In this document: positions 1 to 44,197 of the stretch, in pieces | Numbering within the stretch: position 1 is the first letter of the stretch | Layout of the letters: each line of letters begins with the position of its first letter | IMG/VR virus record: IMGVR_UViG_2563366948_000003 | DNA: 44,197 nucleotides | Reading direction: 5' to 3' (one strand) | Source of the DNA: a virus | Taxonomy: Duplodnaviria; Heunggongvirae; Uroviricota; Caudoviricetes | Notes under the pieces: generated by a model | What the model saw: the letters and a program-made list of their open reading frames with translations, nothing else | The model's database searches: none | What the model was told of the DNA's origin: nothing | Program-made: the position numbers and the translations under genes

Positions 1-1194
1 ATGATCACCGACACAAAGCTCAGGAAGGCGCTCGGCAAGAAAAGAGATGATATCGAGATTATTTCTGATTCGCACGGGCTCAACGCCAGAATCAGCCAGG
101 CCGGAAAAATATCATTTTTCTATCGGTATCGCTGGGCCGGTAAAGCGGTAAAACTCAATGTTGGTGATTATCCTGCAATGAGTATCACCCAGGCAAGAGA
201 GCGTCGCCAACAATTCAGAAACTGGTTAACTGAGGGACTGGATCCGCGAGAGCAGGTGAAGCTGGATAAGCAGACCCGACAGGAAGCGATGTCCGTTGCC
301 GAAGCGTTCAATTACTGGATTGAAAGGCACTGTATCGCTAACGGGCTAGTTAAAGTCGATTACTATCGCCAGGTGTTTGAGAAACATATCGCCGAACCGA
401 TGAAGAATGTCAAAGTCGATAACACAGCGAAAATGCACTGGATCAACGTCTTCGATTCTATAGAAAGCAGGGTGATGGCTCATTACATGCTTTCGCTGTG
501 CAAACGGGCGTTTAGGTTCTGCGTTAACAGAAGTGTGATCGCCTCAAACCCACTCGAGGGATTACTGCCATCTGATGTCGGGCAAAAGCCTAAAAAGAGA
601 ACTCGCAGGATGGACGATGACGATCTGCGCAAAATCTATCAGTGGTTGAAAAGCCATATGTCGATAGAGTCCGTTTTCCTGGTGAAATTTATTATGCTTA
701 CCGGATGCCGTACGGCTGAGATTCGACTTAGTGAGAGATCATGGTTTCGATTGGATGATAATGAGTGGGTCGTGCCTGCGGGCAGTTATAAAACTCGGGT
801 ACATATTAGAAGGGGACTCTCAGACGCCGCCGTTAACCTGGTCAGAAATCACCTCAAGAAAATAAACACCAATCACCTGGTGACTTCACAACGTAAAATT
901 GATGGCGGGATCAAAGATTCGCCCGTTCATTCACCTGTGGCATCCAATTACGCCCGTTCTATTTGGAATGGAATAGGTATGGCAGAGTGGTCGCTTCATG
1001 ATATGAGGCGGACGATAGCCACAAATCTCTCTGAGTTAGGTTGCCCGCCGCACGTAATTGAAAAGCTGCTCGGGCATCAGATGGTGGGGGTTATGGCGCA
1101 TTACAACCTTCATGACTATATCGATGATCAGAAACACTGGCTCCGCGTTTGGCAGAGCCATCTTGAAGAGATCATCGGAGAGCCCTTCAGTTAA
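1..1194 (+). CDS. int: Tyrosine site-specific integrase (P4-type phage integrase)
   Basis: 397-aa ORF. N-terminal arm-binding-like region ([10 protein letters not shown]) and C-terminal catalytic region with conserved R...HxxR...Y context (HDMRRT, LGH, MAHYNL) typical of P4/CP4-57-type integrases. Sits at the window edge next to an excisionase-like gene. Confidence 0.85.
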
Positions 1195-1433
1195 TTTATC
1201 TTCTTTTTATCCTCCCACTCTTTGATTGACTCAGAGCGCCAGCGGTTAGGGTTGCCGGGCCAGTCAGGGGGTGGGAACGGGCATACGAAGCCCCGAGGCA
1301 TTGTGTCTGCACTTTGCCATGACCAAAGGGTTTTGCGTGAAATTTTGTAGCGACTGGTCAGGTCTGACGTTACCAAAATATCATCCATAGCTCTCTCCAG
1401 TTGCCCGTTCGGGCCATTCAAAATCTTTTTCAA
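1191..1433 (-). CDS. AlpA-family excisionase / prophage transcriptional regulator
   Basis: 80-aa ORF convergent with int and overlapping it by 4 nt. HTH-like segment ([15 protein letters not shown]) and conserved W/E residues resembling AlpA/Xis small DNA-binding proteins. The true start may be an internal Met. Confidence 0.6.
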
Positions 1434-1672
1434 CCAACCTGCCCGGGCAGGGAGCGGAGACGGCGCATGCCGGTCATCGCTGTGGCCACGTAGCTCGCCT
1501 TTCGGTTCACCACCTCCACCCAGACTTTCACGCCTTCAACCTTCACCGTATAAGTCTCTTTCATCTTGCTTCGCCCATAGTCGCCATATGTTTGCAAGTG
1601 AGCTGCCAGCGCGATGTCGCATGCTTGGCGAGCTAAAGGTGATTGCTTACTTCCTCGATTGATCAGTCGCAT
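1430..1672 (-). CDS. Hypothetical small phage protein
   Basis: 80-aa ORF translationally coupled to the excisionase-like gene (4-nt overlap), same strand as the downstream recombination genes. No recognisable motif. Confidence 0.4.
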   Translation of the reverse strand: MRLINRGSKQSPLARQACDIALAAHLQTYGDYGRSKMKETYTVKVEGVKVWVEVVNRKASYVATAMTGMRRLRSLPGQVG

Positions 1673-1710
1673 ATAATCTCCTTGAGGGAGGGTTACCCCT
1701 CCCGGTCTCG

Positions 1711-2829
1711 TCAGGCCACGTATTCCGGTTTCATATCCGCCAGGGTGATGCTGAATTGATCGTGCAGTTCATCGCCTAAGTGACGCTTTGAAGATGCAAG
1801 CATGCGCTCGGCTTCAGCGAACCGTTCGGCTGCATGCGGCTCGTCGGGCTGGGGCAGGGATTTAATAGCCTCCTCAACCTTGTTGCGTGCATCCACTAGG
1901 TAATAACGCTTTACGGCTTTGTTTTTCAGCTCGGTGAATAGTGCGGATCCCAGCGTAGCTTTCGCCGTTTCAATGTCGGCACGCAGCGATTTGGCGCTAT
2001 CCACGTCCTGAGCAGATTCGATGCGTTCGCGGAAATCATCGGCAAGAGAGTCGGCATTTACCGACGATTCCTGTGTGCTTTGCGTGGTTGTGACGGTGTC
2101 ACCTGAGATATCAGCCAGGCTAACGCGTTGCGGCGTTGGGTTGATCTCTTTTTCTGTGCGCTGTTCAATCTCATCAGGGGTGTACACACCAAGAACAACT
2201 GCAGGGCAATACAGGCGCGCCCAGTATTTGAGTGCCAGATAAGCGATCTGCTGTTTCGGGTTTGATACCCAAAGTGGAGAATTACGTGTGATTACGCTGG
2301 AGAGGAAAACAGGCTCTCCCCAGGTGATATCACTTTCACCGCGAATAACGGCACCTACCCGTACCGACAGTCCTTGTTCATCAGCACTTTCCCAACCGCG
2401 TACCATTTCTTTCTTGTCGTACGTCCCGCCACCTTTCGCAGGCTTTTTAACGGTTATCTCGCGGCTGCTGGCACATTTCGACCAGTCGCCCTCGTACTCA
2501 TAGTGAAAGCGGCCAACGATGGCGTTTGAGCTGGAGATCACCGCATTAACCAGTTGCGCTTCGTATCCCAGGACACCGTTAACCAGGTGCGTCTTTTGCG
2601 CCACGGCGTAAGGGTTCATACCCCACTGCATCGCCTGCATGATGATGGCCATGCAGTCTGCCGGATTGCCGCGGAGGTGCTCAGGCACCGTTACGGCTGC
2701 CTGTGCCATCAACCCGGCGACAGACTGAAGCTGGGTTAAAGCCTGCACGTTGAAAATGGCATTGCTGGCTGAGATCGTGTTTGGAGTCTGCTGTTCAGCG
2801 GTTACGATATTCGTGTTTTCCATCATCAT
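1711..2829 (-). CDS. recT: RecT-family single-strand annealing protein
   Basis: 372-aa ORF immediately downstream of the RecE-like gene (6-nt gap). Central region (NPADCMAIIMQAMQWGMNP...VLGYEAQLVNAV) follows the RecT pattern (CDTMSFVSAIVQCSQLGLEP...IIGYRGMIDLA in E. coli RecT, recalled from memory). RBS AAGGGGA upstream of an ATGATGATG start. Confidence 0.6.
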   Translation of the reverse strand: MMMENTNIVTAEQQTPNTISASNAIFNVQALTQLQSVAGLMAQAAVTVPEHLRGNPADCMAIIMQAMQWGMNPYAVAQKTHLVNGVLGYEAQLVNAVISSSNAIVGRFHYEYEGDWSKCASSREITVKKPAKGGGTYDKKEMVRGWESADEQGLSVRVGAVIRGESDITWGEPVFLSSVITRNSPLWVSNPKQQIAYLALKYWARLYCPAVVLGVYTPDEIEQRTEKEINPTPQRVSLADISGDTVTTTQSTQESSVNADSLADDFRERIESAQDVDSAKSLRADIETAKATLGSALFTELKNKAVKRYYLVDARNKVEEAIKSLPQPDEPHAAERFAEAERMLASSKRHLGDELHDQFSITLADMKPEYVA

Positions 2830-2834
2830 TCCCC

Positions 2835-5800
2835 TTATGCCTGAGTACGCAGCGCTTCAAGGCGGCGCAGGTCGAAGTCGTTCAGTTCGTCGGTGTAGTC
2901 AGCAGTGATTGGCGCTGGCCATTCACCTGTGTCGAATCCGGTTGCGATATTGCGCATCGCTTTGCGGTACTCGAGCATACCCAGCTCCAGTAGTTCAGCG
3001 GATGCCTCGATGATGGCGATCCAGTGGTAGTTCTCGTCTTTGTTGACGAAAATCCAGAAGAACTGATCCAGCGCTGCGGTTTCGCAGTACATAGCCGCGC
3101 TCAGGTGATAATCACGTTCAATAATTTCCCGGTGTAGCCTGGCGCGCAGGCTTTCCTGCTTAACATTCCACATGCTGATGGTTTTCAGGTCAGCACCGAT
3201 ACGCACGCCGTCTAGGTCGATCTCAAGGTCAGGGCGCACACGAACTTCCAGTCCCGTCTCCTCGTCAAAGCCAAAGTAGCTCACCTCAACGGCGCGGCTC
3301 GGGTGGGTTAGCAGCATGCCTGCGGTCGGGTGCGAGAGCAGTGCTGACTGAATTGCCTGCGCGGTGGCAAGTTGCTGGTGGGTAACCAGCACTTTCCCTT
3401 CCGGGTTGTTGCGCCACGCATCGAGCAGCTCGTCGGCGAACACTGCATCTGGTTTGACTGCCTTCACGGCCTGAATCAGATCGGCCTTCGTGCCAGAGAC
3501 TTTCAGCGGTTGCAGCTTCTGAGCTTCCTGCGCGACTAGGTCAGGATTGATAATCGCAAGTTGTTCGAGTAGTGCGTCGCGGCTGCCGCTGGTTTTAATC
3601 TGCGCTGGCAGGGTGGCGTTGTACTCTTTGATGCACGCCTTCATTGCTGTTGCTGTCTTCTTCTGATCTGCATCGATACGTTGGAATTCGGCTGGCAGCG
3701 CCATATAGTTCTGCGCCGTTTCATCCAGGCTAGCGCCCAGCGGCACCAGCGCTGGCAGGGTGGCGTTGTATTCATCCAGCAAAGCTTTGATATCGTCTGC
3801 GCTCAGTTGCGCTGGCAGGCTGGCGTTGTACTCATCAATAAACGCGCGGATCGTTGCCGTGGTGGTAAATGCACCTTCCGGAATTACGGGTTCAACGCTA
3901 AATTCTTCATCGAGCTGTTCTGGCTGCAACGCCAGCGCATGTACCAGGTTTCCCATGTCCAGCACTGAGGAGCGCTCTTTGACGATGGTTTTCTCAACGT
4001 GGCGCGCATTGAAGTACATCAGCGAAACGCGCGCATCTTTTACCTGGGTGGAACTGATGCCGTTGGCAGCGTGGTAAACCTCGTTCGGCAGACCTTCATA
4101 GCGGCCAGGTTCGAAGTAAGCAGGGTACACAACACCCGGTTCGTCAGATTGAGCTTCTGGCTCGGTTTGGGCCGCAACCGGTTCGGTTTGGTTTACAGAA
4201 TCGCTGTTTTGGCTAACAGAATCCGCATTCTGGCTCACATCGGCTTGCTGGCCGGTATGTGACTCTTCACCAGTTTCCAGACTGCTTTCGCCTGACTGCA
4301 CTTCATCACCAGCCTGTTCTTCATCACTGACAGTTTCTTCCATCTGCACATTGCTGGTGGTTTCCTCATTAAGTGGTGAACGGTTATCTGTTTGTGTTTG
4401 TTGATCGCCCATCAGGCCATCAATGGAGAATACGCCGTTGCCCATGTTGGCGATTTGTGGCTGTTTAGCAGCTGTTTTCTGCTCTGCAGCGACCTGCTCA
4501 TTAACCTCATTTTCCCAGCTGACGTCCGACGCATGACCAGCATCAGCCAGCGTTTCTTCTGAGGGGTTTGAGTGGTCATTTTCGGTTAGATTGGCATTGA
4601 TATATGCCCGCAACCGCCCAGGAAAGTTAACCAATTCTGATGATGTGCCGCGGATGAGTGCAAAGATGGCGGCGCGTGAATAGTCCAGGATGCCAGCGGT
4701 TTTGCGCAGCGCCTCAGACCATTCGCTGAATGGACTTTCTTTCTTGCTGACAATCTCTTTAGCGCGACGGTAGACCCCACCAGGTATGTCGTAGATATTG
4801 AAATCCATTGGCAAGGTGGCCAGCGCAATTTCAACATCCAAAGTGTCCAGTGTGTGGACATAGTCGGTATTACGATCGGTCTTATTTCCACCGCCAGCAT
4901 TGGTTTTGACGTCAGTACGTTGAATCTGCGCAACGCGGTTACCTTTCTGCCATTCCTTGACCAGCAGGCCACGGTCGATGTAATCAGTGTTGAACCACAC
5001 AGTCAGGAACTGGATAACTGTTGCCAGCTCCGGTTTTTTACCGTCGACAGGGAAGACTTTCTTAACAGCATTCACGACTTTATGAATATCGTGCTCAATG
5101 GCTTTTTTGAATGCTTCCACATTCTCAGCAGCCAGCAGCAGGTTCTGGATGTACGTATCATCAGTGTCCATCTCAAGGCGGACAATCTCGTTTTTCTGCC
5201 CAGCGTCGATGTGATAGAGATATTCACCATCACCGATGAACTGAGCCAGTACGCGCTGACGGAATGGCAGGGTGGCTACGACGATCAGGTTCGGCTGATC
5301 TGGCTGCTGAGATTGTTCTTCGGTACCGACTTCATCACCAACGCTGGTGGTTTCAGTTTTGAGCAGAGGAAACCTTCCACTGCGCCAGTCTTCAACCAGT
5401 TGATTGCGATCACCTGCTTCTGCGTTCACCCAGTCAGACATGAAAGCAGCGATCACTTCAGGTCCATGCTCTTCACCCTGTTCGAAGATGTCTTTAATCG
5501 CCTGAATCATTTTCCACTCAGCATTAAGACTGAGTTCGCCAACTTCAGGAACATCATTTTTAACCTGCAGCAAGTTCTGGAGATAGGTATTGCTTTCGTC
5601 CAGTGACATTTCGCTGGCAGTCAGCTGCTGCTCTTTAGTGACGTGAGTCTGGTACTTATCGCTCATCAGATGGAAGGCAAAACGGACTGCTGGAGTGCGG
5701 TTTTCTAACGATACATTCTCGTCAGAAGTCGCTACTTCATCTGTATTTTTTACATCGGCAGGGATAGTGGTGACAACGTCGCCAGCGGCCTTTGGCAGCC

Positions 5801-6065
5801 AGGTGCGCCCGTCGTCCTGCAGTTCGTAACGATCACACCAGGTGAAATCAACTTCACCTTCTTCCGGCAGGTCGTCATATACCGGGAAATCGGTGCGGAT
5901 TGGTTTGGCATAATCTTTACCGCGGCCAGTTTCTTCAATTCCGGCTTCTTCCAGTGCCACATCGAGTTGGAGATTGGCGCGCGCTACACTTTTCGCAGTG
6001 AACCAAATCACTGCATCTTTCTTGCCAGACTTCTGACTGGCTTTTATCAGATGGAAAAATTCCAT
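2835..6065 (-). CDS. recE: RecE-like exodeoxyribonuclease VIII (large multidomain protein with C-terminal PD-(D/E)XK nuclease)
   Basis: Long ORF (1111 codons in the track). Likely start is the internal ATG at 6065, preceded by an AGAGGA RBS. C-terminal ~250 aa carry a nuclease-like D...E/D-x-K context (RPDLEIDLDG...DLKT). Position upstream of a RecT-like gene matches Rac-type recET modules. Contains three tandem ~20-aa coding repeats. Confidence 0.6.
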   Translation of the reverse strand: MEFFHLIKASQKSGKKDAVIWFTAKSVARANLQLDVALEEAGIEETGRGKDYAKPIRTDFPVYDDLPEEGEVDFTWCDRYELQDDGRTWLPKAAGDVVTTIPADVKNTDEVATSDENVSLENRTPAVRFAFHLMSDKYQTHVTKEQQLTASEMSLDESNTYLQNLLQVKNDVPEVGELSLNAEWKMIQAIKDIFEQGEEHGPEVIAAFMSDWVNAEAGDRNQLVEDWRSGRFPLLKTETTSVGDEVGTEEQSQQPDQPNLIVVATLPFRQRVLAQFIGDGEYLYHIDAGQKNEIVRLEMDTDDTYIQNLLLAAENVEAFKKAIEHDIHKVVNAVKKVFPVDGKKPELATVIQFLTVWFNTDYIDRGLLVKEWQKGNRVAQIQRTDVKTNAGGGNKTDRNTDYVHTLDTLDVEIALATLPMDFNIYDIPGGVYRRAKEIVSKKESPFSEWSEALRKTAGILDYSRAAIFALIRGTSSELVNFPGRLRAYINANLTENDHSNPSEETLADAGHASDVSWENEVNEQVAAEQKTAAKQPQIANMGNGVFSIDGLMGDQQTQTDNRSPLNEETTSNVQMEETVSDEEQAGDEVQSGESSLETGEESHTGQQADVSQNADSVSQNSDSVNQTEPVAAQTEPEAQSDEPGVVYPAYFEPGRYEGLPNEVYHAANGISSTQVKDARVSLMYFNARHVEKTIVKERSSVLDMGNLVHALALQPEQLDEEFSVEPVIPEGAFTTTATIRAFIDEYNASLPAQLSADDIKALLDEYNATLPALVPLGASLDETAQNYMALPAEFQRIDADQKKTATAMKACIKEYNATLPAQIKTSGSRDALLEQLAIINPDLVAQEAQKLQPLKVSGTKADLIQAVKAVKPDAVFADELLDAWRNNPEGKVLVTHQQLATAQAIQSALLSHPTAGMLLTHPSRAVEVSYFGFDEETGLEVRVRPDLEIDLDGVRIGADLKTISMWNVKQESLRARLHREIIERDYHLSAAMYCETAALDQFFWIFVNKDENYHWIAIIEASAELLELGMLEYRKAMRNIATGFDTGEWPAPITADYTDELNDFDLRRLEALRTQA
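3600..3870. repeat. Three in-frame tandem direct repeats inside the RecE-like gene
   Basis: DNA motif GCGCTGGCAGGGTGGCGTTGTA(C/T)TC occurs three times (~3604, ~3752, ~3810). It encodes repeated peptide EYNA(S/T)LPAQ/L. Confidence 0.7.
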
Positions 6066-6203
6066 GTGAGATCCTCTTTTTTGAGTGTTAGAATCCCCGG
6101 GCCAGAGATAGCGCCCATTGGATGTTTTTTGGTTTGGTATAAATTCCGGTGTAACTTTGGTCGGTGGCACCGGACGTGAATCCCGCCTTGCGCGGGGTTT
6201 TCG

Positions 6204-6365
6204 TTATGCTTCGTGGGCCATCTGGTCGAACGAAACGCAACGTACTGAACAGTAATCACGTTGCTCGCGTTTCAACTGCGTGCCGTGGATAAAGAGCAGT
6301 TCGTTTTTAACTTCCTTCCCTTGCTTGATCGGCTTGCGGCAGTACGCGCATTTTTTCTCCTGCAT
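6204..6365 (-). CDS. Small zinc-ribbon protein (YdaE-like, 53 aa)
   Basis: Hand-translated ORF below the track length cutoff: MQEKKCAYCRKPIKQGKEVKNELLFIHGTQLKREQRDYCSVRCVSFDQMAHEA. CxxC...CxxxC spacing. Lies just upstream of the recE-like gene, where Rac-type prophages carry small Zn-binding ydaE-like genes. Confidence 0.35.
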   Translation of the reverse strand: MQEKKCAYCRKPIKQGKEVKNELLFIHGTQLKREQRDYCSVRCVSFDQMAHEA

Positions 6366-6376
6366 AACTCACTCCG

Positions 6377-6727
6377 TTAATGGCTAAGGCCATGTCCTAA
6401 ACCGTTTAGATAAACCTCAACCAGCAAATCTTTGGTGTAGGTACGTTCGATGCCACGGTGAAGATACAGGCGACCGCGTGCGTTAGCAGATGCGGTCCAG
6501 GTTGAGTCTTTGTGTTTTACAAGCATCCCCGGCTGAACTGCGCCGCGGTTTACTGTCTGTGTACCGTAGTGCTGATGAACCATGATGTACTCCAGTTTTT
6601 CTGAGTGAACTTCGCTGGTGTTGCTGCGGCGCTGATCTTCACGGTTGAGCGCTTTAACTCTGCAATTCACCACCGCGAAGCTCACTCTGTGCTTTGCCCT
6701 TGTCGCCAGGCTGGCGGAACGTTTCAA
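6377..6727 (-). CDS. Hypothetical protein (possibly shorter, from an internal Met)
   Basis: 116-aa ORF on the early-left operon strand. No recognisable motif and start uncertain. Confidence 0.3.
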   Translation of the reverse strand: MKRSASLATRAKHRVSFAVVNCRVKALNREDQRRSNTSEVHSEKLEYIMVHQHYGTQTVNRGAVQPGMLVKHKDSTWTASANARGRLYLHRGIERTYTKDLLVEVYLNGLGHGLSH

Positions 6728-7017
6728 ACCTACTGCGCGTTAATATCACCACCTCATTCCGGTTTTCGTATGCCCCGGACGGCTACTTCGTGGGCTCAAT
6801 GCCTGGGTGGTTCGTGGTGCGTCTTGGTGAGTTAGATTAAATCACTGGTTTATATATATGTCAACTTAAGGTTAGTGTTAATTGTAAATCTGAGGTTTAT
6901 GTGGCTGGGTTTTGTGACACGTCTGCAGAATCGCAGGCAAAAAAAATCCCGACGCTAAGGTCGAGATCGGGGACTTCGTGGCTGGGTGTTGGCGGCTGAG
7001 ATGGTGGGTGAGGGTGT

Positions 7018-7041
7018 AAAAAACCCGGCGCTGTGGCCGGG
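7018..7041 (-). terminator. Rho-independent terminator ending the hicAB-containing operon
   Basis: Stem CCCGGC/GCCGGG (7024-7029 / 7036-7041) with a 6-nt loop. On the minus strand it is followed by a U-tract (A-run 7018-7023 on the plus strand), directly after the stop of the 7049-7474 gene. Confidence 0.65.
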
Positions 7042-7048
7042 TTGGAGA

Positions 7049-7474
7049 TTATTTTCTAGATGATGTTGGGGACCAAGGTAACGTTATAGTATCTAACACT
7101 GTGTTTTTGAACATATTTTCAAAAACTGTTTTTGTACATACATATACATAATTTTCAAAAAACCAAGCATTTTCATTATAAAAATCCTCAGTTACTTCTT
7201 CATCGAGGTCACACTCAAATGTTAGTGTCAAGGTAGCCTCTGCCTTGAACAATACATCCTCACCATCATCAAAATCTTTTTTATCGCGAGGGAAACCAGT
7301 TATCGATGGCTTAACTTCAATAAAGAGCCAATTTCCATCTTCATCTTTTTGAGGAACAACGTGATGCTCAGAAAATTTTAAGCTATATTTTCCGCCTTCA
7401 GAATTATCACTGTCGTCGATAAAAAGGGAAGAACCCTCGAGATCAAATCCCTTAAAGCGAATTTTATCAAGCAT
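7049..7474 (-). CDS. Acidic protein translationally coupled to hicB; candidate SecB-like chaperone
   Basis: 141-aa product from the ATG at 7474, which overlaps the hicB stop (TGATG). Acidic and aromatic-rich. N-terminal KIRFKGFDLEGSS loosely resembles SecB QRIYTKDISFEAP, and C-terminal FFENYVYVCTKTVFENMF...LDTITLP resembles SecB [25 protein letters not shown]. Similarity judged by eye only. Confidence 0.4.
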   Translation of the reverse strand: MLDKIRFKGFDLEGSSLFIDDSDNSEGGKYSLKFSEHHVVPQKDEDGNWLFIEVKPSITGFPRDKKDFDDGEDVLFKAEATLTLTFECDLDEEVTEDFYNENAWFFENYVYVCTKTVFENMFKNTVLDTITLPWSPTSSRK

Positions 7475-7932
7475 CAATGTGGCACTCCGTTGTCTACTGA
7501 AACTTCCCAATAGGTCTCTTCTGTACGTCTACGGGATGAGAAGAAAGTAACTTCTCTAACATCCCTCGGTTTTTCAAAGTGGTAGTGAACCTCTTTTTTC
7601 CCATTAACTGACTCACTGACAGCCTGTTTTACATAATCGTTTAAAGTCATATTCTTAGCTTTAGCAGCTAAATATGCTTTTTTATGCAGGGATTCACCTA
7701 TCCGGATGTTAAACGAACCACTCATTGTCTTATCTGGAGATTTTCCTATCTCTTCACAAGTGGAGAGGTAATCGTCCACGGCCTCCTCAAAGGCTGCACG
7801 GAGTTCTGCAACCGTTGCACCCTCATAAGTGACGAGATCATTTATACATTCGAGTTTTCCATGCATCACCCCATCTTCAAATGAAATGCTGGAGCTACCA
7901 TAGTAACCTTTGTATTTCATCAAGTTATTCAT
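7474..7932 (-). CDS. hicB: HicB-family antitoxin with ~40-aa C-terminal extension
   Basis: HicB-like core (YKGYYGSSSISFEDGVMHGKLECINDLVTYEGATVAELRAAFEEAVDDYLSTCEE...SGSFNIRIGESLHKKAYLAAKAKNMTLNDYV) followed by an aromatic-rich tail (HYHFEKPRDVREVTFFSSRRRTEETYWEV). Start overlaps the hicA stop. The track ORF begins 15 nt upstream at 7947. Confidence 0.8.
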   Translation of the reverse strand: MNNLMKYKGYYGSSSISFEDGVMHGKLECINDLVTYEGATVAELRAAFEEAVDDYLSTCEEIGKSPDKTMSGSFNIRIGESLHKKAYLAAKAKNMTLNDYVKQAVSESVNGKKEVHYHFEKPRDVREVTFFSSRRRTEETYWEVSVDNGVPH

Positions 7933-8179
7933 GATCATCAATCTCATCTAACAGCTGTTTAACTTCTTCCAAGACGTACCTTTTGAGGGTGTTTTCAGGA
8001 TGGGGCTCATGAAAAATGACCAATCTATCAACACGTTGGTTGTAAAATTTACGGCCAGAACCTCGTTTAGCATTCAAAAGCTTGAAGCCATACTGGTTCA
8101 TGAGAGTAACGAACTCATCCCAAGTAAAATTTTTGGGTAAGCCGTCTAACTTTGACTTTAGCTTTTCCTTTCTTCCCAC
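7925..8179 (-). CDS. hicA: HicA-family mRNA interferase toxin
   Basis: 84-aa protein with HicA/YcfA hallmarks (FVTLMNQYGFKLLNAKRGSGRKFYNQRVDRLVIFHEPHP). First gene of the operon, overlapping hicB. Confidence 0.8.
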   Translation of the reverse strand: MGRKEKLKSKLDGLPKNFTWDEFVTLMNQYGFKLLNAKRGSGRKFYNQRVDRLVIFHEPHPENTLKRYVLEEVKQLLDEIDDHE

Positions 8180-8339
8180 GAAGGATACATCCTCTGTTAA
8201 AGGTAGTGCAACTGAAATCTAGTTGCAAGCTATGCTATCTATAGACAAAATGTTTCATTGTTATATCAGAAGATACCCGATCTGTTTCACCTTCAACTAC
8301 TATAATTTGTTATAAGCTATCAACCGGTGGAACTGCGAA

Positions 8340-8438
8340 TTAGCCGCTGGGTGTTGCGTATCCATCGATGATAAACCATGCCATAAACCCCATAGCTACG
8401 ATGAACACCAAGATCGGAAACACTATACCAATTCTCAT
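8340..8438 (-). CDS. Small hydrophobic peptide (32 aa), putative single-pass membrane protein
   Basis: Hand-translated: MRIGIVFPILVFIVAMGFMAWFIIDGYATPSG. AGGGA RBS-like motif 7 nt upstream of the ATG. Lies between the repressor-like gene and hicA. Below the ORF-track size cutoff. Confidence 0.3.
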   Translation of the reverse strand: MRIGIVFPILVFIVAMGFMAWFIIDGYATPSG

Positions 8439-8483
8439 GATTTTATCCCTGTCTACCCATGCTTCCTGGGCACCAGCGGCTCG

Positions 8484-8876
8484 TTACTCGGCATCGCCCT
8501 TAATCCGCCGCCCCATATATTTGGCGTACAGATCGTCGAGTTCCTTCAGGCGCAGTGATACCGCCTTAAGAACTCCACCCTGATCCTCTTCGGGGAGTTG
8601 ACGGAAAAGGCGTAAAAGCTCTTGCTCATTACTTTTTAATCCATCATTGGGCCCTATATCCTGCCCCAAAACCCAGGCTAAATTCACACCAAGCGCATCA
8701 GCTAGCTTAAGTGCGGAGTTTTTCCCAATAGTTCCCCTTACAAACCAGTTGTTAACCGACTGGGATGTTACGCCACAAATTCTGGCCAGATCTGCTTTTG
8801 AGAGATGTTTACTATTCGTGATCTCATTGAGTCGTCTGACCTGTGGGTTATCTGATTCGTGTGTATTTTTTCTCAT
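8484..8876 (-). CDS. XRE-family HTH DNA-binding protein (repressor-like, paralog 2)
   Basis: HTH (LSKADLARICGVTSQSVNNWF) plus a helical C-terminal region (LRLFRQLPEEDQ...LKELDDLYAKYM). No S24 peptidase domain. Likely start at the internal Met (MRKNTHE) at 8876. Confidence 0.7.
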   Translation of the reverse strand: MRKNTHESDNPQVRRLNEITNSKHLSKADLARICGVTSQSVNNWFVRGTIGKNSALKLADALGVNLAWVLGQDIGPNDGLKSNEQELLRLFRQLPEEDQGGVLKAVSLRLKELDDLYAKYMGRRIKGDAE

Positions 8877-8895
8877 GTACAAGAGTATCACTTAG

Positions 8896-9279
8896 CTAAT
8901 CAGCATCGCCCCTGATTCTGCGATTCATGTACTTGGCATATAGTTCATCGAGTTCCTTCAGACGCAGGGAGAAGATCCTTATCATATTCTGCTGTTCTTC
9001 TTCCGGTAACTGTCTGTAGAGCTCCAGAATACGTTGTTCATCAGGCTTAAGACCATCCTTCTCTCCAACATCCTCACCGAGTAGCCAGGCGACAGAAATA
9101 CCAACAGCGTCGGCTATGGCCAGTGCCGATTTCTTACTAATCACGCCTTTTTTGAACCAGCCGTTTACGGCCTGAGGGGTGACTCCAGCTATTCTTGCCA
9201 TGTCTGCTTTGGTAACGCCGCGATCAGTGATCTCAGTAAGGCGCTCCACCAGAACGAGGTTGGGTTCTTCTTTTCTCAT
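8896..9279 (-). CDS. XRE-family HTH DNA-binding protein (repressor-like, paralog 1; CI-like position)
   Basis: Paralog of the downstream gene (VTKADMARIAGVTPQAVNGWF; LELYRQLPEEEQ...LKELDELYAKYM). Divergent from the cro-like gene. Start at 9279 (MRKEEPN); the longer track ORF is probably an over-extension. Confidence 0.7.
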   Translation of the reverse strand: MRKEEPNLVLVERLTEITDRGVTKADMARIAGVTPQAVNGWFKKGVISKKSALAIADAVGISVAWLLGEDVGEKDGLKPDEQRILELYRQLPEEEQQNMIRIFSLRLKELDELYAKYMNRRIRGDAD

Positions 9280-9381
9280 ATGGTCATTGTAAATATTTGG
9301 TTTATGCACGCAATAAATCCAAAGTTTGCATGAAGTATAAATCTGTGGTTTACTTCTGCTATCAATAAGCAGGAGAAGCAC
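9280..9381. promoter_or_regulatory. Divergent switch region between repressor-like and cro-like genes
   Basis: ~100-bp AT-rich intergenic region between divergent HTH genes with imperfect dyads (TTTATGCACGCAATAAA, TTTGCATGAAGTATAAA). Promoters and operators are inferred from position only. Confidence 0.4.
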
Positions 9382-9600
9382 ATGTCCGCACTCGATAAAG
9401 CAATTAAAGCCGCTGGCTCTGCCAGAAAGCTCAGCATCGCGCTTGGTGTGACGAGTATGTCTGTAAGTCATTGGAAGAATCGTGACCAAGGGATCGTCCC
9501 GCCAAGCTATATCTTCCCGATTTTCAAAATGACAGGCGTAACCCCCCACGAGCTGCGCCCTGATCTCTATCCAAATCCCACTGACGGATTACCAAAGTAG
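9382..9600 (+). CDS. Cro/YdaS-like HTH regulator
   Basis: 72-aa protein with HTH (ARKLSIALGVTSMSVSHWKNR), divergent from the repressor-like gene. Resembles the YdaS/Cro family. Confidence 0.7.
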   Translation: MSALDKAIKAAGSARKLSIALGVTSMSVSHWKNRDQGIVPPSYIFPIFKMTGVTPHELRPDLYPNPTDGLPK

Positions 9601-9611
9601 GAGCACTGACA

Positions 9612-10169
9612 ATGCAAACACTTTCTTTTCAACAGAATAACAGAGCGCCATCAGAGCACCTGAAATTCCAGTATCAACACAGTGAGGCTGAAGGCCAGCC
9701 GGTCGATCACCGGGCTATCTGTTCTGCCGTCCGCGCCTGGGCGGCGGCAGAGGGCCGCGTGGCGGTCGCTCTGGCGATTAAAGAGGCTGCCGAACAGGCC
9801 GAGCTTGACAGCATTGACATGACCGGCAGCGCCGATGTGTGGAACGTGAAGCTGTTTCGCTGGCTGGACAACCACGAGAAATCACCGGCCTACCGGGCGA
9901 ACGTCGAGCAGCTGGCGCCGGTAATAATTTCGGTTCTGCCGCTGGCGTACCGGGATCGCGTGATTAAGCACGACTGCTTTGCGGTTCGTGTCGCCAGGTC
10001 GGTGAAAGAAGACGCTGAGGCGATACAGGCTGTCGTCCTCAAAGCCCCCAGACACGAACGGATGAAGGAAATCAGCGAGAGCATCGTAGCCAAGCTCTAC
10101 CTGGACGGACCTGATTCTGTGGCGCCCATTATGGCGATGGTTACAACGATGCTGGGTGGTGCGCTATGA
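9612..10169 (+). CDS. YdaT-like / CII-like regulatory protein
   Basis: 185-aa ORF directly after the cro-like gene. Segment WNVKLFRWLDNHEKSPAYRANVEQLAPVIISVLPLAYRDRV resembles the YdaT family pattern (recalled from memory). Confidence 0.5.
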   Translation: MQTLSFQQNNRAPSEHLKFQYQHSEAEGQPVDHRAICSAVRAWAAAEGRVAVALAIKEAAEQAELDSIDMTGSADVWNVKLFRWLDNHEKSPAYRANVEQLAPVIISVLPLAYRDRVIKHDCFAVRVARSVKEDAEAIQAVVLKAPRHERMKEISESIVAKLYLDGPDSVAPIMAMVTTMLGGAL

Positions 10170-10253
10170 CGGGCTCAGAAATGGCGAAAGCCGCGGTGCT
10201 CGAACACCAACGGCTTTCAGGTGCAAAAACTGTGCGTAATTGCGGAGAACAGT

Positions 10254-11162
10254 ATGTCAAATACCGCTGAAATAATCAATTTCCCAAATAAAACCGAACA
10301 ACCGGGAGGTCGTATGGCCGACCTGTCGAACGGGTATACCAAGGTCGCTAACGAGATCCAACAGCTTAAGCCTCGCCTGAGACTGTCAGGCCGGGAATGG
10401 CAATGTTTTGAGGCGGTGATCTGGCTTACCTACGGCTGGAACAAGAAACAGGACCGCGTGACAAATACGGTTATTGCCGAGCTTACGGGCCTGAGCGATA
10501 CGCATGTATCGGACGCGCTTAAGTCTCTCGCAGAACGCAAAATCATCTTTTCACAGAAGCAGGGCATGATGAAAATCGTCGGTGTAAACACTGACCTTTC
10601 AGCATGGATTTTAGACAAACCGGAAACGGGAAGAAAATTCCCGAAAACGGGAAAATCCTTCCCGAAATCAGGAATAACCTTCCCGAAAACGGTAGACACC
10701 CAATACAAGAACAAGAACAGTATTAAAAGATCTTCGTCCGAGAATTCTGACGAATCCTCTGACGCACGTCTGAAGAAATTTTTATCAACTCATCCTGAAG
10801 CTGCGGTCTACACACCATCCGGTGCGAAGTGGGGCTCTGCTGAAGACCTCGAGACAGCTAAGTGGATTTCCTCCAGGGTGAAGCTGATTAACCCAACCTG
10901 CAAAGCCCCGGACATGACCTCCTGGTCTAACACTGTTCGCCTGATGCGCCAGATAGACAACCGGTCGCACCAGGACATCTGCGCGCTGTATGACTGGGCT
11001 AGCAAACACCACTTCTGGCAGACCAACATCCTGAGTCCCGAAAGCCTGCGTAAGCAGTGGGACAAGCTGACAATGCAGCGTAACGCCGGAGGTGAGCAGC
11101 GCGCTGTCAAGCCAGATCTGGACTTCAACAACACTGACTGGGCCTATGGGGTGATCCGATGA
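10254..11162 (+). CDS. O: Replication initiator, lambda O-like (phage replisome organizer)
   Basis: N-terminal replisome-organizer-like domain (LSGREWQCFEAVIWLTYGWNKK...VIAELTGLSDTHVSDALKSLAERKII). Internal iteron-encoded repeats (FPKTGKSFPKSGITFPKT). 4-nt overlap with the P-like gene. GGAGA RBS before the ATG at 10254. Confidence 0.8.
   Translation: MSNTAEIINFPNKTEQPGGRMADLSNGYTKVANEIQQLKPRLRLSGREWQCFEAVIWLTYGWNKKQDRVTNTVIAELTGLSDTHVSDALKSLAERKIIFSQKQGMMKIVGVNTDLSAWILDKPETGRKFPKTGKSFPKSGITFPKTVDTQYKNKNSIKRSSSENSDESSDARLKKFLSTHPEAAVYTPSGAKWGSAEDLETAKWISSRVKLINPTCKAPDMTSWSNTVRLMRQIDNRSHQDICALYDWASKHHFWQTNILSPESLRKQWDKLTMQRNAGGEQRAVKPDLDFNNTDWAYGVIR
10618..10693. repeat. Iteron array (putative origin of replication) within the O-like gene
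   Basis: Three ~21-bp direct repeats containing TTCCCGAAAACGG / TTCCCGAAATCAGG, analogous to the lambda ori iterons inside gene O. Confidence 0.55.
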
Positions 11163-11848
11163 AATCTCTTGCAGAGCAGATGCGTAACCACGACCGCGAG
11201 CAGATGAGCCGCATGGCCCATAACCTGCCAGAGCAGTACCAGGAGTGCGCGCCGGTCGAGCAGGTGGCGCAGGTATTCAACAAGCTGTTCAACGAGCTGC
11301 GCGCCGCGTTCCCGGCCAGCATGGCGAACTTCCGCACCCAGGAAGACCTGAACGAATTCCGCCGTCAGTGGCTGCTGGCGTTTCAGGAGAACGGGATCCA
11401 CACCATGGCTCAGGTCGATGCCGGCATGCGCATTGCCCGCCGCCAGGAGCGCCCATTCCTGCCGTCGCCGGGCCAGTTTGTCGCCTGGTGCAAGCAGAGC
11501 GGCGGCGCGCTGGGCGTCAACGTTGACCAGGTGATCGCCGAATACTGGGACTGGCGTAACCGCTCGTTCGAATTCATCTCCAGCGAGCAATTTCCATGGT
11601 CGCAGCCGGTCATGTACCACATTTGCGTAGAATTGCGCCACCGCAGCACCGAGCGCCAGTTAACGCATGGTGAACTGGCACGCGAGGCAGGCGATCTGCT
11701 GGACATGTGGGAAAGGCGCGTCACCGAGGGTAAGCCAGTGCCGCCGGTACGCCGGGCTATTGCCGCACCAGCTGCCGAGCAAGGGCCGACGCCGATCCAG
11801 CTGCTGCTGGCCAAGTACAACCGCAACAAGTCGAACGGGATGGTGTGA
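11159..11848 (+). CDS. P: Replication protein P (DnaB helicase loader), lambda P-like
   Basis: Strong end-to-end resemblance to lambda P as recalled (MKSLAEQMRNHDREQMSRMAHNLPEQY...RRQERPFLPSPGQFVAWCKQ). Confidence 0.85.
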   Translation: MKSLAEQMRNHDREQMSRMAHNLPEQYQECAPVEQVAQVFNKLFNELRAAFPASMANFRTQEDLNEFRRQWLLAFQENGIHTMAQVDAGMRIARRQERPFLPSPGQFVAWCKQSGGALGVNVDQVIAEYWDWRNRSFEFISSEQFPWSQPVMYHICVELRHRSTERQLTHGELAREAGDLLDMWERRVTEGKPVPPVRRAIAAPAAEQGPTPIQLLLAKYNRNKSNGMV

Positions 11849-11849
11849 C

Positions 11850-12194
11850 ATGAACATAACAATCCGTGAGCAGGTGCTGGCAGCCCTGCGCAACAACCCA
11901 GGGTTGAACAACGCCAAACTGGCAGGGCTTATCGGCATGGACACCAAAAAGATATCCGGAACGGTGAGCACGCTGCTGGCAGACGGCCTGATCCGCTGCG
12001 AAGGAAAATACGGCCAGCGCCTTTACAGCCTGACCAGCTACGGAATGCGCTTCGCCCGTGACACGATACCTGGCATGAAGCAGGGTAAGTCGAAGTTAAT
12101 TCAGCGGACGGACACAAACGTGATCTGCCAGGAGTGCCGCAACAGCGCGGCGATGAGAAGGGTATTGATGGTTTGGGGGAGGGTAGGGGTATGA
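11850..12194 (+). CDS. Small winged-helix DNA-binding protein
   Basis: 114-aa product from the ATG at 11850. wHTH-like segment (NNAKLAGLIGMDTKKISGTVSTLLADGLIR). The track ORF is extended upstream in the same frame. Confidence 0.4.
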   Translation: MNITIREQVLAALRNNPGLNNAKLAGLIGMDTKKISGTVSTLLADGLIRCEGKYGQRLYSLTSYGMRFARDTIPGMKQGKSKLIQRTDTNVICQECRNSAAMRRVLMVWGRVGV

Positions 12195-12388
12195 AAATCG
12201 AAGATATCAAAAACGTTGCGGTGTTCTTCAATATGAACGGCAAGACAGTAGCGTTACGAATGGATGCTGAGCAGAAGCGGATCGTCGCATTAATGGCGCT
12301 TAACACGGCTGATGCTCGGGCAGAACTGATTGAAGTGCCGCACATGACTTTACCAGCAGACCCAGCCATGGAGGAGGCCGCCCAATGA
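12191..12388 (+). CDS. Hypothetical nin-region protein
   Basis: 65-aa ORF from the internal Met (MKIEDIKN), coupled to flanking genes. Confidence 0.3.
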   Translation: MKIEDIKNVAVFFNMNGKTVALRMDAEQKRIVALMALNTADARAELIEVPHMTLPADPAMEEAAQ

Positions 12389-12930
12389 GCAACATCGACA
12401 AACGTGGATTACGGGAAGCAGCGGAGAAGGCGACGAAAGGCCGGTGGGCTGTTGAGTTCGACGATGAGATTTACTCCACTGACGGCGTGAACCATGAGCA
12501 AATAGCCATGGTATTCAGTGAAAACGAAGCGCGTGATGCTGCATTTATCGCCGCAGCCAACCCCGCCACCGTGCTGGCGCTGCTGGATGAGCTGGAAGCC
12601 GCAGAGAAGCGCATAGCAGAACTGGAGGCGCGTTCATTCAATCCAGCAATTCTGGATGTGGTAGCCGAACGTCAGCGGCAACAGTCGGTTGAAGGATGGA
12701 CTCCTGAACATGACAACGCATATCAAAATAGCGAATTAGCAGATGCAGCGGCTTGTTACGCAATTCATGCGCACAACCAAGGTTTCTCCACTCCAGCACA
12801 TTGGCCGTGGTCGCCTGATTGGTGGAAGCAATCAGGAGCACGCTGCGACTTGGTAAAAGCTGGCGCTCTTATTCTGGCAGAAATTGAACGCATTGACCGC
12901 GCCGCTGGCATTGGCGTGAAGGGGGAATGA
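12385..12930 (+). CDS. Ead/Ea22-like protein
   Basis: N-terminus MSNIDKRGLREAAEKATKGRWAVEF is typical of the Ead/Ea22-like family of lambdoid prophages. Confidence 0.5.
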   Translation: MSNIDKRGLREAAEKATKGRWAVEFDDEIYSTDGVNHEQIAMVFSENEARDAAFIAAANPATVLALLDELEAAEKRIAELEARSFNPAILDVVAERQRQQSVEGWTPEHDNAYQNSELADAAACYAIHAHNQGFSTPAHWPWSPDWWKQSGARCDLVKAGALILAEIERIDRAAGIGVKGE

Positions 12931-12931
12931 G

Positions 12932-13135
12932 ATGTCAAAGTCACCAATGAAACTCATGCTACGGGCCTGGAACAAAGAGCTTAAAAATCCAGAATGGGAC
13001 ATGGGCAATCGTAAACACCGCAAAGCTTGTGCTCGTGATTTTGCCGGAGCCAGCATAGAAACCGATGCTGATATCCCTAACCAAGCCGAAGCAGATGACC
13101 GCCTGGCGGAAGAACTTACTTACTGGACGGACTAA
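12932..13135 (+). CDS. Hypothetical small phage protein
   Basis: 67-aa ORF in the operon. No motif recognised. Confidence 0.35.
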   Translation: MSKSPMKLMLRAWNKELKNPEWDMGNRKHRKACARDFAGASIETDADIPNQAEADDRLAEELTYWTD

Positions 13136-13138
13136 CCC

Positions 13139-13588
13139 ATGACAACTAACCACCCGGCGCACGGTCATGTATCACTCGATCGCCTGCACCAGATACGCGA
13201 AATACTCAGCAACGCAGCAGCACAAAGCGACGGCGGTAATCTCGGCTACGCAATGGCTGATGCTGTGAAGGTGATTGATGGAGTTCTGGAGTCGATGGCC
13301 CGTGAGCAAGTACGCCGTGAGCATGCTACATGGTCACAGGCTACTTTCGGCGATGTCGGTCCAGTTGGTCCGCTGAAGCACCTTTCCAAAGAAGCGCTCG
13401 AGGCGGCAGCTGAACCAAGTGACCTTACCGAATGGGCTGACATGCAATTCCTGTTATGGGATGCGCAACGTCGTGCCGGTATCAGTGATGAGCAGATTAC
13501 CCTGGCGATGGTAGAAAAGTTGGCGGTTAACAAACAGCGCGAATGGCCTGAGCCGAAAGATGGTGAGCCGCGTCTGCACATCAAGTAG
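13139..13588 (+). CDS. DUF550-like phage protein (putative dNTP pyrophosphohydrolase family)
   Basis: 149-aa protein. Segment HATWSQATFGDVGPVGPLKHLSKEALEAAAEPSDLTEWADMQFLLWDAQRRAGISDEQI resembles the DUF550 family. Confidence 0.45.
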   Translation: MTTNHPAHGHVSLDRLHQIREILSNAAAQSDGGNLGYAMADAVKVIDGVLESMAREQVRREHATWSQATFGDVGPVGPLKHLSKEALEAAAEPSDLTEWADMQFLLWDAQRRAGISDEQITLAMVEKLAVNKQREWPEPKDGEPRLHIK

Positions 13589-13641
13589 ACTCTTATGGAT
13601 AATTGAACCCTAATTCATTATGAACATAATAAGGAGTCCTT

Positions 13642-13962
13642 ATGTCTTACATAATGCCTGAAAAAGGCCAAATGAATGAATATGGAATTGAGGCTTTCGG
13701 GATCCCGCTTACCAGTAGGCATGGAGTTGCGATGGAACTGTCTCAAATGCTACGTTTTTCTTACTATGTAGCTTCAGTTGGGCTTGTAAAATGTATTGAA
13801 AGTGTCTTCTATGATTCAGGCTCTTGCTGCTGTAATTTTGAATTTATTCCCGGGTTTAATGAGTATTCGGAGGAGGCAGAAAAAATTAGACAGTGCGCGC
13901 TACGTTCGATTGGGCAATTTGAATGGTTTGGTATGATTGAACACGGCGACATCAACGGCTAA
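13642..13962 (+). CDS. Hypothetical cysteine-rich protein (moron-like)
   Basis: 106-aa ORF with an AGGAG RBS in an AT-rich context and a CCC motif (YDSGSCCCNFEF). Followed by a terminator. Confidence 0.4.
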   Translation: MSYIMPEKGQMNEYGIEAFGIPLTSRHGVAMELSQMLRFSYYVASVGLVKCIESVFYDSGSCCCNFEFIPGFNEYSEEAEKIRQCALRSIGQFEWFGMIEHGDING

Positions 13963-13992
13963 GTGTTTAACTCCAATAGCAAACGAATAAAA

Positions 13993-14015
13993 GCCTCTAA
14001 GTTAGAGGTTTTTTA
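13993..14015 (+). terminator. Rho-independent terminator
   Basis: Stem CCTCTAA/TTAGAGG followed by a T-run (GCCTCTAAGTTAGAGGTTTTTT). Confidence 0.65.
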
Positions 14016-14153
14016 TGTCTGAAAGGTAGCATTACCAAGTCTATGGTTGCCTAGCTCAGTCAGGCTTGTATTTGGTTGCTTAGCAATCAACTCATGCGAC
14101 ATGAGCGGGATCTTTCTAATCATCATTTTCGGTAAATGATTTTGGTTGCTTGG

Positions 14154-14188
14154 TTGACAAAATCGAGAAAATGCGAAAATATATGGTT
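14154..14188 (+). promoter_or_regulatory. Candidate sigma70 promoter with operator-like direct repeats upstream of the 14218 cassette
   Basis: TTGACA at 14154-14159, ~17-nt spacer, then AAATAT. Direct repeat TTGGTTGCTT at ~14073 and ~14143. Confidence 0.3.
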
Positions 14189-14217
14189 TACGAATTCCAA
14201 AAAAAGCGAAACTTGAA

Positions 14218-14868
14218 ATGAGCGACAACCAGTTAGCACCTTGTTGGGAATTTCAGCCTTACCTTGCTGAAAGCAATGTTCGTCAGTTGTTAGCGGAAAT
14301 TGCTAATGTACTCGAGCAATTGTACTACCACAAACACACACTGGACAGTAACTGGTCCGAAGGTGTAAGGGCTTATGATTGGGTCAGAAATCATTTGATT
14401 CAAAGTGAAGGGACACTGCCGGGTCTGGAAATGGTTTCGAAGGGACTGGATTATGTGGTTGCGTTAAATAAAGTGCCGCTGCAGTTCTCCAAAGATTGCA
14501 TTAATAACCCGAAGAAGAAGCATCGCCTTCTTCGAAATAGGGTGGAGCATGAGCAACTTTCATTGTTCGGTGAAACTGAAGCCGAGCAAGATATTACATG
14601 GCGGATCATCGCCGAACCATTTTTATCCGATGAAGAAGATGGCGAGCTGGAATCAACATTGCCTCGCTGGGAAGTGGCTTTAGTTGGGTTTAACGCATAT
14701 GGTGCCCAGATCAGTATGGTTTCACACCAATCTACTGCTTCAGCGCCGCTTATGTCTCTTGATACCAACACTCTTCCGGATGAAGCTGAGATTGGCAAAG
14801 CCTCTCTTCGCCGCCGTAAAAAAGATCAAGATTTGGATGTGAGCAGTAATGGAACATCAAGTGAATGA
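14218..14868 (+). CDS. Hypothetical protein (216 aa), first gene of a two-gene cassette
   Basis: AT-rich ORF with no recognisable motif. Overlaps the downstream HTH-peptidase gene by 20 nt. Acidic C-terminal half. Confidence 0.5.
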   Translation: MSDNQLAPCWEFQPYLAESNVRQLLAEIANVLEQLYYHKHTLDSNWSEGVRAYDWVRNHLIQSEGTLPGLEMVSKGLDYVVALNKVPLQFSKDCINNPKKKHRLLRNRVEHEQLSLFGETEAEQDITWRIIAEPFLSDEEDGELESTLPRWEVALVGFNAYGAQISMVSHQSTASAPLMSLDTNTLPDEAEIGKASLRRRKKDQDLDVSSNGTSSE

Positions 14869-15952
14869 CTTTGCTGAGTATCGTGGGGATAAGCTCAAAT
14901 TAGCCAGAATGGCTGTTGGGCTCTCCTGCGAAGAGTTAGCGGAGAAAATTGGTAAAACAAAACAATTCGTTAGCAAATTGGAAAAAGGGTTTAAACCATC
15001 AGAACAGTTGTTAGAATTAATCTCATCTGCGCTGATGATTAAATCTGATTTCCTATTTACTGAACGAAAATATGCTTTAGAAAGCGATGTTTGCCATTTT
15101 CGGAGTAAAAAATCGAGAACCCAAACATTAACCAATAGTGTTCTGGCAAGGGCGGAGATTCTTAACATTATAATCTCTGCCGTTGAGGGAGAAATCGAGT
15201 TTCCTGATGTTTTCATACCTGAGCACCCCGGTGCTGAATTGCTGACTCCAAATGATATTGAACGTGTAGCGGAAGACTGCAGAAGAGCATGGAACTTAGG
15301 GCTGGGACCTATATCCTCAATGGTCAAACTGGCTGAGAGTTTGGGGGTTATTGTTGCTCATGTGACAGGAGTGGATGACCGCGTAGATGCTTTTACTGTT
15401 CATAACAACAGGCCAGTAATCATCCGAAATAACGTCAAAAAGAGTATATGCAGATTCCGATCAGATTTAGGTCACGAATTGGGGCACTTGGTTATGCACG
15501 AAGGTATAACCACAGGAGATAAAGTGACTGAATCGCAAGCGGATCGTTTTTCAAGCGCGTTGCTAGTTCCTCGATTGTCCTTTATTAAAGAGTTTCCCCG
15601 TATACGAGGAAGACAGTTCGATTGGAACGCCCTAGTTGAGTTTAAGCTTCGGTGGAAGATTAGTCTTAAAATGTGCATTTACCGAGCAACAACTCTAGGC
15701 CTGCTGACGCAGGAGCAGGCAAGAACAGGTTATATGCATTTGAACTCTAAAGGATATACGAAAGTTGAACCAGGAGATGAATTTATTCGCCCGGAAGAAC
15801 CGAGTATGTTAGCTGAGGCGATTGAAATGCTGGATGATGCAACATGGATGAGCATTCTCATGAAAACTGGTTTAAGCCAGGAGTTGGTTAGGGAGTTATT
15901 CTCGGTAAACCGCCCACTGTCAAATCCAAGAAATCTACTTCAACTGGTTTGA
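14849..15952 (+). CDS. Fused XRE-HTH / ImmA-IrrE family (M78) zinc metallopeptidase
   Basis: N-terminal HTH (LSCEELAEKIGKTKQFVSKLEKG). C-terminal domain with the HExxH zinc motif (LGHELGHLVMHE) in ImmA/IrrE (COG2856/DUF955) context. Confidence 0.8.
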   Translation: MEHQVNDFAEYRGDKLKLARMAVGLSCEELAEKIGKTKQFVSKLEKGFKPSEQLLELISSALMIKSDFLFTERKYALESDVCHFRSKKSRTQTLTNSVLARAEILNIIISAVEGEIEFPDVFIPEHPGAELLTPNDIERVAEDCRRAWNLGLGPISSMVKLAESLGVIVAHVTGVDDRVDAFTVHNNRPVIIRNNVKKSICRFRSDLGHELGHLVMHEGITTGDKVTESQADRFSSALLVPRLSFIKEFPRIRGRQFDWNALVEFKLRWKISLKMCIYRATTLGLLTQEQARTGYMHLNSKGYTKVEPGDEFIRPEEPSMLAEAIEMLDDATWMSILMKTGLSQELVRELFSVNRPLSNPRNLLQLV

Positions 15953-15967
15953 CTCAAAGCTTGTAAT

Positions 15968-15991
15968 AAACCCGCTATATGCGGGTTTTTT
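15968..15991 (+). terminator. Rho-independent terminator
   Basis: AAACCCGCTATATGCGGGTTTTTTC: stem CCCGC/GCGGG plus T-run, immediately after the HTH-peptidase stop. Confidence 0.7.
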
Positions 15992-16114
15992 CTTTCTGGT
16001 AGCGCGCTGTGGTAACGCTGTGCCTCCAGCGCTCGCTGAGGCGCTGGTGCGTGCTAATTTGCCGGAGCTTTGTCAGCAGAAACAAATAGCGGCGTAATAA
16101 AACATTGCTAATTC

Positions 16115-16141
16115 AACCCGCTACGGCGGGTTTTCTTTTTT
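16115..16141 (+). terminator. Second, near-identical rho-independent terminator
   Basis: CAACCCGCTACGGCGGGTTTTCTTTTT: same stem as the terminator ~145 bp upstream. Confidence 0.6.
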
Positions 16142-16204
16142 TAATACTGACAGAAAATTAACAATTTGTGCTCTTAAAACGTTGATCATTTCCGTGCATA
16201 GGTA

Positions 16205-16224
16205 TACTGTATAAAAACACAGCA
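16205..16224 (+). promoter_or_regulatory. LexA (SOS) box
   Basis: TACTGTATAAAAACACAGCA matches the CTGT-N8-ACAG LexA consensus (CTGT 16207-16210, ACAG 16219-16222), ~20 bp upstream of the dinI-like start. Confidence 0.75.
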
Positions 16225-16242
16225 CATGCAATGGAGGCTATT

Positions 16243-16476
16243 ATGAAAGTTGAATTAACCATTGATCGCATGAAAGAACTTCCTAAAGGCGCAGTACCAG
16301 CACTGGAGAAAGAACTGCTTAAGCGCCTGAATGATCACTATGACAATTGCAGGCTCACAATCCGCCGTGCCGGGTCCGATGGGTTAAGTGTTTTTGGTGG
16401 TGACAAGGACGATAAAAAGAAAATTGAATCAATCCTCCAGGATACCTGGGAAAGCGCTGACGACTGGTTTTATTAG
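16243..16476 (+). CDS. dinI: DinI-family DNA-damage-inducible protein
   Basis: MKVELTIDRMKELPKGAVPALEKEL...ESILQDTWESADDWFY closely parallels E. coli DinI (MRIEVTIAKTSPLPAGAIDALAGEL...SEILQETWESADDWF, recalled). GGAGG RBS. The track ORF starts 12 nt upstream. Confidence 0.85.
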   Translation: MKVELTIDRMKELPKGAVPALEKELLKRLNDHYDNCRLTIRRAGSDGLSVFGGDKDDKKKIESILQDTWESADDWFY

Positions 16477-16593
16477 AATTGCGCTTAAGGCTGGCGCGCA
16501 TTTTTCAGAATACCGCAATTTGCGTAACCCTCTGATGCTGCTGCCGACAATCTTTAATCGCGTCTGTTAGTCGCTCGAAGGGAGAACATAAAT

Positions 16594-16842
16594 GTGAGTG
16601 ATTCAGCTTTGCAAACGTCAGAAGACAACTGGTATGACATTGTAAGAAGGTCTGACGGCTGCGTGGTGTTTAGCTTTCCTTCATCGGGCAGGCATCTAAT
16701 TTATCGCGTCAATGGCATGGTTTCTATGCGGCCTTTGCTGGATGATGAAGAGGTCTTTACTCCTAATGGTTTTATGCAATTTATCCGCCGTCTCGGCTAC
16801 CGGGTAACACCACCTTCTGATAATATGAAATCAACGGTCTGA
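16594..16842 (+). CDS. Hypothetical protein (82 aa, GTG start)
   Basis: ORF downstream of dinI on the same strand with a GGGAGA RBS. No motif recognised. Confidence 0.4.
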   Translation: MSDSALQTSEDNWYDIVRRSDGCVVFSFPSSGRHLIYRVNGMVSMRPLLDDEEVFTPNGFMQFIRRLGYRVTPPSDNMKSTV

Positions 16843-16876
16843 ACAACCGTAACCTACTGCGCCACGGAGAGAAACC

Positions 16877-17476
16877 ATGGCGCACGAACTACAACTCATT
16901 AAGCAGTCCTCAGGAATTCTGATCCCCGCTACGCCGGAGACCAGCGATATTCTGCAATCAAAAATCAAACTTGGTGCCGTATTGGTAGCCGAATTTCGTC
17001 AGGTGAGGAATCCAGCATTCCATCGCCGTTTCTTTGCGCTCCTGAATCTCGGGTTTGAATACTGGGAACCCACCGGTGGGGCGATTTCTTCCAATGAACG
17101 TAAATTGGTGACCGGGTACGCTAAATTCCTCGCGGCATTTGGTGGAAACGAAGGCGCACTGCTGGATGCTGCCGAGCAGTATCTGGACCGTATCGCCGAT
17201 AAGCGCGCCGGTAGTATCAGCATCTGCAAATCCTATGACGCATATCGTGCATGGGTGATCATCGAGTCTGGCCACTACGACGCCATACAGCTTCCCGACG
17301 GCACCCTTCGCAAACACCCCCGCAGCATTGCCTTTGCCAACATGGACGAAACCGAGTTCCAGCAGCTGTACAAAGCCGCGCTCGATGTTCTGTGGCGCTG
17401 GGTATTGTCCCGGGCATTCAAGGACCAGCGTGAAGCGGAAAACGCCGCATCGCAGCTCATGAGCTTTGCGGGGTGA
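16877..17476 (+). CDS. DUF1367-family phage protein
   Basis: 199-aa protein. N-terminus (LIKQSSGILIPATPETSDILQSKIKLGAVLVAEFRQVRNPAFHRRFFALLNLGFEYWEP) matches the DUF1367 pattern common in lambdoid prophages. Confidence 0.55.
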   Translation: MAHELQLIKQSSGILIPATPETSDILQSKIKLGAVLVAEFRQVRNPAFHRRFFALLNLGFEYWEPTGGAISSNERKLVTGYAKFLAAFGGNEGALLDAAEQYLDRIADKRAGSISICKSYDAYRAWVIIESGHYDAIQLPDGTLRKHPRSIAFANMDETEFQQLYKAALDVLWRWVLSRAFKDQREAENAASQLMSFAG

Positions 17477-17682
17477 TGGCGATGAAATATTCCTGGTTCC
17501 ACCATCACGAATGCACAACCGATCAGGCCGACGAGCTGGTGGCCAGTTACCGTCGTCGTGGCGCCACGGTAGAACGTAGCCTGAATCGCGACAACATCAC
17601 CTGGACTATCAGCGCAAAATTGCCTGAATGCGAGCATCCGGCGCGTACACCAAGAACCTTTCGACAAAAGGTCTGGGGGTGA
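17473..17682 (+). CDS. Hypothetical small protein
   Basis: 69-aa ORF with ATGA coupling to the upstream gene. Confidence 0.35.
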   Translation: MMAMKYSWFHHHECTTDQADELVASYRRRGATVERSLNRDNITWTISAKLPECEHPARTPRTFRQKVWG

Positions 17683-17684
17683 TT

Positions 17685-18296
17685 ATGGCTAAGTTACCGC
17701 GCCGGAAGTGCGCCAACAAGGAATGCCGCCAGTGGTTCAATCCAGTACGCGACACGCAGACCGTCTGCGGTTATGAGTGCGCCAGCGCCGTCGGGAAAGA
17801 GCAGACCAGAAAAGCCCGGGAGGCTGCACAACGCAAAGAGTCTGCCAAGCAGCGCGCCACTGAGAAGAAAGAACGTGCAGCCTGGCGCCAGCGTAAAGCT
17901 GCAGTTAAGCCGCTGAAGCACTGGATTGACCTGACGCAGCGTGCCGTAAATGACATTTGCCGCGAGACGGAGTTGGCGGAGGGGCGGGGCTGTATTTCCT
18001 GCGGAACTAAAACGGCGTTCGCCTGGCATGCTGGCCATTATCGGACTACGGCAGCTGCTGGGCATCTGCGCTTCACTCGCTTCAACATCCATCTTCAGTG
18101 TGATGTCTGCAACGTCTACAAATCCGGGAATATCGAAGCATACCGAGCCGCGCTGGTGGAACGTTATGGCGAAGAGCTGGTACTAGCGCTCGAGAACAAT
18201 AATGCTCCGCATCGTTGGACTATTGAAGAACTGAAGGAAATCAGACTGACCGCGCTGGCTGACCTGCGCGCGCTGAAAAAGCAGGAGGCAGCATGA
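17685..18296 (+). CDS. ninG: NinG/Rap-family recombination-associated protein
   Basis: Cys-rich N-terminus (KCANKECRQWFNP...CGYECA) and central CISCGT...HAGHY...LQCDVCN, typical of lambda NinG. Likely start at the internal Met at 17685. Confidence 0.8.
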   Translation: MAKLPRRKCANKECRQWFNPVRDTQTVCGYECASAVGKEQTRKAREAAQRKESAKQRATEKKERAAWRQRKAAVKPLKHWIDLTQRAVNDICRETELAEGRGCISCGTKTAFAWHAGHYRTTAAAGHLRFTRFNIHLQCDVCNVYKSGNIEAYRAALVERYGEELVLALENNNAPHRWTIEELKEIRLTALADLRALKKQEAA

Positions 18297-18333
18297 CATT
18301 TGAATCCTATTTTGCCGATCACCTCCGCGTTCG

Positions 18334-19116
18334 TTGGCAACGATTGCGCTTATATCACTTTCCCGGCTCTGTGCTGACGGACTACCGAATACTGAAGAAC
18401 TACATCAAAACCATAGGCGGTGCTGTATGAATACTCAATTTCTCGAATACGTGCGCCAGCAACTGATGGTGGCCACCGCCGATTTAAGTGGTGCGACGAA
18501 AGGGCAGTTAATGGCCTGGCTTGAGAACGCCCAATTTGATACGGGAACGTTTAAACGTAAAAAGCCTCGAGTGCTGGATGAAGTGACCGGGAAAATGATT
18601 ACGCTGGATAATCCGCCGATCCCCGGTAAACAGTCGCACGCAAAAGGTTCTCATATCCCGCTGGTGCAGCCGATTGAATTTGTGACAGCGTCCTGGCGCC
18701 GCGCGCTGTTGTCACTCGAAGAACACCAGAAAGCGTGGCTGCTATGGAACTATAGCGAGAACGTGCGCTGGTGCTATCAGGTGGAAATCACTCAATGGGC
18801 GTGGGCAGAGTTCCGGGAGCAGCTCGGCGCGAAGAAGGTGGCCGGCAAAACGATGGAGCGCCTGAAGAAGCTTGTCTGGCTCGCGGCTCAGGACGTGAAA
18901 GCAGAGCTGGCAGGGCGTGAGACGTACGAATATCAGGCGCTGGCGTCGCTGGTTGGCGTAACGCCAAAAAACTGGTCAGAGACCTTTACTGACCGCTGGG
19001 TTGAGATGCGCAGCATCTTCCTGCGACTGGATAGCGGGGCTTTATTGCAGGTTACGCGATCACGTTCACAACAAAAGGCGACAAATTTAGACTCAAGTCT
19101 TGCAAAACTGGATTGA
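18334..19116 (+). CDS. Putative late-gene antiterminator (Q-like)
   Basis: Gene sits between ninG and the lysis cassette and is followed by two intrinsic terminators, the canonical Q position. Alternative start at 18427 (MNTQFLEY). Family assignment is by position and faint recall only. Confidence 0.45.
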   Translation: MATIALISLSRLCADGLPNTEELHQNHRRCCMNTQFLEYVRQQLMVATADLSGATKGQLMAWLENAQFDTGTFKRKKPRVLDEVTGKMITLDNPPIPGKQSHAKGSHIPLVQPIEFVTASWRRALLSLEEHQKAWLLWNYSENVRWCYQVEITQWAWAEFREQLGAKKVAGKTMERLKKLVWLAAQDVKAELAGRETYEYQALASLVGVTPKNWSETFTDRWVEMRSIFLRLDSGALLQVTRSRSQQKATNLDSSLAKLD

Positions 19117-19180
19117 AACGCATATATTTCATGTAAATCTGATATCGTCGCCATAGCTTCGTAGGTCGACAAAGAATTAA

Positions 19181-19210
19181 GAGCCTCGCCATCGTGCGGG
19201 GCTTTTTTAT
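19181..19210 (+). terminator. Putative intrinsic terminator (imperfect stem) downstream of the Q-like gene
   Basis: GAGCCTCGCCATCGTGCGGGGCTTTTTTATTT: GC-rich imperfect hairpin plus T-run. Confidence 0.5.
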
Positions 19211-19286
19211 TTGCGGTACGCAGCACACAGAACCCACTACCTGGGATCCTTCGGCCAGAGAGCCGACATTGCCTTACCCTCACATT

Positions 19287-19312
19287 GCCAGCCTGTCGCT
19301 GGCTTTTTTATT
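19287..19312 (+). terminator. Rho-independent terminator (tR-prime-like) upstream of the lysis genes
   Basis: GCCAGC-CTGTC-GCTGGC stem-loop followed by TTTTTTATTT. Confidence 0.7.
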
Positions 19313-19385
19313 TGCGATGTCCGGTCGTTGTTTCCTGGCATCCTTCCACTCTACACAAACAGCACCCCGTTCTTTCGGAGGTGAT

Positions 19386-19703
19386 ATGGCAAAGCGTATG
19401 AATGACGACCACAAAATTGTAGGCCTGTCCTGGTTAGTCCTGCTCGGCATTGCATGCTGGGGCGGTTTAGTTCGCTACCTGATCGACGTAAAGCAGAATA
19501 AAGCGACATGGAGCTGGATAAACGCGCTGGCACAGATCGCTGTCTCCGGCTTTACCGGTTTGATTGGCGGGTTGATAAGCGTGGAGAGTGGGTTGAGTTT
19601 TCACATGATCCTTGTCACGTCCGGCATTAGCGGGGCGATGGGTTCAGTGGCTCTGACCTATTTCTGGGAACGCTTGACGGGGATGAAGAATGCAAACCAG
19701 TGA
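19386..19703 (+). CDS. Holin
   Basis: 105-aa product from the ATG at 19386 (GGAGG RBS). Two to three hydrophobic helices (LSWLVLLGIACWGGLV; IAVSGFTGLIGGLI; MILVTSGISGAMGSVAL) and a charged C-terminus. Immediately precedes the lysozyme gene. Confidence 0.7.
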   Translation: MAKRMNDDHKIVGLSWLVLLGIACWGGLVRYLIDVKQNKATWSWINALAQIAVSGFTGLIGGLISVESGLSFHMILVTSGISGAMGSVALTYFWERLTGMKNANQ

Positions 19704-20130
19704 TAAAGGCATTGCCCTGATCAAAGAGTTCGAAGGTTGCAAGCTCACTGCCTATCAGGACAGCGTCGGCGTTTGGACGATCGGTTATGGCTGGACTCAG
19801 CCCGTCGACGGGAAACCAATCCGTGCCGGGATGACAATTAAGCAGGAAACGGCAGAACGCCTGCTGAAGACAGGAATGGTCAGTTACGAAAGTGACGTGT
19901 CACGACTGGTTAAAGTTGGCCTGACTCAGGGGCAATTCGATGCCCTGGTGTCGTTCACGTATAACCTCGGTGCGCGGTCATTGTCGACATCGACTCTCCT
20001 GCGAAAACTCAACGCCGGAGATTACGCTGGTGCAGCCGATGAGTTCCTGCGCTGGAATAAAGCTGGTGGGAAGGTGCTGAATGGGCTGACACGTCGGCGG
20101 GAGGCAGAGCGAGCTCTGTTCCTGTCATGA
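19690..20130 (+). CDS. Phage lysozyme (GH24 endolysin)
   Basis: Classic phage-lysozyme motifs ([30 protein letters not shown]...[13 protein letters not shown]). Confidence 0.9.
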
Positions 20131-20597
20131 TTAGCGCACTGGTTAAGCGTTACTGGCTGCAGTTGCTGGTGCTGGCGTTAATCGGCGCACTGGCTTTCTT
20201 CGTGAACCACTACCGCGACAACGCCATCACTTACAGAGACCAGCGCGATAAGGCCACTGAGAAACTCCTCCTGGCGACCGCCACCATTAAAGACATGCAG
20301 ACCCGCCAGCGTGATGTCGCTGCACTGGATGCCAAATACACCGGAGAACTGGCTGATGCGAAAGAAACCATTGAGCGTCTGCATAGCGATGTCATTGCTG
20401 GCCGTAAGCGGCTGCAGCTCAACGCAAACTGTCCCGCGAACGGAACGACCAGCACCGGCGGCCTGGGCGATGTTACCGGCCCCCGACTTACTGACTCCGC
20501 TGAACGGGATTATTTCACCCTCAGAGAGCGAATCGTCACAGTGACGAAACAGGTTGGATATTTGCAGGAATACATCAAAGAGCAGTGCTTAAATTGA
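20127..20597 (+). CDS. Rz-like i-spanin
   Basis: N-terminal TM segment ([15 protein letters not shown]), coiled-coil-rich periplasmic region, position after the endolysin. Confidence 0.75.
20356..20544 (+). CDS. Rz1-like o-spanin lipoprotein embedded in the +1 frame of Rz
   Basis: [22 protein letters not shown] signal peptide with lipobox, then a Pro-rich short mature peptide, fully embedded within the Rz ORF. Confidence 0.6.
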
Positions 20598-20629
20598 TGT
20601 TAAATTAACCTTTTACATACGGAGGGGTT

Positions 20630-21034
20630 ATGCAAATAGATCAAGAATACCTTAAAGGTTTGCTCGAGGCTTTCGAGGCATCGGATTCACCTGATACCGA
20701 TATTATTCGATTAAATGATTTAGGGTTCAATTGTGAAACTGACACATTTGTGTTTCATATGCGTTTGCTTGAGGATAGAGGGCTGATTATCAGGAGTGAT
20801 GGAGAGCCCGGCTTTGGTGCTATTCAGTCTTTAGACGGAATGACTCACTGGGCTGTAATGCCCTTGCGATTGACCGCGATGGGGCATGACTTCTTGGATG
20901 CTCTCCGTAACAAAGAGGTTTGGGCAACATTAAAAACCGGATTCAAAGATGCCAGTATGGGCACGCTGATGACAGTTTCGAAGGAGCTGTTTAACCGAGC
21001 TCTAGCTAAGCAACTTGATAAAATGTTCGACTAA
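20630..21034 (+). CDS. Hypothetical protein (moron after lysis cassette)
   Basis: 134-aa ORF with its own RBS (GGAGGG) and a terminator, lower GC. Possible faint DUF2513-like N-terminus (uncertain). Confidence 0.4.
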   Translation: MQIDQEYLKGLLEAFEASDSPDTDIIRLNDLGFNCETDTFVFHMRLLEDRGLIIRSDGEPGFGAIQSLDGMTHWAVMPLRLTAMGHDFLDALRNKEVWATLKTGFKDASMGTLMTVSKELFNRALAKQLDKMFD

Positions 21035-21056
21035 CCGCCTACGGGCGGTTTTTTAT
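21033..21056 (+). terminator. Rho-independent terminator
   Basis: AACCGCCTACGGGCGGTTTTTTATT: stem plus T-run right after the stop at 21034. Confidence 0.7.
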
Positions 21057-21098
21057 TGTCAACTTTATGAGCAAACTGATCTTAATTACTGTAACTAG

Positions 21099-21749
21099 GT
21101 GGTCAATGATATGGCAACGCTTAAGGACCTTTCCAGTCAGTTAAGACAGCTGCAGAAGCAAATACCGTTTGCGACTGCCCAGGCTATGACTAAAGTGGTT
21201 CGCCAGATAGAAGCGGCCCAAAAAACAGCATTTGAGCGGAATCTGGATAATCCAACACCTTTTACAGTTAAATCGGTTGGGTCAGTTGGCGCCAGGAAAA
21301 ACAGCCTTCGTGCGAAGGTGTTTGTTCGTGATACTGCTGCTGGTTACCTTGAACCCTTCGAGTTCGGCGGAGAGCACAAGCTTAATGGTAGTGCTTTGCT
21401 TAACCCGAAAGACATAAAGCTTAATAAATACGGCAACCTGCCGCGTAATAAGCTCTCTCAGCTCAAAGCAAAGGAAAATGTATTTGTAGGTGAGGTGGAT
21501 GGCGTTAACGCTGTCTGGCAGCGTAAGAAACCGATGAAAGCTAAGAAGCGACGGGCCAAGCGCTCCGCTAATGGGACGCGAAGACCGAAACGTAAACAGC
21601 GTTCTCCAAAGCTTTTGATCCGGTTTGGTGATGCGCTACCTGTGACTCCAGTGCTGGGGTATATGGATAGGGCCCGTACCATGGCGAACGCACTGCTACC
21701 GTCTGCTTTAAATCAGGCGATAGCAGAAGCCATCAGGACGGCAAAATAA
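21099..21749 (+). CDS. Hypothetical protein with highly basic C-terminal region
   Basis: 216-aa ORF. Lys/Arg-rich segment KKPMKAKKRRAKRSANGTRRPKRKQRSPK suggests nucleic-acid binding. Confidence 0.4.
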   Translation: MVNDMATLKDLSSQLRQLQKQIPFATAQAMTKVVRQIEAAQKTAFERNLDNPTPFTVKSVGSVGARKNSLRAKVFVRDTAAGYLEPFEFGGEHKLNGSALLNPKDIKLNKYGNLPRNKLSQLKAKENVFVGEVDGVNAVWQRKKPMKAKKRRAKRSANGTRRPKRKQRSPKLLIRFGDALPVTPVLGYMDRARTMANALLPSALNQAIAEAIRTAK

Positions 21750-21759
21750 AAGCAGTAAC

Positions 21760-22263
21760 TTATAAGTTAATTTCGCAAGCTTTTATGAAGCTGTTTACTG
21801 CAGTTGTCGATCCAGAAACATTGGCTGACATGGAATGCTGGTTTCCGCCATCCTTTGTTTGCACACCAACTAACACTTTGGATTTCGCCCCCTGAAGCTG
21901 CTTAAGCACTGTTTTTAGTTGGTCCGCGTCATCCGATTGAATCTGGAGGCTCTGAACATTACGTCTTGAAAGGGTAGCATCGAGCTTCACTGCGGTATTC
22001 CCGTCGACCTTCATTATCAGGTCCATTGGTACCTCTGATAGTGATTCGGTGCTTTTATCCATTTCAACGTATGCCGCCGATAGCTTTTCTTTAGTGCAGT
22101 CAAACACAATGGCGCCATTGTCGGATGAAACCTCGCCAAGCATCATTGCTTTCTTACCACCAGAGAAAAGGTCATCTTCAGTATTAGTTACCCACTGGGC
22201 ATGAGCAATTGGTGATGCCAGCACTGCGGCTACGAAAGTTATTTTGATTATATTGTTACCCAT
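21760..22263 (-). CDS. Secreted hypothetical protein (signal peptide; opposite-strand moron)
   Basis: 167-aa product from the ATG at 22263 (AGGAGA RBS). N-terminal signal peptide MGNNIIKITFVAAVLASPIAHAQW. Antisense to the late operon. Confidence 0.5.
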   Translation of the reverse strand: MGNNIIKITFVAAVLASPIAHAQWVTNTEDDLFSGGKKAMMLGEVSSDNGAIVFDCTKEKLSAAYVEMDKSTESLSEVPMDLIMKVDGNTAVKLDATLSRRNVQSLQIQSDDADQLKTVLKQLQGAKSKVLVGVQTKDGGNQHSMSANVSGSTTAVNSFIKACEINL

Positions 22264-22406
22264 TACATTCTCCTTGTATTGAATAGGAATAATCATAGTC
22301 GGAGCGAATGGTCGAAGCCAATAAAAAAATGGGTCCTTCCTGAGACTTTTGTAAGGTACGGGCATTGCGCGCCGCGGTGTTTTCCTAGCTACAACTTTCA
22401 GATTTG

Positions 22407-22554
22407 TGTCCCATGTCCCACCTCTGGCGATCATTACGGACACCTCGCCAGCTCTGGCTATTCCAGTTTATTCCAGTGGGACATTCTGGTGGGACATGGC
22501 AAAAATGTCCCAGGCGAATGTCCCACCCCAGAAAATGTCCCAGGTGATGTCCCA
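22407..22554. repeat. Array of eight TGTCCCA heptamers (six direct, two inverted) upstream of small terminase; putative cos/pac recognition elements
   Basis: TGTCCCA at 22407, 22414, 22506, 22519, 22536, 22548. Inverted copies TGGGACA at 22477 and 22490. The last copy abuts the terminase-small ATG. Confidence 0.5.
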
Positions 22555-23123
22555 TGACCACGATGAACCAGAGTCAGTACGCACAACATTCAGGTGTGGA
22601 TCGCAAAACAATTGGTCGGTGGATTAAAGCCGGGCGCTTCATTGTGATGGACGGAGACCTGATTGACGTAGAGGCCAGCGATGCGGCATTGAAGAAAAAC
22701 CGCGATGGCAAAGACCCGCGCGCCTCGAACGCGAAGAAAAAGAAAACTCCCGTCGTTAGCGATAACGATGATGACGGTGATGAAATCAATAAAACTGTCC
22801 GCCAGATAATGCTCACTGAAGGGGCAGATCTTTCGAGAGAGGAAGCGGGACGTATCCGCGAGAATTACATGGCCCTGCAGGCAAAGCTGCAGTATGAAAA
22901 AGACAGCGGCCAGCTTATTGAGCTGACAGCAGCCGAGGAGGTTTTATTCAACGCCTTTCGCCAACAGCGTGATGCCTGGCTTAACTGGCCGTCCAGGGTG
23001 GCGCCGCTAATGGCTGCTGATCTGGATGTACCGGCGGACAGGATGACAGAGGTGCTGATTGAACATGTCCACAAACACATCTCAGTCCTCGGAGAGCCAG
23101 AGTTTAACCCGGCAGAAGATTGA
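22554..23123 (+). CDS. Terminase small subunit (Nu1-like)
   Basis: N-terminal HTH (QYAQHSGVDRKTIGRWIKAGRF) similar to lambda Nu1 (QLADIFGASIRTIQNWQEQGMP, recalled). Directly precedes the large terminase. Confidence 0.7.
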   Translation: MTTMNQSQYAQHSGVDRKTIGRWIKAGRFIVMDGDLIDVEASDAALKKNRDGKDPRASNAKKKKTPVVSDNDDDGDEINKTVRQIMLTEGADLSREEAGRIRENYMALQAKLQYEKDSGQLIELTAAEEVLFNAFRQQRDAWLNWPSRVAPLMAADLDVPADRMTEVLIEHVHKHISVLGEPEFNPAED

Positions 23124-25188
23124 GCGTCTTGAATTAAGCGTCCGCAAAGGCTGGACACCCCCGCCGCGTATCAGTGTGCCGCAGTGGGCAGATGACTATC
23201 GTAAGCTGGCAAAAGAGGCTGGGAGCACTTCGGGAAACTGGGAAACATCGACGGTAGAAATTGCCCGCGGACCGATGCTTGCCGCGACGGAGTCCGGGGT
23301 TCATATCATCACTGTAATGTGCTGTACCCAGTTGATGAAGACAGCACTGCTGGAAAACCTTTTTGGCTATTTTGCCCACCTCGATCCTTGTCCGATACTG
23401 CTGCTGCAGCCGAAAGAAGAAGCCGCTGAACAGTTTTCGAAAGAGCGTATTAGCCCGCTGGTAAGGGTGACGCCGGTACTGCGTAAAATCATCGGTGATT
23501 CGAAACAGAAAAGCTCGAAAGAAACCATTCTTTACAAGGCGTTCACTGGCGGATTTCTGGCGCTGGCGGGTGCTGGTAGCCCTGATAACCTTGCGCGTCG
23601 TCCGATTCGTGTCCTGCTGGCGGATGAAGTGGACAAGTACCCGATAACCCGCGAAGGCGATCCAATTGCGCTGGCCGAAGAGCGTACAGCGACATTTGGC
23701 CTGACCTGGCTGTCTGTACGCGCCTGTTCGCCGACGGTGGAGGATGAGAGCCGCATTGCTGACAGCTACGCCGACTCCGATCAGCGCCGGGCATCTGTGG
23801 TTTGCCCGCACTGTGGCCACCGCCAGTTCCCCGACTTTTTCAAACACGTTCAGTGGCCGAAAGAGGGAGATAAACACCTGACTAAATCGGCGATGCTCTA
23901 TTGCGAATGCTGTGGTAGTGGCTGGTCCGAAGGACAGCGCCTCAGAGCTCTGCAAACTATTCGATGGCATCAGACGCGCCCATTTGAGTGCTGCGGGGAG
24001 CGGCACTCACCGCTGATGGATTATGACCTTGCCTGGCGGGCGGCAGACGAGGGCAGCGTTGAAAAGGTCTGGCAATGGTCAGAGTCGGAACGGCATGCGG
24101 TCTATCGCGCAATCTGCCCCTCCTGTGGAAAGGAGGCAGTCGATAACCACCACGCGGGGTACCAGGCATCCAAGCTTTTCAGCCCCTGGCAAAAAGATAA
24201 GCCGTCGGATATTGCGAAAAAATATATCGATGCGAAGGGCGATCCGGATAAGGAACAGGCGTGGTGGAATACCCAGATGGGGCTTCCGCACCGACCTAAT
24301 CATGGGAAACAGCTCCCTGTTGATGTTCTGCTGGCGCGCCGGGAAATATTTCCGGCCGTCGTTCCGGACGGGGTGGCATTGTTAACAGCTGGAGTTGATA
24401 CCCAGGACGATCGCTTCGAAATTACGATCACCGGCTGGGGGAGAGATGAAGAATCGTGGTCGGTCGCGCATGACGTTATTTATGGTGACCTTGAGACGGA
24501 AGAACCCTGGAAGCGACTGGATGCATACCTGAAACAGATCTGGCGACGTGGTGACGGGCGCGGCCTGAATATCATGGCAACGTGCATGGACTCCGGTGGC
24601 CACCATACGCAGAAGGTATACGAATTCGCCAAAGAGCGTCTTGGCCGTCGTGTCTGGGCAATTAAGGGGGAGTCTGCACAGGGAGGTAAACGCAATCCTG
24701 TCTGGCCGACCAAACGACCATCATCGAAAAGCAAAGCCAGTTTCCGCCCTGTCATTCTGGGGGTTAACTCAGCGAAAGACGTGATACGCGGTCGCCTGCA
24801 TCTTGAGCCACCCAAACCTGGCGCCGCCGCTGCGGGTTATATGCATTTTCCTGACGATCGCGATCTCGGGTACTTCAATCAGCTGCTGGCGGAGCGACTG
24901 GTTTACAAAGTCATTTCCGGGCAGCGGTACAGTATCTGGGAAGCAATACCAGGACGAGCTAACGAAGCGCTTGACTGCCTCGTTTACAGCTATGCCGCGC
25001 TGTGCGGTCTCAAACATATGGGGTTAAAACTCAACGTCCGGGCCGCCAACCTCGAAGCCGATCCGGATAAGTTCCTGCCAGCGCCAGTTGGACAGGAAGA
25101 AAAAATCAATTACGAGCTGCCGGGTGCGGTTATTGAAGAACCAGCGCCGGTCAAACGTAAGCGAATATCGCAACTCCTGCCGAAATAA
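23059..25188 (+). CDS. Terminase large subunit (lambda gpA-like)
   Basis: 709-aa ORF with ATPase-like N-terminal region and gpA-family organisation. Overlaps the small-subunit gene. Followed by W-like and portal genes. Confidence 0.85.
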   Translation: MNMSTNTSQSSESQSLTRQKIERLELSVRKGWTPPPRISVPQWADDYRKLAKEAGSTSGNWETSTVEIARGPMLAATESGVHIITVMCCTQLMKTALLENLFGYFAHLDPCPILLLQPKEEAAEQFSKERISPLVRVTPVLRKIIGDSKQKSSKETILYKAFTGGFLALAGAGSPDNLARRPIRVLLADEVDKYPITREGDPIALAEERTATFGLTWLSVRACSPTVEDESRIADSYADSDQRRASVVCPHCGHRQFPDFFKHVQWPKEGDKHLTKSAMLYCECCGSGWSEGQRLRALQTIRWHQTRPFECCGERHSPLMDYDLAWRAADEGSVEKVWQWSESERHAVYRAICPSCGKEAVDNHHAGYQASKLFSPWQKDKPSDIAKKYIDAKGDPDKEQAWWNTQMGLPHRPNHGKQLPVDVLLARREIFPAVVPDGVALLTAGVDTQDDRFEITITGWGRDEESWSVAHDVIYGDLETEEPWKRLDAYLKQIWRRGDGRGLNIMATCMDSGGHHTQKVYEFAKERLGRRVWAIKGESAQGGKRNPVWPTKRPSSKSKASFRPVILGVNSAKDVIRGRLHLEPPKPGAAAAGYMHFPDDRDLGYFNQLLAERLVYKVISGQRYSIWEAIPGRANEALDCLVYSYAALCGLKHMGLKLNVRAANLEADPDKFLPAPVGQEEKINYELPGAVIEEPAPVKRKRISQLLPK

Positions 25189-25196
25189 GGAAAATC

Positions 25197-25460
25197 ATGT
25201 TCAACCGGAACACCAGCCTGCTTGCCGGCGCAATGACTGACGATCAGCTCAGGGATGCGCTTGCGAAAGCTCAGCAGGCGTACATTGATTTAGCAACCGG
25301 GAGCCACGGTGTTTCGTTTTCCTATACGCAGGGAGACGGGACGCGATCAGTGTCCTATCAGCAAAGCACCCTGGCTGATCTGCTGGCCCTGATTCAACTT
25401 CTGCAGGCGCAACTGGGGATTATCTCTCGTCCCCGGAAACCAGCGAGGTTTAGATTCTGA
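25197..25460 (+). CDS. Head-tail joining protein, gpW-like
   Basis: 87-aa protein at the lambda W position. Pattern LRDALAKAQQAYIDLATGSHGVSF parallels lambda W (recalled). Confidence 0.6.
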   Translation: MFNRNTSLLAGAMTDDQLRDALAKAQQAYIDLATGSHGVSFSYTQGDGTRSVSYQQSTLADLLALIQLLQAQLGIISRPRKPARFRF

Positions 25461-33895: not shown

Positions 33896-35816
33896 TTCTT
33901 TTGATTTTGAGCTGGTGGCCAGCGACCAGGTTAGCGAGGCTATAGACCGCATTAATGAGGCTGTCCGTGACCTGGAGCCGAAGCTAGATAAAACTAAAGA
34001 AGGGCTCAAGTTAGGCGGTCAGGAAACAGCCGACGGACTGAGCGGTTTTATTTCTCGCCTCGAGAATATGTCGAAGAGCGCGCGGGATAACGTGCAGTTT
34101 ATTGGCGACATGGTTCCCCCTCTGAAAATGGTGGGGGAGCTCACGGGGAAGATGGGGGCGCTGGGGTTAGCCGGTGCTGCCGGCTACGGACTGAAACAGG
34201 TCGCTTATGGATTTCGGGAGGCATCCCGTCAGGCCTATAATCTTGATGTCTCGGCAAAAAATGCGGGAATGCGCGTTGACGATTTTACCCGACTTTCCGG
34301 GGCAATGCGTATTCTTGGGGCAGACAGCGAGAGCGCTAATGCATCAATAGAAGGTATTTTCAAAGCATTCAATGAGGCTGCCAGTGGTAAAAACGAGGGG
34401 GTTATGGCAGCGATGGCGCAAATTGGTGCTCAAATCCAAAAAAACAGCGATGGTTCAGTAAATACCCTTAAAACACTGGAGTCTATCGCAAAAATTTTTC
34501 CAACCTTGCGACCTGAACAGCAGAAGTCCGCCGCTGATGCACTTGGGCTGACGCCCGAATTGCTGGCGCTAATGCGTGACGGTGAGCGCATGAAAAAGCT
34601 GCTGGCGAAATCGGATGAATTTGGTCTGACTGTGGATCCGGCACTAAATCAGCAATTGAGTGAAGTGAACGGCACTATGAATGAGCTCAGCGCATCCTGG
34701 GATGGTCTGTGGCAACGTTCAAAAAACAAGGCACTTAAGACCATTCTTTCGGATGGTTCAGTCAAAGACGGCCTTGAAGGTGTTACCGATCTGTTCACTA
34801 ATGGTGATTTTACTGGGCTGTCTCATGCTCTCGGTTTTATCAACAGCAATGATGCTGAGAAACTACGGCGCATTCAGAACGATAAGGAACTTTATAACAG
34901 CTTACCCCGCAGTGAACGTGGGCAGGTTGACGCGGGTTTCATGACTGATGCTGTAAGAAAGCGGTACGATGCGAATTACCGCGCGACCGATTCTGCGATT
35001 CAATTGCAGAATGACTTATCCGCTATCAGCCAGCCACAATCCAACGTTGCACGCGGCAATGTTCCTTACGGGGAAACAAGGAATAACGCAATTGGCTTCA
35101 GAAATAATAATCCCGGTAATTTGAGAGTTGCAGCAAACGCAACGGGTAAAAATGGCGGATTTTCTACCTTTGCGAATGATGCCGACGGAAGAACTGCAAT
35201 GGCGAGACAGCTGATGTTGTATGGTGACAGGGGGAATAATACTCTGGATGGGATTATTCATACCTATGCTCCGCAATCAGAGAATAATACTCGTGCATAT
35301 ATTGACTCCGTCTCAAAAGCCACTGGATATGGAGCCAAAGAGCAAGTAAATCTGCACGATCCGGAAACATTAAAAACGATAATGGCAGCCATGATTAAAC
35401 ATGAGAATGGCGCACAACCTTATACTGAGGAACAACTGCTAAACGCCATCCAGACCGCCATTACTGATGATCGGTGGTCAGGGAAGAGAAATCCGGATGT
35501 GCTGGCCCAGCAGCGGTATGACATTATCTCAGGTTCGCAAACTGGAAATCGTGACTCCAGCACTCTTAGTAACCCGAGTGATGAAACTGATATTCTCTCA
35601 GGCTCGCAGAACAGAAATCGGGAATCCATCATTCTGAGTGATACGGGTAAGAAAAGTGATGAAAGTGTACTCGGCGACAATCTGGCTAAGTCTCTTAAAG
35701 AGGCAATGTCAGAACAACCACTTAAGCTCGAAATCACAATGGTTAATGATAAGGGTGAGCGAAAAACCTATAATGCGGAAAATAATGGCAGAATAACAAC
35801 GGCCATGAATTACTGA
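33888..35816 (+). CDS. Tail tape measure protein
   Basis: 642-aa protein with a long helical, Ala/Gly/Leu-rich N-terminal region, immediately after the frameshifted chaperone. C-terminal globular region and tandem peptide repeats. Confidence 0.8.
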   Translation: MSNSFDFELVASDQVSEAIDRINEAVRDLEPKLDKTKEGLKLGGQETADGLSGFISRLENMSKSARDNVQFIGDMVPPLKMVGELTGKMGALGLAGAAGYGLKQVAYGFREASRQAYNLDVSAKNAGMRVDDFTRLSGAMRILGADSESANASIEGIFKAFNEAASGKNEGVMAAMAQIGAQIQKNSDGSVNTLKTLESIAKIFPTLRPEQQKSAADALGLTPELLALMRDGERMKKLLAKSDEFGLTVDPALNQQLSEVNGTMNELSASWDGLWQRSKNKALKTILSDGSVKDGLEGVTDLFTNGDFTGLSHALGFINSNDAEKLRRIQNDKELYNSLPRSERGQVDAGFMTDAVRKRYDANYRATDSAIQLQNDLSAISQPQSNVARGNVPYGETRNNAIGFRNNNPGNLRVAANATGKNGGFSTFANDADGRTAMARQLMLYGDRGNNTLDGIIHTYAPQSENNTRAYIDSVSKATGYGAKEQVNLHDPETLKTIMAAMIKHENGAQPYTEEQLLNAIQTAITDDRWSGKRNPDVLAQQRYDIISGSQTGNRDSSTLSNPSDETDILSGSQNRNRESIILSDTGKKSDESVLGDNLAKSLKEAMSEQPLKLEITMVNDKGERKTYNAENNGRITTAMNY

Positions 35817-36120
35817 TCACTGTCGTCATTTCGTTAAGGAAGAAGTTATGAATGAAAAAGTTTTTGGAGCAAAAGCCATTTAGACTCCAAAGGTTTTTGC
35901 GCTTGTTTACCTGGTAATTGGCATTTTCCTCGTTTTTTCTGTTGTCTCAATGAATTTCACGGCGATTACGATATCGGTGGTAAGTGCATTGCTTTTACGT
36001 GTGCTTTATGAGTTCCTAATGAACTCATTCAAGGCGACTGAGCATCTTTACAGGATCGCCGAATCTCTTGACCGTAATGGATCCAGCGATAAATAGATAA
36101 GTCATTTCAGTGCATATGTA

Positions 36121-36148
36121 AACCGCCGACATGGCGGTTTTTTTATTT
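36121..36148 (+). terminator. Rho-independent terminator
   Basis: AACCGCC-GACAT-GGCGGTT followed by TTTTTATTT, just upstream of the next gene's RBS (GGAGG). Confidence 0.6.
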
Positions 36149-36156
36149 CCGGAGGC

Positions 36157-37563
36157 GTGATGCCGTCAATTATCCAGGACGCAATAACTTCTCTTTTGGG
36201 GGGAGATACCAGCGATGACTGGCAGGGGCAGTTACGGCCCAGCTCATTCAGAGGTGTGCCATTTGCAATTGTTGCTGAGGAAGGGAGCCACGGCCGACGC
36301 CAGGCGGTACATGAATATCCCTACCGTGATACAGCCTGGATAGAGGATATCGGGCGGGCAACACGGCGATTTGTTATTCGCGGTTTCTTGATCCAGAACA
36401 GCCAGGTTTACGGCGGCGGCGATGCTATCACGCAGCGCCAGTCACTGATTGAAGCCTGTGAACAAAAAGGTAGCGGTACGCTTGTCCATCCGACACTGGG
36501 CGAATTAACGGTTTCCATCCCTGAGAATGGTTTGCGTATTTCCGGTTCGATGGAGAACGGGCGAGTATTTGAATTTACCCTGATGGCAATTGAATCAGGG
36601 CTTAAAGTGTTTGCTGTCACGGGCAGTACCGTTGCAGGCGCCACGGTGAAAACCAACTATCTGAAACTGGTCAGCACTGCTGTGCTGAGCACGATTGCCA
36701 GAGTTAAGAGTGAAATCCGCGGTGTCACACAGGCTATAAACACCATCAGAGGCACGGTCACGTTCTGGACTAACATGGTTGACAGCACCATCAGTCAGGT
36801 CACGAATCTCAGCAATGTCCTGAACTCCACGTTCGGGAATACCCGGTACGGACGTTACAGTAAAGGCTCTGTGGGCGGTAGTTCCTCTGCTGTTGCTGGC
36901 AAATCGTCAGTTGCTGATGTGGATGATGAGAGAGCACTGGCTGACAAGGTAACAGCCCAGTCGGTAATGGACCGGAAAAATGTTACCGACAGGTCGAGCC
37001 AGCTTAGCAGCTCCAACACACCTGATGAGTTTGTCCAGGGCGTCGCCGACGTGGTAAACGCAATTCTTAACAGCGCCGGCAGCGTTAATGACCGAATCAC
37101 AGCGCTGGAAAAACTGGCTAATTCAATCAGCACGGAGTACCAGCAGTCCGACAGCAGCAAAGCGATTTCGGCGACCATGAACACGCTGATTGTTGTGCTA
37201 TGTACTGGTGCCATGACCAGTGCCGCTGCGGACTCCAGACCAGCCAGTACAGACGAGGCAGAAGAGTTAACTCAACGAGTTTCTGTGCAACTTGATACGG
37301 CGCTGGTTCTGGCTGGAGACCGCGCAGACGATGATATGTATAACGCGCTTCTCGCCGTCAGATCGGCATTCCTTTCTACGATGAGTGAGCGTGCTTCTGG
37401 TCTGAGCGAGCTTCTGCAGGTTACTACCGCTCAGCCGCTTCCGGCGCTGACGCTGGCAAACCGATTATACCAGGATGCCACCCGTGCAGATGAACTGGTA
37501 CAGGAAGCGCGCGTACCGCATCCGGCGTTTATGCCGACAACCATGAAGGTACTGAGGCAATGA
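36157..37563 (+). CDS. DNA circularization protein (Mu gpN-like)
   Basis: N-terminal pattern FRGVPFAIVAEEGSHGRRQAVHEYPYRDTAWIEDIGRATRRFVIRGF is characteristic of the Mu N family. Probable start at the ATG at 36160. Confidence 0.7.
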   Translation: MMPSIIQDAITSLLGGDTSDDWQGQLRPSSFRGVPFAIVAEEGSHGRRQAVHEYPYRDTAWIEDIGRATRRFVIRGFLIQNSQVYGGGDAITQRQSLIEACEQKGSGTLVHPTLGELTVSIPENGLRISGSMENGRVFEFTLMAIESGLKVFAVTGSTVAGATVKTNYLKLVSTAVLSTIARVKSEIRGVTQAINTIRGTVTFWTNMVDSTISQVTNLSNVLNSTFGNTRYGRYSKGSVGGSSSAVAGKSSVADVDDERALADKVTAQSVMDRKNVTDRSSQLSSSNTPDEFVQGVADVVNAILNSAGSVNDRITALEKLANSISTEYQQSDSSKAISATMNTLIVVLCTGAMTSAAADSRPASTDEAEELTQRVSVQLDTALVLAGDRADDDMYNALLAVRSAFLSTMSERASGLSELLQVTTAQPLPALTLANRLYQDATRADELVQEARVPHPAFMPTTMKVLRQ

Positions 37564-38645
37564 ATGCAGACAGCGATCTGGATGTTGTTTCTTTGACGGT
37601 CGACGGCAAAATCATCGAGGGGTGGGATTCTGTCCGGGTAACGCGGGGTATTGAGCGTTTTCCCTCTGATTTCGATCTTGGGCTAATGGATTACTTCCCT
37701 GGCAACGAAGATCGTCAACTCGTTGAAGAGGGAATGTCTTGTGAAGTTCGTATCGGAGATGATCTGACACTGACGGGATATGTTGATGACTGGGAACCCG
37801 CACTATCGCGCTCCCGCCATGAGGTCCGCGCCACGGGCAGGAGCAAATGTCAGGACCTGGTGGATTGCTCAGCCGAGTGGCCTAACAACGTCATCAATGC
37901 CAGTAATGCGCTTGAAATTGCTTCTCGCCTGGCATCCTACTACGGCATCACCGTAACCACGGATGTTGATGAACTTGTGAAGGTACCCCAGTTCACTCTG
38001 AACTGGGGTGAGTCTCCGCAAGAAGTCATCGATCGGGTGGCCAGATGGTCTGCTCTGCTTTACTACGATCAGCCCGATGGAAACCTGTTACTGACCCGGG
38101 TGGGAACACGTCGTGCGGCAAGTGGGATAGCCGAAGGGGTAAATGTCGAGCAGGCATACTACCGCAAATCGATGGCTGACAGGTTTTCAGATTATGTCGG
38201 TGTATCAATGAGCGTTTCTCCAATTGCAGGGTATTCGCCTGATACGGCCTATGACGCTGTGACTCTGGCAACGGCGAGAGATCCGGAGGCCGCCCGCATG
38301 CGGTACCGAAAACATATATCGATTGTGGAAAGTACCCTGATGGCTACTCAACAGGCACAAAGTGCGATCGACTGGGAAATGAACCGGCGGTACGGACGTT
38401 CAAAACAGCTCTCGGTAACCATCGATTCCTGGCGGGATAAAGACGGGAAACTGTGGGAACCAAACACATTGATCCCCGTTGATCTTCCCACCTTACGGTT
38501 GCCGAAGACTGAATTGCTACTGGCAGAAGTCACCTATATGCGCGATGACTACGGCACCCATGCACGCATGACGCTGATGCCGCCTGAAGCATTCTCCGTT
38601 CAGCCATATGCCTTCTACCAGAACCTGGCGGGATTCAATACATGA
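37560..38645 (+). CDS. Baseplate hub protein (Mu gpP / gp44-like)
   Basis: 361-aa ORF following the N-like gene, in Mu baseplate gene order. Confidence 0.65.
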   Translation: MNADSDLDVVSLTVDGKIIEGWDSVRVTRGIERFPSDFDLGLMDYFPGNEDRQLVEEGMSCEVRIGDDLTLTGYVDDWEPALSRSRHEVRATGRSKCQDLVDCSAEWPNNVINASNALEIASRLASYYGITVTTDVDELVKVPQFTLNWGESPQEVIDRVARWSALLYYDQPDGNLLLTRVGTRRAASGIAEGVNVEQAYYRKSMADRFSDYVGVSMSVSPIAGYSPDTAYDAVTLATARDPEAARMRYRKHISIVESTLMATQQAQSAIDWEMNRRYGRSKQLSVTIDSWRDKDGKLWEPNTLIPVDLPTLRLPKTELLLAEVTYMRDDYGTHARMTLMPPEAFSVQPYAFYQNLAGFNT

Positions 38646-39226
38646 AGCAACTATTTAAACATGCAGCGACCAGGATCGCCGGCATGCTGGGGATTGGCCG
38701 GATCACGGCTATGAAAGATGGTGGGGTGGTGCAGTCTATCCAGTACCAGACTCCGCTGGAGGTGGCCAGCGCTCCGCGGATGGCAGAATTTGGCTTTTCA
38801 TCCGGCCTGCCGTCAGGGACTGACGTGGTTCTGGCTTTTATTGGCGGTGATCGTTCCAGCGCGGTGGTAATTGCGTCCAACCATCAGGGGTTCCGTCATA
38901 CAGGCCTGAAAGCGGGCGAAACGGTCATGTATAACCAGTGGGGCCTTAATATTCTCCTGACGGAGAAGGGGATCTTCCTGGATGCAAAGGGCCAGAATGT
39001 TGAGGTCAATAACGCCACTAACGTGACCATCAATGCCAGCCAGGGGATCCTTGCAAATACCCCGATCCTGAGGTGCACGGGTGACATTGTTGATAACTGT
39101 GAAACCAATACCCGAACACTGAAAGAGCTGCGGGATGCACATAATGACCATGATCATGTGGTTAAAAATGCCCAGAGTGGCAATGACAATATCCGCAGCC
39201 AAAAAACAGAGGATCAGGTGACATGA
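38642..39226 (+). CDS. Baseplate assembly protein V / central spike (Mu gp45-like)
   Basis: 194-aa ORF with V-family features, in order between hub and gp46-like genes. Confidence 0.65.
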   Translation: MKQLFKHAATRIAGMLGIGRITAMKDGGVVQSIQYQTPLEVASAPRMAEFGFSSGLPSGTDVVLAFIGGDRSSAVVIASNHQGFRHTGLKAGETVMYNQWGLNILLTEKGIFLDAKGQNVEVNNATNVTINASQGILANTPILRCTGDIVDNCETNTRTLKELRDAHNDHDHVVKNAQSGNDNIRSQKTEDQVT

Positions 39227-39660
39227 GTGACATCGCTTCATTCTGGAATGTGGATGAGATGTTTGCTGACTGGCAGAAAGGGCTGGGTGAACTCACCACG
39301 GGGAACGATTTACAGACTGCAATACTGGACAGCCTGTTTACCGACAGGCTGGCGCGCGCTGACGATGATTATGAGGATAGCGATCGCCGCGGCTGGTGGG
39401 GGGATTCCGGGGAGGAATCCCAACTGGGATCCCGGCTGTGGCTGCTACGGCGGAAAAAACTGACCCCGGATGTAGCAAAAAAAGCGGAGGAATACTCGAG
39501 TGAAGCGCTCAACTGGTTAAAGGTTGATGGCGTTGTCAGCGAGGTTATTCCTGTTGCAAGGATCGTCCTGCCTGACCGGCTCAATCTCATTATCCGCTAT
39601 CAGGCACCGGGGAAGGACTGGCAGGAATTCAGGTTTTACTGGATATGGGAGCAACGTTAA
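39223..39660 (+). CDS. Baseplate protein (Mu gp46 / GPW-gp25-like)
   Basis: 145-aa ORF, position and size typical of the gp46/GPW family. Confidence 0.65.
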   Translation: MSDIASFWNVDEMFADWQKGLGELTTGNDLQTAILDSLFTDRLARADDDYEDSDRRGWWGDSGEESQLGSRLWLLRRKKLTPDVAKKAEEYSSEALNWLKVDGVVSEVIPVARIVLPDRLNLIIRYQAPGKDWQEFRFYWIWEQR

Positions 39661-39661
39661 T

Positions 39662-40804
39662 ATGCCGTTTAAACGACCGACGCTGAGCGAACTCCGCGAC
39701 GGAAACCGGAAATTTATGCAGGCGGAGCTTGAGGATGTTGGTGCGCTCCTGCGCTTCGCGAACCTGAAGGTACTGGCTGACATGGATGCGGGGATGGGGC
39801 ATCTGCATTACGCCTACCTTGACTATATTGCCCTGCAGACAAACCCGTTTACCTCTACCGATGAGTATCTCGCCGGGTGGATGGCCCTTAAGCAGGTATT
39901 CAGAAAACCAGCTGCAGCGGCGAAGTCGCCTGCGGTACAGGCTAGTGGCAGTGTTGACTGTATTATCCCTGTTGGCTCGATCATTAACCGCGGGGACGGA
40001 TACCAGTACCGGACGGATGCAGATCTTAAAATTCAGGCAGATGGATTTGGTATCGTCGCGGTGACGGCCATACTGCCGGATATTACCAGTGATGTAACGG
40101 GTGGAGGCGCGCGCGGTAACGCTGATGCCGGGACCATAATGACCCTGGACGCGAATATTGCTGGCGTGGATCCACAGGTAACGTTACTGTCCGCTGCGAC
40201 CGGCGGAGCCGATATTGAAACGGAAGAGGATTTTCGCAGTCGTGGCTTGCTGGCATGGCAGAATCCGCCTCAGGGTGGAAGCGACGCCGATTATAAAAAA
40301 TGGGCGCTTGAGGTTTCGGGCGTCACCCGCGCGTGGGTAAAGCGGCGTCTGAACGGGGCCGGGACCGTTGGCGTGTATATCATGTGTGATCGGAATGACA
40401 ATGGTGGGTTTCCGGTCGGTACCGACGGAATATCCCAACTTGAGGACTGGGGGGCTGTTAAAGCCACCGGAGACCAGCTCGCTGTCGCCGACCACATCTA
40501 TCCGCAGCAGACAGACACTGCCATTGTTTTCGTATGTTCCCCGATCAAGAAAGTCATCAATATTGAAATCTCTGGGATCAAAAATGCCGACAGCACCACA
40601 GTTCAGGGGATAAAAGACGCGCTGACGGCGCTGTTTTTTGATGAAGCTAACCCTGATGGTTCCGGGAAAGTTTACCTCTCTGATATTAACGGGAGTATCG
40701 GCGGTGTTAGCGGCACGACGGGCTATATTCTTAACTCTCCGACGGCCAATATCACCTTTGCTGTTGGCGAAATTCCGGTGCTTGGCGGGGTGAATTTTGT
40801 ATGA
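39662..40804 (+). CDS. Baseplate J-like protein (Mu gp47-like)
   Basis: 381-aa product from the ATG at 39662. Baseplate-J-like size and position. The track ORF is over-extended upstream. Confidence 0.75.
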   Translation: MPFKRPTLSELRDGNRKFMQAELEDVGALLRFANLKVLADMDAGMGHLHYAYLDYIALQTNPFTSTDEYLAGWMALKQVFRKPAAAAKSPAVQASGSVDCIIPVGSIINRGDGYQYRTDADLKIQADGFGIVAVTAILPDITSDVTGGGARGNADAGTIMTLDANIAGVDPQVTLLSAATGGADIETEEDFRSRGLLAWQNPPQGGSDADYKKWALEVSGVTRAWVKRRLNGAGTVGVYIMCDRNDNGGFPVGTDGISQLEDWGAVKATGDQLAVADHIYPQQTDTAIVFVCSPIKKVINIEISGIKNADSTTVQGIKDALTALFFDEANPDGSGKVYLSDINGSIGGVSGTTGYILNSPTANITFAVGEIPVLGGVNFV

Positions 40805-41394
40805 GCCTCTTTTCAAAAAATGATTATGCCGGTGCGCTTGGTGCGCTGCTACCGACGGGCAGGGCGTGGCCCCGGTCGCAAAGAACGGTACAGGCTGCGG
40901 TATTACGGGCACTAGGCAGCGCGTTTCAGCGTTCTGACAACGATGCGCAAAGCCTGATTACTGGTGCTTTTCCCCCTACAGCGACGGTAATGTTGTCAGA
41001 ATGGGAAAGCTCTCTGGGGTTACCAGATGATTGTGCGATTGGTGAATCCGGTGGCGTCAGCGATCGCCAGCGCGCCGTGGTGGCAAAGTTAATCAGCACC
41101 GGCGGCCTGAACCGCGATTATTACATCCGGGTGGCTGCAGCTCTTGGTTATACCATCACTATCACACAGTTCCGGCCCGCTATGAGTGGCATGTCAGTAT
41201 GCGGTGATGCGCTTAACGGTGACGAGTGGCCATTTACCTGGCGGATAAATGCGCCACAAACAACGATCAAGTATTCGCTTGCTGGCGCGTCCTACTGCGG
41301 AGATCCGCTCGCATCGTGGGGCAATAAACAACTGGAGTGTTCAATCAACAAAATTGCCCCATCCCATCTGAACATCATTTTCAATTATTCATAA
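40801..41394 (+). CDS. Tail protein (Mu gp48 / YmfQ-like, DUF2313)
   Basis: 197-aa ORF preceding the tail-fibre gene, as ymfQ does in e14. Confidence 0.65.
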   Translation: MSLFSKNDYAGALGALLPTGRAWPRSQRTVQAAVLRALGSAFQRSDNDAQSLITGAFPPTATVMLSEWESSLGLPDDCAIGESGGVSDRQRAVVAKLISTGGLNRDYYIRVAAALGYTITITQFRPAMSGMSVCGDALNGDEWPFTWRINAPQTTIKYSLAGASYCGDPLASWGNKQLECSINKIAPSHLNIIFNYS

Positions 41395-41445
41395 CTGATA
41401 TTTCCCCCTCTGATTTTATCGCTTAACACTAAGTGAGGATTAACT

Positions 41446-42063
41446 ATGCTCCGAATCGGGCAAGTCGAAGCCACTGCAACGCAGGATGGCAAATATACTG
41501 ATGGAAGTGTTGCTGGTGGTATTGCCGCAACGAGGCTGCGGGCAGCAGCGTTTAATGCCATGCAGGAAGAGTTAGCGCATATCGTAGAGTCAGCAGGATT
41601 GGCACTCGACATTAACGATATGACTCAGGTTTTAAAAGCCATTCAAAAACTCACACTGAGCCGTGCAAACCCATTTGCCGATATCAAATCAGATGGTGCA
41701 GCGGCGATTTCTACGGCTCTCACAAACCTTGGTTTGGGAGAAGCGGCAAAACGGAATGTGGGAACAGGAGAAAATCAGATACCTGATATGTCAGCTTATT
41801 CATCAGGATCTGGCTGGCAAAAATTGCCTGATGGTTCAATTGAACAGTGGGGAAGAATTAATTTCCCGAATAACGCCGCGGCGGTATCTACAAATGTGAC
41901 TTTCACCATTCCTTTTACGCAGGAGCCAGACGTAGTGATTGTATATGACGGCGGTTTTGGTGGTGGGAATATGTGGGGCGCAACTAACTGGACGAAAACA
42001 GGTTTCGTTGCTCATTGTAACTATGGCTTTGAAGGTGGAGCCTTCTACGCGAAAGGGCGTTAA
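41446..42063 (+). CDS. Tail fibre protein (constant N-terminus plus variable C-terminus inside the invertible segment)
   Basis: N-terminal tail-fibre-like region. The recombination crossover site lies within the gene at ~41717-41742, so the C-terminal ~110 aa are encoded inside the invertible DNA. Confidence 0.7.
   Translation: MLRIGQVEATATQDGKYTDGSVAGGIAATRLRAAAFNAMQEELAHIVESAGLALDINDMTQVLKAIQKLTLSRANPFADIKSDGAAAISTALTNLGLGEAAKRNVGTGENQIPDMSAYSSGSGWQKLPDGSIEQWGRINFPNNAAAVSTNVTFTIPFTQEPDVVIVYDGGFGGGNMWGATNWTKTGFVAHCNYGFEGGAFYAKGR
41717..41742. promoter_or_regulatory. Left invertase crossover site (gix/hix-like)
   Basis: CTCTCACAAACC-TT-GGTTTGGGAGAA with central dyad CAAACC-TT-GGTTTG. The 13-15 nt GGTTTGGGAGAAG arm recurs inverted at 43564-43576. 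Confidence 0.55.
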
Positions 42064-42065
42064 TT

Positions 42066-42506
42066 ATGAAATATTTGTATGTTGATAATCTGGCGTACCC
42101 TTATGCCCTCCAGTCTGTTTACGCTGCAAAAGGCCAATGGCCCGAAGGTAAAGGCGTGGATATAGACGAAGCTATTTTCAGGGAATATTTCCATGATACG
42201 CCGCCTGACGGTAAGTACAGAATTACCGGAGACGATGGAATGCCAGCATGGGCAGATGTTCCACCGCCAACACGTGAAGAACAAATTGCATCAGCCGAAA
42301 CTAAAAAGCAGCAATTGATTAATCAGGCCAACGATTATATGAACAGTAGACAATGGGTTGGTAAAGCGGCTATTGGTCGTCTGAAAGGTGAGGAACTGGC
42401 GCAATATAATTTGTGGCTGGATTATCTGGACGCACTGGAGCTGGTCGATACTTCCAGTGCACCAGATATTGAATGGCCTACTCCTCCGGCAGTTCAGGCC
42501 AGATGA
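42066..42506 (+). CDS. tfa: Tail fibre assembly protein (Tfa)
   Basis: C-terminal motif LWLDYLDALELVDTSSAPDIEWPTPP is typical of Tfa chaperones. Directly follows the fibre gene. Confidence 0.8.
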   Translation: MKYLYVDNLAYPYALQSVYAAKGQWPEGKGVDIDEAIFREYFHDTPPDGKYRITGDDGMPAWADVPPPTREEQIASAETKKQQLINQANDYMNSRQWVGKAAIGRLKGEELAQYNLWLDYLDALELVDTSSAPDIEWPTPPAVQAR

Positions 42507-43080
42507 CATCCGGCGCGGTGCTGGTATCTGTTGCCGTCACCGCGTCAATGTAATCCAGCACGGCGTTAAGTCGGGTTGTTTCTGCCTGCGTCAACTTCCG
42601 TCCGGCCTGTAATTTCAGCTGAATCAGACTAATGGAAGCCATTGCTGCATTAATCAGTGACTGGCGCTGTGCTTCTGCCGCGTCTAGTGCGGCGCTATGC
42701 TGTGCCTCGGTATCCGTCACCCATTTCTCACCATCCCATTTATCGTATGGCGTTAACGGGGCGATAGTGGTTGTATTTTCAGGGTAATCACCCGGAACTG
42801 TGATTTCTTTGGTATCTCCCGTTTCGGTACTATAGACAACTTCACCGCGATGGTCTGGCACATATTCCCATGAATTTAAATCTACAGAGCGACAGATTGC
42901 ATAACCAGCTTTATGTGTACCTGGTGCATCCAGACAGGAACATGCCGGGATACCGACTCCGACAGCGAGATATTCAGTTGATGTAGAAATATATTCCCGC
43001 GTTTCGCCATCATAGTTATGTACGATGATTTCCCCATCATTTAAAGCGTAACCGTCTTTTCCCAAAATAGCCTGTTCCAT
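42478..43080 (-). CDS. tfa: Alternate tail fibre assembly protein (Tfa'), minus strand
   Basis: Tfa motif (LNAVLDYIDAVTATDTSTAPDVIWPELP). Convergent with the plus-strand tfa, overlapping it by 29 nt. Confidence 0.8.
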   Translation of the reverse strand: MEQAILGKDGYALNDGEIIVHNYDGETREYISTSTEYLAVGVGIPACSCLDAPGTHKAGYAICRSVDLNSWEYVPDHRGEVVYSTETGDTKEITVPGDYPENTTTIAPLTPYDKWDGEKWVTDTEAQHSAALDAAEAQRQSLINAAMASISLIQLKLQAGRKLTQAETTRLNAVLDYIDAVTATDTSTAPDVIWPELPEE

Positions 43081-43596
43081 TTATGCAGCCCTCACAATGT
43101 AGTTAAATGCAATGTTTCGCGGGCTACCATCACCGGCGCCGGAACTGACATGATTTGTTCTATTCATTCGTTTACTGTCATTTGTTGTTCCACTCCCATC
43201 CTTCCACGAATACAATAACCCGCCATCGCCAATGCTCAACTGCACCGCAAATACGGATGACATGGATGAATAAACATCACTAGCCATGAGTGGGTTGCCG
43301 GTCCATCCCTGCATTTCATGGTTATGTTCAAGGATAGATGCTGCCTGACTTGAAAGTAGCAGTCTCGCGGAATCAACACCTCGCCCATCATCCCACCCGC
43401 GAATAAACTCACCGCGCAAATCCGGTAATTTTAACTTTGGGTAAGCCTTTGCCAGTTTTGGGTACTCTTCGGCAGAAAAAGGTGCACCGTTGCATTTCAG
43501 CCAGCCTGTTGGTGGTGTGGCTGAAGGCCACGGAACAGGCACCCCAACGGGTAATGCCGAACCTTCTCCCAAACCAACCTTTTTTATAACCATCAA
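43081..43596 (-). CDS. Alternate tail-fibre C-terminal (receptor-binding) segment, expressed after inversion
   Basis: Minus-strand ORF whose 5' end crosses the right crossover site. Encodes GLGEG, matching the LGLGEA junction in the plus-strand fibre. Not an independent gene in this orientation. Confidence 0.6.
   Translation of the reverse strand: MMVIKKVGLGEGSALPVGVPVPWPSATPPTGWLKCNGAPFSAEEYPKLAKAYPKLKLPDLRGEFIRGWDDGRGVDSARLLLSSQAASILEHNHEMQGWTGNPLMASDVYSSMSSVFAVQLSIGDGGLLYSWKDGSGTTNDSKRMNRTNHVSSGAGDGSPRNIAFNYIVRAA
43564..43589. promoter_or_regulatory. Right invertase crossover site (gix/hix-like), inverted relative to the left site
   Basis: TTCTCCCAAACC-AA-CCTTTTTTATAA. Reverse complement shares GGTTTGGGAGAAG with the left site. 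Confidence 0.55.
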
Positions 43597-43648
43597 AAAT
43601 CTGGTGATGCTTCGCCGTTTCTCCTGTTTTCATAACAGGAGAAATCCC

Positions 43649-44197
43649 ATGATTTACGGTTATGCCCGAGTATCAACAAACCACCAGGACACTGAATTGC
43701 AACTAACGGCGCTCAAGTCAGCGGGTTGTGAGAAAATTTTTGAAGAGCATGCCAGCGGGAGGAAATCGAATCGGCCGGTTCTAAAACGGCTGATCGCCAC
43801 TATGCAGCCGGGGGATGAACTGGTGGTCTGGAAGCTGGACAGGATAGGCCGCAACGTTCTGCATGCGCTGTTGATGTTCCAGCAGTTACAGGAAAAGGGT
43901 ATCAACTTCCGCAGTATTACCGATGGCGTGGATCTCAAAACAGCCAGCGGCCGCTATAACTTTCGTAACATCCTTTCCGCAGCACAATATGAATCTGATC
44001 TTAATAGCGAACGTACCTTAGCAGGGCTGGCCGTAGCCAGGGCAAAAGGGCGAGTTGGTGGTCGCAGGCCTAAGTTCACGGATGAGCAATGGCGGGAAAT
44101 GGGGGAGCGGATGGCAACCGGTGAATCACGACAAAGCGTATCAAAAACGTATGGAGTAGGGCTCTCAACTCTGTATAAAAAGTTTCCAGCTAGCTGA
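43649..44197 (+). CDS. pin: Serine DNA invertase (Hin/Gin/Pin/Cin family)
   Basis: MIYGYARVSTNHQDTELQ...LVVWKLDRIGR...GINFRSITD...GRVGGRRPKF...LSTLYKKFPA closely parallels Gin/Hin (recalled). AGGAGA RBS. The track ORF is over-extended upstream. Confidence 0.9.
   Translation: MIYGYARVSTNHQDTELQLTALKSAGCEKIFEEHASGRKSNRPVLKRLIATMQPGDELVVWKLDRIGRNVLHALLMFQQLQEKGINFRSITDGVDLKTASGRYNFRNILSAAQYESDLNSERTLAGLAVARAKGRVGGRRPKFTDEQWREMGERMATGESRQSVSKTYGVGLSTLYKKFPAS

What the first reader, a model, noticed from the sequence alone, without database searches (positions are those of the whole stretch)
7049..8179. Translationally coupled hicA-hicB-third-gene operon; possible toxin-antitoxin-chaperone (TAC) arrangement
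HicA and HicB are clear. HicB carries an extra ~40-aa aromatic-rich C-terminal tail beyond its DNA-binding region. Its stop overlaps the start of a third acidic 141-aa gene (TGATG), and a terminator follows. In SecB-like TAC systems the antitoxin carries a chaperone-addiction extension and a dedicated chaperone is encoded downstream. The third protein shows weak SecB-like N- and C-terminal patterns by eye. A HicAB-based TAC in a prophage immunity region would be uncommon.
Basis: partly seen in the sequence, partly recalled or inferred. Interest (0 to 1): 0.7.

Follow-up and report, generated by a model that had tools for sequence, protein, structure and literature searches.

The report
Prophage HicA-HicB toxin-antitoxin with SecB-like chaperone
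A three-gene cassette in a Rac-like E. coli prophage encodes a HicA toxin, a HicB antitoxin with a disordered 43-residue tail, and a small acidic protein predicted to fold like the SecB chaperone, so it is a new, sequence-divergent member of the known toxin-antitoxin-chaperone (TAC) systems, not a new kind of system.

Summary
On the minus strand, hicA (8179..7925), hicB (7932..7474) and a 141-aa acidic gene (7474..7049) overlap start-to-stop and end at an intrinsic terminator.

The HicB tail (residues 110-152) is predicted disordered. In 78 informative phage loci, 63 of 67 tail-bearing HicB genes are followed by a coupled 120-175-aa gene, against 1 of 11 tail-less ones. The distal tail motif co-varies with the chaperone family.

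A conserved palindrome, TGCAACT-N7-AGTTGC, lies upstream of hicA in every related locus and is probably the HicB operator.

HicAB-SecB TACs have been known since 2012-2016. A HigBA TAC in the same prophage slot senses phage lambda's tail protein. A 2025 GenBank record of phage mEp234 already names this gene 'HicC chaperone', but I found no paper.

What is new is the chaperone family itself, which lies outside Pfam SecB. Chaperone dependence, toxicity and any anti-phage role are untested.

The parts
8207..8227 (-). Palindrome TGCAACT-AGATTTC-AGTTGCA, about 28 nt upstream of the hicA start. It is the probable HicB (ribbon-helix-helix) operator, lying within the cassette's own promoter.
   Evidence: It is invariant in four diverged loci whose flanks differ. 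There is one site in the window against 0.07 expected. It occurs once upstream of hicA in all 16 hic loci held at the time, including 2-gene, Pseudomonas and Vibrio versions. Its function is inferred.
7925..8179 (-). hicA, an 84-aa toxin gene with a GTG start, from a diverged HicA subfamily
   Evidence: Pfam PF07927 scores 32.1 bits (cutoff 27) and phrog_8887 scores 2.7e-34. GS[GR]RKF replaces the canonical GSH/GSNH motif. No solved relative was found by sequence.
7474..7932 (-). hicB, a 152-aa antitoxin. It has an N-terminal HicB domain, a ribbon-helix-helix (about residues 70-110) and a 43-aa C-terminal tail (residues 110-152, DNA about 7605..7477).
   Evidence: Pfam PF05534 scores 66.9 bits. 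In the AF2 model the tail has no secondary structure, and pLDDT is below 50 for residues 125-152. Tail motifs are a proximal [EQ]xHxH, a distal W and a terminal His.
7049..7474 (-). Gene 3 ('hicC'), a 141-aa acidic protein with a predicted SecB-like fold. It is the putative dedicated chaperone.
7016..7043 (-). Intrinsic terminator (Timm) that closes the operon
   Evidence: The hairpin has dG -14.6 kcal/mol and z -4.8, followed by a T-run. It is annotated as Timm in EF120460.

Best explanation
This is a self-contained, prophage-borne tripartite toxin-antitoxin-chaperone (TAC) cassette of the HicAB type.

**Shown by computation**
- The three genes are translationally coupled and lie between a conserved palindrome and an intrinsic terminator.
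- The third protein is predicted to have the SecB fold: a short N-terminal helix, four long antiparallel strands with a variable acidic beta3-beta4 loop, one long helix, and an extended C-terminal segment carrying the family's invariant Pro (LPW).
- The antitoxin carries a disordered 43-aa tail.
- This tail is found almost only when such a third gene follows.

**Inferred by analogy with M. tuberculosis HigBAC and E. coli HigBAC/CmdTAC**
- The tail acts as a chaperone-addiction (ChAD) element that makes HicB aggregation-prone or protease-labile.
- A HicC oligomer binds the distal aromatic part of the tail (the conserved Trp and terminal His) and keeps HicB functional.
- HicB then neutralises HicA, and through its ribbon-helix-helix represses the operon at TGCAACT-N7-AGTTGC.
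- When HicC is titrated away, most plausibly by an abundant structural protein of a superinfecting phage, HicB is lost. HicA is freed and arrests translation, which aborts the infection.
- The cassette therefore plays the role that rexAB plays in lambda. In phage mEp234 it occupies exactly that slot.
For: **Fold**
- The best matches are the TAC chaperone, then SecB.
- The model's secondary-structure elements match, one for one, the description of Mtb-SecB-TA in PMC6377645.

**Tail**
- The HicB tail is predicted disordered.

**Co-occurrence**
- Among 78 informative IMG/VR loci, tails of 30 aa or more were followed by a HicC-family gene in 52 cases. Another coupled 120-175-aa ORF followed in 11, and nothing followed in 4.
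- Tails of 10 aa or less gave 0, 1 (probably spurious) and 10.
- The same held in the genome loci inspected. The 2-gene locus L012 has no tail.
- In E. kobei L004, HicB is 96% identical up to the last ribbon-helix-helix residue, then stops. Gene 3 is not coupled there.

**Co-variation**
- Of 36 distinct tails paired with the HicC family, 34 have a distal Trp and end in His or HDA.
- None of the 7 tails paired with the other chaperone family do.
- That other family is detectably SecB-like: hhalign gives 72.6% probability and E 3e-5 against E. coli SecB.

**Autonomy and mobility**
- The palindrome is conserved and a terminator closes the operon.
- The cassette is 99.8% identical between prophages with different immunity regions.

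**Precedent**
- A HicAB TAC was validated in Methylomonas (PMC5105189).
- HigBAC lies downstream of cI in a lambdoid prophage and senses lambda gpV through competition with the ChAD.
- GenBank PV340539.1 calls the gene 'HicC chaperone'.
Against: - No sequence-level link to SecB was found. There is no hit in Pfam (SecB PF02556 included) for gene 3 or any of 54 relatives. The PDB profile searches are empty. hhalign of the family against E. coli SecB gives 0.4% or less, and against the SecB-like 'fam2' family only 9.5%.
- The structural evidence rests on one AF2 model built from a shallow 10-sequence alignment. The five models ranged from pLDDT 45 to 79.
- The loci in the survey are not phylogenetically independent, so the Fisher p-value of 8e-9 overstates the support.
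- HicA lacks the canonical catalytic His, so even its toxicity and RNase activity are assumed.
- No PADLOC model matches, and there are no experimental data on defence.
Confidence: 0.72

Rival explanations
1. Gene 3 is a third TA component of another type, with no chaperone role. It could be a direct co-antitoxin or toxin-binding adaptor, or a transcriptional co-regulator, as in other tripartite TA operons. The HicB tail would then be simply its docking site.
For: Co-occurrence and co-variation of tail and third gene show a specific tail-protein interaction, not chaperoning as such. No sequence signature of SecB is present.
Confidence: 0.12
2. Gene 3 is an independent prophage moron that is merely co-transcribed with hicAB. 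It could be a SecB paralogue assisting export of a phage or host protein, or a superinfection-exclusion factor. HicAB would then be an ordinary two-component TA.
For: The cassette sits in a moron-rich slot. SecB-annotated proteins occur in phages. Housekeeping SecB is likewise acidic.
Against: The start-stop overlap with hicB is conserved across diverged loci. The gene was found only behind tail-bearing HicB. The tail class tracks the chaperone family. The model has no helix after residue 122, where SecB has its short C-terminal helix alpha2 (the alpha2 comparison is from my own knowledge).
Confidence: 0.06
3. The fold assignment is a modelling artefact. Gene 3 would be an orphan protein of unrelated structure and unknown role.
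For: The alignment behind the model is shallow, the five AF2 models vary widely (pLDDT 45-79), and there is no sequence support.
Confidence: 0.1

Closest known systems
HicAB-type TAC (Mmet-TAC of Methylomonas methanica MC09, Metme_2813/2812 plus SecB-TA; Bordes et al. 2016, PMC5105189)
   Same: Both have the gene order toxin-antitoxin-chaperone. Both have a HicA/HicB pair and an antitoxin with a C-terminal extension of about 42 aa. Both have a small third protein of SecB fold.
   Different: The Mmet chaperone is described there as homologous to SecB, whereas HicC is not detectable with Pfam SecB or by hhalign. The Mmet ChAD ends in ...ALEKQYA (deduced from the primer sequences). It does not resemble the W...H-COOH tail found here. 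The Mmet system was functionally validated and this one has not been.
M. tuberculosis HigBAC (Rv1955-Rv1957; PDB 5MTW; Guillet et al. 2019, PMC6377645)
   Different: Sequence identity is 12-14%. The toxin and antitoxin families differ (HigB/HigA against HicA/HicB). The Mtb system is chromosomal and not on a prophage. The ChAD motif EVPTWHRLSSYRG is not conserved here.
E. coli NT1F31 HigBAC and CmdTAC, prophage-borne TAC defence systems (Mets et al. 2024, bioRxiv 10.1101/2024.02.24.581848; Vassallo et al. 2024, PMC11618068)
   Same: These are prophage-encoded TACs. HigBAC sits in the variable locus downstream of cI that holds rexAB in lambda, which is the slot this cassette occupies in mEp234, HK106 and mEp506. 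In those systems the chaperone acts as the phage sensor.
   Different: The toxins differ: a HigB RNase and a CmdT ADP-ribosyltransferase against HicA. HicA is not mentioned in the Mets et al. paper. No defence phenotype or trigger is known for this cassette.
Canonical two-gene hicAB (E. coli K-12 hicA/hicB)
   Same: Both have a HicA-family toxin gene upstream of a HicB-family antitoxin gene, and autoregulation by HicB is expected in both.
   Different: K-12 HicB shows no significant similarity to the HicB here and has no coupled third gene. From my own knowledge, it has an HTH DNA-binding domain, whereas the one here has a ribbon-helix-helix. K-12 HicA is 58 aa and has the GSNH motif. The HicA here is 84 aa, has an N-terminal extension and carries GSGRKF.

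Membership tests
TAC (toxin-antitoxin-chaperone) systems | Tricistronic operon in the order toxin, antitoxin, third gene, with coupled genes | tested here: met
   Overlaps are ATGAATAA and TGATG, one terminator follows, and there is a conserved upstream palindrome. The coupling is conserved in related loci.
TAC (toxin-antitoxin-chaperone) systems | The third protein is a SecB-like chaperone (fold) | tested here: met
TAC (toxin-antitoxin-chaperone) systems | The antitoxin carries a C-terminal, intrinsically disordered ChAD extension that two-gene relatives lack | tested here: met
   The 43-aa tail has no predicted structure and low pLDDT. Tail-less relatives lack the third gene: 10 of 11, against 4 of 67 for tail-bearing ones.
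TAC (toxin-antitoxin-chaperone) systems | The antitoxin neutralises the toxin only when the chaperone is present, and removing the ChAD abolishes that dependence | not testable with these tools
   This needs toxicity-rescue assays.
SecB family (Pfam PF02556) | Significant match to the SecB profile | tested here: not met
   There was no hit for gene 3 or any of 54 relatives at E<=1, nor for 4 further third genes at E<=10. hhalign against E. coli SecB or a shallow SecB alignment gave 0.4% or less. The SecB alignment available was shallow (at least 83% identity), so the profile-profile test is weak.
SecB family (Pfam PF02556) | Homotetramer (dimer of dimers) that binds SecA | not testable with these tools
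   Only monomer prediction was available.
HicA toxin (PF07927) | Profile match above the gathering threshold | tested here: met
   32.1 bits against 27.
HicA toxin (PF07927) | Catalytic His in the GSH/GSNH motif | tested here: not met
   GS[GR]RKF occupies that position in all 6 subfamily members aligned with K-12 HicA. The only invariant His is H60, in PHP. The alignment to K-12 HicA is only 19% identical, so the residue assignment is tentative.
HicB antitoxin (PF05534) | Profile match, plus a DNA-binding domain and an operator | tested here: met
   66.9 bits against 21. The model shows the ribbon-helix-helix helices. A palindrome is conserved upstream of hicA. Binding itself is inferred.

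The most novel reading that the evidence does not exclude
The HicC proteins form a previously undescribed branch of SecB-fold chaperones. There are about 60 clusters at 50% identity, mostly behind RHH-type HicB genes in prophages of Enterobacterales and Vibrio, and none has a Pfam hit. They would recognise a new class of ChAD element (proximal ExHxH, distal Trp, C-terminal His). In this reading they act as the phage-sensing subunit of an abortive-infection system whose HicA toxin lacks the canonical catalytic histidine and may therefore work by a non-canonical mechanism.
Probability: 0.35. Interest if true: 0.55.

Novelty: new member of a known kind. Interest (0 to 1): 0.42.

Why it matters
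- It gives a probable function to a family that RefSeq annotates as hypothetical and PHROGs lists as unknown (phrog_19522).
- SecB-like TAC chaperones can fall below sequence detection, so surveys built on SecB homology searches probably under-count TAC systems.
- It adds a HicAB-type cassette to the known occupants of the slot downstream of the repressor in lambdoid prophages. Such cassettes are candidates for phage-against-phage defence.
- The clean tail/chaperone co-variation offers a natural set of matched and mismatched pairs for studying ChAD-chaperone specificity.
- The concept itself is established, so this is an incremental gain.

Tried and rejected
**Sequence-level links between gene 3 and SecB (all negative)**
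- Pfam, NCBIfam, PADLOC and PDB phmmer/hmmsearch, using the single sequence and the 10- and 54-sequence profiles, gave nothing.
- hhalign against E. coli SecB, and against a SecB alignment built, was insignificant. That alignment held only sequences at least 83% identical, so my last protein search was poorly spent.

**Jobs that could not run**
- The AFDB Foldseek library was unavailable.

**Searches with little yield**
- The genome-contig scan with the narrow alignment returned a single locus.
- Seven literature searches for HicC, HicABC, mEp234, mEp506, HK106, the PV3405xx accessions or a lambdoid HicA/SecB link found no paper on this system (one search read one candidate paper). I therefore cannot say whether the GenBank 'HicC chaperone' label is backed by experiments.

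**Loci set aside**
- L011 looked tail-less but is a frameshifted long-read assembly with a gene 3 fragment downstream, so I discarded it.
- L087's '124-aa coupled ORF' behind a tail-less HicB is a low-complexity overlapping ORF and is probably not a gene.

**Other negatives**
- The consensus promoter scan found no sigma-70 site upstream of hicA under its criteria. The promoter proposed around the palindrome is my own reading.

Full report
**1. What is in the sequence**

The finding lies on the minus strand.
- hicA runs 8179..7925. It has a GTG start and encodes 84 aa.
- hicB runs 7932..7474 and encodes 152 aa.
- A third gene runs 7474..7049 and encodes 141 aa.

The genes overlap start-to-stop. 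The hicA stop and hicB start share ATGAATAA, and the hicB stop and gene 3 start share TGATG.

A GC-rich hairpin followed by a T-run lies at 7043..7016. Its dG is -14.6 kcal/mol, z is -4.8, and 0 of 200 shuffles fold as well. GenBank EF120460 annotates the same hairpin as Timm in phage mEp234.

HicA passes Pfam's threshold (32.1 bits against 27) and HicB does so easily (66.9 bits). Both match PHROG families for toxin and HicB-like antitoxin. The HicB PHROG profile is 119 positions long and covers residues 1-119 only.

Gene 3 is acidic, with pI 4.36 against 4.26 for E. coli SecB. It matches only phrog_19522, of unknown function.

**2. Gene 3 at sequence level**

Nothing links gene 3 to SecB by sequence.
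- There is no Pfam or NCBIfam family even at E<=1.
- There is no PADLOC model.
- There is no PDB chain by phmmer, or by profiles of 10 or 54 relatives at E<=10.
- An exhaustive HMMER search of 1.84 billion representatives found only 60 proteins at E<=1e-3, of which 24 at E<=1e-10.
- None of the 54 full-length relatives hits Pfam SecB.
- hhalign of the family profile against E. coli SecB gives 0.4% probability.

**3. Gene 3 at fold level**

A template-free AlphaFold2 model has mean pLDDT 79 and pTM 0.73. Its elements are:
- a short N-terminal helical turn;
- long strands at 5-19, 28-44, 47-62 and 76-88;
- a low-confidence acidic loop at 63-75, which is also the family's main site of insertions and deletions;
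- a long helix at 96-122;
- an extended C-terminus carrying the invariant Pro133 in an LPW motif.

This matches, element for element, the published description of Mtb-SecB-TA: helix alphaN, four 13-16-residue strands, a disordered beta3-beta4 loop, a 30-residue helix alpha1 and an extended C-terminal segment (PMC6377645).

Three structure searches agree.
- The top 18 Foldseek PDB hits are all SecB chains, with TM up to 0.74.
- In BFVD, two of the top four hits are phage proteins annotated SecB.

In 5MTW the segment after alpha1 (L154-P155-P156-L157) forms the pocket for ChAD Tyr114. The most conserved HicC residues lie at the equivalent place. This correspondence is my inference, not a superposition.

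**4. The HicB tail**

The tail begins right after the ribbon-helix-helix (...KQAVSESV|NGKKEVHYHFEKPRDVREVTFFSSRRRTEETYWEVSVDNGVPH). In an AF2 model built from 54 homologues, the N-terminal domain and the RHH helices are confident. Residues 111-152 have no secondary structure, and pLDDT is below 50 from residue 125 onward.

Among the 120 closest HicB clusters, most are 146-170 aa long and carry a tail of about 43 aa.

**5. Tail and third gene travel together**

*Individual loci.*
- Pantoea, Enterobacter, E. coli (nin region, next to hok) and Vibrio (integrase island) all have a tail-bearing HicB followed by a coupled 141-155-aa gene of the HicC family, at E 1e-34 to 1e-46 against the family HMM. 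The Enterobacter version is next to a cI-like repressor and is indexed in 1174 blocks of the collection.
- A P. aeruginosa locus has a tail-bearing HicB followed by a coupled 149-aa gene outside that family.
- A 124-aa HicB with no tail has no such gene.
- In an E. kobei prophage, HicB is 96% identical to the window's up to ...SESV, then ends in ESPRV*. A different sequence follows.

*Systematic survey.* I surveyed 80 IMG/VR loci, of which 78 were informative.

| HicB tail | HicC-family gene follows | Other coupled 120-175-aa ORF | None |
|---|---|---|---|
| 30 aa or more | 52 | 11 | 4 |
| 10 aa or less | 0 | 1 (probably spurious) | 10 |

Fisher's test gives p = 8e-9. The loci are related to one another, so this figure overstates the support.

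*Co-variation.* The tail class follows the chaperone family.
- Of 36 distinct tails paired with HicC, 34 have a Trp in the last 20 residues and end in His or HDA.
- None of the 7 tails paired with the Pseudomonas-type third gene ('fam2') do.
- Both classes share the proximal [EQ]xHxH motif.

fam2 is detectably SecB-like. hhalign gives 72.6% probability, E 3e-5 and 24% identity over 101 columns, including LYPYLRN against LFPYARE. fam2 aligns weakly with the HicC family (9.5%, E 0.0034), but in the correct register, covering beta4, alpha1 and the xPW motif.

This amounts to a weak transitive sequence link on top of the fold evidence.

**6. Regulation and mobility**

A perfect palindrome, TGCAACT-N7-AGTTGCA (8227..8207), lies about 28 nt upstream of the hicA start.
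- It is invariant in four loci whose flanking DNA has diverged.
- It is unique in the window, with 0.07 sites expected.
- It occurs once upstream of hicA in all 16 related loci held at that time, including 2-gene, Pseudomonas and Vibrio versions.

It is most simply read as the operator of the RHH antitoxin. This is an inference.

The stretch 7020..8340 is 99.8% identical to phages mEp234, HK106 and mEp506. There the cassette sits between cI and Timm, which is the rexAB position of lambda.

In this window the cassette sits in a Rac-like prophage that lies next to kch in E. coli strain AR_0118, a 100%-coverage match. That prophage carries RecE/RecT, two CI-like HTH repressor genes, YdaS/YdaT-like genes and the O, P and Q genes. 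Only 6 of 5426 complete E. coli genomes carry this exact cassette.

The cassette is therefore a mobile, self-contained moron.

**7. Comparison with what is known**

- TAC systems are defined as a type II TA followed by a SecB-like chaperone that rescues an antitoxin carrying a C-terminal ChAD. HigBA, MqsRA and HicAB are the recognised TA families. A HicAB TAC from Methylomonas methanica was validated in 2016 (PMC5105189).
- Prophage-borne TACs defend against phages. E. coli HigBAC lies downstream of cI in a lambdoid prophage. It fires when lambda's major tail protein gpV competes with the ChAD for the chaperone (bioRxiv 10.1101/2024.02.24.581848).
- CmdTAC is a further prophage-borne TAC defence system (PMC11618068).
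- A 2025 GenBank record of mEp234 (PV340539.1) already labels the three genes HicA toxin, HicB antitoxin and 'HicC chaperone'. I found no paper behind that label.

The architecture, the concept and even the name are therefore not new. I found no description of two things: the chaperone family's position outside sequence-detectable SecB, and its specific tail motif.

**8. Mechanism: what is shown and what is inferred**

*Shown by computation.* The operon structure, the SecB-like predicted fold, the disordered tail, tail-chaperone co-occurrence and co-variation, the conserved palindrome, and the cassette's mobility.

*Inferred.*
- HicC binds the distal tail and keeps HicB functional.
- HicB neutralises HicA and represses the operon.
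- Loss or titration of HicC, most plausibly by a structural protein of a superinfecting phage, frees HicA and aborts the infection.

*Untested.* Toxicity, chaperone dependence, oligomeric state and the defence phenotype.

One caution applies to the toxin. This HicA subfamily has GS[GR]RKF where K-12 HicA has GSNH, and it has no solved relative by sequence. Its catalytic mechanism should not be assumed.

**9. Verdict**

I file the cassette as a new, sequence-divergent member of a known kind, of moderate interest.

Noticed in passing
window 7925-8179 (-), with L005, L008, L012, L013 and L014: The HicA subfamily here is 81-87 aa long and has an N-terminal extension. It carries GS[GR]RKF where E. 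coli K-12 HicA has the GSNH motif containing the catalytic His. The only invariant His is in PHP (H60). No solved structure is detectable by sequence.
   Followed up: partly
window 8484-8876 (-) and 8896-9279 (-): Two tandem paralogous CI-like HTH repressor genes lie just upstream of the cassette. They are 58% identical, match HTH_3 and Phage_CI_repr, and have no Peptidase_S24 domain. Divergent YdaS-like and YdaT-like genes follow at 9382-10169.
   Followed up: partly
window 8340-8438 (-): A 32-aa hydrophobic ORF (MRIGIVFPILVFIVAMGFMAWFIIDGYATPSG) lies between the repressor genes and hicA. PGAP annotates it as a YoaK-family small membrane protein. The 99.8% identity to mEp234 ends at 8340, the edge of this ORF.
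   Followed up: no
L013:2938-3387, and L074, L077, L079-L083 and L089: Pseudomonas-type hicAB modules of the same HicB subfamily share the same operator palindrome. They carry a different third gene (146-151 aa) that is detectably SecB-like (hhalign 72.6% against E. coli SecB). Their HicB tails lack the distal Trp and end in V[QK].
   Followed up: partly
L004:3001-3345 (Enterobacter kobei prophage): HicB is 96% identical to the window's up to the last ribbon-helix-helix residue and then ends in ESPRV*. The tail and the coupled gene 3 are replaced exactly at the domain junction. The contig ends 56 nt later, so complete absence of gene 3 cannot be shown.
   Followed up: partly
window 6945-6968 (-): A second terminator-like hairpin with a T-run lies about 50 nt downstream of Timm.
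   Followed up: no
L075, L097, L098, L069 and L093 (IMG/VR loci): Other coupled third genes lie behind tail-bearing HicB. L075, L097 and L098 do not hit the HicC family profile, and L069 and L093 hit it only weakly. By eye they share a 'helix, then hydrophobic-x-Pro' C-terminus, which suggests further divergent SecB-like lineages.
   Followed up: no
window 2835-6170 (-): A 1111-aa ORF, annotated RecE family exodeoxyribonuclease by PGAP in strain AR_0118 (with a later start), is followed there by RecT. This marks the prophage as Rac-like.
   Followed up: no

Follow-up and report, generated by a model that had tools for sequence, protein, structure and literature searches.

A possible accessory repressor of another immunity class behind the primary repressor gene of a Gifsy/DicA-type prophage

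Background

Why would a prophage carry two repressor genes in a row? Immunity groups are usually taken as one repressor per prophage. The question is raised by a stretch of 44,197 nucleotides from a virus of the Caudoviricetes (IMG/VR record IMGVR_UViG_2563366948_000003; hereafter the window), in which two adjacent genes for small helix-turn-helix (HTH) proteins, repA and repB, lie at the place of a single CI gene (Table 1). A first-pass annotation, made from the sequence alone, had described them as a duplicated repressor and offered three readings, that is, heteromeric repression, dual immunity specificity or a decoy. Here we analyse what the second gene is, where it comes from and what it may do.

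Results

Integrity and paralogy of the two genes

The annotated tandem of same-strand HTH genes is real. NCBI PGAP also calls both genes in E. coli AR_0118, which is 100% identical over this stretch and whose blastn match is restricted to window positions 1-11930. The pairwise alignment that had been suggested as a check gives 75/130 identities (58%) and 78% positives over the full length (BLASTP, E = 2e-54), a likeness far beyond chance. RepA has a 434-like HTH at the N-terminus (PDB 2r63/1per, E about 0.005) and a helical hairpin at the C-terminus; RepB has an HTH of what we call the repB class, with the recognition helix QSVNNWFVRG, and a C-terminal hairpin of a type specific to second-position genes. 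The HTH is indeed shared, as annotated, and so is a C-terminal motif, which is however alike rather than identical in the two proteins (LPEEEQQNMIRIFSLRLKELDELYAKYM in RepA, LPEEDQGGVLKAVSLRLKELDDLYAKYM in RepB). Neither paralogue has a peptidase domain, again in agreement with the annotation: the Pfam matches are HTH_3 and Phage_CI_repr only, and Peptidase_S24, the mark of a C-terminal domain of the lambda CI/LexA type, was not matched at E <= 0.1. The AlphaFold2 model of RepB consists of helices only (HTH 11-69 and hairpin 82-126, pLDDT 84.7). A Foldseek search of the PDB returned generic XRE matches alone (best E 0.0099), none of them informative for the hairpin.

It had been considered that one copy might be a pseudogene, or that the upstream copy might be part of a longer single ORF. 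Neither copy is a pseudogene. The dN/dS of repB is 0.19 against the mEp237 allele (gp38) and 0.14 against the L041 allele, a comparison limited to near alleles as synonymous sites are saturated in more distant ones, and the HTH is the better conserved half (dN 0.14 vs 0.29 for the C-terminus). Hence repB is intact and under purifying selection. The longer ORF, of 217 aa, is a mechanical extension upstream of repA; it crosses the operators, runs antisense through cro and is interrupted by stop codons in the homologous loci L011, L029, L034, L038 and L039.

Since RepB keeps 26 of the 28 conserved N-terminal positions as well as the recognition helix, which is identical in all repB-class primary repressors, it has probably retained DNA binding. 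In the 19-nt joint ahead of repB no Shine-Dalgarno sequence is present; about 10 nt of the joint resemble the native leader of single repB-class genes.

Table 1. Coordinates of the features discussed in the text (window positions)
Feature	Position	Strand	Description	Basis
LexA box	16205-16224	+	TACTGTATAAAAACACAGCA; overlaps TATACT -10-like hexamer upstream of dinI	
dinI homologue	16231-16476	+	PHROG 189 DinI, E 1.9e-27	
candidate Gifsy-type antirepressor	16594-16842	+	82 aa, GTG-initiated; position and start codon as described for GftA/GfoA/GfhA	
YdaT-family gene	9612-10169	+	185 aa, cII position	Pfam YdaT_toxin, E 1.5e-17
cro-like gene, YdaS family	9382-9600	+	72 aa	Pfam YdaS_toxin, E 1.4e-13; weak P22_Cro match
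OR	9290-9352	.	three 15-bp operators, 24 bp spacing: 9290-9304 TAAATATTTGGTTTA, 9314-9328 TAAATCCAAAGTTTG, 9338-9352 TAAATCTGTGGTTTA	
PRM	over OR	-	TTGCGT-16-TACAAT	read by eye
PR	over OR			read by eye
repA	8896-9279	-	127 aa, ATG start; promoter-proximal primary immunity repressor	ORF, PGAP, Pfam
joint, repA stop (TAA) to repB ATG	8877-8895	-	19 nt, GTGATACTCTTGTAC plus flanks	
repB	8484-8876	-	130 aa, ATG start; second-position repressor paralogue, putatively accessory	ORF, PGAP, Pfam
YoaK-like membrane protein	8340-8438	-	32 aa; cargo after repB	
HicA	7925-8179	-	cargo after repB	
HicB	7474-7947	-	cargo after repB	
153-aa ORF	7049-7510	-	cargo after repB; whole cargo 7049-8438 co-oriented	
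terminator region	6945-7045	-	stem-loop and T-run 6968-6945, GC-rich hairpin about 7020-7045; closes repA-repB-cargo operon	
OL/PL	6836-6899	-	two exact RepA-type operators, 6838-6852 and 6885-6899, flanking and overlapping leftward promoter	
PL	6864-6836	-	TTGACA (6864-6859), 17 nt, TTTAAT (6841-6836)	read by eye

The resident switch

The tandem occupies the CI position, and the gene divergent from it is of the YdaS family, which bears out the cro/ydaS-like assignment made before. RepA matches the resident sites (TAAAT-N5-GTTTA), three at OR and two at OL. We see that the operators at OR are kept in all repA-type loci and that the N-terminal class of RepA co-varies with the operator type across loci. 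A promoter scan flagged no sigma-70 promoters at OR or OL at its threshold.

ET881 is a sibling prophage with a single repressor. It lacks repB, its OR is 100% identical to that of the window, and its RepA is the same protein except for C-terminal changes. We were not able to find an exact repB-type operator (TAAAC-N5-GTTTA) anywhere within the window. Of the ten specified positions in the repB palindrome, the RepA-type operators match all but one, so RepB could also bind the resident operators.

Origin and distribution of repB

Proteins of the repB class are usually single primary repressors, encoded divergently from a YdaS-like cro. Their operators elsewhere are TAAACATTATGTTTA and TAAAC(A/T)TTT(G/A)GTTTA (that is, TAAAC-N5-GTTTA); for example, the OR of the repB-class locus in E. 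coli WEM25 reads TAAACATTATGTTTA...TAAACTTTTAGTTTA. RepB shares 73-83% identity with repB-class proteins elsewhere, compared with 58% with RepA, and RepA in turn is 90-95% identical to single repressors elsewhere. The two are not each other's closest relatives, as copies made by tandem duplication in situ should be. To speak of a duplicated repressor is misleading: repB is not a copy of repA, but belongs to another immunity class and is elsewhere a stand-alone primary repressor. In E. coli 1368KP the second-position gene matches a primary repressor of Citrobacter pasteurii (locus L030) at 100% identity and the primary repressors of the E. coli loci L046 and L048 at about 99%.

In related prophages, where a search for the same duplication had been proposed, a second-position repB module does recur, but not as a local duplication. 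Together with the 19-bp joint, it stands behind at least three distinct primary repressors, in prophages of E. coli and Salmonella and in phage mEp237; the operator types of these repressors are TAAAC-N5-ATTTA, GTAAAG..TTTAC and TTAAGCC..CTTAA. The joint is identical in mEp237 and the E. coli loci L041-L045 and L047, and carries few substitutions in the Salmonella locus L049. The same RepB protein is found in both E. coli and Salmonella, and its exact sequence is present on 328 contigs. We judge RepB to be independent of the resident switch, because the same module stands behind three operator types, the OR of ET881 is unchanged without repB and an exact operator in cis is missing. The exact N-terminal variant of the window RepB (..SKHLSKADLARICGVTSQ..) occurs in second-position genes only. 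As the best single repressor is only 82% identical to it in the DNA-binding domain, its true operator could differ.

Tandems are rare: we found them in 0/34 species-representative genomes, 2/160 IMG/VR loci and 4/5426 E. coli genomes, whereas a single repressor is present in 195 of the 209 fetched family loci and in 34/34 species-representative genomes. Among the complete E. coli genomes, 11/5426 carry repB-class prophages, which makes the benefit of immunity to this class in E. coli uncertain. In mEp237 there is a third fragment of the family, which is decayed and has stop codons. The tandem is present on hundreds of contigs and in several backbones. The immunity region is a recombination hot spot.

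The cargo behind repB is different in every backbone examined, so RepB is not tied to it. The prophage of E. coli WEM25 agrees with the window in its left-arm genes and its cargo, but has a single primary repressor of the repB class; thus, heteroimmune siblings that could compete exist. E. coli B18271 carries a further prophage of the repB class.

The SOS unit

The Gifsy repressors GfoR, GfhR and GtgR have no cleavage domain and are inactivated by the LexA-controlled antirepressors GfoA, GfhA and GftA (PMC3121763). A repressor of this type is expected to stay uncleaved on induction and to leave the DNA when the antirepressor binds it. The antirepressors also work in trans against non-cognate repressors (Lemire et al. 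2011, PMC3121763), and the same authors place DicA with GfoR and GtgR (PMC3121763).

A switch of this kind, with a putative SOS-controlled antirepressor unit 7 kb away from the tandem, had been overlooked in the first-pass annotation. In AR_0118 and ET881, PGAP annotates DinI at the corresponding position. Homologues of the 82-aa ORF accompany the repressor family in 11/11 distinct phages with a family repressor, and the window holds one homologue. Small HTH proteins without an autocleavage domain, a position divergent from a cro-like gene with OR and OL (for RepA), and a LexA box followed by dinI and a small ORF make up the Gifsy-type layout. By this layout we assign the locus to a lambdoid prophage of the Gifsy/DicA type, as its immunity region, with the 82-aa protein as its presumed antirepressor. 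The GenBank note on mEp237 gp39 cites a regulator of S. Typhimurium 14028S, and the same cluster includes many Salmonella proteins.

The C-terminal hairpin of second-position genes

The hairpin is conserved across the heteroimmune repressors of the family. The window RepB departs from 8 of its 30 conserved C-terminal positions, and the resulting signature is confined to second-position genes; the young second-position alleles L041 and L047 retain the consensus C-terminus. The second-position lineage represented by the window, P0013/L212 and SEN34 has stayed intact while diverging to 58% identity. Parallel evolution of the C-terminal changes shared by the window RepB and SEN34_42 was considered and rejected. 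Shared ancestry of one second-position lineage appears more likely, as the intermediate allele P0013/L212 is a second-position gene as well.

We know of no map of the surface that mediates dimerisation or antirepressor recognition in such repressors. The hairpin of RepB is a probable module for dimerisation and antirepressor contact, and its signature suggests insulation from RepA or from the antirepressor. A co-variation of the antirepressor with the C-terminal variant of RepA (PHB10 vs mEp237) was weakened by ET881, where an identical antirepressor goes with a different, consensus-type tail. The distant locus L035, with a 'type II' C-terminus, has a clearly divergent antirepressor homologue (36% identical), in a comparison that is confounded by phylogeny; L035 is the sole locus with a diverged hairpin and an antirepressor homologue inside the fetched DNA.

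Discussion

What could RepB do?

Of the three readings offered before, dual immunity specificity fits best, because OR does not co-vary with repB, no exact repB-type operator lies in cis and one second-position allele is identical to the primary repressor of another element; heteromeric repression and the decoy are left as rivals. Starting from the observed gene integrity, paralogy, purifying selection, operator classes, modular distribution and SOS unit, we tentatively propose that RepB is an accessory repressor which is expressed in the lysogen and gives immunity to a second group of phages, an explanation that may quite possibly be right, though we would not yet rely on it. RepA would be the resident immunity repressor and would bind the three OR and two OL operators. 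RepB would be a captured member of the other immunity class, whose predicted DNA targets are the TAAAC-N5-GTTTA operators found elsewhere. Judging from the sequence, repB would share the PRM transcript of repA, and its translation would probably depend on re-initiation, 19 nt past the repA stop. Its product would most likely silence phages of the repB immunity class, whether these arrive from outside or already reside in the cell. The lysogen would gain a second immunity specificity, with no matching immunity on the side of the rival phage. The second-position signature in the hairpin probably stops RepB from pairing with RepA, from meeting the resident antirepressor, or both.

A bolder version, which we regard as unlikely, is that second-position genes form an old lineage, found in this position only, of pirated rival repressors whose hairpin has been rewired against cross-reacting SOS antirepressors. 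SOS induction would then free the resident prophage via RepA, while repB-class prophages, co-resident or incoming, would stay locked. If so, the host would be monopolised, and RepB would be a weapon with which prophages compete, not plain immunity.

RepB may instead join the resident switch, either as a heterodimer with RepA via the hairpins or as a second homodimer on OR and OL, and so tune repression or cooperativity. The similarity of the two hairpins, the single base that separates the resident operators from the repB-type palindrome and the predicted co-transcription of the genes are all consistent with such a role, and the young alleles L041 and L047 with their consensus C-terminus could pair with the first-position protein. 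However, one and the same RepB accompanies three primary repressors of differing operators, OR is 100% identical with or without repB, one repressor suffices in the 195 family loci and all the species-representative genomes counted above, and the 8/30 deviations in the window RepB favour insulation over pairing. We therefore doubt this role.

Equally hard to support is RepB as a decoy or buffer for an antirepressor, resident or foreign but of Gifsy type, that raises the threshold of induction or blocks cross-induction. A pure decoy could do without constraint on its DNA-binding domain, yet in repB the HTH is more strongly conserved than the C-terminus, and the window allele is altered exactly at conserved C-terminal positions, from which weaker rather than stronger binding of the resident antirepressor is to be expected. 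What speaks for a decoy is the action of Gifsy antirepressors on non-cognate repressors in trans (PMC3121763), the conservation of the hairpin across heteroimmune repressors and the far more divergent antirepressor homologue (36% identical) at the diverged-hairpin locus L035.

It seems very unlikely that RepB is a prophage-encoded transcription factor for a host gene or for the cargo (hicAB and others): it is presumably expressed in the lysogen beside the cargo genes, and proteins of the DicA family can control genes outside the switch, but the cargo changes from backbone to backbone, the cargo of the window has no repB-type operator nearby and the same protein occurs in both E. coli and Salmonella. 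That RepB is a functionless passenger of recombination between heteroimmune phages, not yet decayed, is highly improbable in spite of the rarity of the tandem and the recombination hot spot, given a dN/dS of 0.14-0.19, a lineage that is intact after divergence to 58% identity (window, P0013/L212, SEN34), its occurrence on hundreds of contigs in several backbones and the stop codons in the genuine relic of mEp237.

If RepB is indeed an accessory repressor, a prophage that expresses a repressor of a rival class would enjoy one-sided cross-immunity, and superinfection, polylysogeny and cross-induction among the Gifsy/DicA-type prophages of E. coli and Salmonella would have to be read differently. 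The cargo of these prophages includes virulence and defence genes. Hundreds of sequenced isolates have the arrangement, as do the cultured phages mEp237 and SEN34, which makes it directly testable. The C-terminal signature of second-position genes could reveal the repressor surface used for dimerisation or antirepressor recognition.

Relation to known systems

Lambda Rex and the prophage-mediated defence of mycobacteriophages are examples of prophage-encoded defence against heterotypic phages. As there, a gene of the lysogenic operon would protect against phages other than the prophage itself; the difference is that the proposed effector is a second immunity repressor, of a rival class. In the literature that we searched on second or extra repressors and on mEp237, we found neither the tandem nor an effector of this kind described, and the tandem did not turn up in work on the Salmonella lysogeny transcriptome.

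The Gifsy repressors GfoR, GfhR and GtgR are likewise small HTH proteins, of about 130-155 aa, which occupy the CI position and lack a cleavage domain, and the Gifsy SOS unit, too, lies outside the immunity region and consists of a LexA box, a dinI homologue and then a small GTG-initiated ORF. As in gfhR/gfhR*, the first-position gene of the mEp237 and Salmonella tandems has two in-frame ATGs with operators between them. On the other hand, each prophage has a single repressor in the account of Lemire et al., in which we found no mention of a second paralogue behind it (PMC3121763). The likeness drawn here is one of layout.

RepA is homologous to DicA of Qin over the full length, including the LPE(S/E)EQ hairpin (hhalign probability 97%, E 7.7e-11, 101 aligned columns), but the identity is only 26%, and Qin has a single repressor; DicA is controlled by the antirepressor Rem. 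Rac also has YdaS- and YdaT-family genes at the cro and cII positions, and its RacR aligns over the HTH and part of the linker only (hhalign probability 93%, E 4.4e-7, 74 columns); Rac, however, has a single repressor. With lambda CI and 434 the locus shares a repressor gene that diverges from cro, an OR with three operators at regular spacing, an OL and the 434-like N-terminal domain. The lambda cI transcript also bears extra genes expressed in the lysogen (rexAB). Unlike lambda CI, the repressors described here have no S24 peptidase or RecA-dependent cleavage domain, and their C-terminus is a two-helix hairpin. SinR/SinI of Bacillus subtilis, at Foldseek rank 4 (1b0n), similarly combines an XRE HTH with a C-terminal helical module that is targeted by a small antagonist; the structural match is weak (E 0.055, TM 0.40) and without a relationship in sequence, so that SinR/SinI serves as an analogy only.

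Two complete repressor genes in tandem

The first-pass annotation had proposed two tandem paralogous HTH repressor genes, divergent from a cro/ydaS-like gene, and this is indeed what we find. The promoter-proximal repA and the second-position repB are both complete, are separated by 19 nt and encode proteins that are 58% identical over their full length (75 of 130 positions, E 2e-54). NCBI's pipeline has annotated exactly the same two genes in E. coli AR_0118, where the stretch is 100% identical. The remark that neither paralogue has a peptidase domain also holds: Pfam assigns only HTH_3 and Phage_CI_repr to both, and the AlphaFold2 model of RepB (mean pLDDT 84.7) consists of an HTH of five helices (residues 11-69), followed by a linker and then a helical hairpin (residues 82-92 and 96-126), with no peptidase domain. 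Among solved structures, the nearest in sequence is the 434 repressor's N-terminal domain (E about 0.005).

Two doubts raised in that annotation can be set aside. The longer ORF of which the upstream copy might have been part (217 aa) is a mechanical artefact, since it spans the operators as well as the antisense of cro, and stops interrupt its extension in several homologous loci. Nor is one copy a nonfunctional pseudogene, as repB is intact and has a dN/dS of 0.19 when compared with the mEp237 allele and of 0.14 with the L041 allele; in more distant comparisons the synonymous sites are saturated and dN is still 0.2-0.35. The exact RepB protein is found on 328 contigs, and its 90% cluster has many Salmonella members. 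Judging from the sequences, RepB thus appears to be functional and partly specialised. A decayed third C-terminal fragment of the family, with two in-frame stops, lies downstream of gp37 in phage mEp237 (L001 2637-2771, minus strand).

Features of the window that bear on the repressor tandem and its control
Feature	Position	Strand	Description
OL	6838-6852, 6885-6899		two exact operator copies, 2.4 kb left of OR
Leftward promoter			TTGACA-17-TTTAAT, flanked by both OL sites; read by eye
Terminator-like structures	about 7045-6945		end of operon repA, repB, YoaK-like peptide, hicA, hicB, 153-aa ORF
Operon past repB	7049-8438	-	YoaK-like 32-aa membrane peptide, HicA/HicB toxin-antitoxin pair, 153-aa ORF
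repB	8484-8876	-	complete gene, 130 aa, MRKNTHESDN...
repA	8896-9279	-	complete gene, 127 aa, MRKEEPNLV...
PRM	9286-9314		TTGCGT-16-TACAAT; read by hand
OR	9290-9304, 9314-9328, 9338-9352		three 15-bp sites, exact 24-bp spacing, TAAAT-N5-GTTT[A/G]
YdaS/Cro-like gene	9382-9600		divergent from repA/repB; next gene YdaT-like
HTH_3-Peptidase_M78 (ImmA/IrrE) fusion	14849-15952	+	XRE, 367 aa
LexA box	16205-16224		TACTGTATAAAAACACAGCA, near-consensus, upstream of dinI homologue
dinI homologue	16231-16476
82-aa ORF	16594-16842		GTG-initiated; candidate antirepressor

Single loci, tandem loci and immunity classes

We fetched 209 loci of the family from species-representative genomes, IMG/VR, phage records and E. 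coli and Salmonella assemblies, and 195 of them have one family copy. In unbiased samples the tandem is rare: we see none in 34 species-representative genomes and none in 80 IMG/VR loci fetched by family alignment, repA first, two in 80 IMG/VR loci fetched by repB (one being mEp237 itself) and four in 5426 complete E. coli genomes.

The single genes split into N-terminal classes, with one operator type per class: TAAAC-N5-ATTTA (on the rep-sense strand) for the class of the window's repA, GTAAAG...TTTAC for the mEp237/GfhR-like class, TTAAGCC...CTTAA for the SEN34/L041 class, and TAAACATTATGTTTA and TAAAC(A/T)TTT(G/A)GTTTA for the repB class. As a primary repressor, the latter is widespread in Enterobacter, Klebsiella, Citrobacter, E. 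coli and other genera, and its recognition helix, QSVNNWFVRG, is invariant. A local duplication can be dismissed as the origin of the pair, since repB belongs to a separate class that is elsewhere the primary repressor.

The resident switch

Allowing up to one mismatch, the operator pattern has 11 matches where 1.96 are expected, and the best five all lie at OR or OL. We read RepA as the resident immunity repressor: from class to class the operator type changes along with it, and the E. coli prophage ET881 manages with RepA by itself. PRM stops 6 nt short of the repA ATG, so that the repA mRNA may be leaderless, as is lambda's cI mRNA made from PRM; the layout is the same in single repB-class genes. 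In the operon past repB, a Pfam search gave no match for the 153-aa ORF.

repB as a mobile module

Every tandem that we found pairs a first gene of a repA-like class with a second gene of the repB class. Three different types of primary repressor have the same repB N-terminal domain and the same joint, TAA-GTGATACTCTTGTAC-ATG, behind them. The window type occurs here and in AR_0118 and 1368KP; the mEp237 type occurs in the phage of that name and in many prophages of Salmonella, on three different backbones; and the L041 type occurs in E. coli. The window and mEp237 are homologous from the stop codon of repB up to mid-repA (8484-9093, 98%), so that the mobile unit is made up of the first gene's C-terminal half, the joint and repB.

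The sibling prophage ET881, 99.3% identical over window positions 8924-21700, has a single repressor with unrelated cargo behind it and shares the window's OR at 100% identity, so the gain of repB needed no change in the resident switch. The window is a mosaic, in which 7044-8923 (repB plus cargo) is the swapped segment. Rightwards from inside repA the window matches ET881, with the same kch-side integration site, and its left arm (1-11930) is 98.2% identical to the AR_0118 prophage, the remainder being divergent.

The window contains no exact repB-type operator. The cargo downstream of repB varies between backbones. In one Salmonella locus (L216 10546-12098) the same slot holds a HipA_2-like kinase and a DUF3037 protein, a toxin-like or defence-like pair. 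Since window positions 8300-8523, including the last 40 nt of repB, are 98.7% identical to 'immunity region' DNA of HK106, mEp234 and mEp506, repressor genes of the family may offer, through their conserved 3' end, a recombination joint for cargo exchange.

Second-position lineages and their hairpins

Among second-position alleles, young ones can be told from an old lineage, and the L041 and P0002 alleles are chimeras of both. A young allele is the second gene of E. coli 1368KP, which matches a Citrobacter pasteurii primary repressor (L030) at 100% identity and those of E. coli B18271 and WEM25 at about 99%. The old lineage (the window/mEp237 allele, P0013/L212 and SEN34_42; mutual identity 58-97%) occurs, in the loci found, in second position only.

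Of the three hairpin forms in our data, this lineage carries type III, LF...(D/E)Q(G/Q)(G/D)(V/I).(K/Q)(A/V)(V/I)S, while most family members have the consensus type I and a few distant single repressors (Phytobacter, Serratia, Symbiopectobacterium) type II. The window's RepB deviates at 8 of the 30 C-terminal positions with at least 90% conservation across the family; among single or first-position sequences, 123 of 134 have at most two deviations. Its dN is higher in the C-terminal half (0.29) than in the HTH (0.14), the reverse of the family pattern. The type III C-terminus probably shields RepB against mixed dimers with RepA, against the SOS antirepressor, or against both. A link between hairpin type and antirepressor is hinted at by only a single distant locus (L035), in a comparison that phylogeny confounds.

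An SOS unit of the Gifsy/DicA type

Gifsy antirepressors are small ORFs with a non-canonical start, placed right after a dinI homologue and controlled by LexA (Lemire et al. 2011, PMC3121763), and the window has the same layout of LexA box, dinI homologue and 82-aa ORF. Each of the 11 distinct phages with a family repressor in its genome also has a homologue of the 82-aa protein. E. coli DicA, which the antirepressor Rem controls, was placed with GfoR/GtgR in the same study (Lemire et al. 2011, PMC3121763); it aligns with our family over its full length, LPExEQ hairpin included (hhalign probability 97%, E 7.7e-11), whereas RacR aligns only partially. By architecture and four of the five defining features, with GfoR/GfhR compared by description, the prophage is of the Gifsy/DicA antirepressor-controlled type.

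The mEp237-type first-position repressor (gp39, L001 3413-3880; also L049, L212 and L215-L217) has two in-frame ATGs, one for a 155-aa and one for a 127-aa form, and the operators and promoter lie between the two. The published account of gfhR and its induced long form GfhR* agrees with this.

Directly upstream of the LexA-box/dinI unit lies the HTH_3-Peptidase_M78 fusion, which is also present in ET881 and in Salmonella L216. In other elements, XRE repressors are cleaved by proteases of the ImmA type.

A possible role for RepB

RepB retains a conserved DNA-binding domain that belongs to a different immunity class, lacks a cognate site in cis and is indifferent to the kind of switch that it follows. 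Since, in addition, one allele is the primary repressor of another element, the most economical reading is that RepB provides a second immunity specificity, aimed at phages of the repB class and expressed from the lysogenic operon. We infer its DNA targets, its immunity and the role of its hairpin alike. Translation of repB would proceed by re-initiation, without a Shine-Dalgarno sequence. An example of a rival is E. coli WEM25 (L048), with the same left-arm genes and identical YoaK-HicAB cargo but a single repB-class gene as primary repressor. The main caveat is that RepB may also act to some degree on the resident switch, whose operators depart from the repB palindrome at only one of ten specified positions.

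While control of the Gifsy/DicA type is known, we were not able to find a second paralogue behind the repressor described in the searchable literature, a Salmonella lysogeny transcriptome paper included. In GenBank, mEp237 gp38 is a 'hypothetical protein'. The arrangement is directly testable in the cultured phages mEp237 and SEN34.

Follow-up and report, generated by a model that had tools for sequence, protein, structure and literature searches.

We identified a two-gene cassette carried by a lambdoid E. coli prophage that is very probably a RosmerTA toxin-antitoxin / anti-phage module, made up of rmrT (gene 1) and rmrA (gene 2). The cassette lies in the window, by which we mean the entire 44,197-nt stretch of DNA that was analysed. 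Both gene products matched the paired RmrT and RmrA models of PADLOC. RmrT matched PDLC03929 (E 2.4e-26, aa 7-207 of 216) and RmrA matched PDLC03943 (E 1.6e-106, aa 11-349 of 367), together with 13 further RmrA models. The pair from E. coli OLC-716 was assigned to PDLC03935/03949 and the RipAB orthologue to PDLC03931/03945, such that the toxin and antitoxin models of all three pairs stand at an equal offset in both series. A first-pass annotation of this DNA had proposed an undescribed system with a TA-like, conflict-system character. The RosmerTA match on both genes upholds that character; judged by the same sequence matches, the system is one already known, RosmerTA, described in 2022 (Millman et al. 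2022, 10.1101/2022.05.11.491447). Two genes labelled 'hypothetical' and 'helix-turn-helix protein' gain a name as a defence/TA system.

The coordinates of the cassette and its flanks are given in Table 1. The two genes overlap by 20 nt, suggesting that their translation may be coupled, and the GC content of the cassette is 43.3% compared with 51.2% for the whole window. The anatomy first read from the DNA, an AT-rich overlapping pair between two terminators, was borne out by the open reading frames, the GC content and both hairpins. The upstream hairpin closes the preceding unit, lies outside the conserved mobile module and is not kept in one of the homologous loci (L002), while the downstream hairpin starts 16 nt past the rmrA stop codon. 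We discounted a 106-aa ORF at 13642-13962 as a possible third component, because it falls beyond the limits of the conserved module and matches no family. An Rfam scan of 13400-16700 returned nothing above chance, so no RNA antitoxin or leader was found in this interval.

Table 1 Features of the rmrT-rmrA cassette and its surroundings in the window.
Feature	Position (nt)	Strand	Details
Upstream terminator-like hairpin and T-run	13989-14013	+	11 pairs, -11.7 kcal/mol, z -4.2; readable on both strands
Promoter/operator region	14151-14217	+	67 nt, conserved; left edge of the mobile module
28-nt direct repeat pair	DR1 14151-14178, DR2 14184-14211	+	79% identity, 33-nt spacing
Candidate -35 TTGACA	14154-14159	+	perfect; followed by a 17-nt spacer
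Candidate -10 AAATAT	14177-14182	+	weak, 3/6 positions match
rmrT (gene 1)	14218-14868	+	216 aa; predicted toxin/effector, PADLOC subtype PDLC03929
QLSLF codons of rmrT	14554-14568	+	aa 113-117; match to the β-sliding-clamp-binding pentapeptide consensus; Gly and acidic linker next
rmrA (gene 2)	14849-15952	+	367 aa; predicted antitoxin/autoregulator
RmrA domains			XRE HTH aa 13-70; M78 Zn-peptidase aa ~160-283; C-terminal helical region
HELGH of RmrA	15473-15487	+	aa 209-213; M78 zinc site; downstream E228 in ESQADRF
Downstream intrinsic terminator-like hairpin and T-run	15968-15988	+	-12.8 kcal/mol, z -4.0
CTGT-N8-ACAG LexA-type box	16207-16222		255 nt past the cassette
DinI-family gene	16231-16476		preceded by the CTGT-N8-ACAG box

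The gene 2 product proved to be an XRE HTH fused to an M78 peptidase, as had been noted from its translation. Pfam domains HTH_3 (aa 16-62, E 3e-9) and Peptidase_M78 (aa 176-280, E 1e-10) were found together with the HELGH motif, and both the XRE HTH and the M78 zinc site (HExxH...E) are intact. RmrA shares 29% identity over 301 aa (E 3e-35) with the verified RmrA of E. coli OLC-716, and the nearest NCBIfam entry is the 'spr1629 family repressor/antitoxin' (E 7e-46, below the model cutoff).

Alignment with other cassettes defined a mobile unit at 14151-15952, consisting of the 67-nt promoter/operator, rmrT and rmrA. Homology begins at 14151 and stops at 15952, which is the rmrA stop codon, and the overlap between the two genes is kept at 14-35 nt among the cassettes. 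In the five alignable Enterobacterales cassettes the promoter/operator is 78-93% identical and the coding DNA 57-82%, whereas the flanks are unrelated (14-34%). The first-pass annotation had given the cassette its own candidate promoter with operator-like direct repeats, in agreement with the conservation of the 28-nt pair (14151-14211) in homologous cassettes from six genera. In the Xenorhabdus cassette the repeat pair lies ~30 nt further upstream and the promoter/operator scores 60%. DR1 overlaps the -35 element and DR2 spans the predicted start site and leader; by binding both of these conserved repeats, the HTH of RmrA would autorepress the operon. A consensus scanner made no promoter call here because the -10 AAATAT matches at only 3/6 positions, and a Shine-Dalgarno sequence is absent 5' of rmrT. 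Another set of repeats, TTTGGTTGCTT (14071, 14141), was considered as operators and set aside, being absent from homologous cassettes and outside the mobile unit.

The two genes travel together. An HTH-M78 gene (363-381 aa) lies directly 3' of the rmrT homologue in 10/10 informative loci (L002, L003, L004, L005, L008, L009/L010, L011, L012, L013 and L021; two further loci, too short to judge, were left out of the count), and this toxin-antitoxin pairing persists down to ~20% toxin identity. Pairing had been put forward as a check on the initial proposal, and gene 1 homologues were always followed by an HTH-M78 gene, whether located at unrelated prophage sites or in chromosomal DNA outside prophages. 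The cassettes were found beside hokD, between Q and a holin gene, beside tail-fibre/invertase genes and among chromosomal metabolic genes, and the cassette is present in ~5% of complete E. coli genomes (281/5426). In the window it forms a self-contained accessory unit ('moron') with the prophage replication/ead genes on one side and the nin/Q region on the other. The system therefore travels between prophage accessory-gene slots as a compact promoter, operator and two genes.

Published work on related systems points to a role for the pair. RosmerTA of E. coli OLC-716 confers phage defence, and ΔrmrA was unobtainable (10.1101/2022.05.11.491447). For the RosmerTA of Gordonia phage Kita, the main text of the paper gives defence against Bas54 and Bas59, whereas the legend of Fig. 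5E names Bas54 and Bas60 (PMC10440598). In OLC-716, Kita and RipAB alike, a toxic RmrT is neutralised by RmrA and the antitoxin gene is not deletable alone (10.1101/2022.05.11.491447, PMC10440598, PMC12795458). A prophage TA of E. coli E101, cited by Millman et al. as a precedent for the Rosmer configuration, renders clpP essential, and its toxin is suppressed by a T46S change (10.1101/2020.05.25.114553). Residue 46 is T46 in OLC-716 RmrT as against an invariant W46 in the window RmrT, and the T46 match suggests that E101 may belong to the OLC-716 subtype. By analogy, this genetics points to an antitoxin function with ClpX(P) dependence rather than to the derepression of a separate repressor. 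The toxin family of the window (PDLC03929) differs in sequence from the verified Rosmer toxins, and our literature search found no toxicity or defence assay for the PDLC03929 subtype.

From these precedents a mechanism can be proposed. RmrT would be a cytoplasmic toxin held in check by RmrA. Going by two other Rosmer systems, neutralisation would require host ClpX(P), with the M78 peptidase probably processing the toxin or handing it over. Infection by a second phage would upset the RmrA/ClpXP balance, freeing RmrT, so that the infection is aborted and the lysogen population is protected.

The cassette could instead be a pure addiction or stabilisation module, a type II-like TA that keeps the prophage or the cassette itself and has no anti-phage function. 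It does show the behaviour of a selfish mobile element, bringing its own promoter and turning up in many unrelated positions, and it sits in a prophage accessory-gene slot with no defence island in the window. Against this, two other Rosmer systems with a homologous RmrA protect against phages, and the cassette occupies classic prophage accessory slots that are often home to superinfection-exclusion or defence genes. Moreover, different Rosmer subtypes share one hokD-DUF968 slot in phage Tritos and E. coli N18-04097, and such swapping of subtypes is the turnover expected of defence cargo. We consider a purely addictive function unlikely, bearing in mind that addiction and defence are compatible roles and not mutually exclusive.

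We then turned to the toxin. RmrT is an acidic, soluble protein with no transmembrane segment. It had been described as lacking any recognisable motif and, accordingly, Pfam finds no family; NCBIfam and PDB sequence searches likewise gave nothing meaningful. Its nomination as the candidate effector fits the full-length match to PDLC03929, a model matched by 79/79 family members. RmrT belongs to phrog_5786, a PHROG of unknown function; a tblastn search across 50,697 phage records came back empty despite this membership, and phrog_5786 presumably derives from prophages. Comparison of the RmrT family with the OLC-716 toxin, its family and RipA by BLASTP and hhalign revealed no significant similarity. 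Common ancestry of these toxins was dropped on these grounds, leaving a shared short motif only.

This motif is the pentapeptide QLSLF, an exact fit to the clamp-binding consensus QL[S/D]LF (PMC12309361). Within the RmrT family Q113 is conserved at 80%, E110 at 90% and L116 at 72%, and Q1, L4 and F5 of the motif are the positions reported to be critical for clamp binding. The strict motif occurs in 12/79 family members compared with 0.025 expected, and a penta- or hexapeptide clamp-like pattern in 64/79 compared with 15.6 expected, both expectations coming from shuffle controls that ignore shared ancestry. Almost all of these patterns fall at a relative position of 0.50-0.57. OLC-716 RmrT carries QLKLDL at the equivalent place, QLSLF recurs exactly in a Zymomonas RmrT (PDLC03938), and the N-terminus of RipA reads MLNQDLFD.

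The OLC-716 module resembles the window pair closely in design. Each is a co-directional gene pair in which the toxin leads, with an antitoxin of ~370 aa combining an XRE HTH with an M78 Zn-peptidase, and a toxin of ~220-240 aa that has no Pfam domain and carries a mid-protein clamp-motif-like peptide ahead of a W-containing β-strand, although the toxins themselves are unrelated by sequence and profile (PDLC03935 vs PDLC03929). RipAB of Streptococcus pneumoniae (Spr1630/Spr1629) also has the same architecture, its orthologue being recognised as RmrT/RmrA in PADLOC (PMC12795458). It differs in its toxin family, in the N-terminal position of its candidate motif (NQDLF, as against an internal one in the window), in its chromosomal location in a Gram-positive host and in its described role, which is competence induction and not phage defence (PMC12795458). 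RipAB makes clpX essential, and mutations in the hydrophobic pocket of DnaN suppress RipA toxicity, so that DnaN has been established by experiment as the RipA target (PMC12795458). The type VI system SocAB of Caulobacter offers an analogy only. As outlined in PMC12795458, its toxin binds the β-clamp pocket and blocks replication, ClpXP is essential since toxin clearance depends on it, and the antitoxin works via proteolysis, not simple sequestration. SocAB has no homology to the window pair, and SocA is a small ClpXP adaptor rather than an HTH-metallopeptidase.

On the strength of QLSLF, RmrT may target the hydrophobic pocket of DnaN and be neutralised via ClpX as in RipAB. The peptide named under this clamp (DnaN) hypothesis is EHEQLSLFGETE. 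A broader reading, which we offer tentatively and which may well prove wrong, is that sequence-unrelated Rosmer toxins share one action, with QLSLF (window, Zymomonas), QLKLDL (the verified E. coli toxin) and NQDLF (RipA N-terminus) as the candidate peptides. A clamp-binding peptide would occupy the DnaN pocket and poison replication, the HTH-M78 antitoxin and host ClpXP would keep clearing the toxin, and the cassette would be a prophage-borne replication-arrest defence. Toxin removal would then follow a type-VI-like logic, and freed RmrT would presumably also trigger SOS and thereby perhaps the prophage, whose LexA-controlled dinI neighbours the cassette. Rosmer toxins are heterogeneous, and extrapolating the target from RipA to RmrT is risky because the Kita toxin, also a Rosmer toxin, depolarises membranes (PMC10440598). 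Nevertheless, a conserved clamp motif in several Rosmer toxin families provides a direct and inexpensive hypothesis that ties the one mechanistic study at hand, on RipA and DnaN, to the defence systems of E. coli. Its confirmation would bring a heterogeneous collection of toxins under one mechanism and place the sliding clamp among the targets that abortive-infection effectors hit repeatedly.

The structural model of RmrT (AF2; pLDDT 83, pTM 0.74) places QLSLF at the end of a predicted helix (108-115), running into a lower-confidence loop (pLDDT ~71). Conservation of the motif could be structural, its hydrophobic positions packing in the core. Such a role for QLSLF would also apply if RmrT were a divergent PD-(D/E)xK nuclease that cuts DNA or RNA. 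A fold search did return a weak restriction-endonuclease-like resemblance, although with no catalytic motif, and a Foldseek search against viral structures gave no hits at E ≤ 0.001. In the RmrT family D78 is variable and a conserved (D/E)xK is absent, so the catalytic residues of such a nuclease are not conserved; the conserved polar residues are instead D43, R51, E110, Q113, R129 and E133. A nuclease activity thus seems improbable to us.

With the roles reversed, toxicity or execution would fall to the HTH-peptidase, and gene 1 would act as its neutraliser or sensor. The precedent is PD-λ-2, an E. coli phage-defence system which, like the window, has an Xre-peptidase fusion 3' of a toxin-like gene, and in which toxicity comes from the fusion itself (PD-λ-2B) and is relieved by PD-λ-2A (Vassallo et al. 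2022, PMC9519451). In addition, gene order varies in ImmA/Rosmer nodes, with the toxin first in 58% (Ernits et al., PMC10440598). However, PD-λ-2 comprises three genes, the first HigB-like and the third P4-antitoxin-like (PMC9519451), as opposed to two in the window. Neither window protein matches a PD-Lambda-2 model in PADLOC, PD-Lambda-2_B being absent among the matches of gene 2. Of the closer Rosmer relatives, OLC-716 yielded no ΔrmrA mutant, and cells need ripB only if they also carry ripA. RmrA is also more conserved than RmrT in every compared pair, as is usual where an antitoxin scaffold is shared and the toxins are exchanged. We therefore regard reversed roles as very unlikely, and RmrT as the predicted toxin.

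Finally, a LexA-regulated operon downstream had been linked to the cassette in the first-pass annotation. The box and the dinI gene are indeed present; the suggested link amounts to adjacency, since two terminators and a methyltransferase remnant lie between the cassette and dinI and the module ends at the rmrA stop codon. ImmA/ImmR (ICEBs1), IrrE/DdrO (Deinococcus) and CapP/CapH (CBASS) all pair an M78/COG2856 HExxH peptidase with an XRE HTH, as the window does. There, peptidase and repressor exist as two distinct proteins and DNA damage results in derepression, whereas in the window the two are fused and coupled to a toxin, and a separate small XRE gene is absent from the module. That gene 2 encodes a damage-responsive derepressor or conventional prophage regulator, switching the prophage or neighbours such as the dinI unit with gene 1 as an accessory, is extremely unlikely: the M78 peptidases ImmA, IrrE and CapP do cleave XRE repressors upon DNA damage, RmrA does match the capP and capH models of PADLOC weakly (E 2e-14 and 3e-5) and the LexA-type box and dinI are close by, but the RmrA models fit ~90 orders of magnitude better than capP, the neighbours of the module vary widely and include non-prophage chromosomal genes, and the prophage owns a separate immunity region, with a CI-like repressor and Cro/YdaT, at ~8.9-10.2 kb.

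The cassette formed by gene 1 (rmrT) and gene 2 (rmrA) is detected by standard defence-system models. In PADLOC, gene 1 matched the RmrT model PDLC03929 (E 2.4e-26) and gene 2 the RmrA model PDLC03943 (E 1.6e-106), both over the whole length, and 13 further RmrA models also matched gene 2. The name RosmerTA comes from Millman et al. (bioRxiv 10.1101/2022.05.11.491447), whose supplement supplied the verified sequences from E. coli OLC-716. RmrA of OLC-716 shares 29% identity with gene 2 over 301 aa (E 3e-35); similarity between its RmrT and gene 1 was not found by BLASTP or hhalign. PADLOC RmrT and RmrA models form two parallel series, in which the verified pair is PDLC03935/PDLC03949 and an orthologue of RipAB (Spr1630/Spr1629 of Streptococcus pneumoniae), recovered via a primer from PMC12795458, is RmrT PDLC03931/RmrA PDLC03945. 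The toxin/antitoxin model offset is the same for these two pairs and the window pair, which on sequence grounds identifies the cassette as a computationally catalogued Rosmer subtype with a toxin family unlike the tested ones. Experimental work on this subtype was not found in the literature. The first-pass annotation had proposed a candidate for an undescribed system, a label that falls since RosmerTA is already described; it guessed the right class, a toxin-antitoxin-like conflict module in which gene 1 is the effector.

The anatomy reported there was reproduced, with two overlapping plus-strand ORFs (20 nt shared), flanking hairpins with T-runs and a fused HTH-M78 gene 2. The cassette has 43% G+C vs 51% for the window. 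The zinc site of gene 2 comprises HELGH (209-213) and a third ligand, E228, within ESQADRF; gene 1 had no family match in Pfam or NCBIfam.

Features of the cassette and its borders (window coordinates unless marked aa)
Feature	Position	Strand	Detail
Upstream hairpin, followed by T-run	13989-14013		-11.7 kcal/mol, z = -4.2
28-nt direct repeats	14151-14178 and 14184-14211		GGTTGAC...GCGAAA, 33-nt spacing
Gene 1 (rmrT) ORF	14218-14868	+	216 aa
Gene 2 (rmrA) ORF	14849-15952	+	367 aa
Pfam HTH_3 in gene 2	aa 16-62
Pfam Peptidase_M78 in gene 2	aa 176-280
Downstream hairpin, followed by T-run	15968-15988		-12.8 kcal/mol, z = -4.0
Second terminator	16115-16132

We compared the cassette with five other loci, from a second E. 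coli prophage, Xenorhabdus, Serratia, Yersinia and Limnobaculum. Similarity runs precisely from 14151 to the rmrA stop codon, and the flanks are unrelated (14-38% identity). The 67 nt 5' of the start codon are more conserved than the genes: 87% identity in Serratia (coding DNA 63% for rmrT, 68% for rmrA), 84% in Limnobaculum (62%, 66%) and 78% in Yersinia (57%, 59%). Within this stretch lies a candidate promoter with a perfect -35 TTGACA (14154-14159), invariant across the compared cassettes, a 17-nt spacer and the -10 candidate AAATAT, which retains A2 and T6 among three of six consensus positions; a consensus promoter scanner did not call it. Xenorhabdus carries an equivalent repeat pair in a shifted arrangement. 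Conserved TTGACA with paired repeats is the signature expected of an autoregulated promoter, and we infer that the RmrA HTH binds the 28-nt repeats. Conservation of the other intergenic repeats (TTTGGTTGCTT) was not found in homologous cassettes.

At every locus with enough sequence, a 363-381-aa HTH-M78 gene lies directly 3' of the gene 1 homologue, often overlapping it, and this pairing persists to about 20% toxin identity. RmrA was the more conserved partner in all pairs compared. Positions vary: adjoining hokD ahead of DUF968/RusA/Q, in the Q/holin gene interval, adjoining tail-fibre/invertase genes, amid chromosomal metabolic genes, or adjoining an integrase. Constant pairing in varied positions speaks against a role of the peptidase as the repressor of the prophage itself. 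It also argues against a functional link to the adjacent LexA-box/dinI unit, a separate unit beyond two terminators and what is left of a methyltransferase gene.

A lambdoid E. coli prophage makes up the window; the region occurs at 100% identity in four complete genomes and has a match in 281 of 5426 genomes, mostly at 80-90% identity. Upstream of the cassette lie the prophage's own CI-like/Cro/YdaT immunity region, O/P replication genes, ead/Ea22 and a DUF550 gene; downstream are DinI, DUF1367, NinG and Q. The DUF550 gene, in the early region (13139-13588, dATP-dGTP pyrophosphohydrolase family, Pfam E 9e-42), encodes a nucleotide-pool enzyme and is two ORFs upstream of the cassette. AT-rich sequence (13600-16850, about 40-47% G+C) extends beyond the cassette and holds two ORFs without a family, 13642-13962 (106 aa; between the DUF550 gene and the cassette) and 16594-16842 (82 aa), a composition that points to a mosaic of accessory inserts. 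The rmrA terminator and the second terminator enclose a C-terminal DNA methyltransferase remnant (15999-16132, a RefSeq pseudogene), 92% identical to phage mEp237 over 16031-16130; most of a methylase gene thus appears to have given way to the cassette at this slot. A LexA-type box, CTGTATAAAAACACAG (16207-16222), lies just upstream of the DinI-family gene (16231-16476, Pfam E 9e-26). Another CTGT-N8-ACAG match, CTGTTCATAACAACAG (15396-15411), within rmrA, is probably due to chance; the window has three matches vs 0.5 expected, a number reached in 2 of 100 shuffles.

Different Rosmer subtypes occupy the hokD to DUF968/RusA/Q slot in phage Tritos (36334-38090; PDLC03933/34-like with PDLC03947) and E. 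coli N18-04097 (PDLC03929 with PDLC03943); in Rac-like lambdoid phages the slot appears to be a hotspot of Rosmer exchange. In Salmonella houtenae (AGRM01000003.1, locus positions 865-1482), an unannotated 205-aa ORF is an RmrT of the window's subtype (PDLC03929, E 1.5e-26), upstream of an annotated 'helix-turn-helix protein' and adjoining an integrase gene; the deposited record annotates a 41-aa ORF there. On a metagenomic contig (1-4789), a pair of this subtype directly follows a PIN7-domain gene and a 1454-aa gene, for which no Pfam family was found, and may sit in a defence island.

RmrT is acidic (34 D/E vs 21 K/R), ends in a low-confidence tail and showed no hydrophobic segment in its sequence. 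A family profile run against 1.8 billion representative proteins retrieved ~90 representatives of the family, almost all of them about 200 aa long, and all 79 aligned members matched PDLC03929. Residues 113-117 read QLSLF. In bacteria the consensus for clamp binding is QL[S/D]LF, more generally QxxLF, with positions 1, 4 and 5 critical; the affinity of QLSLF for the E. coli clamp is sub-micromolar (PMC12309361). E110, Q113 and L116 rank among the most conserved residues in the family alignment. By shuffles, which ignore shared ancestry, the strict motif (12 of 79 members) was expected in 0.025 and a penta- or hexapeptide variant (64 of 79) in 15.6. Variants include QxxLF, QLSLAF and QLSLPL, nearly all at relative position 0.50-0.57 and followed by Gly and acidic residues. 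The OLC-716 toxin has QLKLDL at the equivalent place, ahead of a W-containing strand, and its family QLNLDL, QLKLDF, QLDFGF and, in Vibrio-type members, NLDLF. A Zymomonas plasmid RmrT of a further subtype (PDLC03938) has exact QLSLF, a Lacticaseibacillus phage toxin the weaker EISLF, and the Tritos toxin NYELNF.

These motifs matter because RipA, the one Rosmer toxin whose target is known, interacts with DnaN, and substitutions in the DnaN hydrophobic pocket that receives clamp-binding motifs suppress its toxicity (PMC12795458). The orthologue's toxin begins MLNQDLFD; a clamp-binding motif in RipA is not discussed in PMC12795458. At least one Rosmer toxin, that of Gordonia phage Kita, acts on the membrane instead (PMC10440598). 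Such motifs are short, and their hydrophobic positions could instead be structural; that the window's RmrT binds DnaN is possible, if short of probable. The remaining interest of this untested-subtype RmrT with its consensus motif lies in mechanism, and the conserved operator architecture is easily testable.

Control of the toxin has been tied to ClpX(P) in two independent studies. A prophage TA of E. coli E101, which Millman et al. (10.1101/2022.05.11.491447) cite as the Rosmer configuration's precedent, makes clpP essential (10.1101/2020.05.25.114553); RipA renders clpX essential, and RipB action is ClpX-dependent (PMC12795458). This resembles the logic of the type VI system SocAB, whose toxin is removed by proteolysis. 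By analogy, RmrA would likely act as an autorepressor through its HTH and as a processing or hand-over factor through its M78 peptidase. Within the RmrT tail (aa 187-216, 14776-14868) a short linear motif is conserved: close relatives have P-x-E-A-E-I...L-R-R-R, and distant ones (G/A)V(D/E)LPxPxV. RmrA or ClpX could recognise or cleave the toxin at this motif. A 2412-aa protein (P0041) matched family profile positions 138-168 in 10 separate stretches (E 1e-11), and is probably a repetitive protein with a β-hairpin-like segment common to the RmrT family.

Follow-up and report, generated by a model that had tools for sequence, protein, structure and literature searches.

[quoted passage not shown] In the Gifsy layout a terminator precedes a LexA box that adjoins dinI, and an antirepressor ORF with a non-AUG start lies between the homologs of dinI and irsA (Lemire et al., PMC3121763). 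The antirepressor of Gifsy-1 is GfoA, an experimentally proven, LexA-controlled protein (Lemire et al. 2011, PMC3121763) that binds the repressor GfoR and frees the operator DNA, and whose expression alone induces the prophage in Salmonella (Lemire et al., PMC3121763). LexA binding and induction by damage are known from the Gifsy orthologs, and the equivalent Gifsy dinI genes go up 14- to 23-fold with nalidixic acid. GfoA homologs and a conserved dinI-irsA region in Escherichia have also been reported already (Lemire et al., PMC3121763), so the finding described below is a rediscovery.

The window, by which we mean the whole stretch of 44,197 nucleotides that was analysed, is an E. coli prophage of lambdoid, Rac-like/Gifsy-like type, with an integrase at 1-1194, RecT and RecE at 1711-6170, an immunity region, O/P replication genes, a nin region, NinG, Q and late genes. 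The region around its dinI homolog is 99.9% identical to E. coli strain KL53 and, at the DNA level, 98% identical to phage mEp237. We consider it very probable that this locus (Table 1) serves a Gifsy-1-like, Rac-like lambdoid prophage as its SOS-sensing induction module and works by the LexA-GfoA-repressor route. Every property of the Gifsy-1 GfoA/GfoR system that can be looked for in a sequence is present; the mechanism is already known, and the locus is a near-copy of the Gifsy-1 induction switch. Many Rac-like elements of E. coli are cryptic, and the lineage-specific RosmerTA and HicAB cargo of this one is a sign that the element has been reshuffled, both of which would suit a module left inert in a defective prophage, its box and genes intact and a productive lytic cycle no longer triggered. 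However, the integrase, RecET, immunity, O/P, NinG and Q genes and the long late-gene ORFs of the window are without obvious disruption, and mEp237, whose module is 98% identical, was deposited as a phage genome; an inert relic seems to us highly improbable.

Table 1. Features of the induction module, the adjoining RosmerTA cargo and the immunity region (positions counted from the first nucleotide of the window).
Feature	Position	Strand	Remarks
OL, two operator-like sites TAAATCACTGGTTTA, TAAATCTGAGGTTTA	6838-6899	.	same operator type as OR
Repressor copy 2, 130 aa, accessory paralog	8484-8876	-	62% identity to GfoR (E 2e-51)
Repressor copy 1, 127 aa	8896-9279	-	Pfam HTH only; 59% identity to GfoR (E 3e-43)
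OR, two operator-like sites TAAATATTTGGTTTA, TAAATCTGTGGTTTA	9290-9352	.	between repressor and cro-like gene
Cro-like YdaS-family HTH gene	9382-9600	+	Pfam YdaS_toxin 1.4e-13, P22_Cro 0.0014
RmrT	14218-14868	+	E 2.4e-26
RmrA, HTH + M78/IrrE-like peptidase	14849-15952	+	E 1.6e-106 over full length
Terminator	15968-15988		downstream of RosmerTA pair
DNA-methyltransferase remnant	about 15999-16097		downstream of RosmerTA pair
Terminator-like hairpin + T-run (Rho-independent type)	16115-16132	+	AACCCGC..GCGGGTT, kept in 8/9 phages
Candidate -35 hexamer TTGATC	16182-16187	+	read from sequence; inferred
LexA (SOS) box TACTGTATAAAAACACAGCA	16205-16224	.	core, weight-matrix score and conservation
dinI homolog, 77 aa, first gene of operon	16243-16476	+	Pfam DinI PF06183
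Non-coding spacer, dinI to antirepressor, 117 bp	16477-16593	+	~91% identity to Gifsy-1/-2 of LT2
GfoA ortholog, 82 aa, GTG start	16594-16842	+	77/82 identity to GfoA
DUF1367 protein, irsA homolog, third gene of operon	16877-17476	+	Pfam DUF1367 E 2.5e-91

The presumed operator, TACTGTATAAAAACACAGCA, is a 20-bp imperfect palindrome containing the core CTGT-N8-ACAG (here CTGTATAAAAACACAG, at 16207-16222); it differs at four positions from the perfect palindrome TACTGTATATATATACAGTA and was missed by a search allowing up to three mismatches. On a weight matrix made from 25 E. coli operators known from the literature, and not from a curated file, it scores 23.1 bits, placing it 19th against the 25 known operators and ahead of 18 of them (known range 13.2-27.0). 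By the same matrix the second-best site in the 44-kb window reaches 13.9 bits, 9 bits behind, and the best of 20 shuffles 16.5 bits. TACTGT-N8-ACAG stands at a constant distance from the dinI ATG, which in the window lies 19 bp downstream of the box, in all nine of the divergent phages compared (from Escherichia, Salmonella, Klebsiella and Citrobacter), and the spacer and flanks of the box vary; a fixed box amid variable surroundings would be the footprint expected of a functional operator overlapping a promoter. The site thus has the marks of a gamma-proteobacterial LexA operator, namely the core, a score in the proven range, a position just upstream of dinI and conservation in orthologous loci, and the near-consensus SOS box that the earlier note had reported upstream of a DinI homolog and an 82-aa ORF is borne out by its core, its score and its conservation in the nine phages.

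The TTGA of the candidate -35 element, together with GGTATACTGT upstream of the box, is kept across phages. The putative -10 must then lie within 16203-16210, in the left arm of the box, as either TATACT (15-bp spacer) or TACTGT (17-bp spacer). A strict sigma-70 consensus scan of 15800-17000 called no promoter because the spacing from TTGATC to TATACT is only 15 bp, and the operon promoter is therefore placed here from conservation only. Upstream of all this, the hairpin and T-run at 16115-16132 is predicted to insulate the SOS operon against transcription from farther upstream, and the same element also precedes the Gifsy LexA boxes (Lemire et al. 2011, PMC3121763).

The product of dinI, with which the operon opens, matches the DinI profile over positions 1-63 of 63 (E 8e-26), falls in PHROG 189 (RecA filament binding protein DinI), and in strain KL53 bears the PGAP label DinI family protein. 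The non-coding spacer that follows is, with the 3' end of dinI, about 91% identical to Salmonella Gifsy-1 and Gifsy-2, despite the unrelated ORF that comes next downstream there, and its conservation exceeds that of the coding flanks, dinI included. It contains a weak hairpin with a T-run (16480-16498), a Shine-Dalgarno sequence GGGAG, and an ATG-TGA overlapping the GTG start of the next gene. Its RNA fold is no better than that of shuffled sequence (z 0.36), so no structured RNA is claimed, and Rfam searched at a permissive threshold over 15900-17000 returned sub-threshold chance matches only and no family. A 60-aa ORF (16388-16570) considered as the cause of the conservation was rejected, the compared differences from the Salmonella read-through product P0028 being non-synonymous. 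The spacer may act as a partial terminator, or as a linker at which cassettes are exchanged by recombination. It is absent from SPN3UB and Chris1. A stem directly 3' of the dinI stop codon recurs, in other sequences, in Klebsiella phage ST974-OXA48phi18.2 and in phage PHB10, which hints at a conserved 3' stem or partial terminator.

Lying between dinI and the 82-aa ORF, the hairpin and T-run could limit read-through, and such a terminator-like element directly 3' of dinI is what one would look for if the LexA box controlled dinI alone, as a moron modulating host RecA/SOS, with the 82-aa ORF cut off or otherwise employed and induction proceeding by another route. That the two genes are functionally separable follows also from the deletion of dinI, which is without effect on Gifsy induction (Lemire et al., PMC3121763). 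The hairpin has, however, only six pairs, two of them G-U, and in Gifsy-1 and Gifsy-2, which have the same spacer, substitution of PBAD for the LexA-box promoter made induction dependent on arabinose, that is, transcription read through into the antirepressor (Lemire et al., PMC3121763). No separate promoter was found inside the spacer, and the ORF beyond it is 94% identical to the proven GfoA. We hold a box serving dinI alone to be very unlikely, and take dinI, the antirepressor gene and irsA as a single LexA-controlled operon.

The 82-aa ORF has no Pfam match and belongs to PHROG 340, labelled 'unknown function'. GfoA itself was identified from published primer sequences together with a contig of Gifsy-1 type on which GfoR is encoded as well. 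The gfoA primers of Table S1 encode an N-terminus MSNSALQK and a C-terminus RRLGYRVTPPSD (Lemire et al., PMC3121763), and the window ORF, which reads MSDSALQT...RRLGYRVTPPSDNMKSTV, agrees with them at both ends. With the engineered ATG included, a search of IMG/VR with the gfoA primer gave 0 matches; without the start codon, the 5' primer sequence was found in 37 Salmonella contigs, all of them with a TTG start. One of these, contig L017 of IMG/VR, has a LexA box identical to that of Gifsy-1(14028) and also encodes a protein of 131 aa that starts with MKEKTHQ, ends with EKYMKGRIRTRED and matches both gfoR primers. The window ORF is identical to the GfoA of this Gifsy-1-type Salmonella contig at 77 of 82 positions (94%), which makes it a GfoA ortholog and, by that resemblance, a predicted antirepressor. 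As for GfoA and GfhA, homology goes together with a small non-AUG ORF placed between dinI and irsA, in an operon with a LexA box, and with co-occurrence of a GfoR-family repressor. The earlier note had already named this ORF as one candidate for the antirepressor, and the 94% identity to GfoA, the slot between dinI and irsA and the co-occurrence all argue for it. A description of the ORF as a mere positional analog, based on a BLASTP comparison with GftA of Gifsy-2 (E = 1), was dropped after the primer table showed it to be of the GfoA type.

Its GTG start overlaps ATGTGA (16592-16597), a start-stop mini-ORF, which may keep expression of the 82-aa ORF low; together with the non-AUG starts of the Gifsy antirepressors (GTG, TTG), the overlap may serve to hold down the basal translation of a dangerous protein. 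The AlphaFold2 model of the ORF product consists of four strands and a helix (mean pLDDT 66.5), and Foldseek found no match to this model in the PDB at E <= 0.001.

The third gene of the operon is tied to irsA by the published irsA primer ATGGCGCACGAATTACAACTCATC, which in alignment matches the start of the DUF1367 gene, and for its mEp237 counterpart, gp50, a similarity to STM1020 of Gifsy-2 is on record. The junction on the right of the antirepressor cassette (16843-16880), which reads (G)CCTGAACAACC...TGCGCCAC...CCATGGCG, is kept in eight of eight phages whatever the type of antirepressor, and the stop codon of the cassette falls within its conserved CTGAAC; the junction looks like a module boundary for exchange.

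The immunity region, from which the module is 7 kb distant, encodes two repressors as tandem paralogs, 58% identical to each other, with copy 2 lying 19 bp downstream of copy 1. Both have matches to HTH_3/Phage_CI_repr only, and no S24-like sequence turned up anywhere in the window when it was searched by tblastn with LexA and lambda cI; the reading of 8484-9279 in the earlier note, as repressor-like proteins with an HTH and no S24 domain, thus proves correct. Their size (127 and 130 aa, against about 130-150 aa for the family), their HTH-only make-up and their homology to GfoR place both in the GfoR/GfhR family. GfoR and GfhR were absent from the best 120 matches of a protein search, and GfoR was recovered instead from the IMG/VR contig. 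Copy 1, which diverges from the cro-like gene, is the prophage's own repressor, and copy 2 is in the same lysogenic transcript. That lysogenic block, between OL and OR, also holds HicA (7925-8179), HicB (7474-7947), a 153-aa ORF (7049-7510) and, on the minus strand at about 8340-8450, an ORF for a 32-aa hydrophobic peptide whose counterpart in related contigs is called YoaK-like.

Operator-like sites of the form TAAATnnnnGGTTTA occur four times in the window, against 0.13 expected, as two pairs with a spacing of 47-48 bp, and phages of the GfoR type have the related form TAAAC-N5-GTTTA at the same place. The OR and OL sites fit copy 1, and for copy 2 no operator set of its own was found. Strain KL53 has a single repressor, of the copy 1 type, with HTH and OR identical to those of the window; its N-terminal HTH is that of copy 1 and its C-terminal tail differs. 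The gp39 protein of mEp237 has the reverse arrangement, a different HTH joined to a C-terminal half identical to that of copy 1. This implies, as far as the sequences go, that the repressors are mosaic, with recombination inside the gene between the DNA-binding part and a conserved C-terminal part. The latter (LPEEEQ..LRLKELDELYAKYM) is kept in all repressor variants compared, and we infer that it forms the contact surface for the antirepressor.

Copy 2 has a recognition helix, SQSVNNWFVRG, identical to that of Salmonella GfoR, and in three of the four E. coli contexts shown it is the second member of a tandem pair, no upstream gene having been called in the fourth. Tandem pairs are also found in mEp237 (gp39/gp38), SEN34, two Salmonella IMG/VR contigs and four E. 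coli genomes. One might suppose that copy 2 is non-redundant, either conferring heteroimmunity against GfoR-type phages or soaking up GfoA and thereby raising the SOS threshold for induction, and that the spacer is a dedicated attenuator keeping the antirepressor low relative to DinI, but we regard this combined proposal as doubtful.

ORF and repressor travel together. Among 50,697 phage records a homolog of the 82-aa ORF occurs in 15, a repressor homolog in 25 and both in 13, and among 5426 complete E. coli genomes the ORF occurs in 51 and the repressor family in 56, with the repressor present in all 51 ORF carriers; these counts are not independent events and are inflated by shared ancestry. 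The ORF is at least 97.6% identical throughout, and the linked repressors are 71-100% identical, with different HTH variants. In Salmonella, either of GfoA and GfhA inactivates GfoR as well as GfhR, the repressors of heteroimmune phages (Lemire et al., PMC3121763). By analogy, a constant ORF linked to varying repressors is consistent with a single antirepressor that serves against several heteroimmune repressors, in the way that GfoA serves against GfoR and GfhR.

The other candidate antirepressor named in the earlier note, an HTH-peptidase encoded just upstream of the box, fares differently. With an M78/IrrE-like peptidase domain as well as an HTH, the protein encoded at 14849-15952 might be thought a protease antirepressor of the ImmA kind, cutting the repressors in the manner known from ICEBs1 or phage phi105. 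But it matches RmrA over its full length, the RmrT gene is immediately upstream, adjacent and with overlapping reading frame as in RosmerTA, and the peptidase gene lies upstream of the LexA box, from which it is separated by two terminator-like hairpins and the methyltransferase remnant. RosmerTA is absent from the equivalent position in mEp237, which has the same dinI-ORF82 module, in SEN34 and in the Salmonella phages bearing GfoA. In ImmA/ImmR, moreover, the gene for the M78 protease sits beside that for its repressor; here the sole M78 protein is RmrA, 5.6 kb from the repressors. A protease antirepressor at this position is barely credible, and the earlier suggestion finds no support. On these matches 14218-15952 is taken as RosmerTA anti-phage defence cargo in the nin region, predicted to be no part of the induction switch, which we continue to assign to the GfoA ortholog.

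The overall comparison is closest with Gifsy-1 of S. Typhimurium ATCC14028, which shares the gene order, the upstream terminator, the 19-bp distance from box to ATG, a non-AUG start and an antirepressor of 94% identity, as well as small HTH-only repressors of which GfoR is 59-62% identical to those of the window and related operators (TAAAY-N5-GTTTA). It differs in host, the window prophage being of E. coli, in its TTG rather than GTG start, and in the presence in the window of a second tandem repressor paralog and of RosmerTA cargo upstream of the module. The HTH variant and operator of the window repressor also differ from those of Gifsy-1, from which it follows that the phage is heteroimmune. 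Gifsy-2 and the Gifsy-1 of LT2 (dinI-gftA-irsA, with repressor GtgR) have the same terminator, box, dinI, spacer and junction into irsA, and the same mechanism, but their antirepressor cassette is of another sequence family. BLASTP found no similarity between the 82-aa ORF and GftA of Gifsy-2, which is in PHROG 4847, and hhalign of the GfoA and GftA families gave a weak match (probability 10.8%, E 0.0028), collinear over 57 columns. GtgR does not respond to GfoA (Lemire et al., PMC3121763).

Farther off is Tum of coliphage 186 (also AntC of N15), likewise a LexA-controlled antirepressor with a DinI-like association that binds a non-cleavable repressor. Tum, however, is one 146-aa fusion with the antirepressor in its N-terminal half and the DinI-like part in its C-terminal half, whereas the window has two genes, dinI first; with the two parts separate and in the opposite order, the locus works like Tum but stands outside the Tum family. 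In mEp237 the module is gp48-gp49-gp50, 98% identical in DNA and with an ORF 98.8% identical, and gp39/gp38 repeats the tandem repressor arrangement with a nearly identical copy 2; the N-terminal HTH of gp39 and its operators are different. For the module and repressor genes of mEp237 the annotation gives hypothetical proteins or generic HTH proteins, and no functional study of them was found.

LexA control, the binding of antirepressor to repressor and the release of the latter from DNA are taken here from the Salmonella experiments, and the 94% identity and identical architecture suggest that all of the functional steps operate in the window prophage as well. In the lysogen, host LexA would sit on 16205-16224, overlapping the -10 of the sole dinI-gfoA-irsA promoter, with the terminator shielding the operon. 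After DNA damage, active RecA would bring about the self-cleavage of LexA, and the operon would be transcribed. The GfoA ortholog would then accumulate, bind the non-cleavable GfoR-family repressor and remove it from OR (9290-9352) and OL (6838-6899), and the second repressor paralog would probably be bound by it too. Release of the repressor would activate the cro-like gene, with which the rightward lytic operon begins, so that the rightward cro/ydaS-O-P-Q and the leftward recET-xis-int genes would come on. As the repressor is not destroyed, the switch would in principle be reversible once LexA returns.

No new mechanistic question is opened by this locus, which matters chiefly for annotation. 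Databases enter this ORF and related ones as 'hypothetical protein' (RefSeq/PGAP) or 'unknown function' (PHROGs 340 and 4847), and they belong to no Pfam family, and yet it is these ORFs that would decide prophage induction by DNA-damaging antibiotics. The presence of the module predicts a prophage that is SOS-inducible through LexA, by an induction that is in principle reversible, and whose antirepressor may cross-induce other prophages of the GfoR family residing in the same cell.

Follow-up and report, generated by a model that had tools for sequence, protein, structure and literature searches.

A cluster of TGTCCCA heptamers upstream of terS as the probable cosB of a lambda-type cohesive-end site

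Introduction

The choice of DNA by the small terminase subunit (TerS) has been well worked out for few phages, and the model of the cohesive-end (cos) site rests almost wholly on lambda, 21 and N15. The cosB of lambda-type cos sites is no new kind of element. In lambda, R3 spans roughly bp 48-65 (PMC9026076), R2 has the opposite orientation to R3 and R1, and cosQ has been described as a highly conserved 7-bp site (PMC4669245). N15 has a single R3, its gene 1 starts at bp 89, and a remote rR2 lies about 200 bp distal inside the gene (PMC4669245, PMC9026076). The Gram-negative PICIs described so far are without R-like repeats, and their Rpp retargets the TerS of the helper (PMC9026076).

[quoted passage not shown] That paper reports the 12-nt end only, with no mention of repeats or cosB, and calls the TerS of the phage an HTH protein without viral homologues (PMC7556043). 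The paper on Citrobacter phage phiNP contains no discussion of packaging, repeats or cosB, and the repeats studied here were not met with in full-text literature searches on the heptamers, their tandem pairs or the 12-mer.

The present analysis concerns a 44,197-bp stretch of tailed-phage DNA (IMG/VR record IMGVR_UViG_2563366948_000003), referred to below as the window, in which a dense group of short repeats lies immediately upstream of terS. An earlier note made on this DNA had proposed small-terminase binding sites of the cosB type or, alternatively, a pac recognition region. Here the array is described, compared with its counterparts in related prophages and with the cos sites of known phages, and weighed against other explanations.

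Results

There are 11 exact copies of TGTCCCA in the window, eight of which are clustered at 22407-22554, six on the + strand (starts 22407, 22414, 22506, 22519, 22536 and 22548) and two on the - strand (22477 and 22490). The exact motif count thus confirmed the eight heptamers, six direct and two inverted, that had been noticed earlier within about 150 bp ending at the start of terS. The final heptamer (22548-22554) ends in the A of the terS ATG (22554). No copy with one mismatch was found beyond the eight exact ones when 22300-22800 was scanned. The base 5' of the heptamer is A in seven cases and G in one, giving a site RTGTCCCA, and among relatives the same position is A in 80% and G in 19%. 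Several small overlapping ORFs in this region (22279-22557 on the + strand, 22385-22561 on the - strand, and others), which the earlier note had regarded as spurious, do fall within a non-coding stretch.

With eight copies in 148 bp, the array is the densest 7-mer cluster of the window. In 200 block shuffles the densest cluster reached a maximum of 3-4 copies, and once 6; with the rate taken from the shuffles, at least eight TGTCCCA in 148 bp have a Poisson probability of 2.5e-19. The remaining three copies (11058, 12995 and 32351) are at chance level, 5.3 being expected window-wide. A repeat that arose by chance, or was generated by slippage and has no function, can be given practically no credence: apart from this probability, the copies are interspersed and stand in both orientations, which is not the outcome of tandem expansion, and the heptamers are conserved while the spacers diverge in genera from Escherichia to Xenorhabdus.

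The copies fall into three groups. Heptamers 1 and 2 (22407..22420, +) form an abutting tandem pair, equivalent in position to R3. They are followed by a spacer of 56 bp (22421..22476), then by heptamers 3 and 4 (22477..22496, -), which are inverted, spaced by 13 bp and equivalent to R2, and finally by the direct heptamers 5-8 (22506..22554, +), an R1-equivalent block with spacings of 13, 17 and 12 bp. The sequence AGGTGA between heptamers 7 and 8 is likely the Shine-Dalgarno sequence of terS.

Conservation was assessed in an alignment of nine distinct sequences of the same geometry that carry TGTCCCA (class A, see below). Invariant columns amounted to 52 of 55 in the heptamers and 51 of 93 in the array spacers (Fisher p = 9e-8), as compared with 7 of 7 in cosQ and 12 of 12 in the cosN 12-mer. 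The 56-bp spacer varies in length by no more than 1 bp, although its sequence has largely drifted; within it a GATC (22429-22432) is invariant, and two copies of ATTCCAG (22460-22466 and 22470-22476) are conserved. An inverted repeat CTGGCG..CGCCAG, also located in the spacer, was dropped from consideration as relatives do not keep it.

To the left of the array, the heptamer GGGTCCT (22331..22337, +) is invariant in 10 class-A loci. The same sequence occurs in lambda (NC_001416) at 48473-48479, 30 nt short of the right end, where we take it to be the 7-bp cosQ. In the window it stands 30 nt from the nick by alignment with lambda, or 31 nt by the BZS1 end, as against 30 nt in lambda. Positions 22331-22395 of the window read GGGTCCTTCCTGAGACTTTTGTAAGGTACG and, beyond the junction, GGCATTGCGCGCCGCGGTGTTTTCCTAGC, and the end junction of lambda reads GGGTCCTTTCCGGTGATCCGACAGGTTACG and GGGCGGCGACCTCGCGGGTTTTCGCTA; the two share GGGTCCT, an equal distance from it to the nick, and similar sequence right of the overhang. 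The flanks of cosN also resemble those of lambda (..TACG/GG.., and CGCGGTGTTTTCC versus CGCGGGTTTTCGC in lambda). The predicted 12-nt 5' cohesive-end segment, or cosN core, is identical to the BZS1 overhang and lies at 22362..22373 (+) by the BZS1 end, or at 22361-22372 by the lambda alignment, an uncertainty of 1 nt. Right of it, a cosN-proximal conserved segment (22374..22406, +) takes the position of lambda I2 and grades into a variable stretch before heptamer 1, with 21 of its 33 columns invariant among class-A loci.

No match was obtained when 22200-23200 was compared by blastn with 50,697 phage records. With a short query and a relaxed E-value, two cultured phages with this cosQ-cosN were recovered, namely BZS1 and phiNP; no cultured class-A phage was found in the phage collection. 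The BZS1 record is linear; it opens on the left with GCATTGCGCGCC..., where positions 1-12 carry the annotation 'cosL', and closes on the right with ...GTAAAGCACGG. The cohesive end has been mapped solely in this relative, which belongs to class B and is 1 nt off the lambda alignment. By homology, then, the array begins 46 bp right of a predicted cosN. None of the viral contigs available whole ended at a class-A cosN. The similarity of many relatives to the window starts exactly at 22330.

Counting from the lambda-aligned nick (22361 = +1; one is subtracted for the BZS1-mapped end), the heptamers stand at +47 and +54 (direct), +117 and +130 (inverted), and +146, +159, +176 and +188 (direct), and the ATG of terS at +194. 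The start of terS is about 193 bp from the nick, and the ATG of Nu1, as read from the lambda record, is at 191. In position and orientation, the putative R elements of the array reproduce the tripartite cosB of lambda, each of them being made up of two to four short sites. The motif itself had been said to differ from the lambda R sites, and this was borne out, RTGTCCCA being without any similarity to the lambda R sequence CGTTTCC(T/G)TTCT (read from the lambda record). When the interval from the nick to terS was scanned in the window and in close class-A relatives, no sequence agreed with the IHF consensus WATCAANNNNTTR at 8 or more of the 9 specified positions; the scan is of limited sensitivity, as lambda's own cosB region scored only 11-12 of 13 in it. 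A lambda-style IHF hairpin is therefore unsupported here, and DNA bending may differ from that of lambda, by an intrinsic bend or another host factor.

The terS gene (22554..23123, +) encodes a protein of 189 aa that matched phrog_57, 'terminase small subunit' (E = 4.6e-36). A Pfam search of this protein matched no family, BLASTP against lambda Nu1 gave E = 0.043 over the HTH only, and a PDB sequence search returned no Nu1 but only spurious low-complexity matches to RecA fusion constructs; by sequence it is not a recognisable Nu1. An AlphaFold2 model built with 24 homologues was of medium confidence (mean pLDDT 69). In this model, residues 1-50 (22554..22703, +; pLDDT about 76) form a beta-helix-helix-beta-beta-helix unit, which we regard as an N-terminal winged helix-turn-helix (wHTH) DNA-binding domain with the recognition helix VDRKTIGRW; a disordered basic/acidic linker at about aa 52-75 and a helical C-terminal part follow. 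With the model as Foldseek query, 1J9I, the DNA-binding domain of gpNu1, ranked third at E-values that were not significant. The model supports a gpNu1-like winged-HTH fold of the N-domain. Among the top structural neighbours, after the TerS DNA-binding domains, were MerR-like wHTH proteins (lambda and Pukovnik Xis, RdfS and BldC), monomeric proteins which bind short direct-repeat arrays cooperatively and head-to-tail.

The large terminase gene terL (23065..25188, +) begins inside the 3' end of terS, with the start taken from the RefSeq annotation of an E. coli locus that is identical here. Its product is of the lambda gpA type, with GpA_ATPase (2.2e-64) and GpA_nuclease (2.1e-78) domains in Pfam, as in the TerL family expected with 12-nt cohesive ends, and the 12-mer of the window equals the BZS1 overhang. 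Downstream of terL are gpW and then a portal of the lambda family (Pfam). The segment 21700-23700 is 100% identical to prophages of several E. coli genomes, 2018-10-1CC and ECCWS199 among them; in one such locus the early region is lambdoid and includes a Q antiterminator, the head genes resemble those of lambda, and the tail is contractile. Upstream of the array, a - strand gene (21760-22266, 168 aa, phrog_19473) with a signal-peptide-like N-terminus is a moron.

These neighbours bear on the pac alternative, in which TerS would bind the repeats and TerL would cut imprecisely, so that headful packaging would yield terminally redundant, permuted DNA. Repeated TerS-binding boxes beside or inside terS are typical of pac phages, and the boxes near terS, like the repeats within terS in some class-B relatives, would fit such a site. 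However, the TerL with its ATPase and nuclease domains is of the gpA type and is followed by gpW and a lambda-type portal, the cosQ and cosN are homologous to those of lambda with conserved spacing, and BZS1 has defined 12-nt 5' cohesive ends at the same sequence. The pac suggestion thus found no support, and we consider it very improbable.

Some E. coli loci combine an identical cosQ-cosN with other repeats and another TerS (L005 with GGTAACA, L006 with TTCACAC). A scan with the pattern GGGTCCTT-N19-25-ACGGGCATTGCGCG yielded 42 loci in a set in which each bacterial species had one genome, and at least 120 in IMG/VR, from Escherichia, Kluyvera, Raoultella, Klebsiella, Citrobacter, Salmonella, Serratia, Yersinia, Hafnia, Morganella, Providencia, Edwardsiella, Xenorhabdus and other hosts. 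In 168 loci with this cosQ-cosN, the classification covering those with enough downstream sequence, the commonest 7-mer found de novo after cosN was always one of only four. Class A (TGTCCCA) has the TerS recognition helix V(D/N)RKT(I/V)(G/S/T)RW, class B (GGTAACA) VSRKT(V/I)T.W, class C (TTCACAC) (M/I)SRR(S/A)FYNW, and class D (TTGACAC) (M/V)(S/T)RQ..Y.W. The pairing of heptamer and recognition helix had no exception and no mixing across classes in the 168 loci, although these are mutually related and the statement therefore counts lineages rather than independent events. The N-domains of classes C and D are up to 78% identical, with an Arg/Gln difference in the helix and heptamers one base apart. 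The earlier note had suggested that relatives be compared and had held that repeats missing beside the same terminase would speak against its reading; every locus with this TerS N-domain was found to have the array.

The layout is also shared to a large extent. Most loci of classes A and B have a direct tandem pair at +47 to +56, and in classes C and D the first copy is kept at +48 to +58 while the second varies. All four classes have inverted copies, at about +113 to +201, and past them direct copies extend up to terS; compact class-B loci are the exception on both points, their inverted copy lying inside terS at about +218. In these compact loci, to which BZS1, phiNP and many class-B prophages belong, the start of terS is at +75, directly after three proximal GGTAACA copies, and one inverted copy and 5-6 direct copies, the latter with a 12-bp period, are placed inside terS about 140-230 bp beyond the R3-equivalent copies. 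The internal copies encode GN..GN.. linker repeats, e.g., GNKQGNKTGNRSSGNKSGNK, which shows that DNA-site constraints have been imprinted on the protein linker.

The C-terminal domains of TerS are of three types (C1, C2 and C3). Distinct class-A TerS sequences carried C1 in 44 cases and C2 in nine, distinct class-B sequences C1 in 13 and C2 in 29, and class-D TerS occurs with C2 and with C3. C1 and C2 are found exclusively with TerL N-terminal clusters 1 and 2, respectively, a correlation only, but one that is expected for a TerL-binding domain. Since classes A and B each occur with both C1 and C2, the heptamer follows the N-domain only. Nature has in effect carried out a 2x2 domain swap, and the repeat sequence tracks solely the N-terminal 50 or so residues of TerS.

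A comparison of the window with the class-B locus L005 is consistent with this. The two are 96% identical over 22336-22385, their similarity collapses after about 22400, they are unrelated at about 22400-22900 (the array and TerS residues 1 to about 117), and from 22907 into terL they are again 80-94% identical. The array and the DNA-binding domain of TerS therefore move as one cassette, and the N-domain of TerS is the only coding sequence exchanged with the array between these two loci.

A further case was found in E. coli 2015C-4136CT1, where an element of about 17 kb between rcnR and thiM carries genes for an integrase, an Icd-like protein, a primase, SSB, a ProQ/FinO-like protein and a PerC-like protein; no TerL and no annotated structural genes were found in it. 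At its end are a cosQ, a slightly different cosN and about eleven copies of (T/C)GTCCCA, with no ORF after them. The element encodes a distant TerS homologue (27% identity, E = 1e-8) 3.8 kb from the cos site. The helix of this homologue, VTRTTVYKW, is unlike that of class A despite the TGTCCCA-like array, so that the code from helix to heptamer is not fully understood. Because the array occurs here without adjacent terS or terL, it is not merely an expression signal of terS; it can stand apart from terS, as a packaging signal acting in cis should. Two other repeats of the element, (GATAACCC)x9 and the TGTTCACC iterons, were considered as alternative TerS sites and rejected; the former seems to be a simple tandem repeat and the latter an origin.

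Direct and inverted 7-bp repeats in a cluster look like replication iterons or parS boxes, and on appearance alone the array could be an origin or a centromere-like partition site (cf. the heptamer boxes of P1 parS). This explanation is exceedingly improbable. No rep or parAB is adjacent, the neighbours being the secreted moron, terS and terL; in the identical E. coli locus the genes for replication lie about 10 kb upstream; the repeats co-vary with the TerS N-domain and with no replication protein; and in the 17-kb element the TGTTCACC iterons form a separate cluster beside the primase gene and at a distance from the cos array.

A further alternative is an operator or activator array for a transcription factor acting on terS and the head genes, or on the divergent moron gene, possibly with TerS as an autoregulator. 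The array lies between divergent genes, its last heptamer overlaps the start codon and Shine-Dalgarno region of terS, and MerR-like wHTH regulators such as BldC and Xis, which were among the fold matches, bind direct repeats. On the other hand, a scan for promoters and terminators found nothing within the array, and the sole sigma-70-like match (22321-22292, -) is upstream of cosQ; if the late genes are preceded by a Q antiterminator gene, as they are in the identical E. coli locus, terS should not require a promoter of its own. Moreover, the array persists in the many relatives that are without the moron gene and in the satellite-like element with no downstream gene, the coding sequence that swaps along with it is that of the TerS N-domain only, and in classes C and D the last heptamer is about 30-65 nt from the ATG. 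A regulatory role as the main function is thus unlikely, while bound TerS may secondarily affect the expression of terS in classes A and B, in which the last site abuts the Shine-Dalgarno sequence and the ATG.

Discussion

Based on these results, the array is very probably cosB, the TerS docking region of a lambda-type cohesive-end site, as the first of the two earlier suggestions had it. Several independent comparative lines support this assignment: a cosQ and cosN with the BZS1-identical 12-mer 46 bp upstream of the array, the R3/R2/R1 layout of lambda, the co-variation of the heptamer with the N-terminal wHTH of TerS in 168 loci, heptamers that are conserved while spacers drift, and the Nu1-like fold of the TerS N-domain. 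From this co-variation and selective conservation we infer that TerS binds the heptamers; what we say of stoichiometry, of bending, of where this prophage is nicked and of a lack of cross-reactivity between the four classes is likewise inferred.

As a cosB, the array could work as follows. During late growth the N-terminal winged-HTH domains of TerS would bind RTGTCCCA, one domain per heptamer. The tandem pair at 22407-22420 would act as R3 and place the complex beside cosN, while the inverted pair at 22477-22496, acting as R2, and the four direct copies at 22506-22554, acting as R1, would add affinity. The length-conserved 56-bp spacer would allow a bend or loop, with a TerS oligomer touching both sides. 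The C-domain of TerS would recruit the gpA-type TerL, which would be held over cosN about 46 bp leftward and would make staggered nicks, leaving the 12-nt 5' overhang GCATTGCGCGCC (22362-22373). Packaging would proceed rightward from the cosB-containing end into terS, terL and beyond, and GGGTCCT at 22331-22337 would serve as cosQ for termination at the next cos. The heptamers and TerS residues 1 to about 117 would then constitute an exchangeable packaging-specificity cassette (about 22400-22900).

A more far-reaching proposal is possible, though we hold it only tentatively and think it somewhat more likely to be wrong than right. Recognition may depart from the lambda scheme, in which three R sites are combined with an IHF hairpin. 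TerS could be loaded multivalently, with one domain to each heptamer, so that as many as eight wHTH domains, spaced 12-13 bp apart, would form a filament or wrap and IHF would be dispensable; the array and TerS residues 1 to about 117 would be hot-swappable, giving at least four mutually exclusive specificities on a constant chassis of cosQ, cosN and TerL, and competition between co-resident prophages together with piracy by array-copying satellites would keep this diversity. If this were true, the near-isogenic classes C and D (TTCACAC with SRR.., TTGACAC with SRQ..) would represent a recognition code of one residue to one base.

A cosB composed of iterated heptamers and four specificities on one cosQ-cosN core appear to be undescribed, as do the 2x2 assortment with TerL types and arrays embedded in coding sequence. 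The finding is unsurprising in principle, but it offers an unusually clean natural system for the reading of DNA by small terminases. Across the Enterobacterales a constant cut site and motor are combined, as in a natural experiment, with four heptamer 'addresses' matched to TerS helices, and the same TerL type hosts different pairings, classes A and B being found on the C1 type and again on C2. With simple swaps it becomes possible to test directly the specificity of packaging, the stoichiometry with which TerS occupies DNA and whether IHF is required. In practice, the heptamers provide a rule for annotating cos sites in many enterobacterial prophages together with their 'hypothetical' TerS genes, nearly all TerS homologues found here being named 'hypothetical protein'. 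Moreover, the Gly-Asn repeats of certain TerS linkers are explained as an imprint left by DNA sites, and attention is drawn to satellites in which the array has been copied.

The lambda-type cos phages named as closest to this locus are, besides lambda, 21, phi80, Gifsy-1 and Monarch. With lambda the window has in common the GGGTCCT cosQ and its distance to the nick, homologous cosN flanks, a gpA-type TerL, a TerS with an N-terminal Nu1-like wHTH, and repeats between cosN and terS in the orientation +/-/+ at nearly equal coordinates. As between lambda and 21, specificity would reside in cosB and the N-domain of TerS, and cosQ and cosN are common to the specificities (PMC4669245). The differences are that lambda has a single 16-bp R sequence at three sites, whereas here each element has 2-4 copies of a 7-8-bp site, eight in all; that the R sequences of lambda, 21 and N15 are unrelated to the heptamer site; that the TerS here has no detectable membership in Pfam Phage_Nu1; and that the cohesive end of lambda, GGGCGGCGACCT, differs from the predicted GCATTGCGCGCC.

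N15 finds its parallel in the compact class-B relatives, i.e., BZS1, phiNP and many prophages, which also carry distal sites inside terS. The internal sites of these relatives are, however, a multi-copy array imposing Gly-Asn repeats on the TerS linker, in contrast to the single inverted site of N15, and the array of the window is of the long, lambda-like form, wholly upstream of terS. BZS1 and phiNP agree with the window in cosQ-cosN, including the identical 12-mer, in the TerS family (about 33% identity), the gpA-type TerL, gpW and portal, and differ in belonging to class B (GGTAACA) and in their compact layout. Xis, RdfS and BldC offer a precedent for one domain per heptamer, although they are recombination-directionality or transcription factors without a TerL-binding domain. 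To the cos-bearing satellites (P4 and the Gram-negative PICIs with Rpp), the 17-kb element with its integrase and primase is similar in ending with a cosQ-cosN; it differs from the described PICIs in having a helper-like heptamer array and its own distant TerS homologue, which is not adjacent to cos.

Sequences flanking the cos region

Within the spacer that precedes the inverted heptamer pair of the window (22421-22476), the flanking sequence was highly variable, and a Dam site (GATC, 22429-22432) was invariant in all ten of the aligned loci with class-A (TGTCCCA) heptamers. Two direct copies of ATTCCAG (22460-22466 and 22470-22476) adjoin the inverted pair on its left, and both were kept among the class-A loci of the E. 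coli type. The ATTCCAG pair may serve as a binding site for a host factor, or TerS may make an accessory contact there.

Upstream of cos, a homologue of BZS1 p72 (21099-21749; phrog_1924, 'minor tail protein') is separate from the tail genes, and a gene of this type lies a short distance before cos in the window, in several of the E. coli relatives examined, and in the phages BZS1 and phiNP. Its conserved position was also remarked in the paper on BZS1 (PMC7556043). Between this conserved gene and cosQ, the window carries a minus-strand gene of 168 amino acids with a signal-peptide-like N-terminus (21760-22266; phrog_19473), preceded on the same strand by a sigma-70-like promoter site (22321-22292). 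The gene is absent from many relatives, whose similarity to the window begins exactly at 22330. Gene and promoter site together resemble a moron.

Cos regions in other genomes

One genome can hold several cos sites with identical cosQ-cosN and different heptamer classes. Four such loci were found in Xenorhabdus hominickii (L031, L037, L039, and L044; classes B, D, A, and B), and two each in Raoultella ornithinolytica (L007, L025), Ewingella americana (L022, L042), and Raoultella scottii (L035, L036). Such a pattern would be expected if prophages that share a host are selected to differ in packaging specificity. The shared repeat accounts for short contigs that break at cos. A class-A locus with a TerS 89% identical to that of the window was also present in a Firmicute-labelled assembly (L009, NZ_JBQPOM010000071.1, labelled Vagococcus sp. 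WN89Y), which is probably contaminated or mislabelled.

In E. coli 2015C-4136CT1, a satellite-like element of ~17 kb (L174; NZ_CP027550.1, about 1656300-1673539) contains no TerL gene or annotated structural genes. Integrase, Icd-like, primase, SSB, ProQ-like, and PerC-like genes were observed in it. Its terminal cos region (L174:14014-14250, NZ_CP027550.1 about 1657870-1658110) comprises cosQ, a variant cosN, and ~11 copies of (T/C)GTCCCA, with no ORF 3' of this array. The element has its own gene for a distant TerS homologue (27% identity; L174:9680-10213). The recognition helix of this protein, VTRTTVYKW, is dissimilar to that of class A, although the array of the element is of (T/C)GTCCCA. 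Directly 3' of the primase gene, nine repeats of the TGTTCACC type are clustered (L174:4485-4700) and probably form a replication origin, and a tandem repeat, (GATAACCC)x9, is located downstream of the cos site (L174:14559-14630).

Compact class-B loci

In the compact loci of class B (GGTAACA), namely L051 (Serratia phage BZS1; L051:49-310), L015, L027, and L053 (phiNP), the distance from the cohesive end to the terS start is 75 bp, and terS contains one inverted and five to six direct copies of GGTAACA with a period of 12 bp. Since the Gly-Asn repeats in the linker of TerS (GNKQGNKTGNRSSGNKSGNK) are encoded by these internal copies, the putative DNA binding sites are imprinted on the protein sequence of TerS. 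The terS-internal sites are somewhat similar to rR2 of N15.

Follow-up and report, generated by a model that had tools for sequence, protein, structure and literature searches.

Does the right end of this prophage carry a working switch of tail-fibre specificity, and which enzyme would operate it? Invertible fibre tips are a means by which a temperate phage hedges its bets over host receptors. The window, that is, the whole 44,197-nucleotide stretch of IMG/VR record IMGVR_UViG_2563366948_000003 analysed here, encodes an integrase, RecT/RecE, a repressor, replication protein O, terminase, portal, capsid, sheath, and a full Mu-like baseplate, and by its gene content looks like an apparently complete prophage. 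Megablast found no close relative of its structural half among deposited phages (coverage at most 9%). In the following, we argue that the right end of the prophage very probably holds a two-state, Din-type site-specific inversion switch governing the receptor-binding end of the tail fibre. The host-range switch itself is well known, and this is an ordinary example of such switches; its invertase is of a type, PinL, that is little studied.

A baseplate wedge gene of the Mu gp48/e14 YmfQ type (40801..41394, + strand; Pfam Phage_Mu_Gp48, E 1.2e-32) lies directly 5′ of the fibre, in constant context, and its product resembles e14 YmfQ (35% identity, E 2e-38). The fibre gene expressed in the window orientation (41446..42063, +) encodes 205 aa. 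Residues 1-98 are constant and residues 99-205 constitute variable tip A, with a Pfam Gp53-like_C domain at residues 126-195; the protein matches e14 StfP/YcfK over its full length (36% identity, E 2e-20), and the NLGLGE motif falls at the corresponding position in both. Co-oriented with tip A is the gene for tail-fibre assembly chaperone A (Tfa; 42066..42506, +; 146 aa; Pfam Caudo_TAP, E 4e-32). Convergent with it is that for chaperone B (Tfa′; 42478..43080, −; 200 aa; Caudo_TAP, E 1.3e-31), the two genes overlapping by 29 nt at their 3′ ends, as may be compared with e14 tfaP/tfaE. The silent alternative tip B, of collar-domain type (43081..43563, −; Pfam Collar, E 4.9e-15), sits in an open reading frame spanning 43081-43596 on the minus strand and has no N-terminus of its own. 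Outside the segment follows the PinL-type serine DNA invertase (43649..44197, +; 182 aa; Pfam Resolvase, E 3.6e-39, and HTH_7). NCBIfam offered no specific family for the fibre proteins or the invertase. A sequence-only reading of this DNA had proposed two convergent fibre-tip/Tfa cassettes with a serine invertase adjacent, and the open reading frames and Pfam domains bear this out. Its appeal to the logic of the Mu G segment is equally sound, as a constant N-terminus stands outside, two convergent sets of tip and chaperone inside, and the invertase beyond the right site. The limits that it gave, 41717 and 44197, coincide with the first base of the left site and with the invertase stop codon, which ends at the last base of the window.

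The same reading had postulated inverted 26-bp sites with a common sequence, the left one inside the fibre gene. The left, pix-like crossover site (41717-41742) indeed occupies fibre codons 91-99 (ALTNLGLGE), and the right site (43564-43589) lies 72 nt upstream of the invertase ATG. In the register of Din sites, the plus strand reads CTCTCACAAACC TT GGTTTGGGAGAA at the left and TTCTCCCAAACC AA CCTTTTTTATAA at the right. The TT centre at 41729-41730 and the AA centre at 43576-43577 are 1,847 bp (1.85 kb) apart. Compared in inverted orientation, the sites are identical at 20/26 positions, including a 15-nt identical stretch that contains GGTTTGGGAGAAG, and their dyad symmetry is 10/12 (left) and 6/12 (right). 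A repeat finder returned the inverted arms 41708-41743 and 43563-43598 (36 nt, 75% complementary). The 14-mer TTCTCCCAAACCAA has exactly two copies in the 44 kb, one per strand; shuffled sequences gave a mean of 0.41 matches with two mismatches allowed, placing the site matches far above chance. The left site is 24/26 identical to the left e14 site and the right one 22/26 to the right e14 site. The locus therefore has what characterizes Din systems, two 26-bp imperfectly palindromic inverted sites with the same asymmetric central dinucleotide.

These are the only two crossover sites in the fibre region; the three or more expected of a multiple-inversion system, such as p15B Min or a shufflon-like array, were not found, and none of 75 PinL loci had more than two (up to two mismatches). 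The only other near-matches to the 14-mer in the window (5900-5913 and 6129-6142, two mismatches each, in direct orientation) fall in a recE-like gene about 36 kb away and were put down to coincidence or to a repeat within the protein. The hairpin-arm 10-mer TTCTCCTGTT has three exact copies in the window, the third of them at 41763-41772, 38 bp inside the left site. We considered this third copy as an accessory site like that of resolvase res and rejected it. Since the exact motif is present in just 1 of 91 related sites compared, the remainder having AACAGGGGAA and similar sequences, the copy is a by-product of GTGEN codons.

How would the switch work? The 5′ portion of the fibre gene that encodes the constant residues 1-98, up to and including LGLGE, lies outside the segment and would be transcribed together with the baseplate genes. 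The segment would supply two oppositely oriented cassettes that lack promoters, each pairing a fibre tip with its matching Tfa. The window orientation would thus yield the 205-aa fibre with the gp53-like tip and the 146-aa Tfa. By analogy with Hin/Cin-type systems, from which the expectations of cleavage and subunit rotation derive (PMC3798978, PMC4513852), PinL dimers would bind both 26-bp sites, synapse, cut the central AA/TT via Ser9, rotate, and religate. In the inverted state, the 200-aa Tfa would then accompany a 259-aa fibre whose tip is of the collar-domain type, and the particles released by a population of lysogens would be of two kinds in their adsorption specificity. Flipping the segment in silico makes tip B residues 99-259 of a 259-aa fibre in the same frame, so that the fibre fusion is in frame in both states. 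Together with the naturally flipped alleles described below, this substantiates the earlier proposal that inversion swaps the fibre C-terminus with its chaperone. That PinL is the enzyme responsible, that it flips the segment at a useful rate in this strain under some regulation, and that the tips address different receptors are what the arrangement suggests.

The cassettes themselves allow another view of the purpose of the switch, namely that it mainly serves the host, for example through a fibre-derived protein that blocks a phage receptor, rather than the host range of the prophage. Inversion of the e14 P segment, driven by PinQ and involving StfE2, is reported to yield a protein blocking T2 adsorption (PMC12529663), and the present cassettes are closely related to those of e14: tfaB is 90% identical in DNA to tfaE over 529 nt, and the collar tip 84% identical to its e14 relative (stfE) over 189 nt. 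However, the element looks like a complete phage, unlike e14, so a virion is available for the fibre to serve, and we regard a mainly host-directed role as improbable. Benefit to the host and extension of host range are compatible with each other.

The invertase is a small serine recombinase whose predicted architecture, a catalytic domain followed by a C-terminal helix-turn-helix, and similarities place it closer to invertases than to resolvases. Its best solved relative is Gin (3UJ3; full-length match, E 1.4e-56), compared with 4e-25 for gamma-delta resolvase. The sequence-only reading had assigned it to the Hin/Gin family, which holds insofar as Gin is the closest solved structure; no Pin/Gin orthologue is involved, though, as the protein is 55% identical to PinE and 51% to Gin, and by sequence it belongs to the separate clade of phi80 PinL. 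This membership follows from its near-identity to phi80 PinL (99.5%; 100% to the mEp237 protein), the common leader hairpin, and the position by a phi80-type attachment site. Members of the clade are 62-100% identical. Loss of the active-site serine in the YARVST motif had been named as a sign of a dead enzyme, but the N-terminus reads MIYGYARVST and the full catalytic set (Ser9, Arg7, Arg42, Asp64, Arg65, and Arg68) is intact, as it is throughout the clade (48/48 members). PinE has a matching GRRPK arm and recognition helix (STLYKKFPA). In contrast, helix E reads GRYNFRNILSAAQYESDLNSERT as against GRFFFHVMGALAEMERELIVERT in PinE, a motif that is invariant within the PinL clade and unlike that of the Gin/Pin type. 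At the positions of the Hin 'lock', PinL has Asn for Phe105, Arg for His107, and Ile for Met109, and the essential Phe106 is kept. The Hin mutant F105N is hyperactive and able to cleave in the absence of Fis (PMC4513852). We also found natural chimeras between the PinL and classical (Gin/Pin-type) clades, some joining classical residues 1-60 to PinL and others PinL to a classical DNA-binding domain.

A Fis-dependent enhancer in the 5′ part of the invertase gene had likewise been anticipated. A proximal Fis-like sequence is present, which the codons of the catalytic motif force anyway, but the canonical distal site is absent from the window gene, whose nt 71-85 read CAGCGGGTTGTGAGA and lack G at −7 as well as C at +7, leaving the enhancer unconfirmed. 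Fis sites were scored by G/C ends, YR steps, and an AT centre, and this score was used only jointly with conservation; by itself it had been discarded, as genuine sites do not stand out by it, those known for Gin/Pin reaching 9-10 of 13 just as many other positions do. As a positive control, 40 Gin/Pin-type genes, which have a conserved Fis-like pair at nt 30/78, showed synonymous-site dips at both Fis sites (0.20 and 0.27-0.29 versus 0.40 overall). In the PinL clade, the dip is confined to codons 1-18, codons 19-27 having none (0.60 versus 0.53), and no conserved Fis pair with 48-bp spacing was found by this crude scoring.

The protein side of this interface differs as well. The Fis-contact residues of Hin (Gln151, Arg154, and Leu155) and its enhancer-DNA residues are described as uniquely conserved in Fis-dependent invertases (PMC3798978), and we found them invariant in 87/87 Gin/Pin-type proteins. 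Among 48 PinL-type proteins, all these positions vary except the equivalent of Lys47 (Lys in 46/48). In the window invertase, the Fis-contact positions are Glu, Glu, and Arg, and the enhancer-DNA positions (Hin Lys47, Lys/Arg48, and Lys/Arg51) are Lys, Arg, and Ala, with helix-B Lys51 replaced by Ala; judged by its residues, the enzyme departs from the Fis/enhancer interface of Din systems. Because the Fis-contact residues are missing and the distal Fis site is unconstrained, dependence of PinL on Fis and an enhancer is unproven. It is conceivable, and we put it forward only tentatively, that the clade represents a naturally rewired invertase that dispenses with the Fis/enhancer invertasome or uses it differently, with flipping possibly controlled by low translation.

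A conserved leader (43603..43645, +) precedes the invertase gene and consists of a small hairpin (43603-43616) followed by a hairpin with a 12-bp stem, or 25-bp palindrome (43617-43645), annotated as IR3 in phi80. The Shine-Dalgarno sequence AGGAGA (43637-43642) is part of the 3′ arm of the latter. The leader RNA folds at −24.9 kcal/mol (z −4.5; 0/200 shuffles fold equally well), and the stem is invariant among 16 diverged PinL-type leaders in which the flanking bases vary. A search for a good sigma-70 promoter of the invertase gave none, and scans for promoters and terminators yielded counts not above those of shuffled sequence. Since a good promoter was not seen and the ribosome-binding site is inside a stable hairpin, PinL expression may be very low; our hypothesis is that the hairpin keeps PinL translation low. 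The outer hexamers of the palindrome (TTCTCC...GGAGAA) copy those of the crossover site, and the palindrome could therefore double as a PinL-binding operator.

These regulatory features invite the objection that the segment was once invertible and no longer flips here, PinL being too weakly expressed or without an enhancer, and that the states of the individual strains go back to old, fixed events. The missing canonical enhancer pair and Fis-contact patch, the sequestered ribosome-binding site, and the lack of a recognizable promoter would fit, and in phi80 and mEp237 PinL is an orphan with one site. The phi80 gene also has a nonsense codon, which with the lone site shows that the module can decay. 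Yet in the window the two cassettes, the two sites, and the invertase are all intact, and the helix-E motif and the leader are strongly conserved across the diverged clade. More directly, both states occur among related prophages. Over all 3,397 bp compared, IMG/VR prophage L034 is collinear, free of gaps, with the flipped arrangement of the window (97.9%). The native arrangement has an equally gap-free, collinear counterpart in E. coli AREA_C483 (L001; 97.0%). L001 and another prophage, L002, likewise in E. coli, occupy one chromosomal site (yciI/tonB), the integration site of phi80, with opposite segment orientation and identical invertase, YmfQ, and baseplate-J proteins. L034, L002, and L003 are flipped, and L001 and the window are native, in a comparison between genomes whose assemblies show one state each. 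The in-silico flipped 259-aa fibre differs from the real, annotated fibres of L002 and L034 by a few substitutions only. As near-identical prophages (flanks 99.7-99.8% identical, invertase proteins identical) are found in both states, recent flips are likely, and a segment frozen in one orientation, the outcome that had been named as refuting a switch, is not what is seen as far as assemblies allow. Across PinL-type loci, the states are about equally frequent (collar cassette silent in about 12, expressed in about 16), and RefSeq complete E. coli genomes matched over at least 80% of the length comprise 1 native and 4 flipped records. The simple two-site layout recurs in 40/75 PinL loci, with segments of 1.18-2.57 kb. 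On balance, a segment that has ceased to flip is quite improbable.

The outer half-sites stay put and the base just inside each site travels with the segment, which places the exchange within the 15 shared bases. RecA-dependent recombination between inverted repeats, possible in principle, is scarcely credible as the source of the flipped alleles, since 15 contiguous identical bases, all that the repeats have in common, are generally held too few for efficient homologous exchange, the repeats agree at 22-24 of 26 positions with Pin sites established by experiment and have a polar AA/TT centre, a dedicated invertase is adjacent, and identical breakpoints return in many independent loci.

An inversion switch of the Din type thus remains our preferred reading. 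At the level of the switch there is little new, as roughly one in two complete E. coli genomes has related cassettes. What the locus adds is a function for PinL, known in phi80, HK225, and mEp237 only as an orphan beside a solitary site, which here adjoins a complete segment predicted to be working. The clade uses Pin-type sites and cassettes, yet differs at the Fis/enhancer interface and the dimer-to-tetramer lock defined in Hin; it therefore offers a natural comparison for how serine invertases are restrained, and the natural chimeras already delimit swappable modules.

Among known systems, the e14 P segment of E. coli K-12, with PinE, is the nearest in design, as the sequence-only reading had recognized. 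By sequence comparison, both share the gene order and orientation ymfQ-ycfK/stfP-tfaP-tfaE-stfE′-pinE, a short fibre (205 aa here, 209 aa in e14) with the left site at its LGLGE hinge, an AA/TT site centre, the 29-nt tfa overlap, a similar segment length (1,847 bp versus 1,797 bp), and a tfaB and collar tip with 84-90% DNA identity. In contrast, the constant parts (gp48 and fibre N-terminus) are only 35-36% identical, and PinE, only 55% identical, belongs to another clade. Furthermore, e14 is a defective remnant in icd, whereas the present element occupies the phi80 attachment site and looks like a complete prophage. Inversion of the e14 segment has been shown by experiment (PMC4272514; PMC12529663). 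A search of De Paepe 2014 turned up nothing on an invertase, e14, or pin.

The Mu G segment (S-U/U′-S′), inverted by Gin, likewise has Mu-type baseplate genes (gp45-gp48) upstream of the fibre, but its sites are 17/26 identical with a GA centre, its fibre is much longer (505 aa by the S coordinates), the segment is about 3 kb, and Mu is a transposable phage, whereas a tyrosine integrase is found here. Salmonella Hin/hix and P1 Cin/cix share the protein architecture, the catalytic residues, and the 26-bp site design, although the PinL clade does not preserve the features that mark their Fis/enhancer control. Hin inverts a promoter, not a coding end. Phage phi80, whose PinL type also occurs in HK225 and mEp237, has the same leader hairpin and right-hand site as here, and its pinL is the last late-region gene beside attP/int, leading to a pinL-tonB junction in the prophage. 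In phi80 and mEp237, however, there is one crossover site with fibre-tip fragments only, so nothing is left to invert, and codon 173 of phi80 pinL is a stop. Unlike in those phages, PinL here adjoins a complete two-cassette segment, in a phage with a contractile tail.

The sequence-only reading proposed two convergent fibre-Tfa gene sets with a serine invertase beside them, and the open reading frames and their Pfam domains bear this out. On the plus strand, a 205-aa fibre protein (41446-42063, Gp53-like_C) is followed by a 146-aa Tfa protein (42066-42506, Caudo_TAP). The minus strand encodes a 200-aa Tfa protein (42478-43080, Caudo_TAP) and a fibre tip without its own N-terminus (43081-43596, Collar). 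The 182-aa recombinase (43649-44197, plus strand, Resolvase and HTH_7) stands beside them, and the last base of the window is the end of its stop codon. The proposed inverted 26-bp sites are also present. A repeat finder returned a single long pair of inverted arms (41708-41743 and 43563-43598; 36 nt, 75% complementary). In the Din-family site register, the left crossover site occupies 41717-41742 (plus strand, CTCTCACAAACC-TT-GGTTTGGGAGAA) and the right site 43564-43589 (TTCTCCCAAACC-AA-CCTTTTTTATAA). The two sites have 15 identical nucleotides, which comprise the inner half-site, the central dinucleotide, and a single extra base, and differ in their outer half-sites. As had been suggested, the left site lies inside the fibre ORF, where it spans codons 91-99 (ALTNLGLGE). 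The 14-mer TTCTCCCAAACCAA has exactly two copies in the 44-kb window, one on each strand; shuffled sequence gave a mean of 0.41 matches, even with two mismatches allowed. Two direct near-copies of this 14-mer, with two mismatches each and 229 bp apart (5900-5913 and 6129-6142, minus strand), sit in the 5′ part of a recE-like gene and are probably accidental or due to a repeat within the protein.

The window is an entire prophage of mixed build, in which a phi80-type int and attachment site (yciI/tonB) and lambdoid early genes are combined with a contractile tail that has a Mu-like baseplate. It starts with a tyrosine integrase (1-1194), the switch being at the other end. Its early genes include RecT, a RecE-like exonuclease, a repressor-like HTH protein, and replication protein O, and its late genes a lambda-type terminase, portal, capsid E, tail sheath, and Mu-like baseplate (gp44-48 equivalents). 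Between the early and late genes lies a full-length match to the Rfam Hfq-binding sRNA isrJ (19132-19205, plus strand; 68.7 bits versus a gathering score of 37). A search of deposited phages found none similar to the structural half, the best coverage being 9%. By analogy with the reported role of e14 StfE2, the segment could possibly serve a host-protective function in addition to host-range switching, although the window encodes a complete virion.

Judged by comparison between genomes, the segment is present in nature in both orientations. That inversion would swap the fibre C-terminus and its chaperone, as originally envisaged, is supported by an in silico flip, in which the fibre frame stays open over the junction to give a 259-aa protein, and by natural flipped alleles. 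Over all of the 3,397 bp compared, an IMG/VR prophage of 44,121 bp (L034) matches the flipped window at 97.9% with no gap, and E. coli AREA_C483 matches the native window in the same gapless way at 97.0%. In both AREA_C483 and E. coli PCP06171, the prophage adjoins yciI and tonB, at one and the same chromosomal site. The two prophages encode identical invertase, YmfQ-like, and baseplate-J proteins, and their segments lie in opposite orientations. A frozen relic that can no longer invert is therefore unlikely, since the parts of the switch are intact and nearly identical prophages hold the segment in opposite states. Flipped alleles keep the outer half-sites in position, and the G or C immediately inside each site has travelled with the segment; thus, the exchange falls within the 15 shared bases. 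General recombination between the sites, with only these 15 bases to act across, is an improbable source of such alleles.

Among RefSeq complete E. coli genomes, at 80% or more of the length, the native layout occurs in one record and the flipped layout in four. In PinL-type loci of IMG/VR, the collar-type cassette is silent, beside the invertase, in about 12 cases, and expressed, beside the constant fibre part, in about 16. The simple two-site layout is found in 40 of 75 loci, with segments of 1,183-2,566 bp (median 1,842 bp). In the closest relatives, the flanks (40801-41716 and 43590-44197) are 99.2-99.8% identical and the interior (41743-43563) only 94.7-96.8%. Furthermore, an invertase gene identical in DNA adjoins many different cassettes and constant fibre parts. 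From such comparisons, the segment appears to be traded between prophages as a unit delimited by the crossover sites.

Loss of the YARVST serine had been named as evidence against the switch; this residue is intact in the invertase (Ser9 in MIYGYARVST), and Arg7, Arg42, Asp64, Arg65, and Arg68 are also present. The enzyme has a GRRPK arm and a recognition helix resembling that of PinE. Among relatives of solved structure, Gin scores best (E 1.4e-56), with gamma-delta resolvase far behind (4e-25). However, its identity is only 55% with PinE and 51% with Gin, against 76-100% to the PinE or Gin query among the Gin/Pin-type proteins collected. By tblastn against deposited phages, it matches the mEp237 invertase at 100% and those of HK225 and phi80 (PinL) at 99.5%; other phage invertases fall below 60% in 99 of 112 records. 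The pinL gene of phi80 and mEp237 is the final one ahead of attP and int; this accounts for the window opening with int and closing with the invertase, and for its prophage lying at the phi80 attachment site by tonB. These two phages each retain only one crossover site, upstream of pinL, and remnants of fibre tips. In both, PinL is therefore an orphan, and the window shows it in an apparently working context, beside an intact segment. The phi80 pinL gene (L254, 5001-5549) has a stop codon at 173, within the recognition helix; judging from its sequence, phi80 PinL is probably inactive. PinL and Gin/Pin types have sites and cassettes in common, and one locus (L003) carries the same segment next to a Pin-type enzyme. 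Chimeras also occur: mEpX1 (L073; L078 and L080 are similar) fuses Gin/Pin-type residues 1-60 to the PinL remainder, and L064 joins PinL residues 1-147 to a Gin/Pin-type DNA-binding domain with the Gln-Arg-Leu Fis patch.

Two conserved hairpins lie between the right site and the invertase ATG (43603-43645), and the entire leader has a folding energy of -24.9 kcal/mol (z -4.5). The second hairpin (43617-43645), annotated in phi80 as IR3, has a 12-bp stem whose 3′ arm carries the Shine-Dalgarno sequence AGGAGA. This stem is invariant in 16 diverged leaders with variable flanks, apart from one base pair at the foot, in which both bases change. Read as DNA, the hairpin forms a 25-bp palindrome (TTCTCC...GGAGAA) whose outer hexamers are those of the crossover site. 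The hairpin may limit PinL translation, or the palindrome may be an operator; a promoter scan found no convincing pinL promoter. A third exact copy of the hairpin arm TTCTCCTGTT at 41763-41772, 38 bp inside the left site, was rejected as a meaningful site, as only 1 of 91 related sites has it and it is a coincidence of GTGEN codons.

The sequence-only reading had advised a search for a Fis-dependent enhancer in the 5′ part of the invertase gene. We compared 48 PinL-type genes with 87 distinct Gin/Pin-type genes as a positive control. In the latter, synonymous differences are scarcer at the two established Fis sites, with values of 0.20 for codons 4-12 and 0.27-0.29 for codons 22-33, compared with 0.40 for the whole gene and about 0.5 for its 3′ half, and a Fis-like pair is conserved at nt 30 and 78. 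In contrast, the PinL set is constrained only at codons 1-18 (0.32-0.37 versus 0.53), shows no synonymous constraint at codons 19-27 (0.60), and has no conserved 48-bp pair of Fis-like sites. A proximal Fis-like sequence does exist, but it carries little information because the RVSTN codons force it; in the distal register, CAGCGGGTTGTGAGA lacks G at -7 and C at +7. Hin contacts Fis via Gln151, Arg154, and Leu155, and enhancer DNA via Lys47, Arg48, and Lys51 (PMC3798978). The Fis-contacting residues are invariant in the Gin/Pin set and variable in the PinL set, being Glu, Glu, and Arg in the window. At the enhancer-contacting positions, Gin/Pin proteins are always basic (one, two, and two residue types, respectively), whereas the window has Lys, Arg, and Ala; in the PinL set, Lys47 is kept in 46 of 48, the Arg48 position is often Arg/Lys, and the Lys51 position is non-basic in nearly all. 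The helix-E sequence is GRYNFRNILSAAQYESDLNSERT in 46 of 48 PinL-type proteins, the remaining two having a single substitution, and GRFFFHVMGALAEMERELIVERT, nearly invariant, in the Gin/Pin type. Compared with Hin, it keeps the essential Phe106 and replaces the "lock" Phe105 by Asn, His107 by Arg, and Met109 by Ile. In Hin, Phe105 to Asn confers Fis-independent cleavage and hyperactivity (PMC4513852). The reaction chemistry of PinL is surely that of the invertase family; we suggest, quite tentatively, that its clade might be regulated differently from Fis/enhancer-dependent invertases. This contrast in regulatory residues, together with a PinL found beside an intact segment, is what gives the switch its interest.

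The likeness to e14 claimed in the sequence-only reading is well supported. The e14 P segment, 1,797 bp long (PMC12529663) and shown by experiment to invert (PMC4272514; PMC12529663), has the same gene order and the same 29-nt overlap of its two tfa genes. Its sites match those of the window at 24/26 and 22/26 positions, with an AA/TT centre in both. StfP is 36% identical to the window fibre end to end (E 2e-20), with NLGLGE in the same position; YmfQ is 35% identical to gp48 (E 2e-38), and tfaE/stfE match the Tfa-B and collar cassette at 84-90% in DNA. The Mu G segment, also invoked, shares the logic of the switch but is more distant (17/26 site positions, a GA centre, and 51% identity of Gin). 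Thus, our analysis supports an e14/Mu-type fibre switch, of a well-known kind, driven by a phi80-type PinL.
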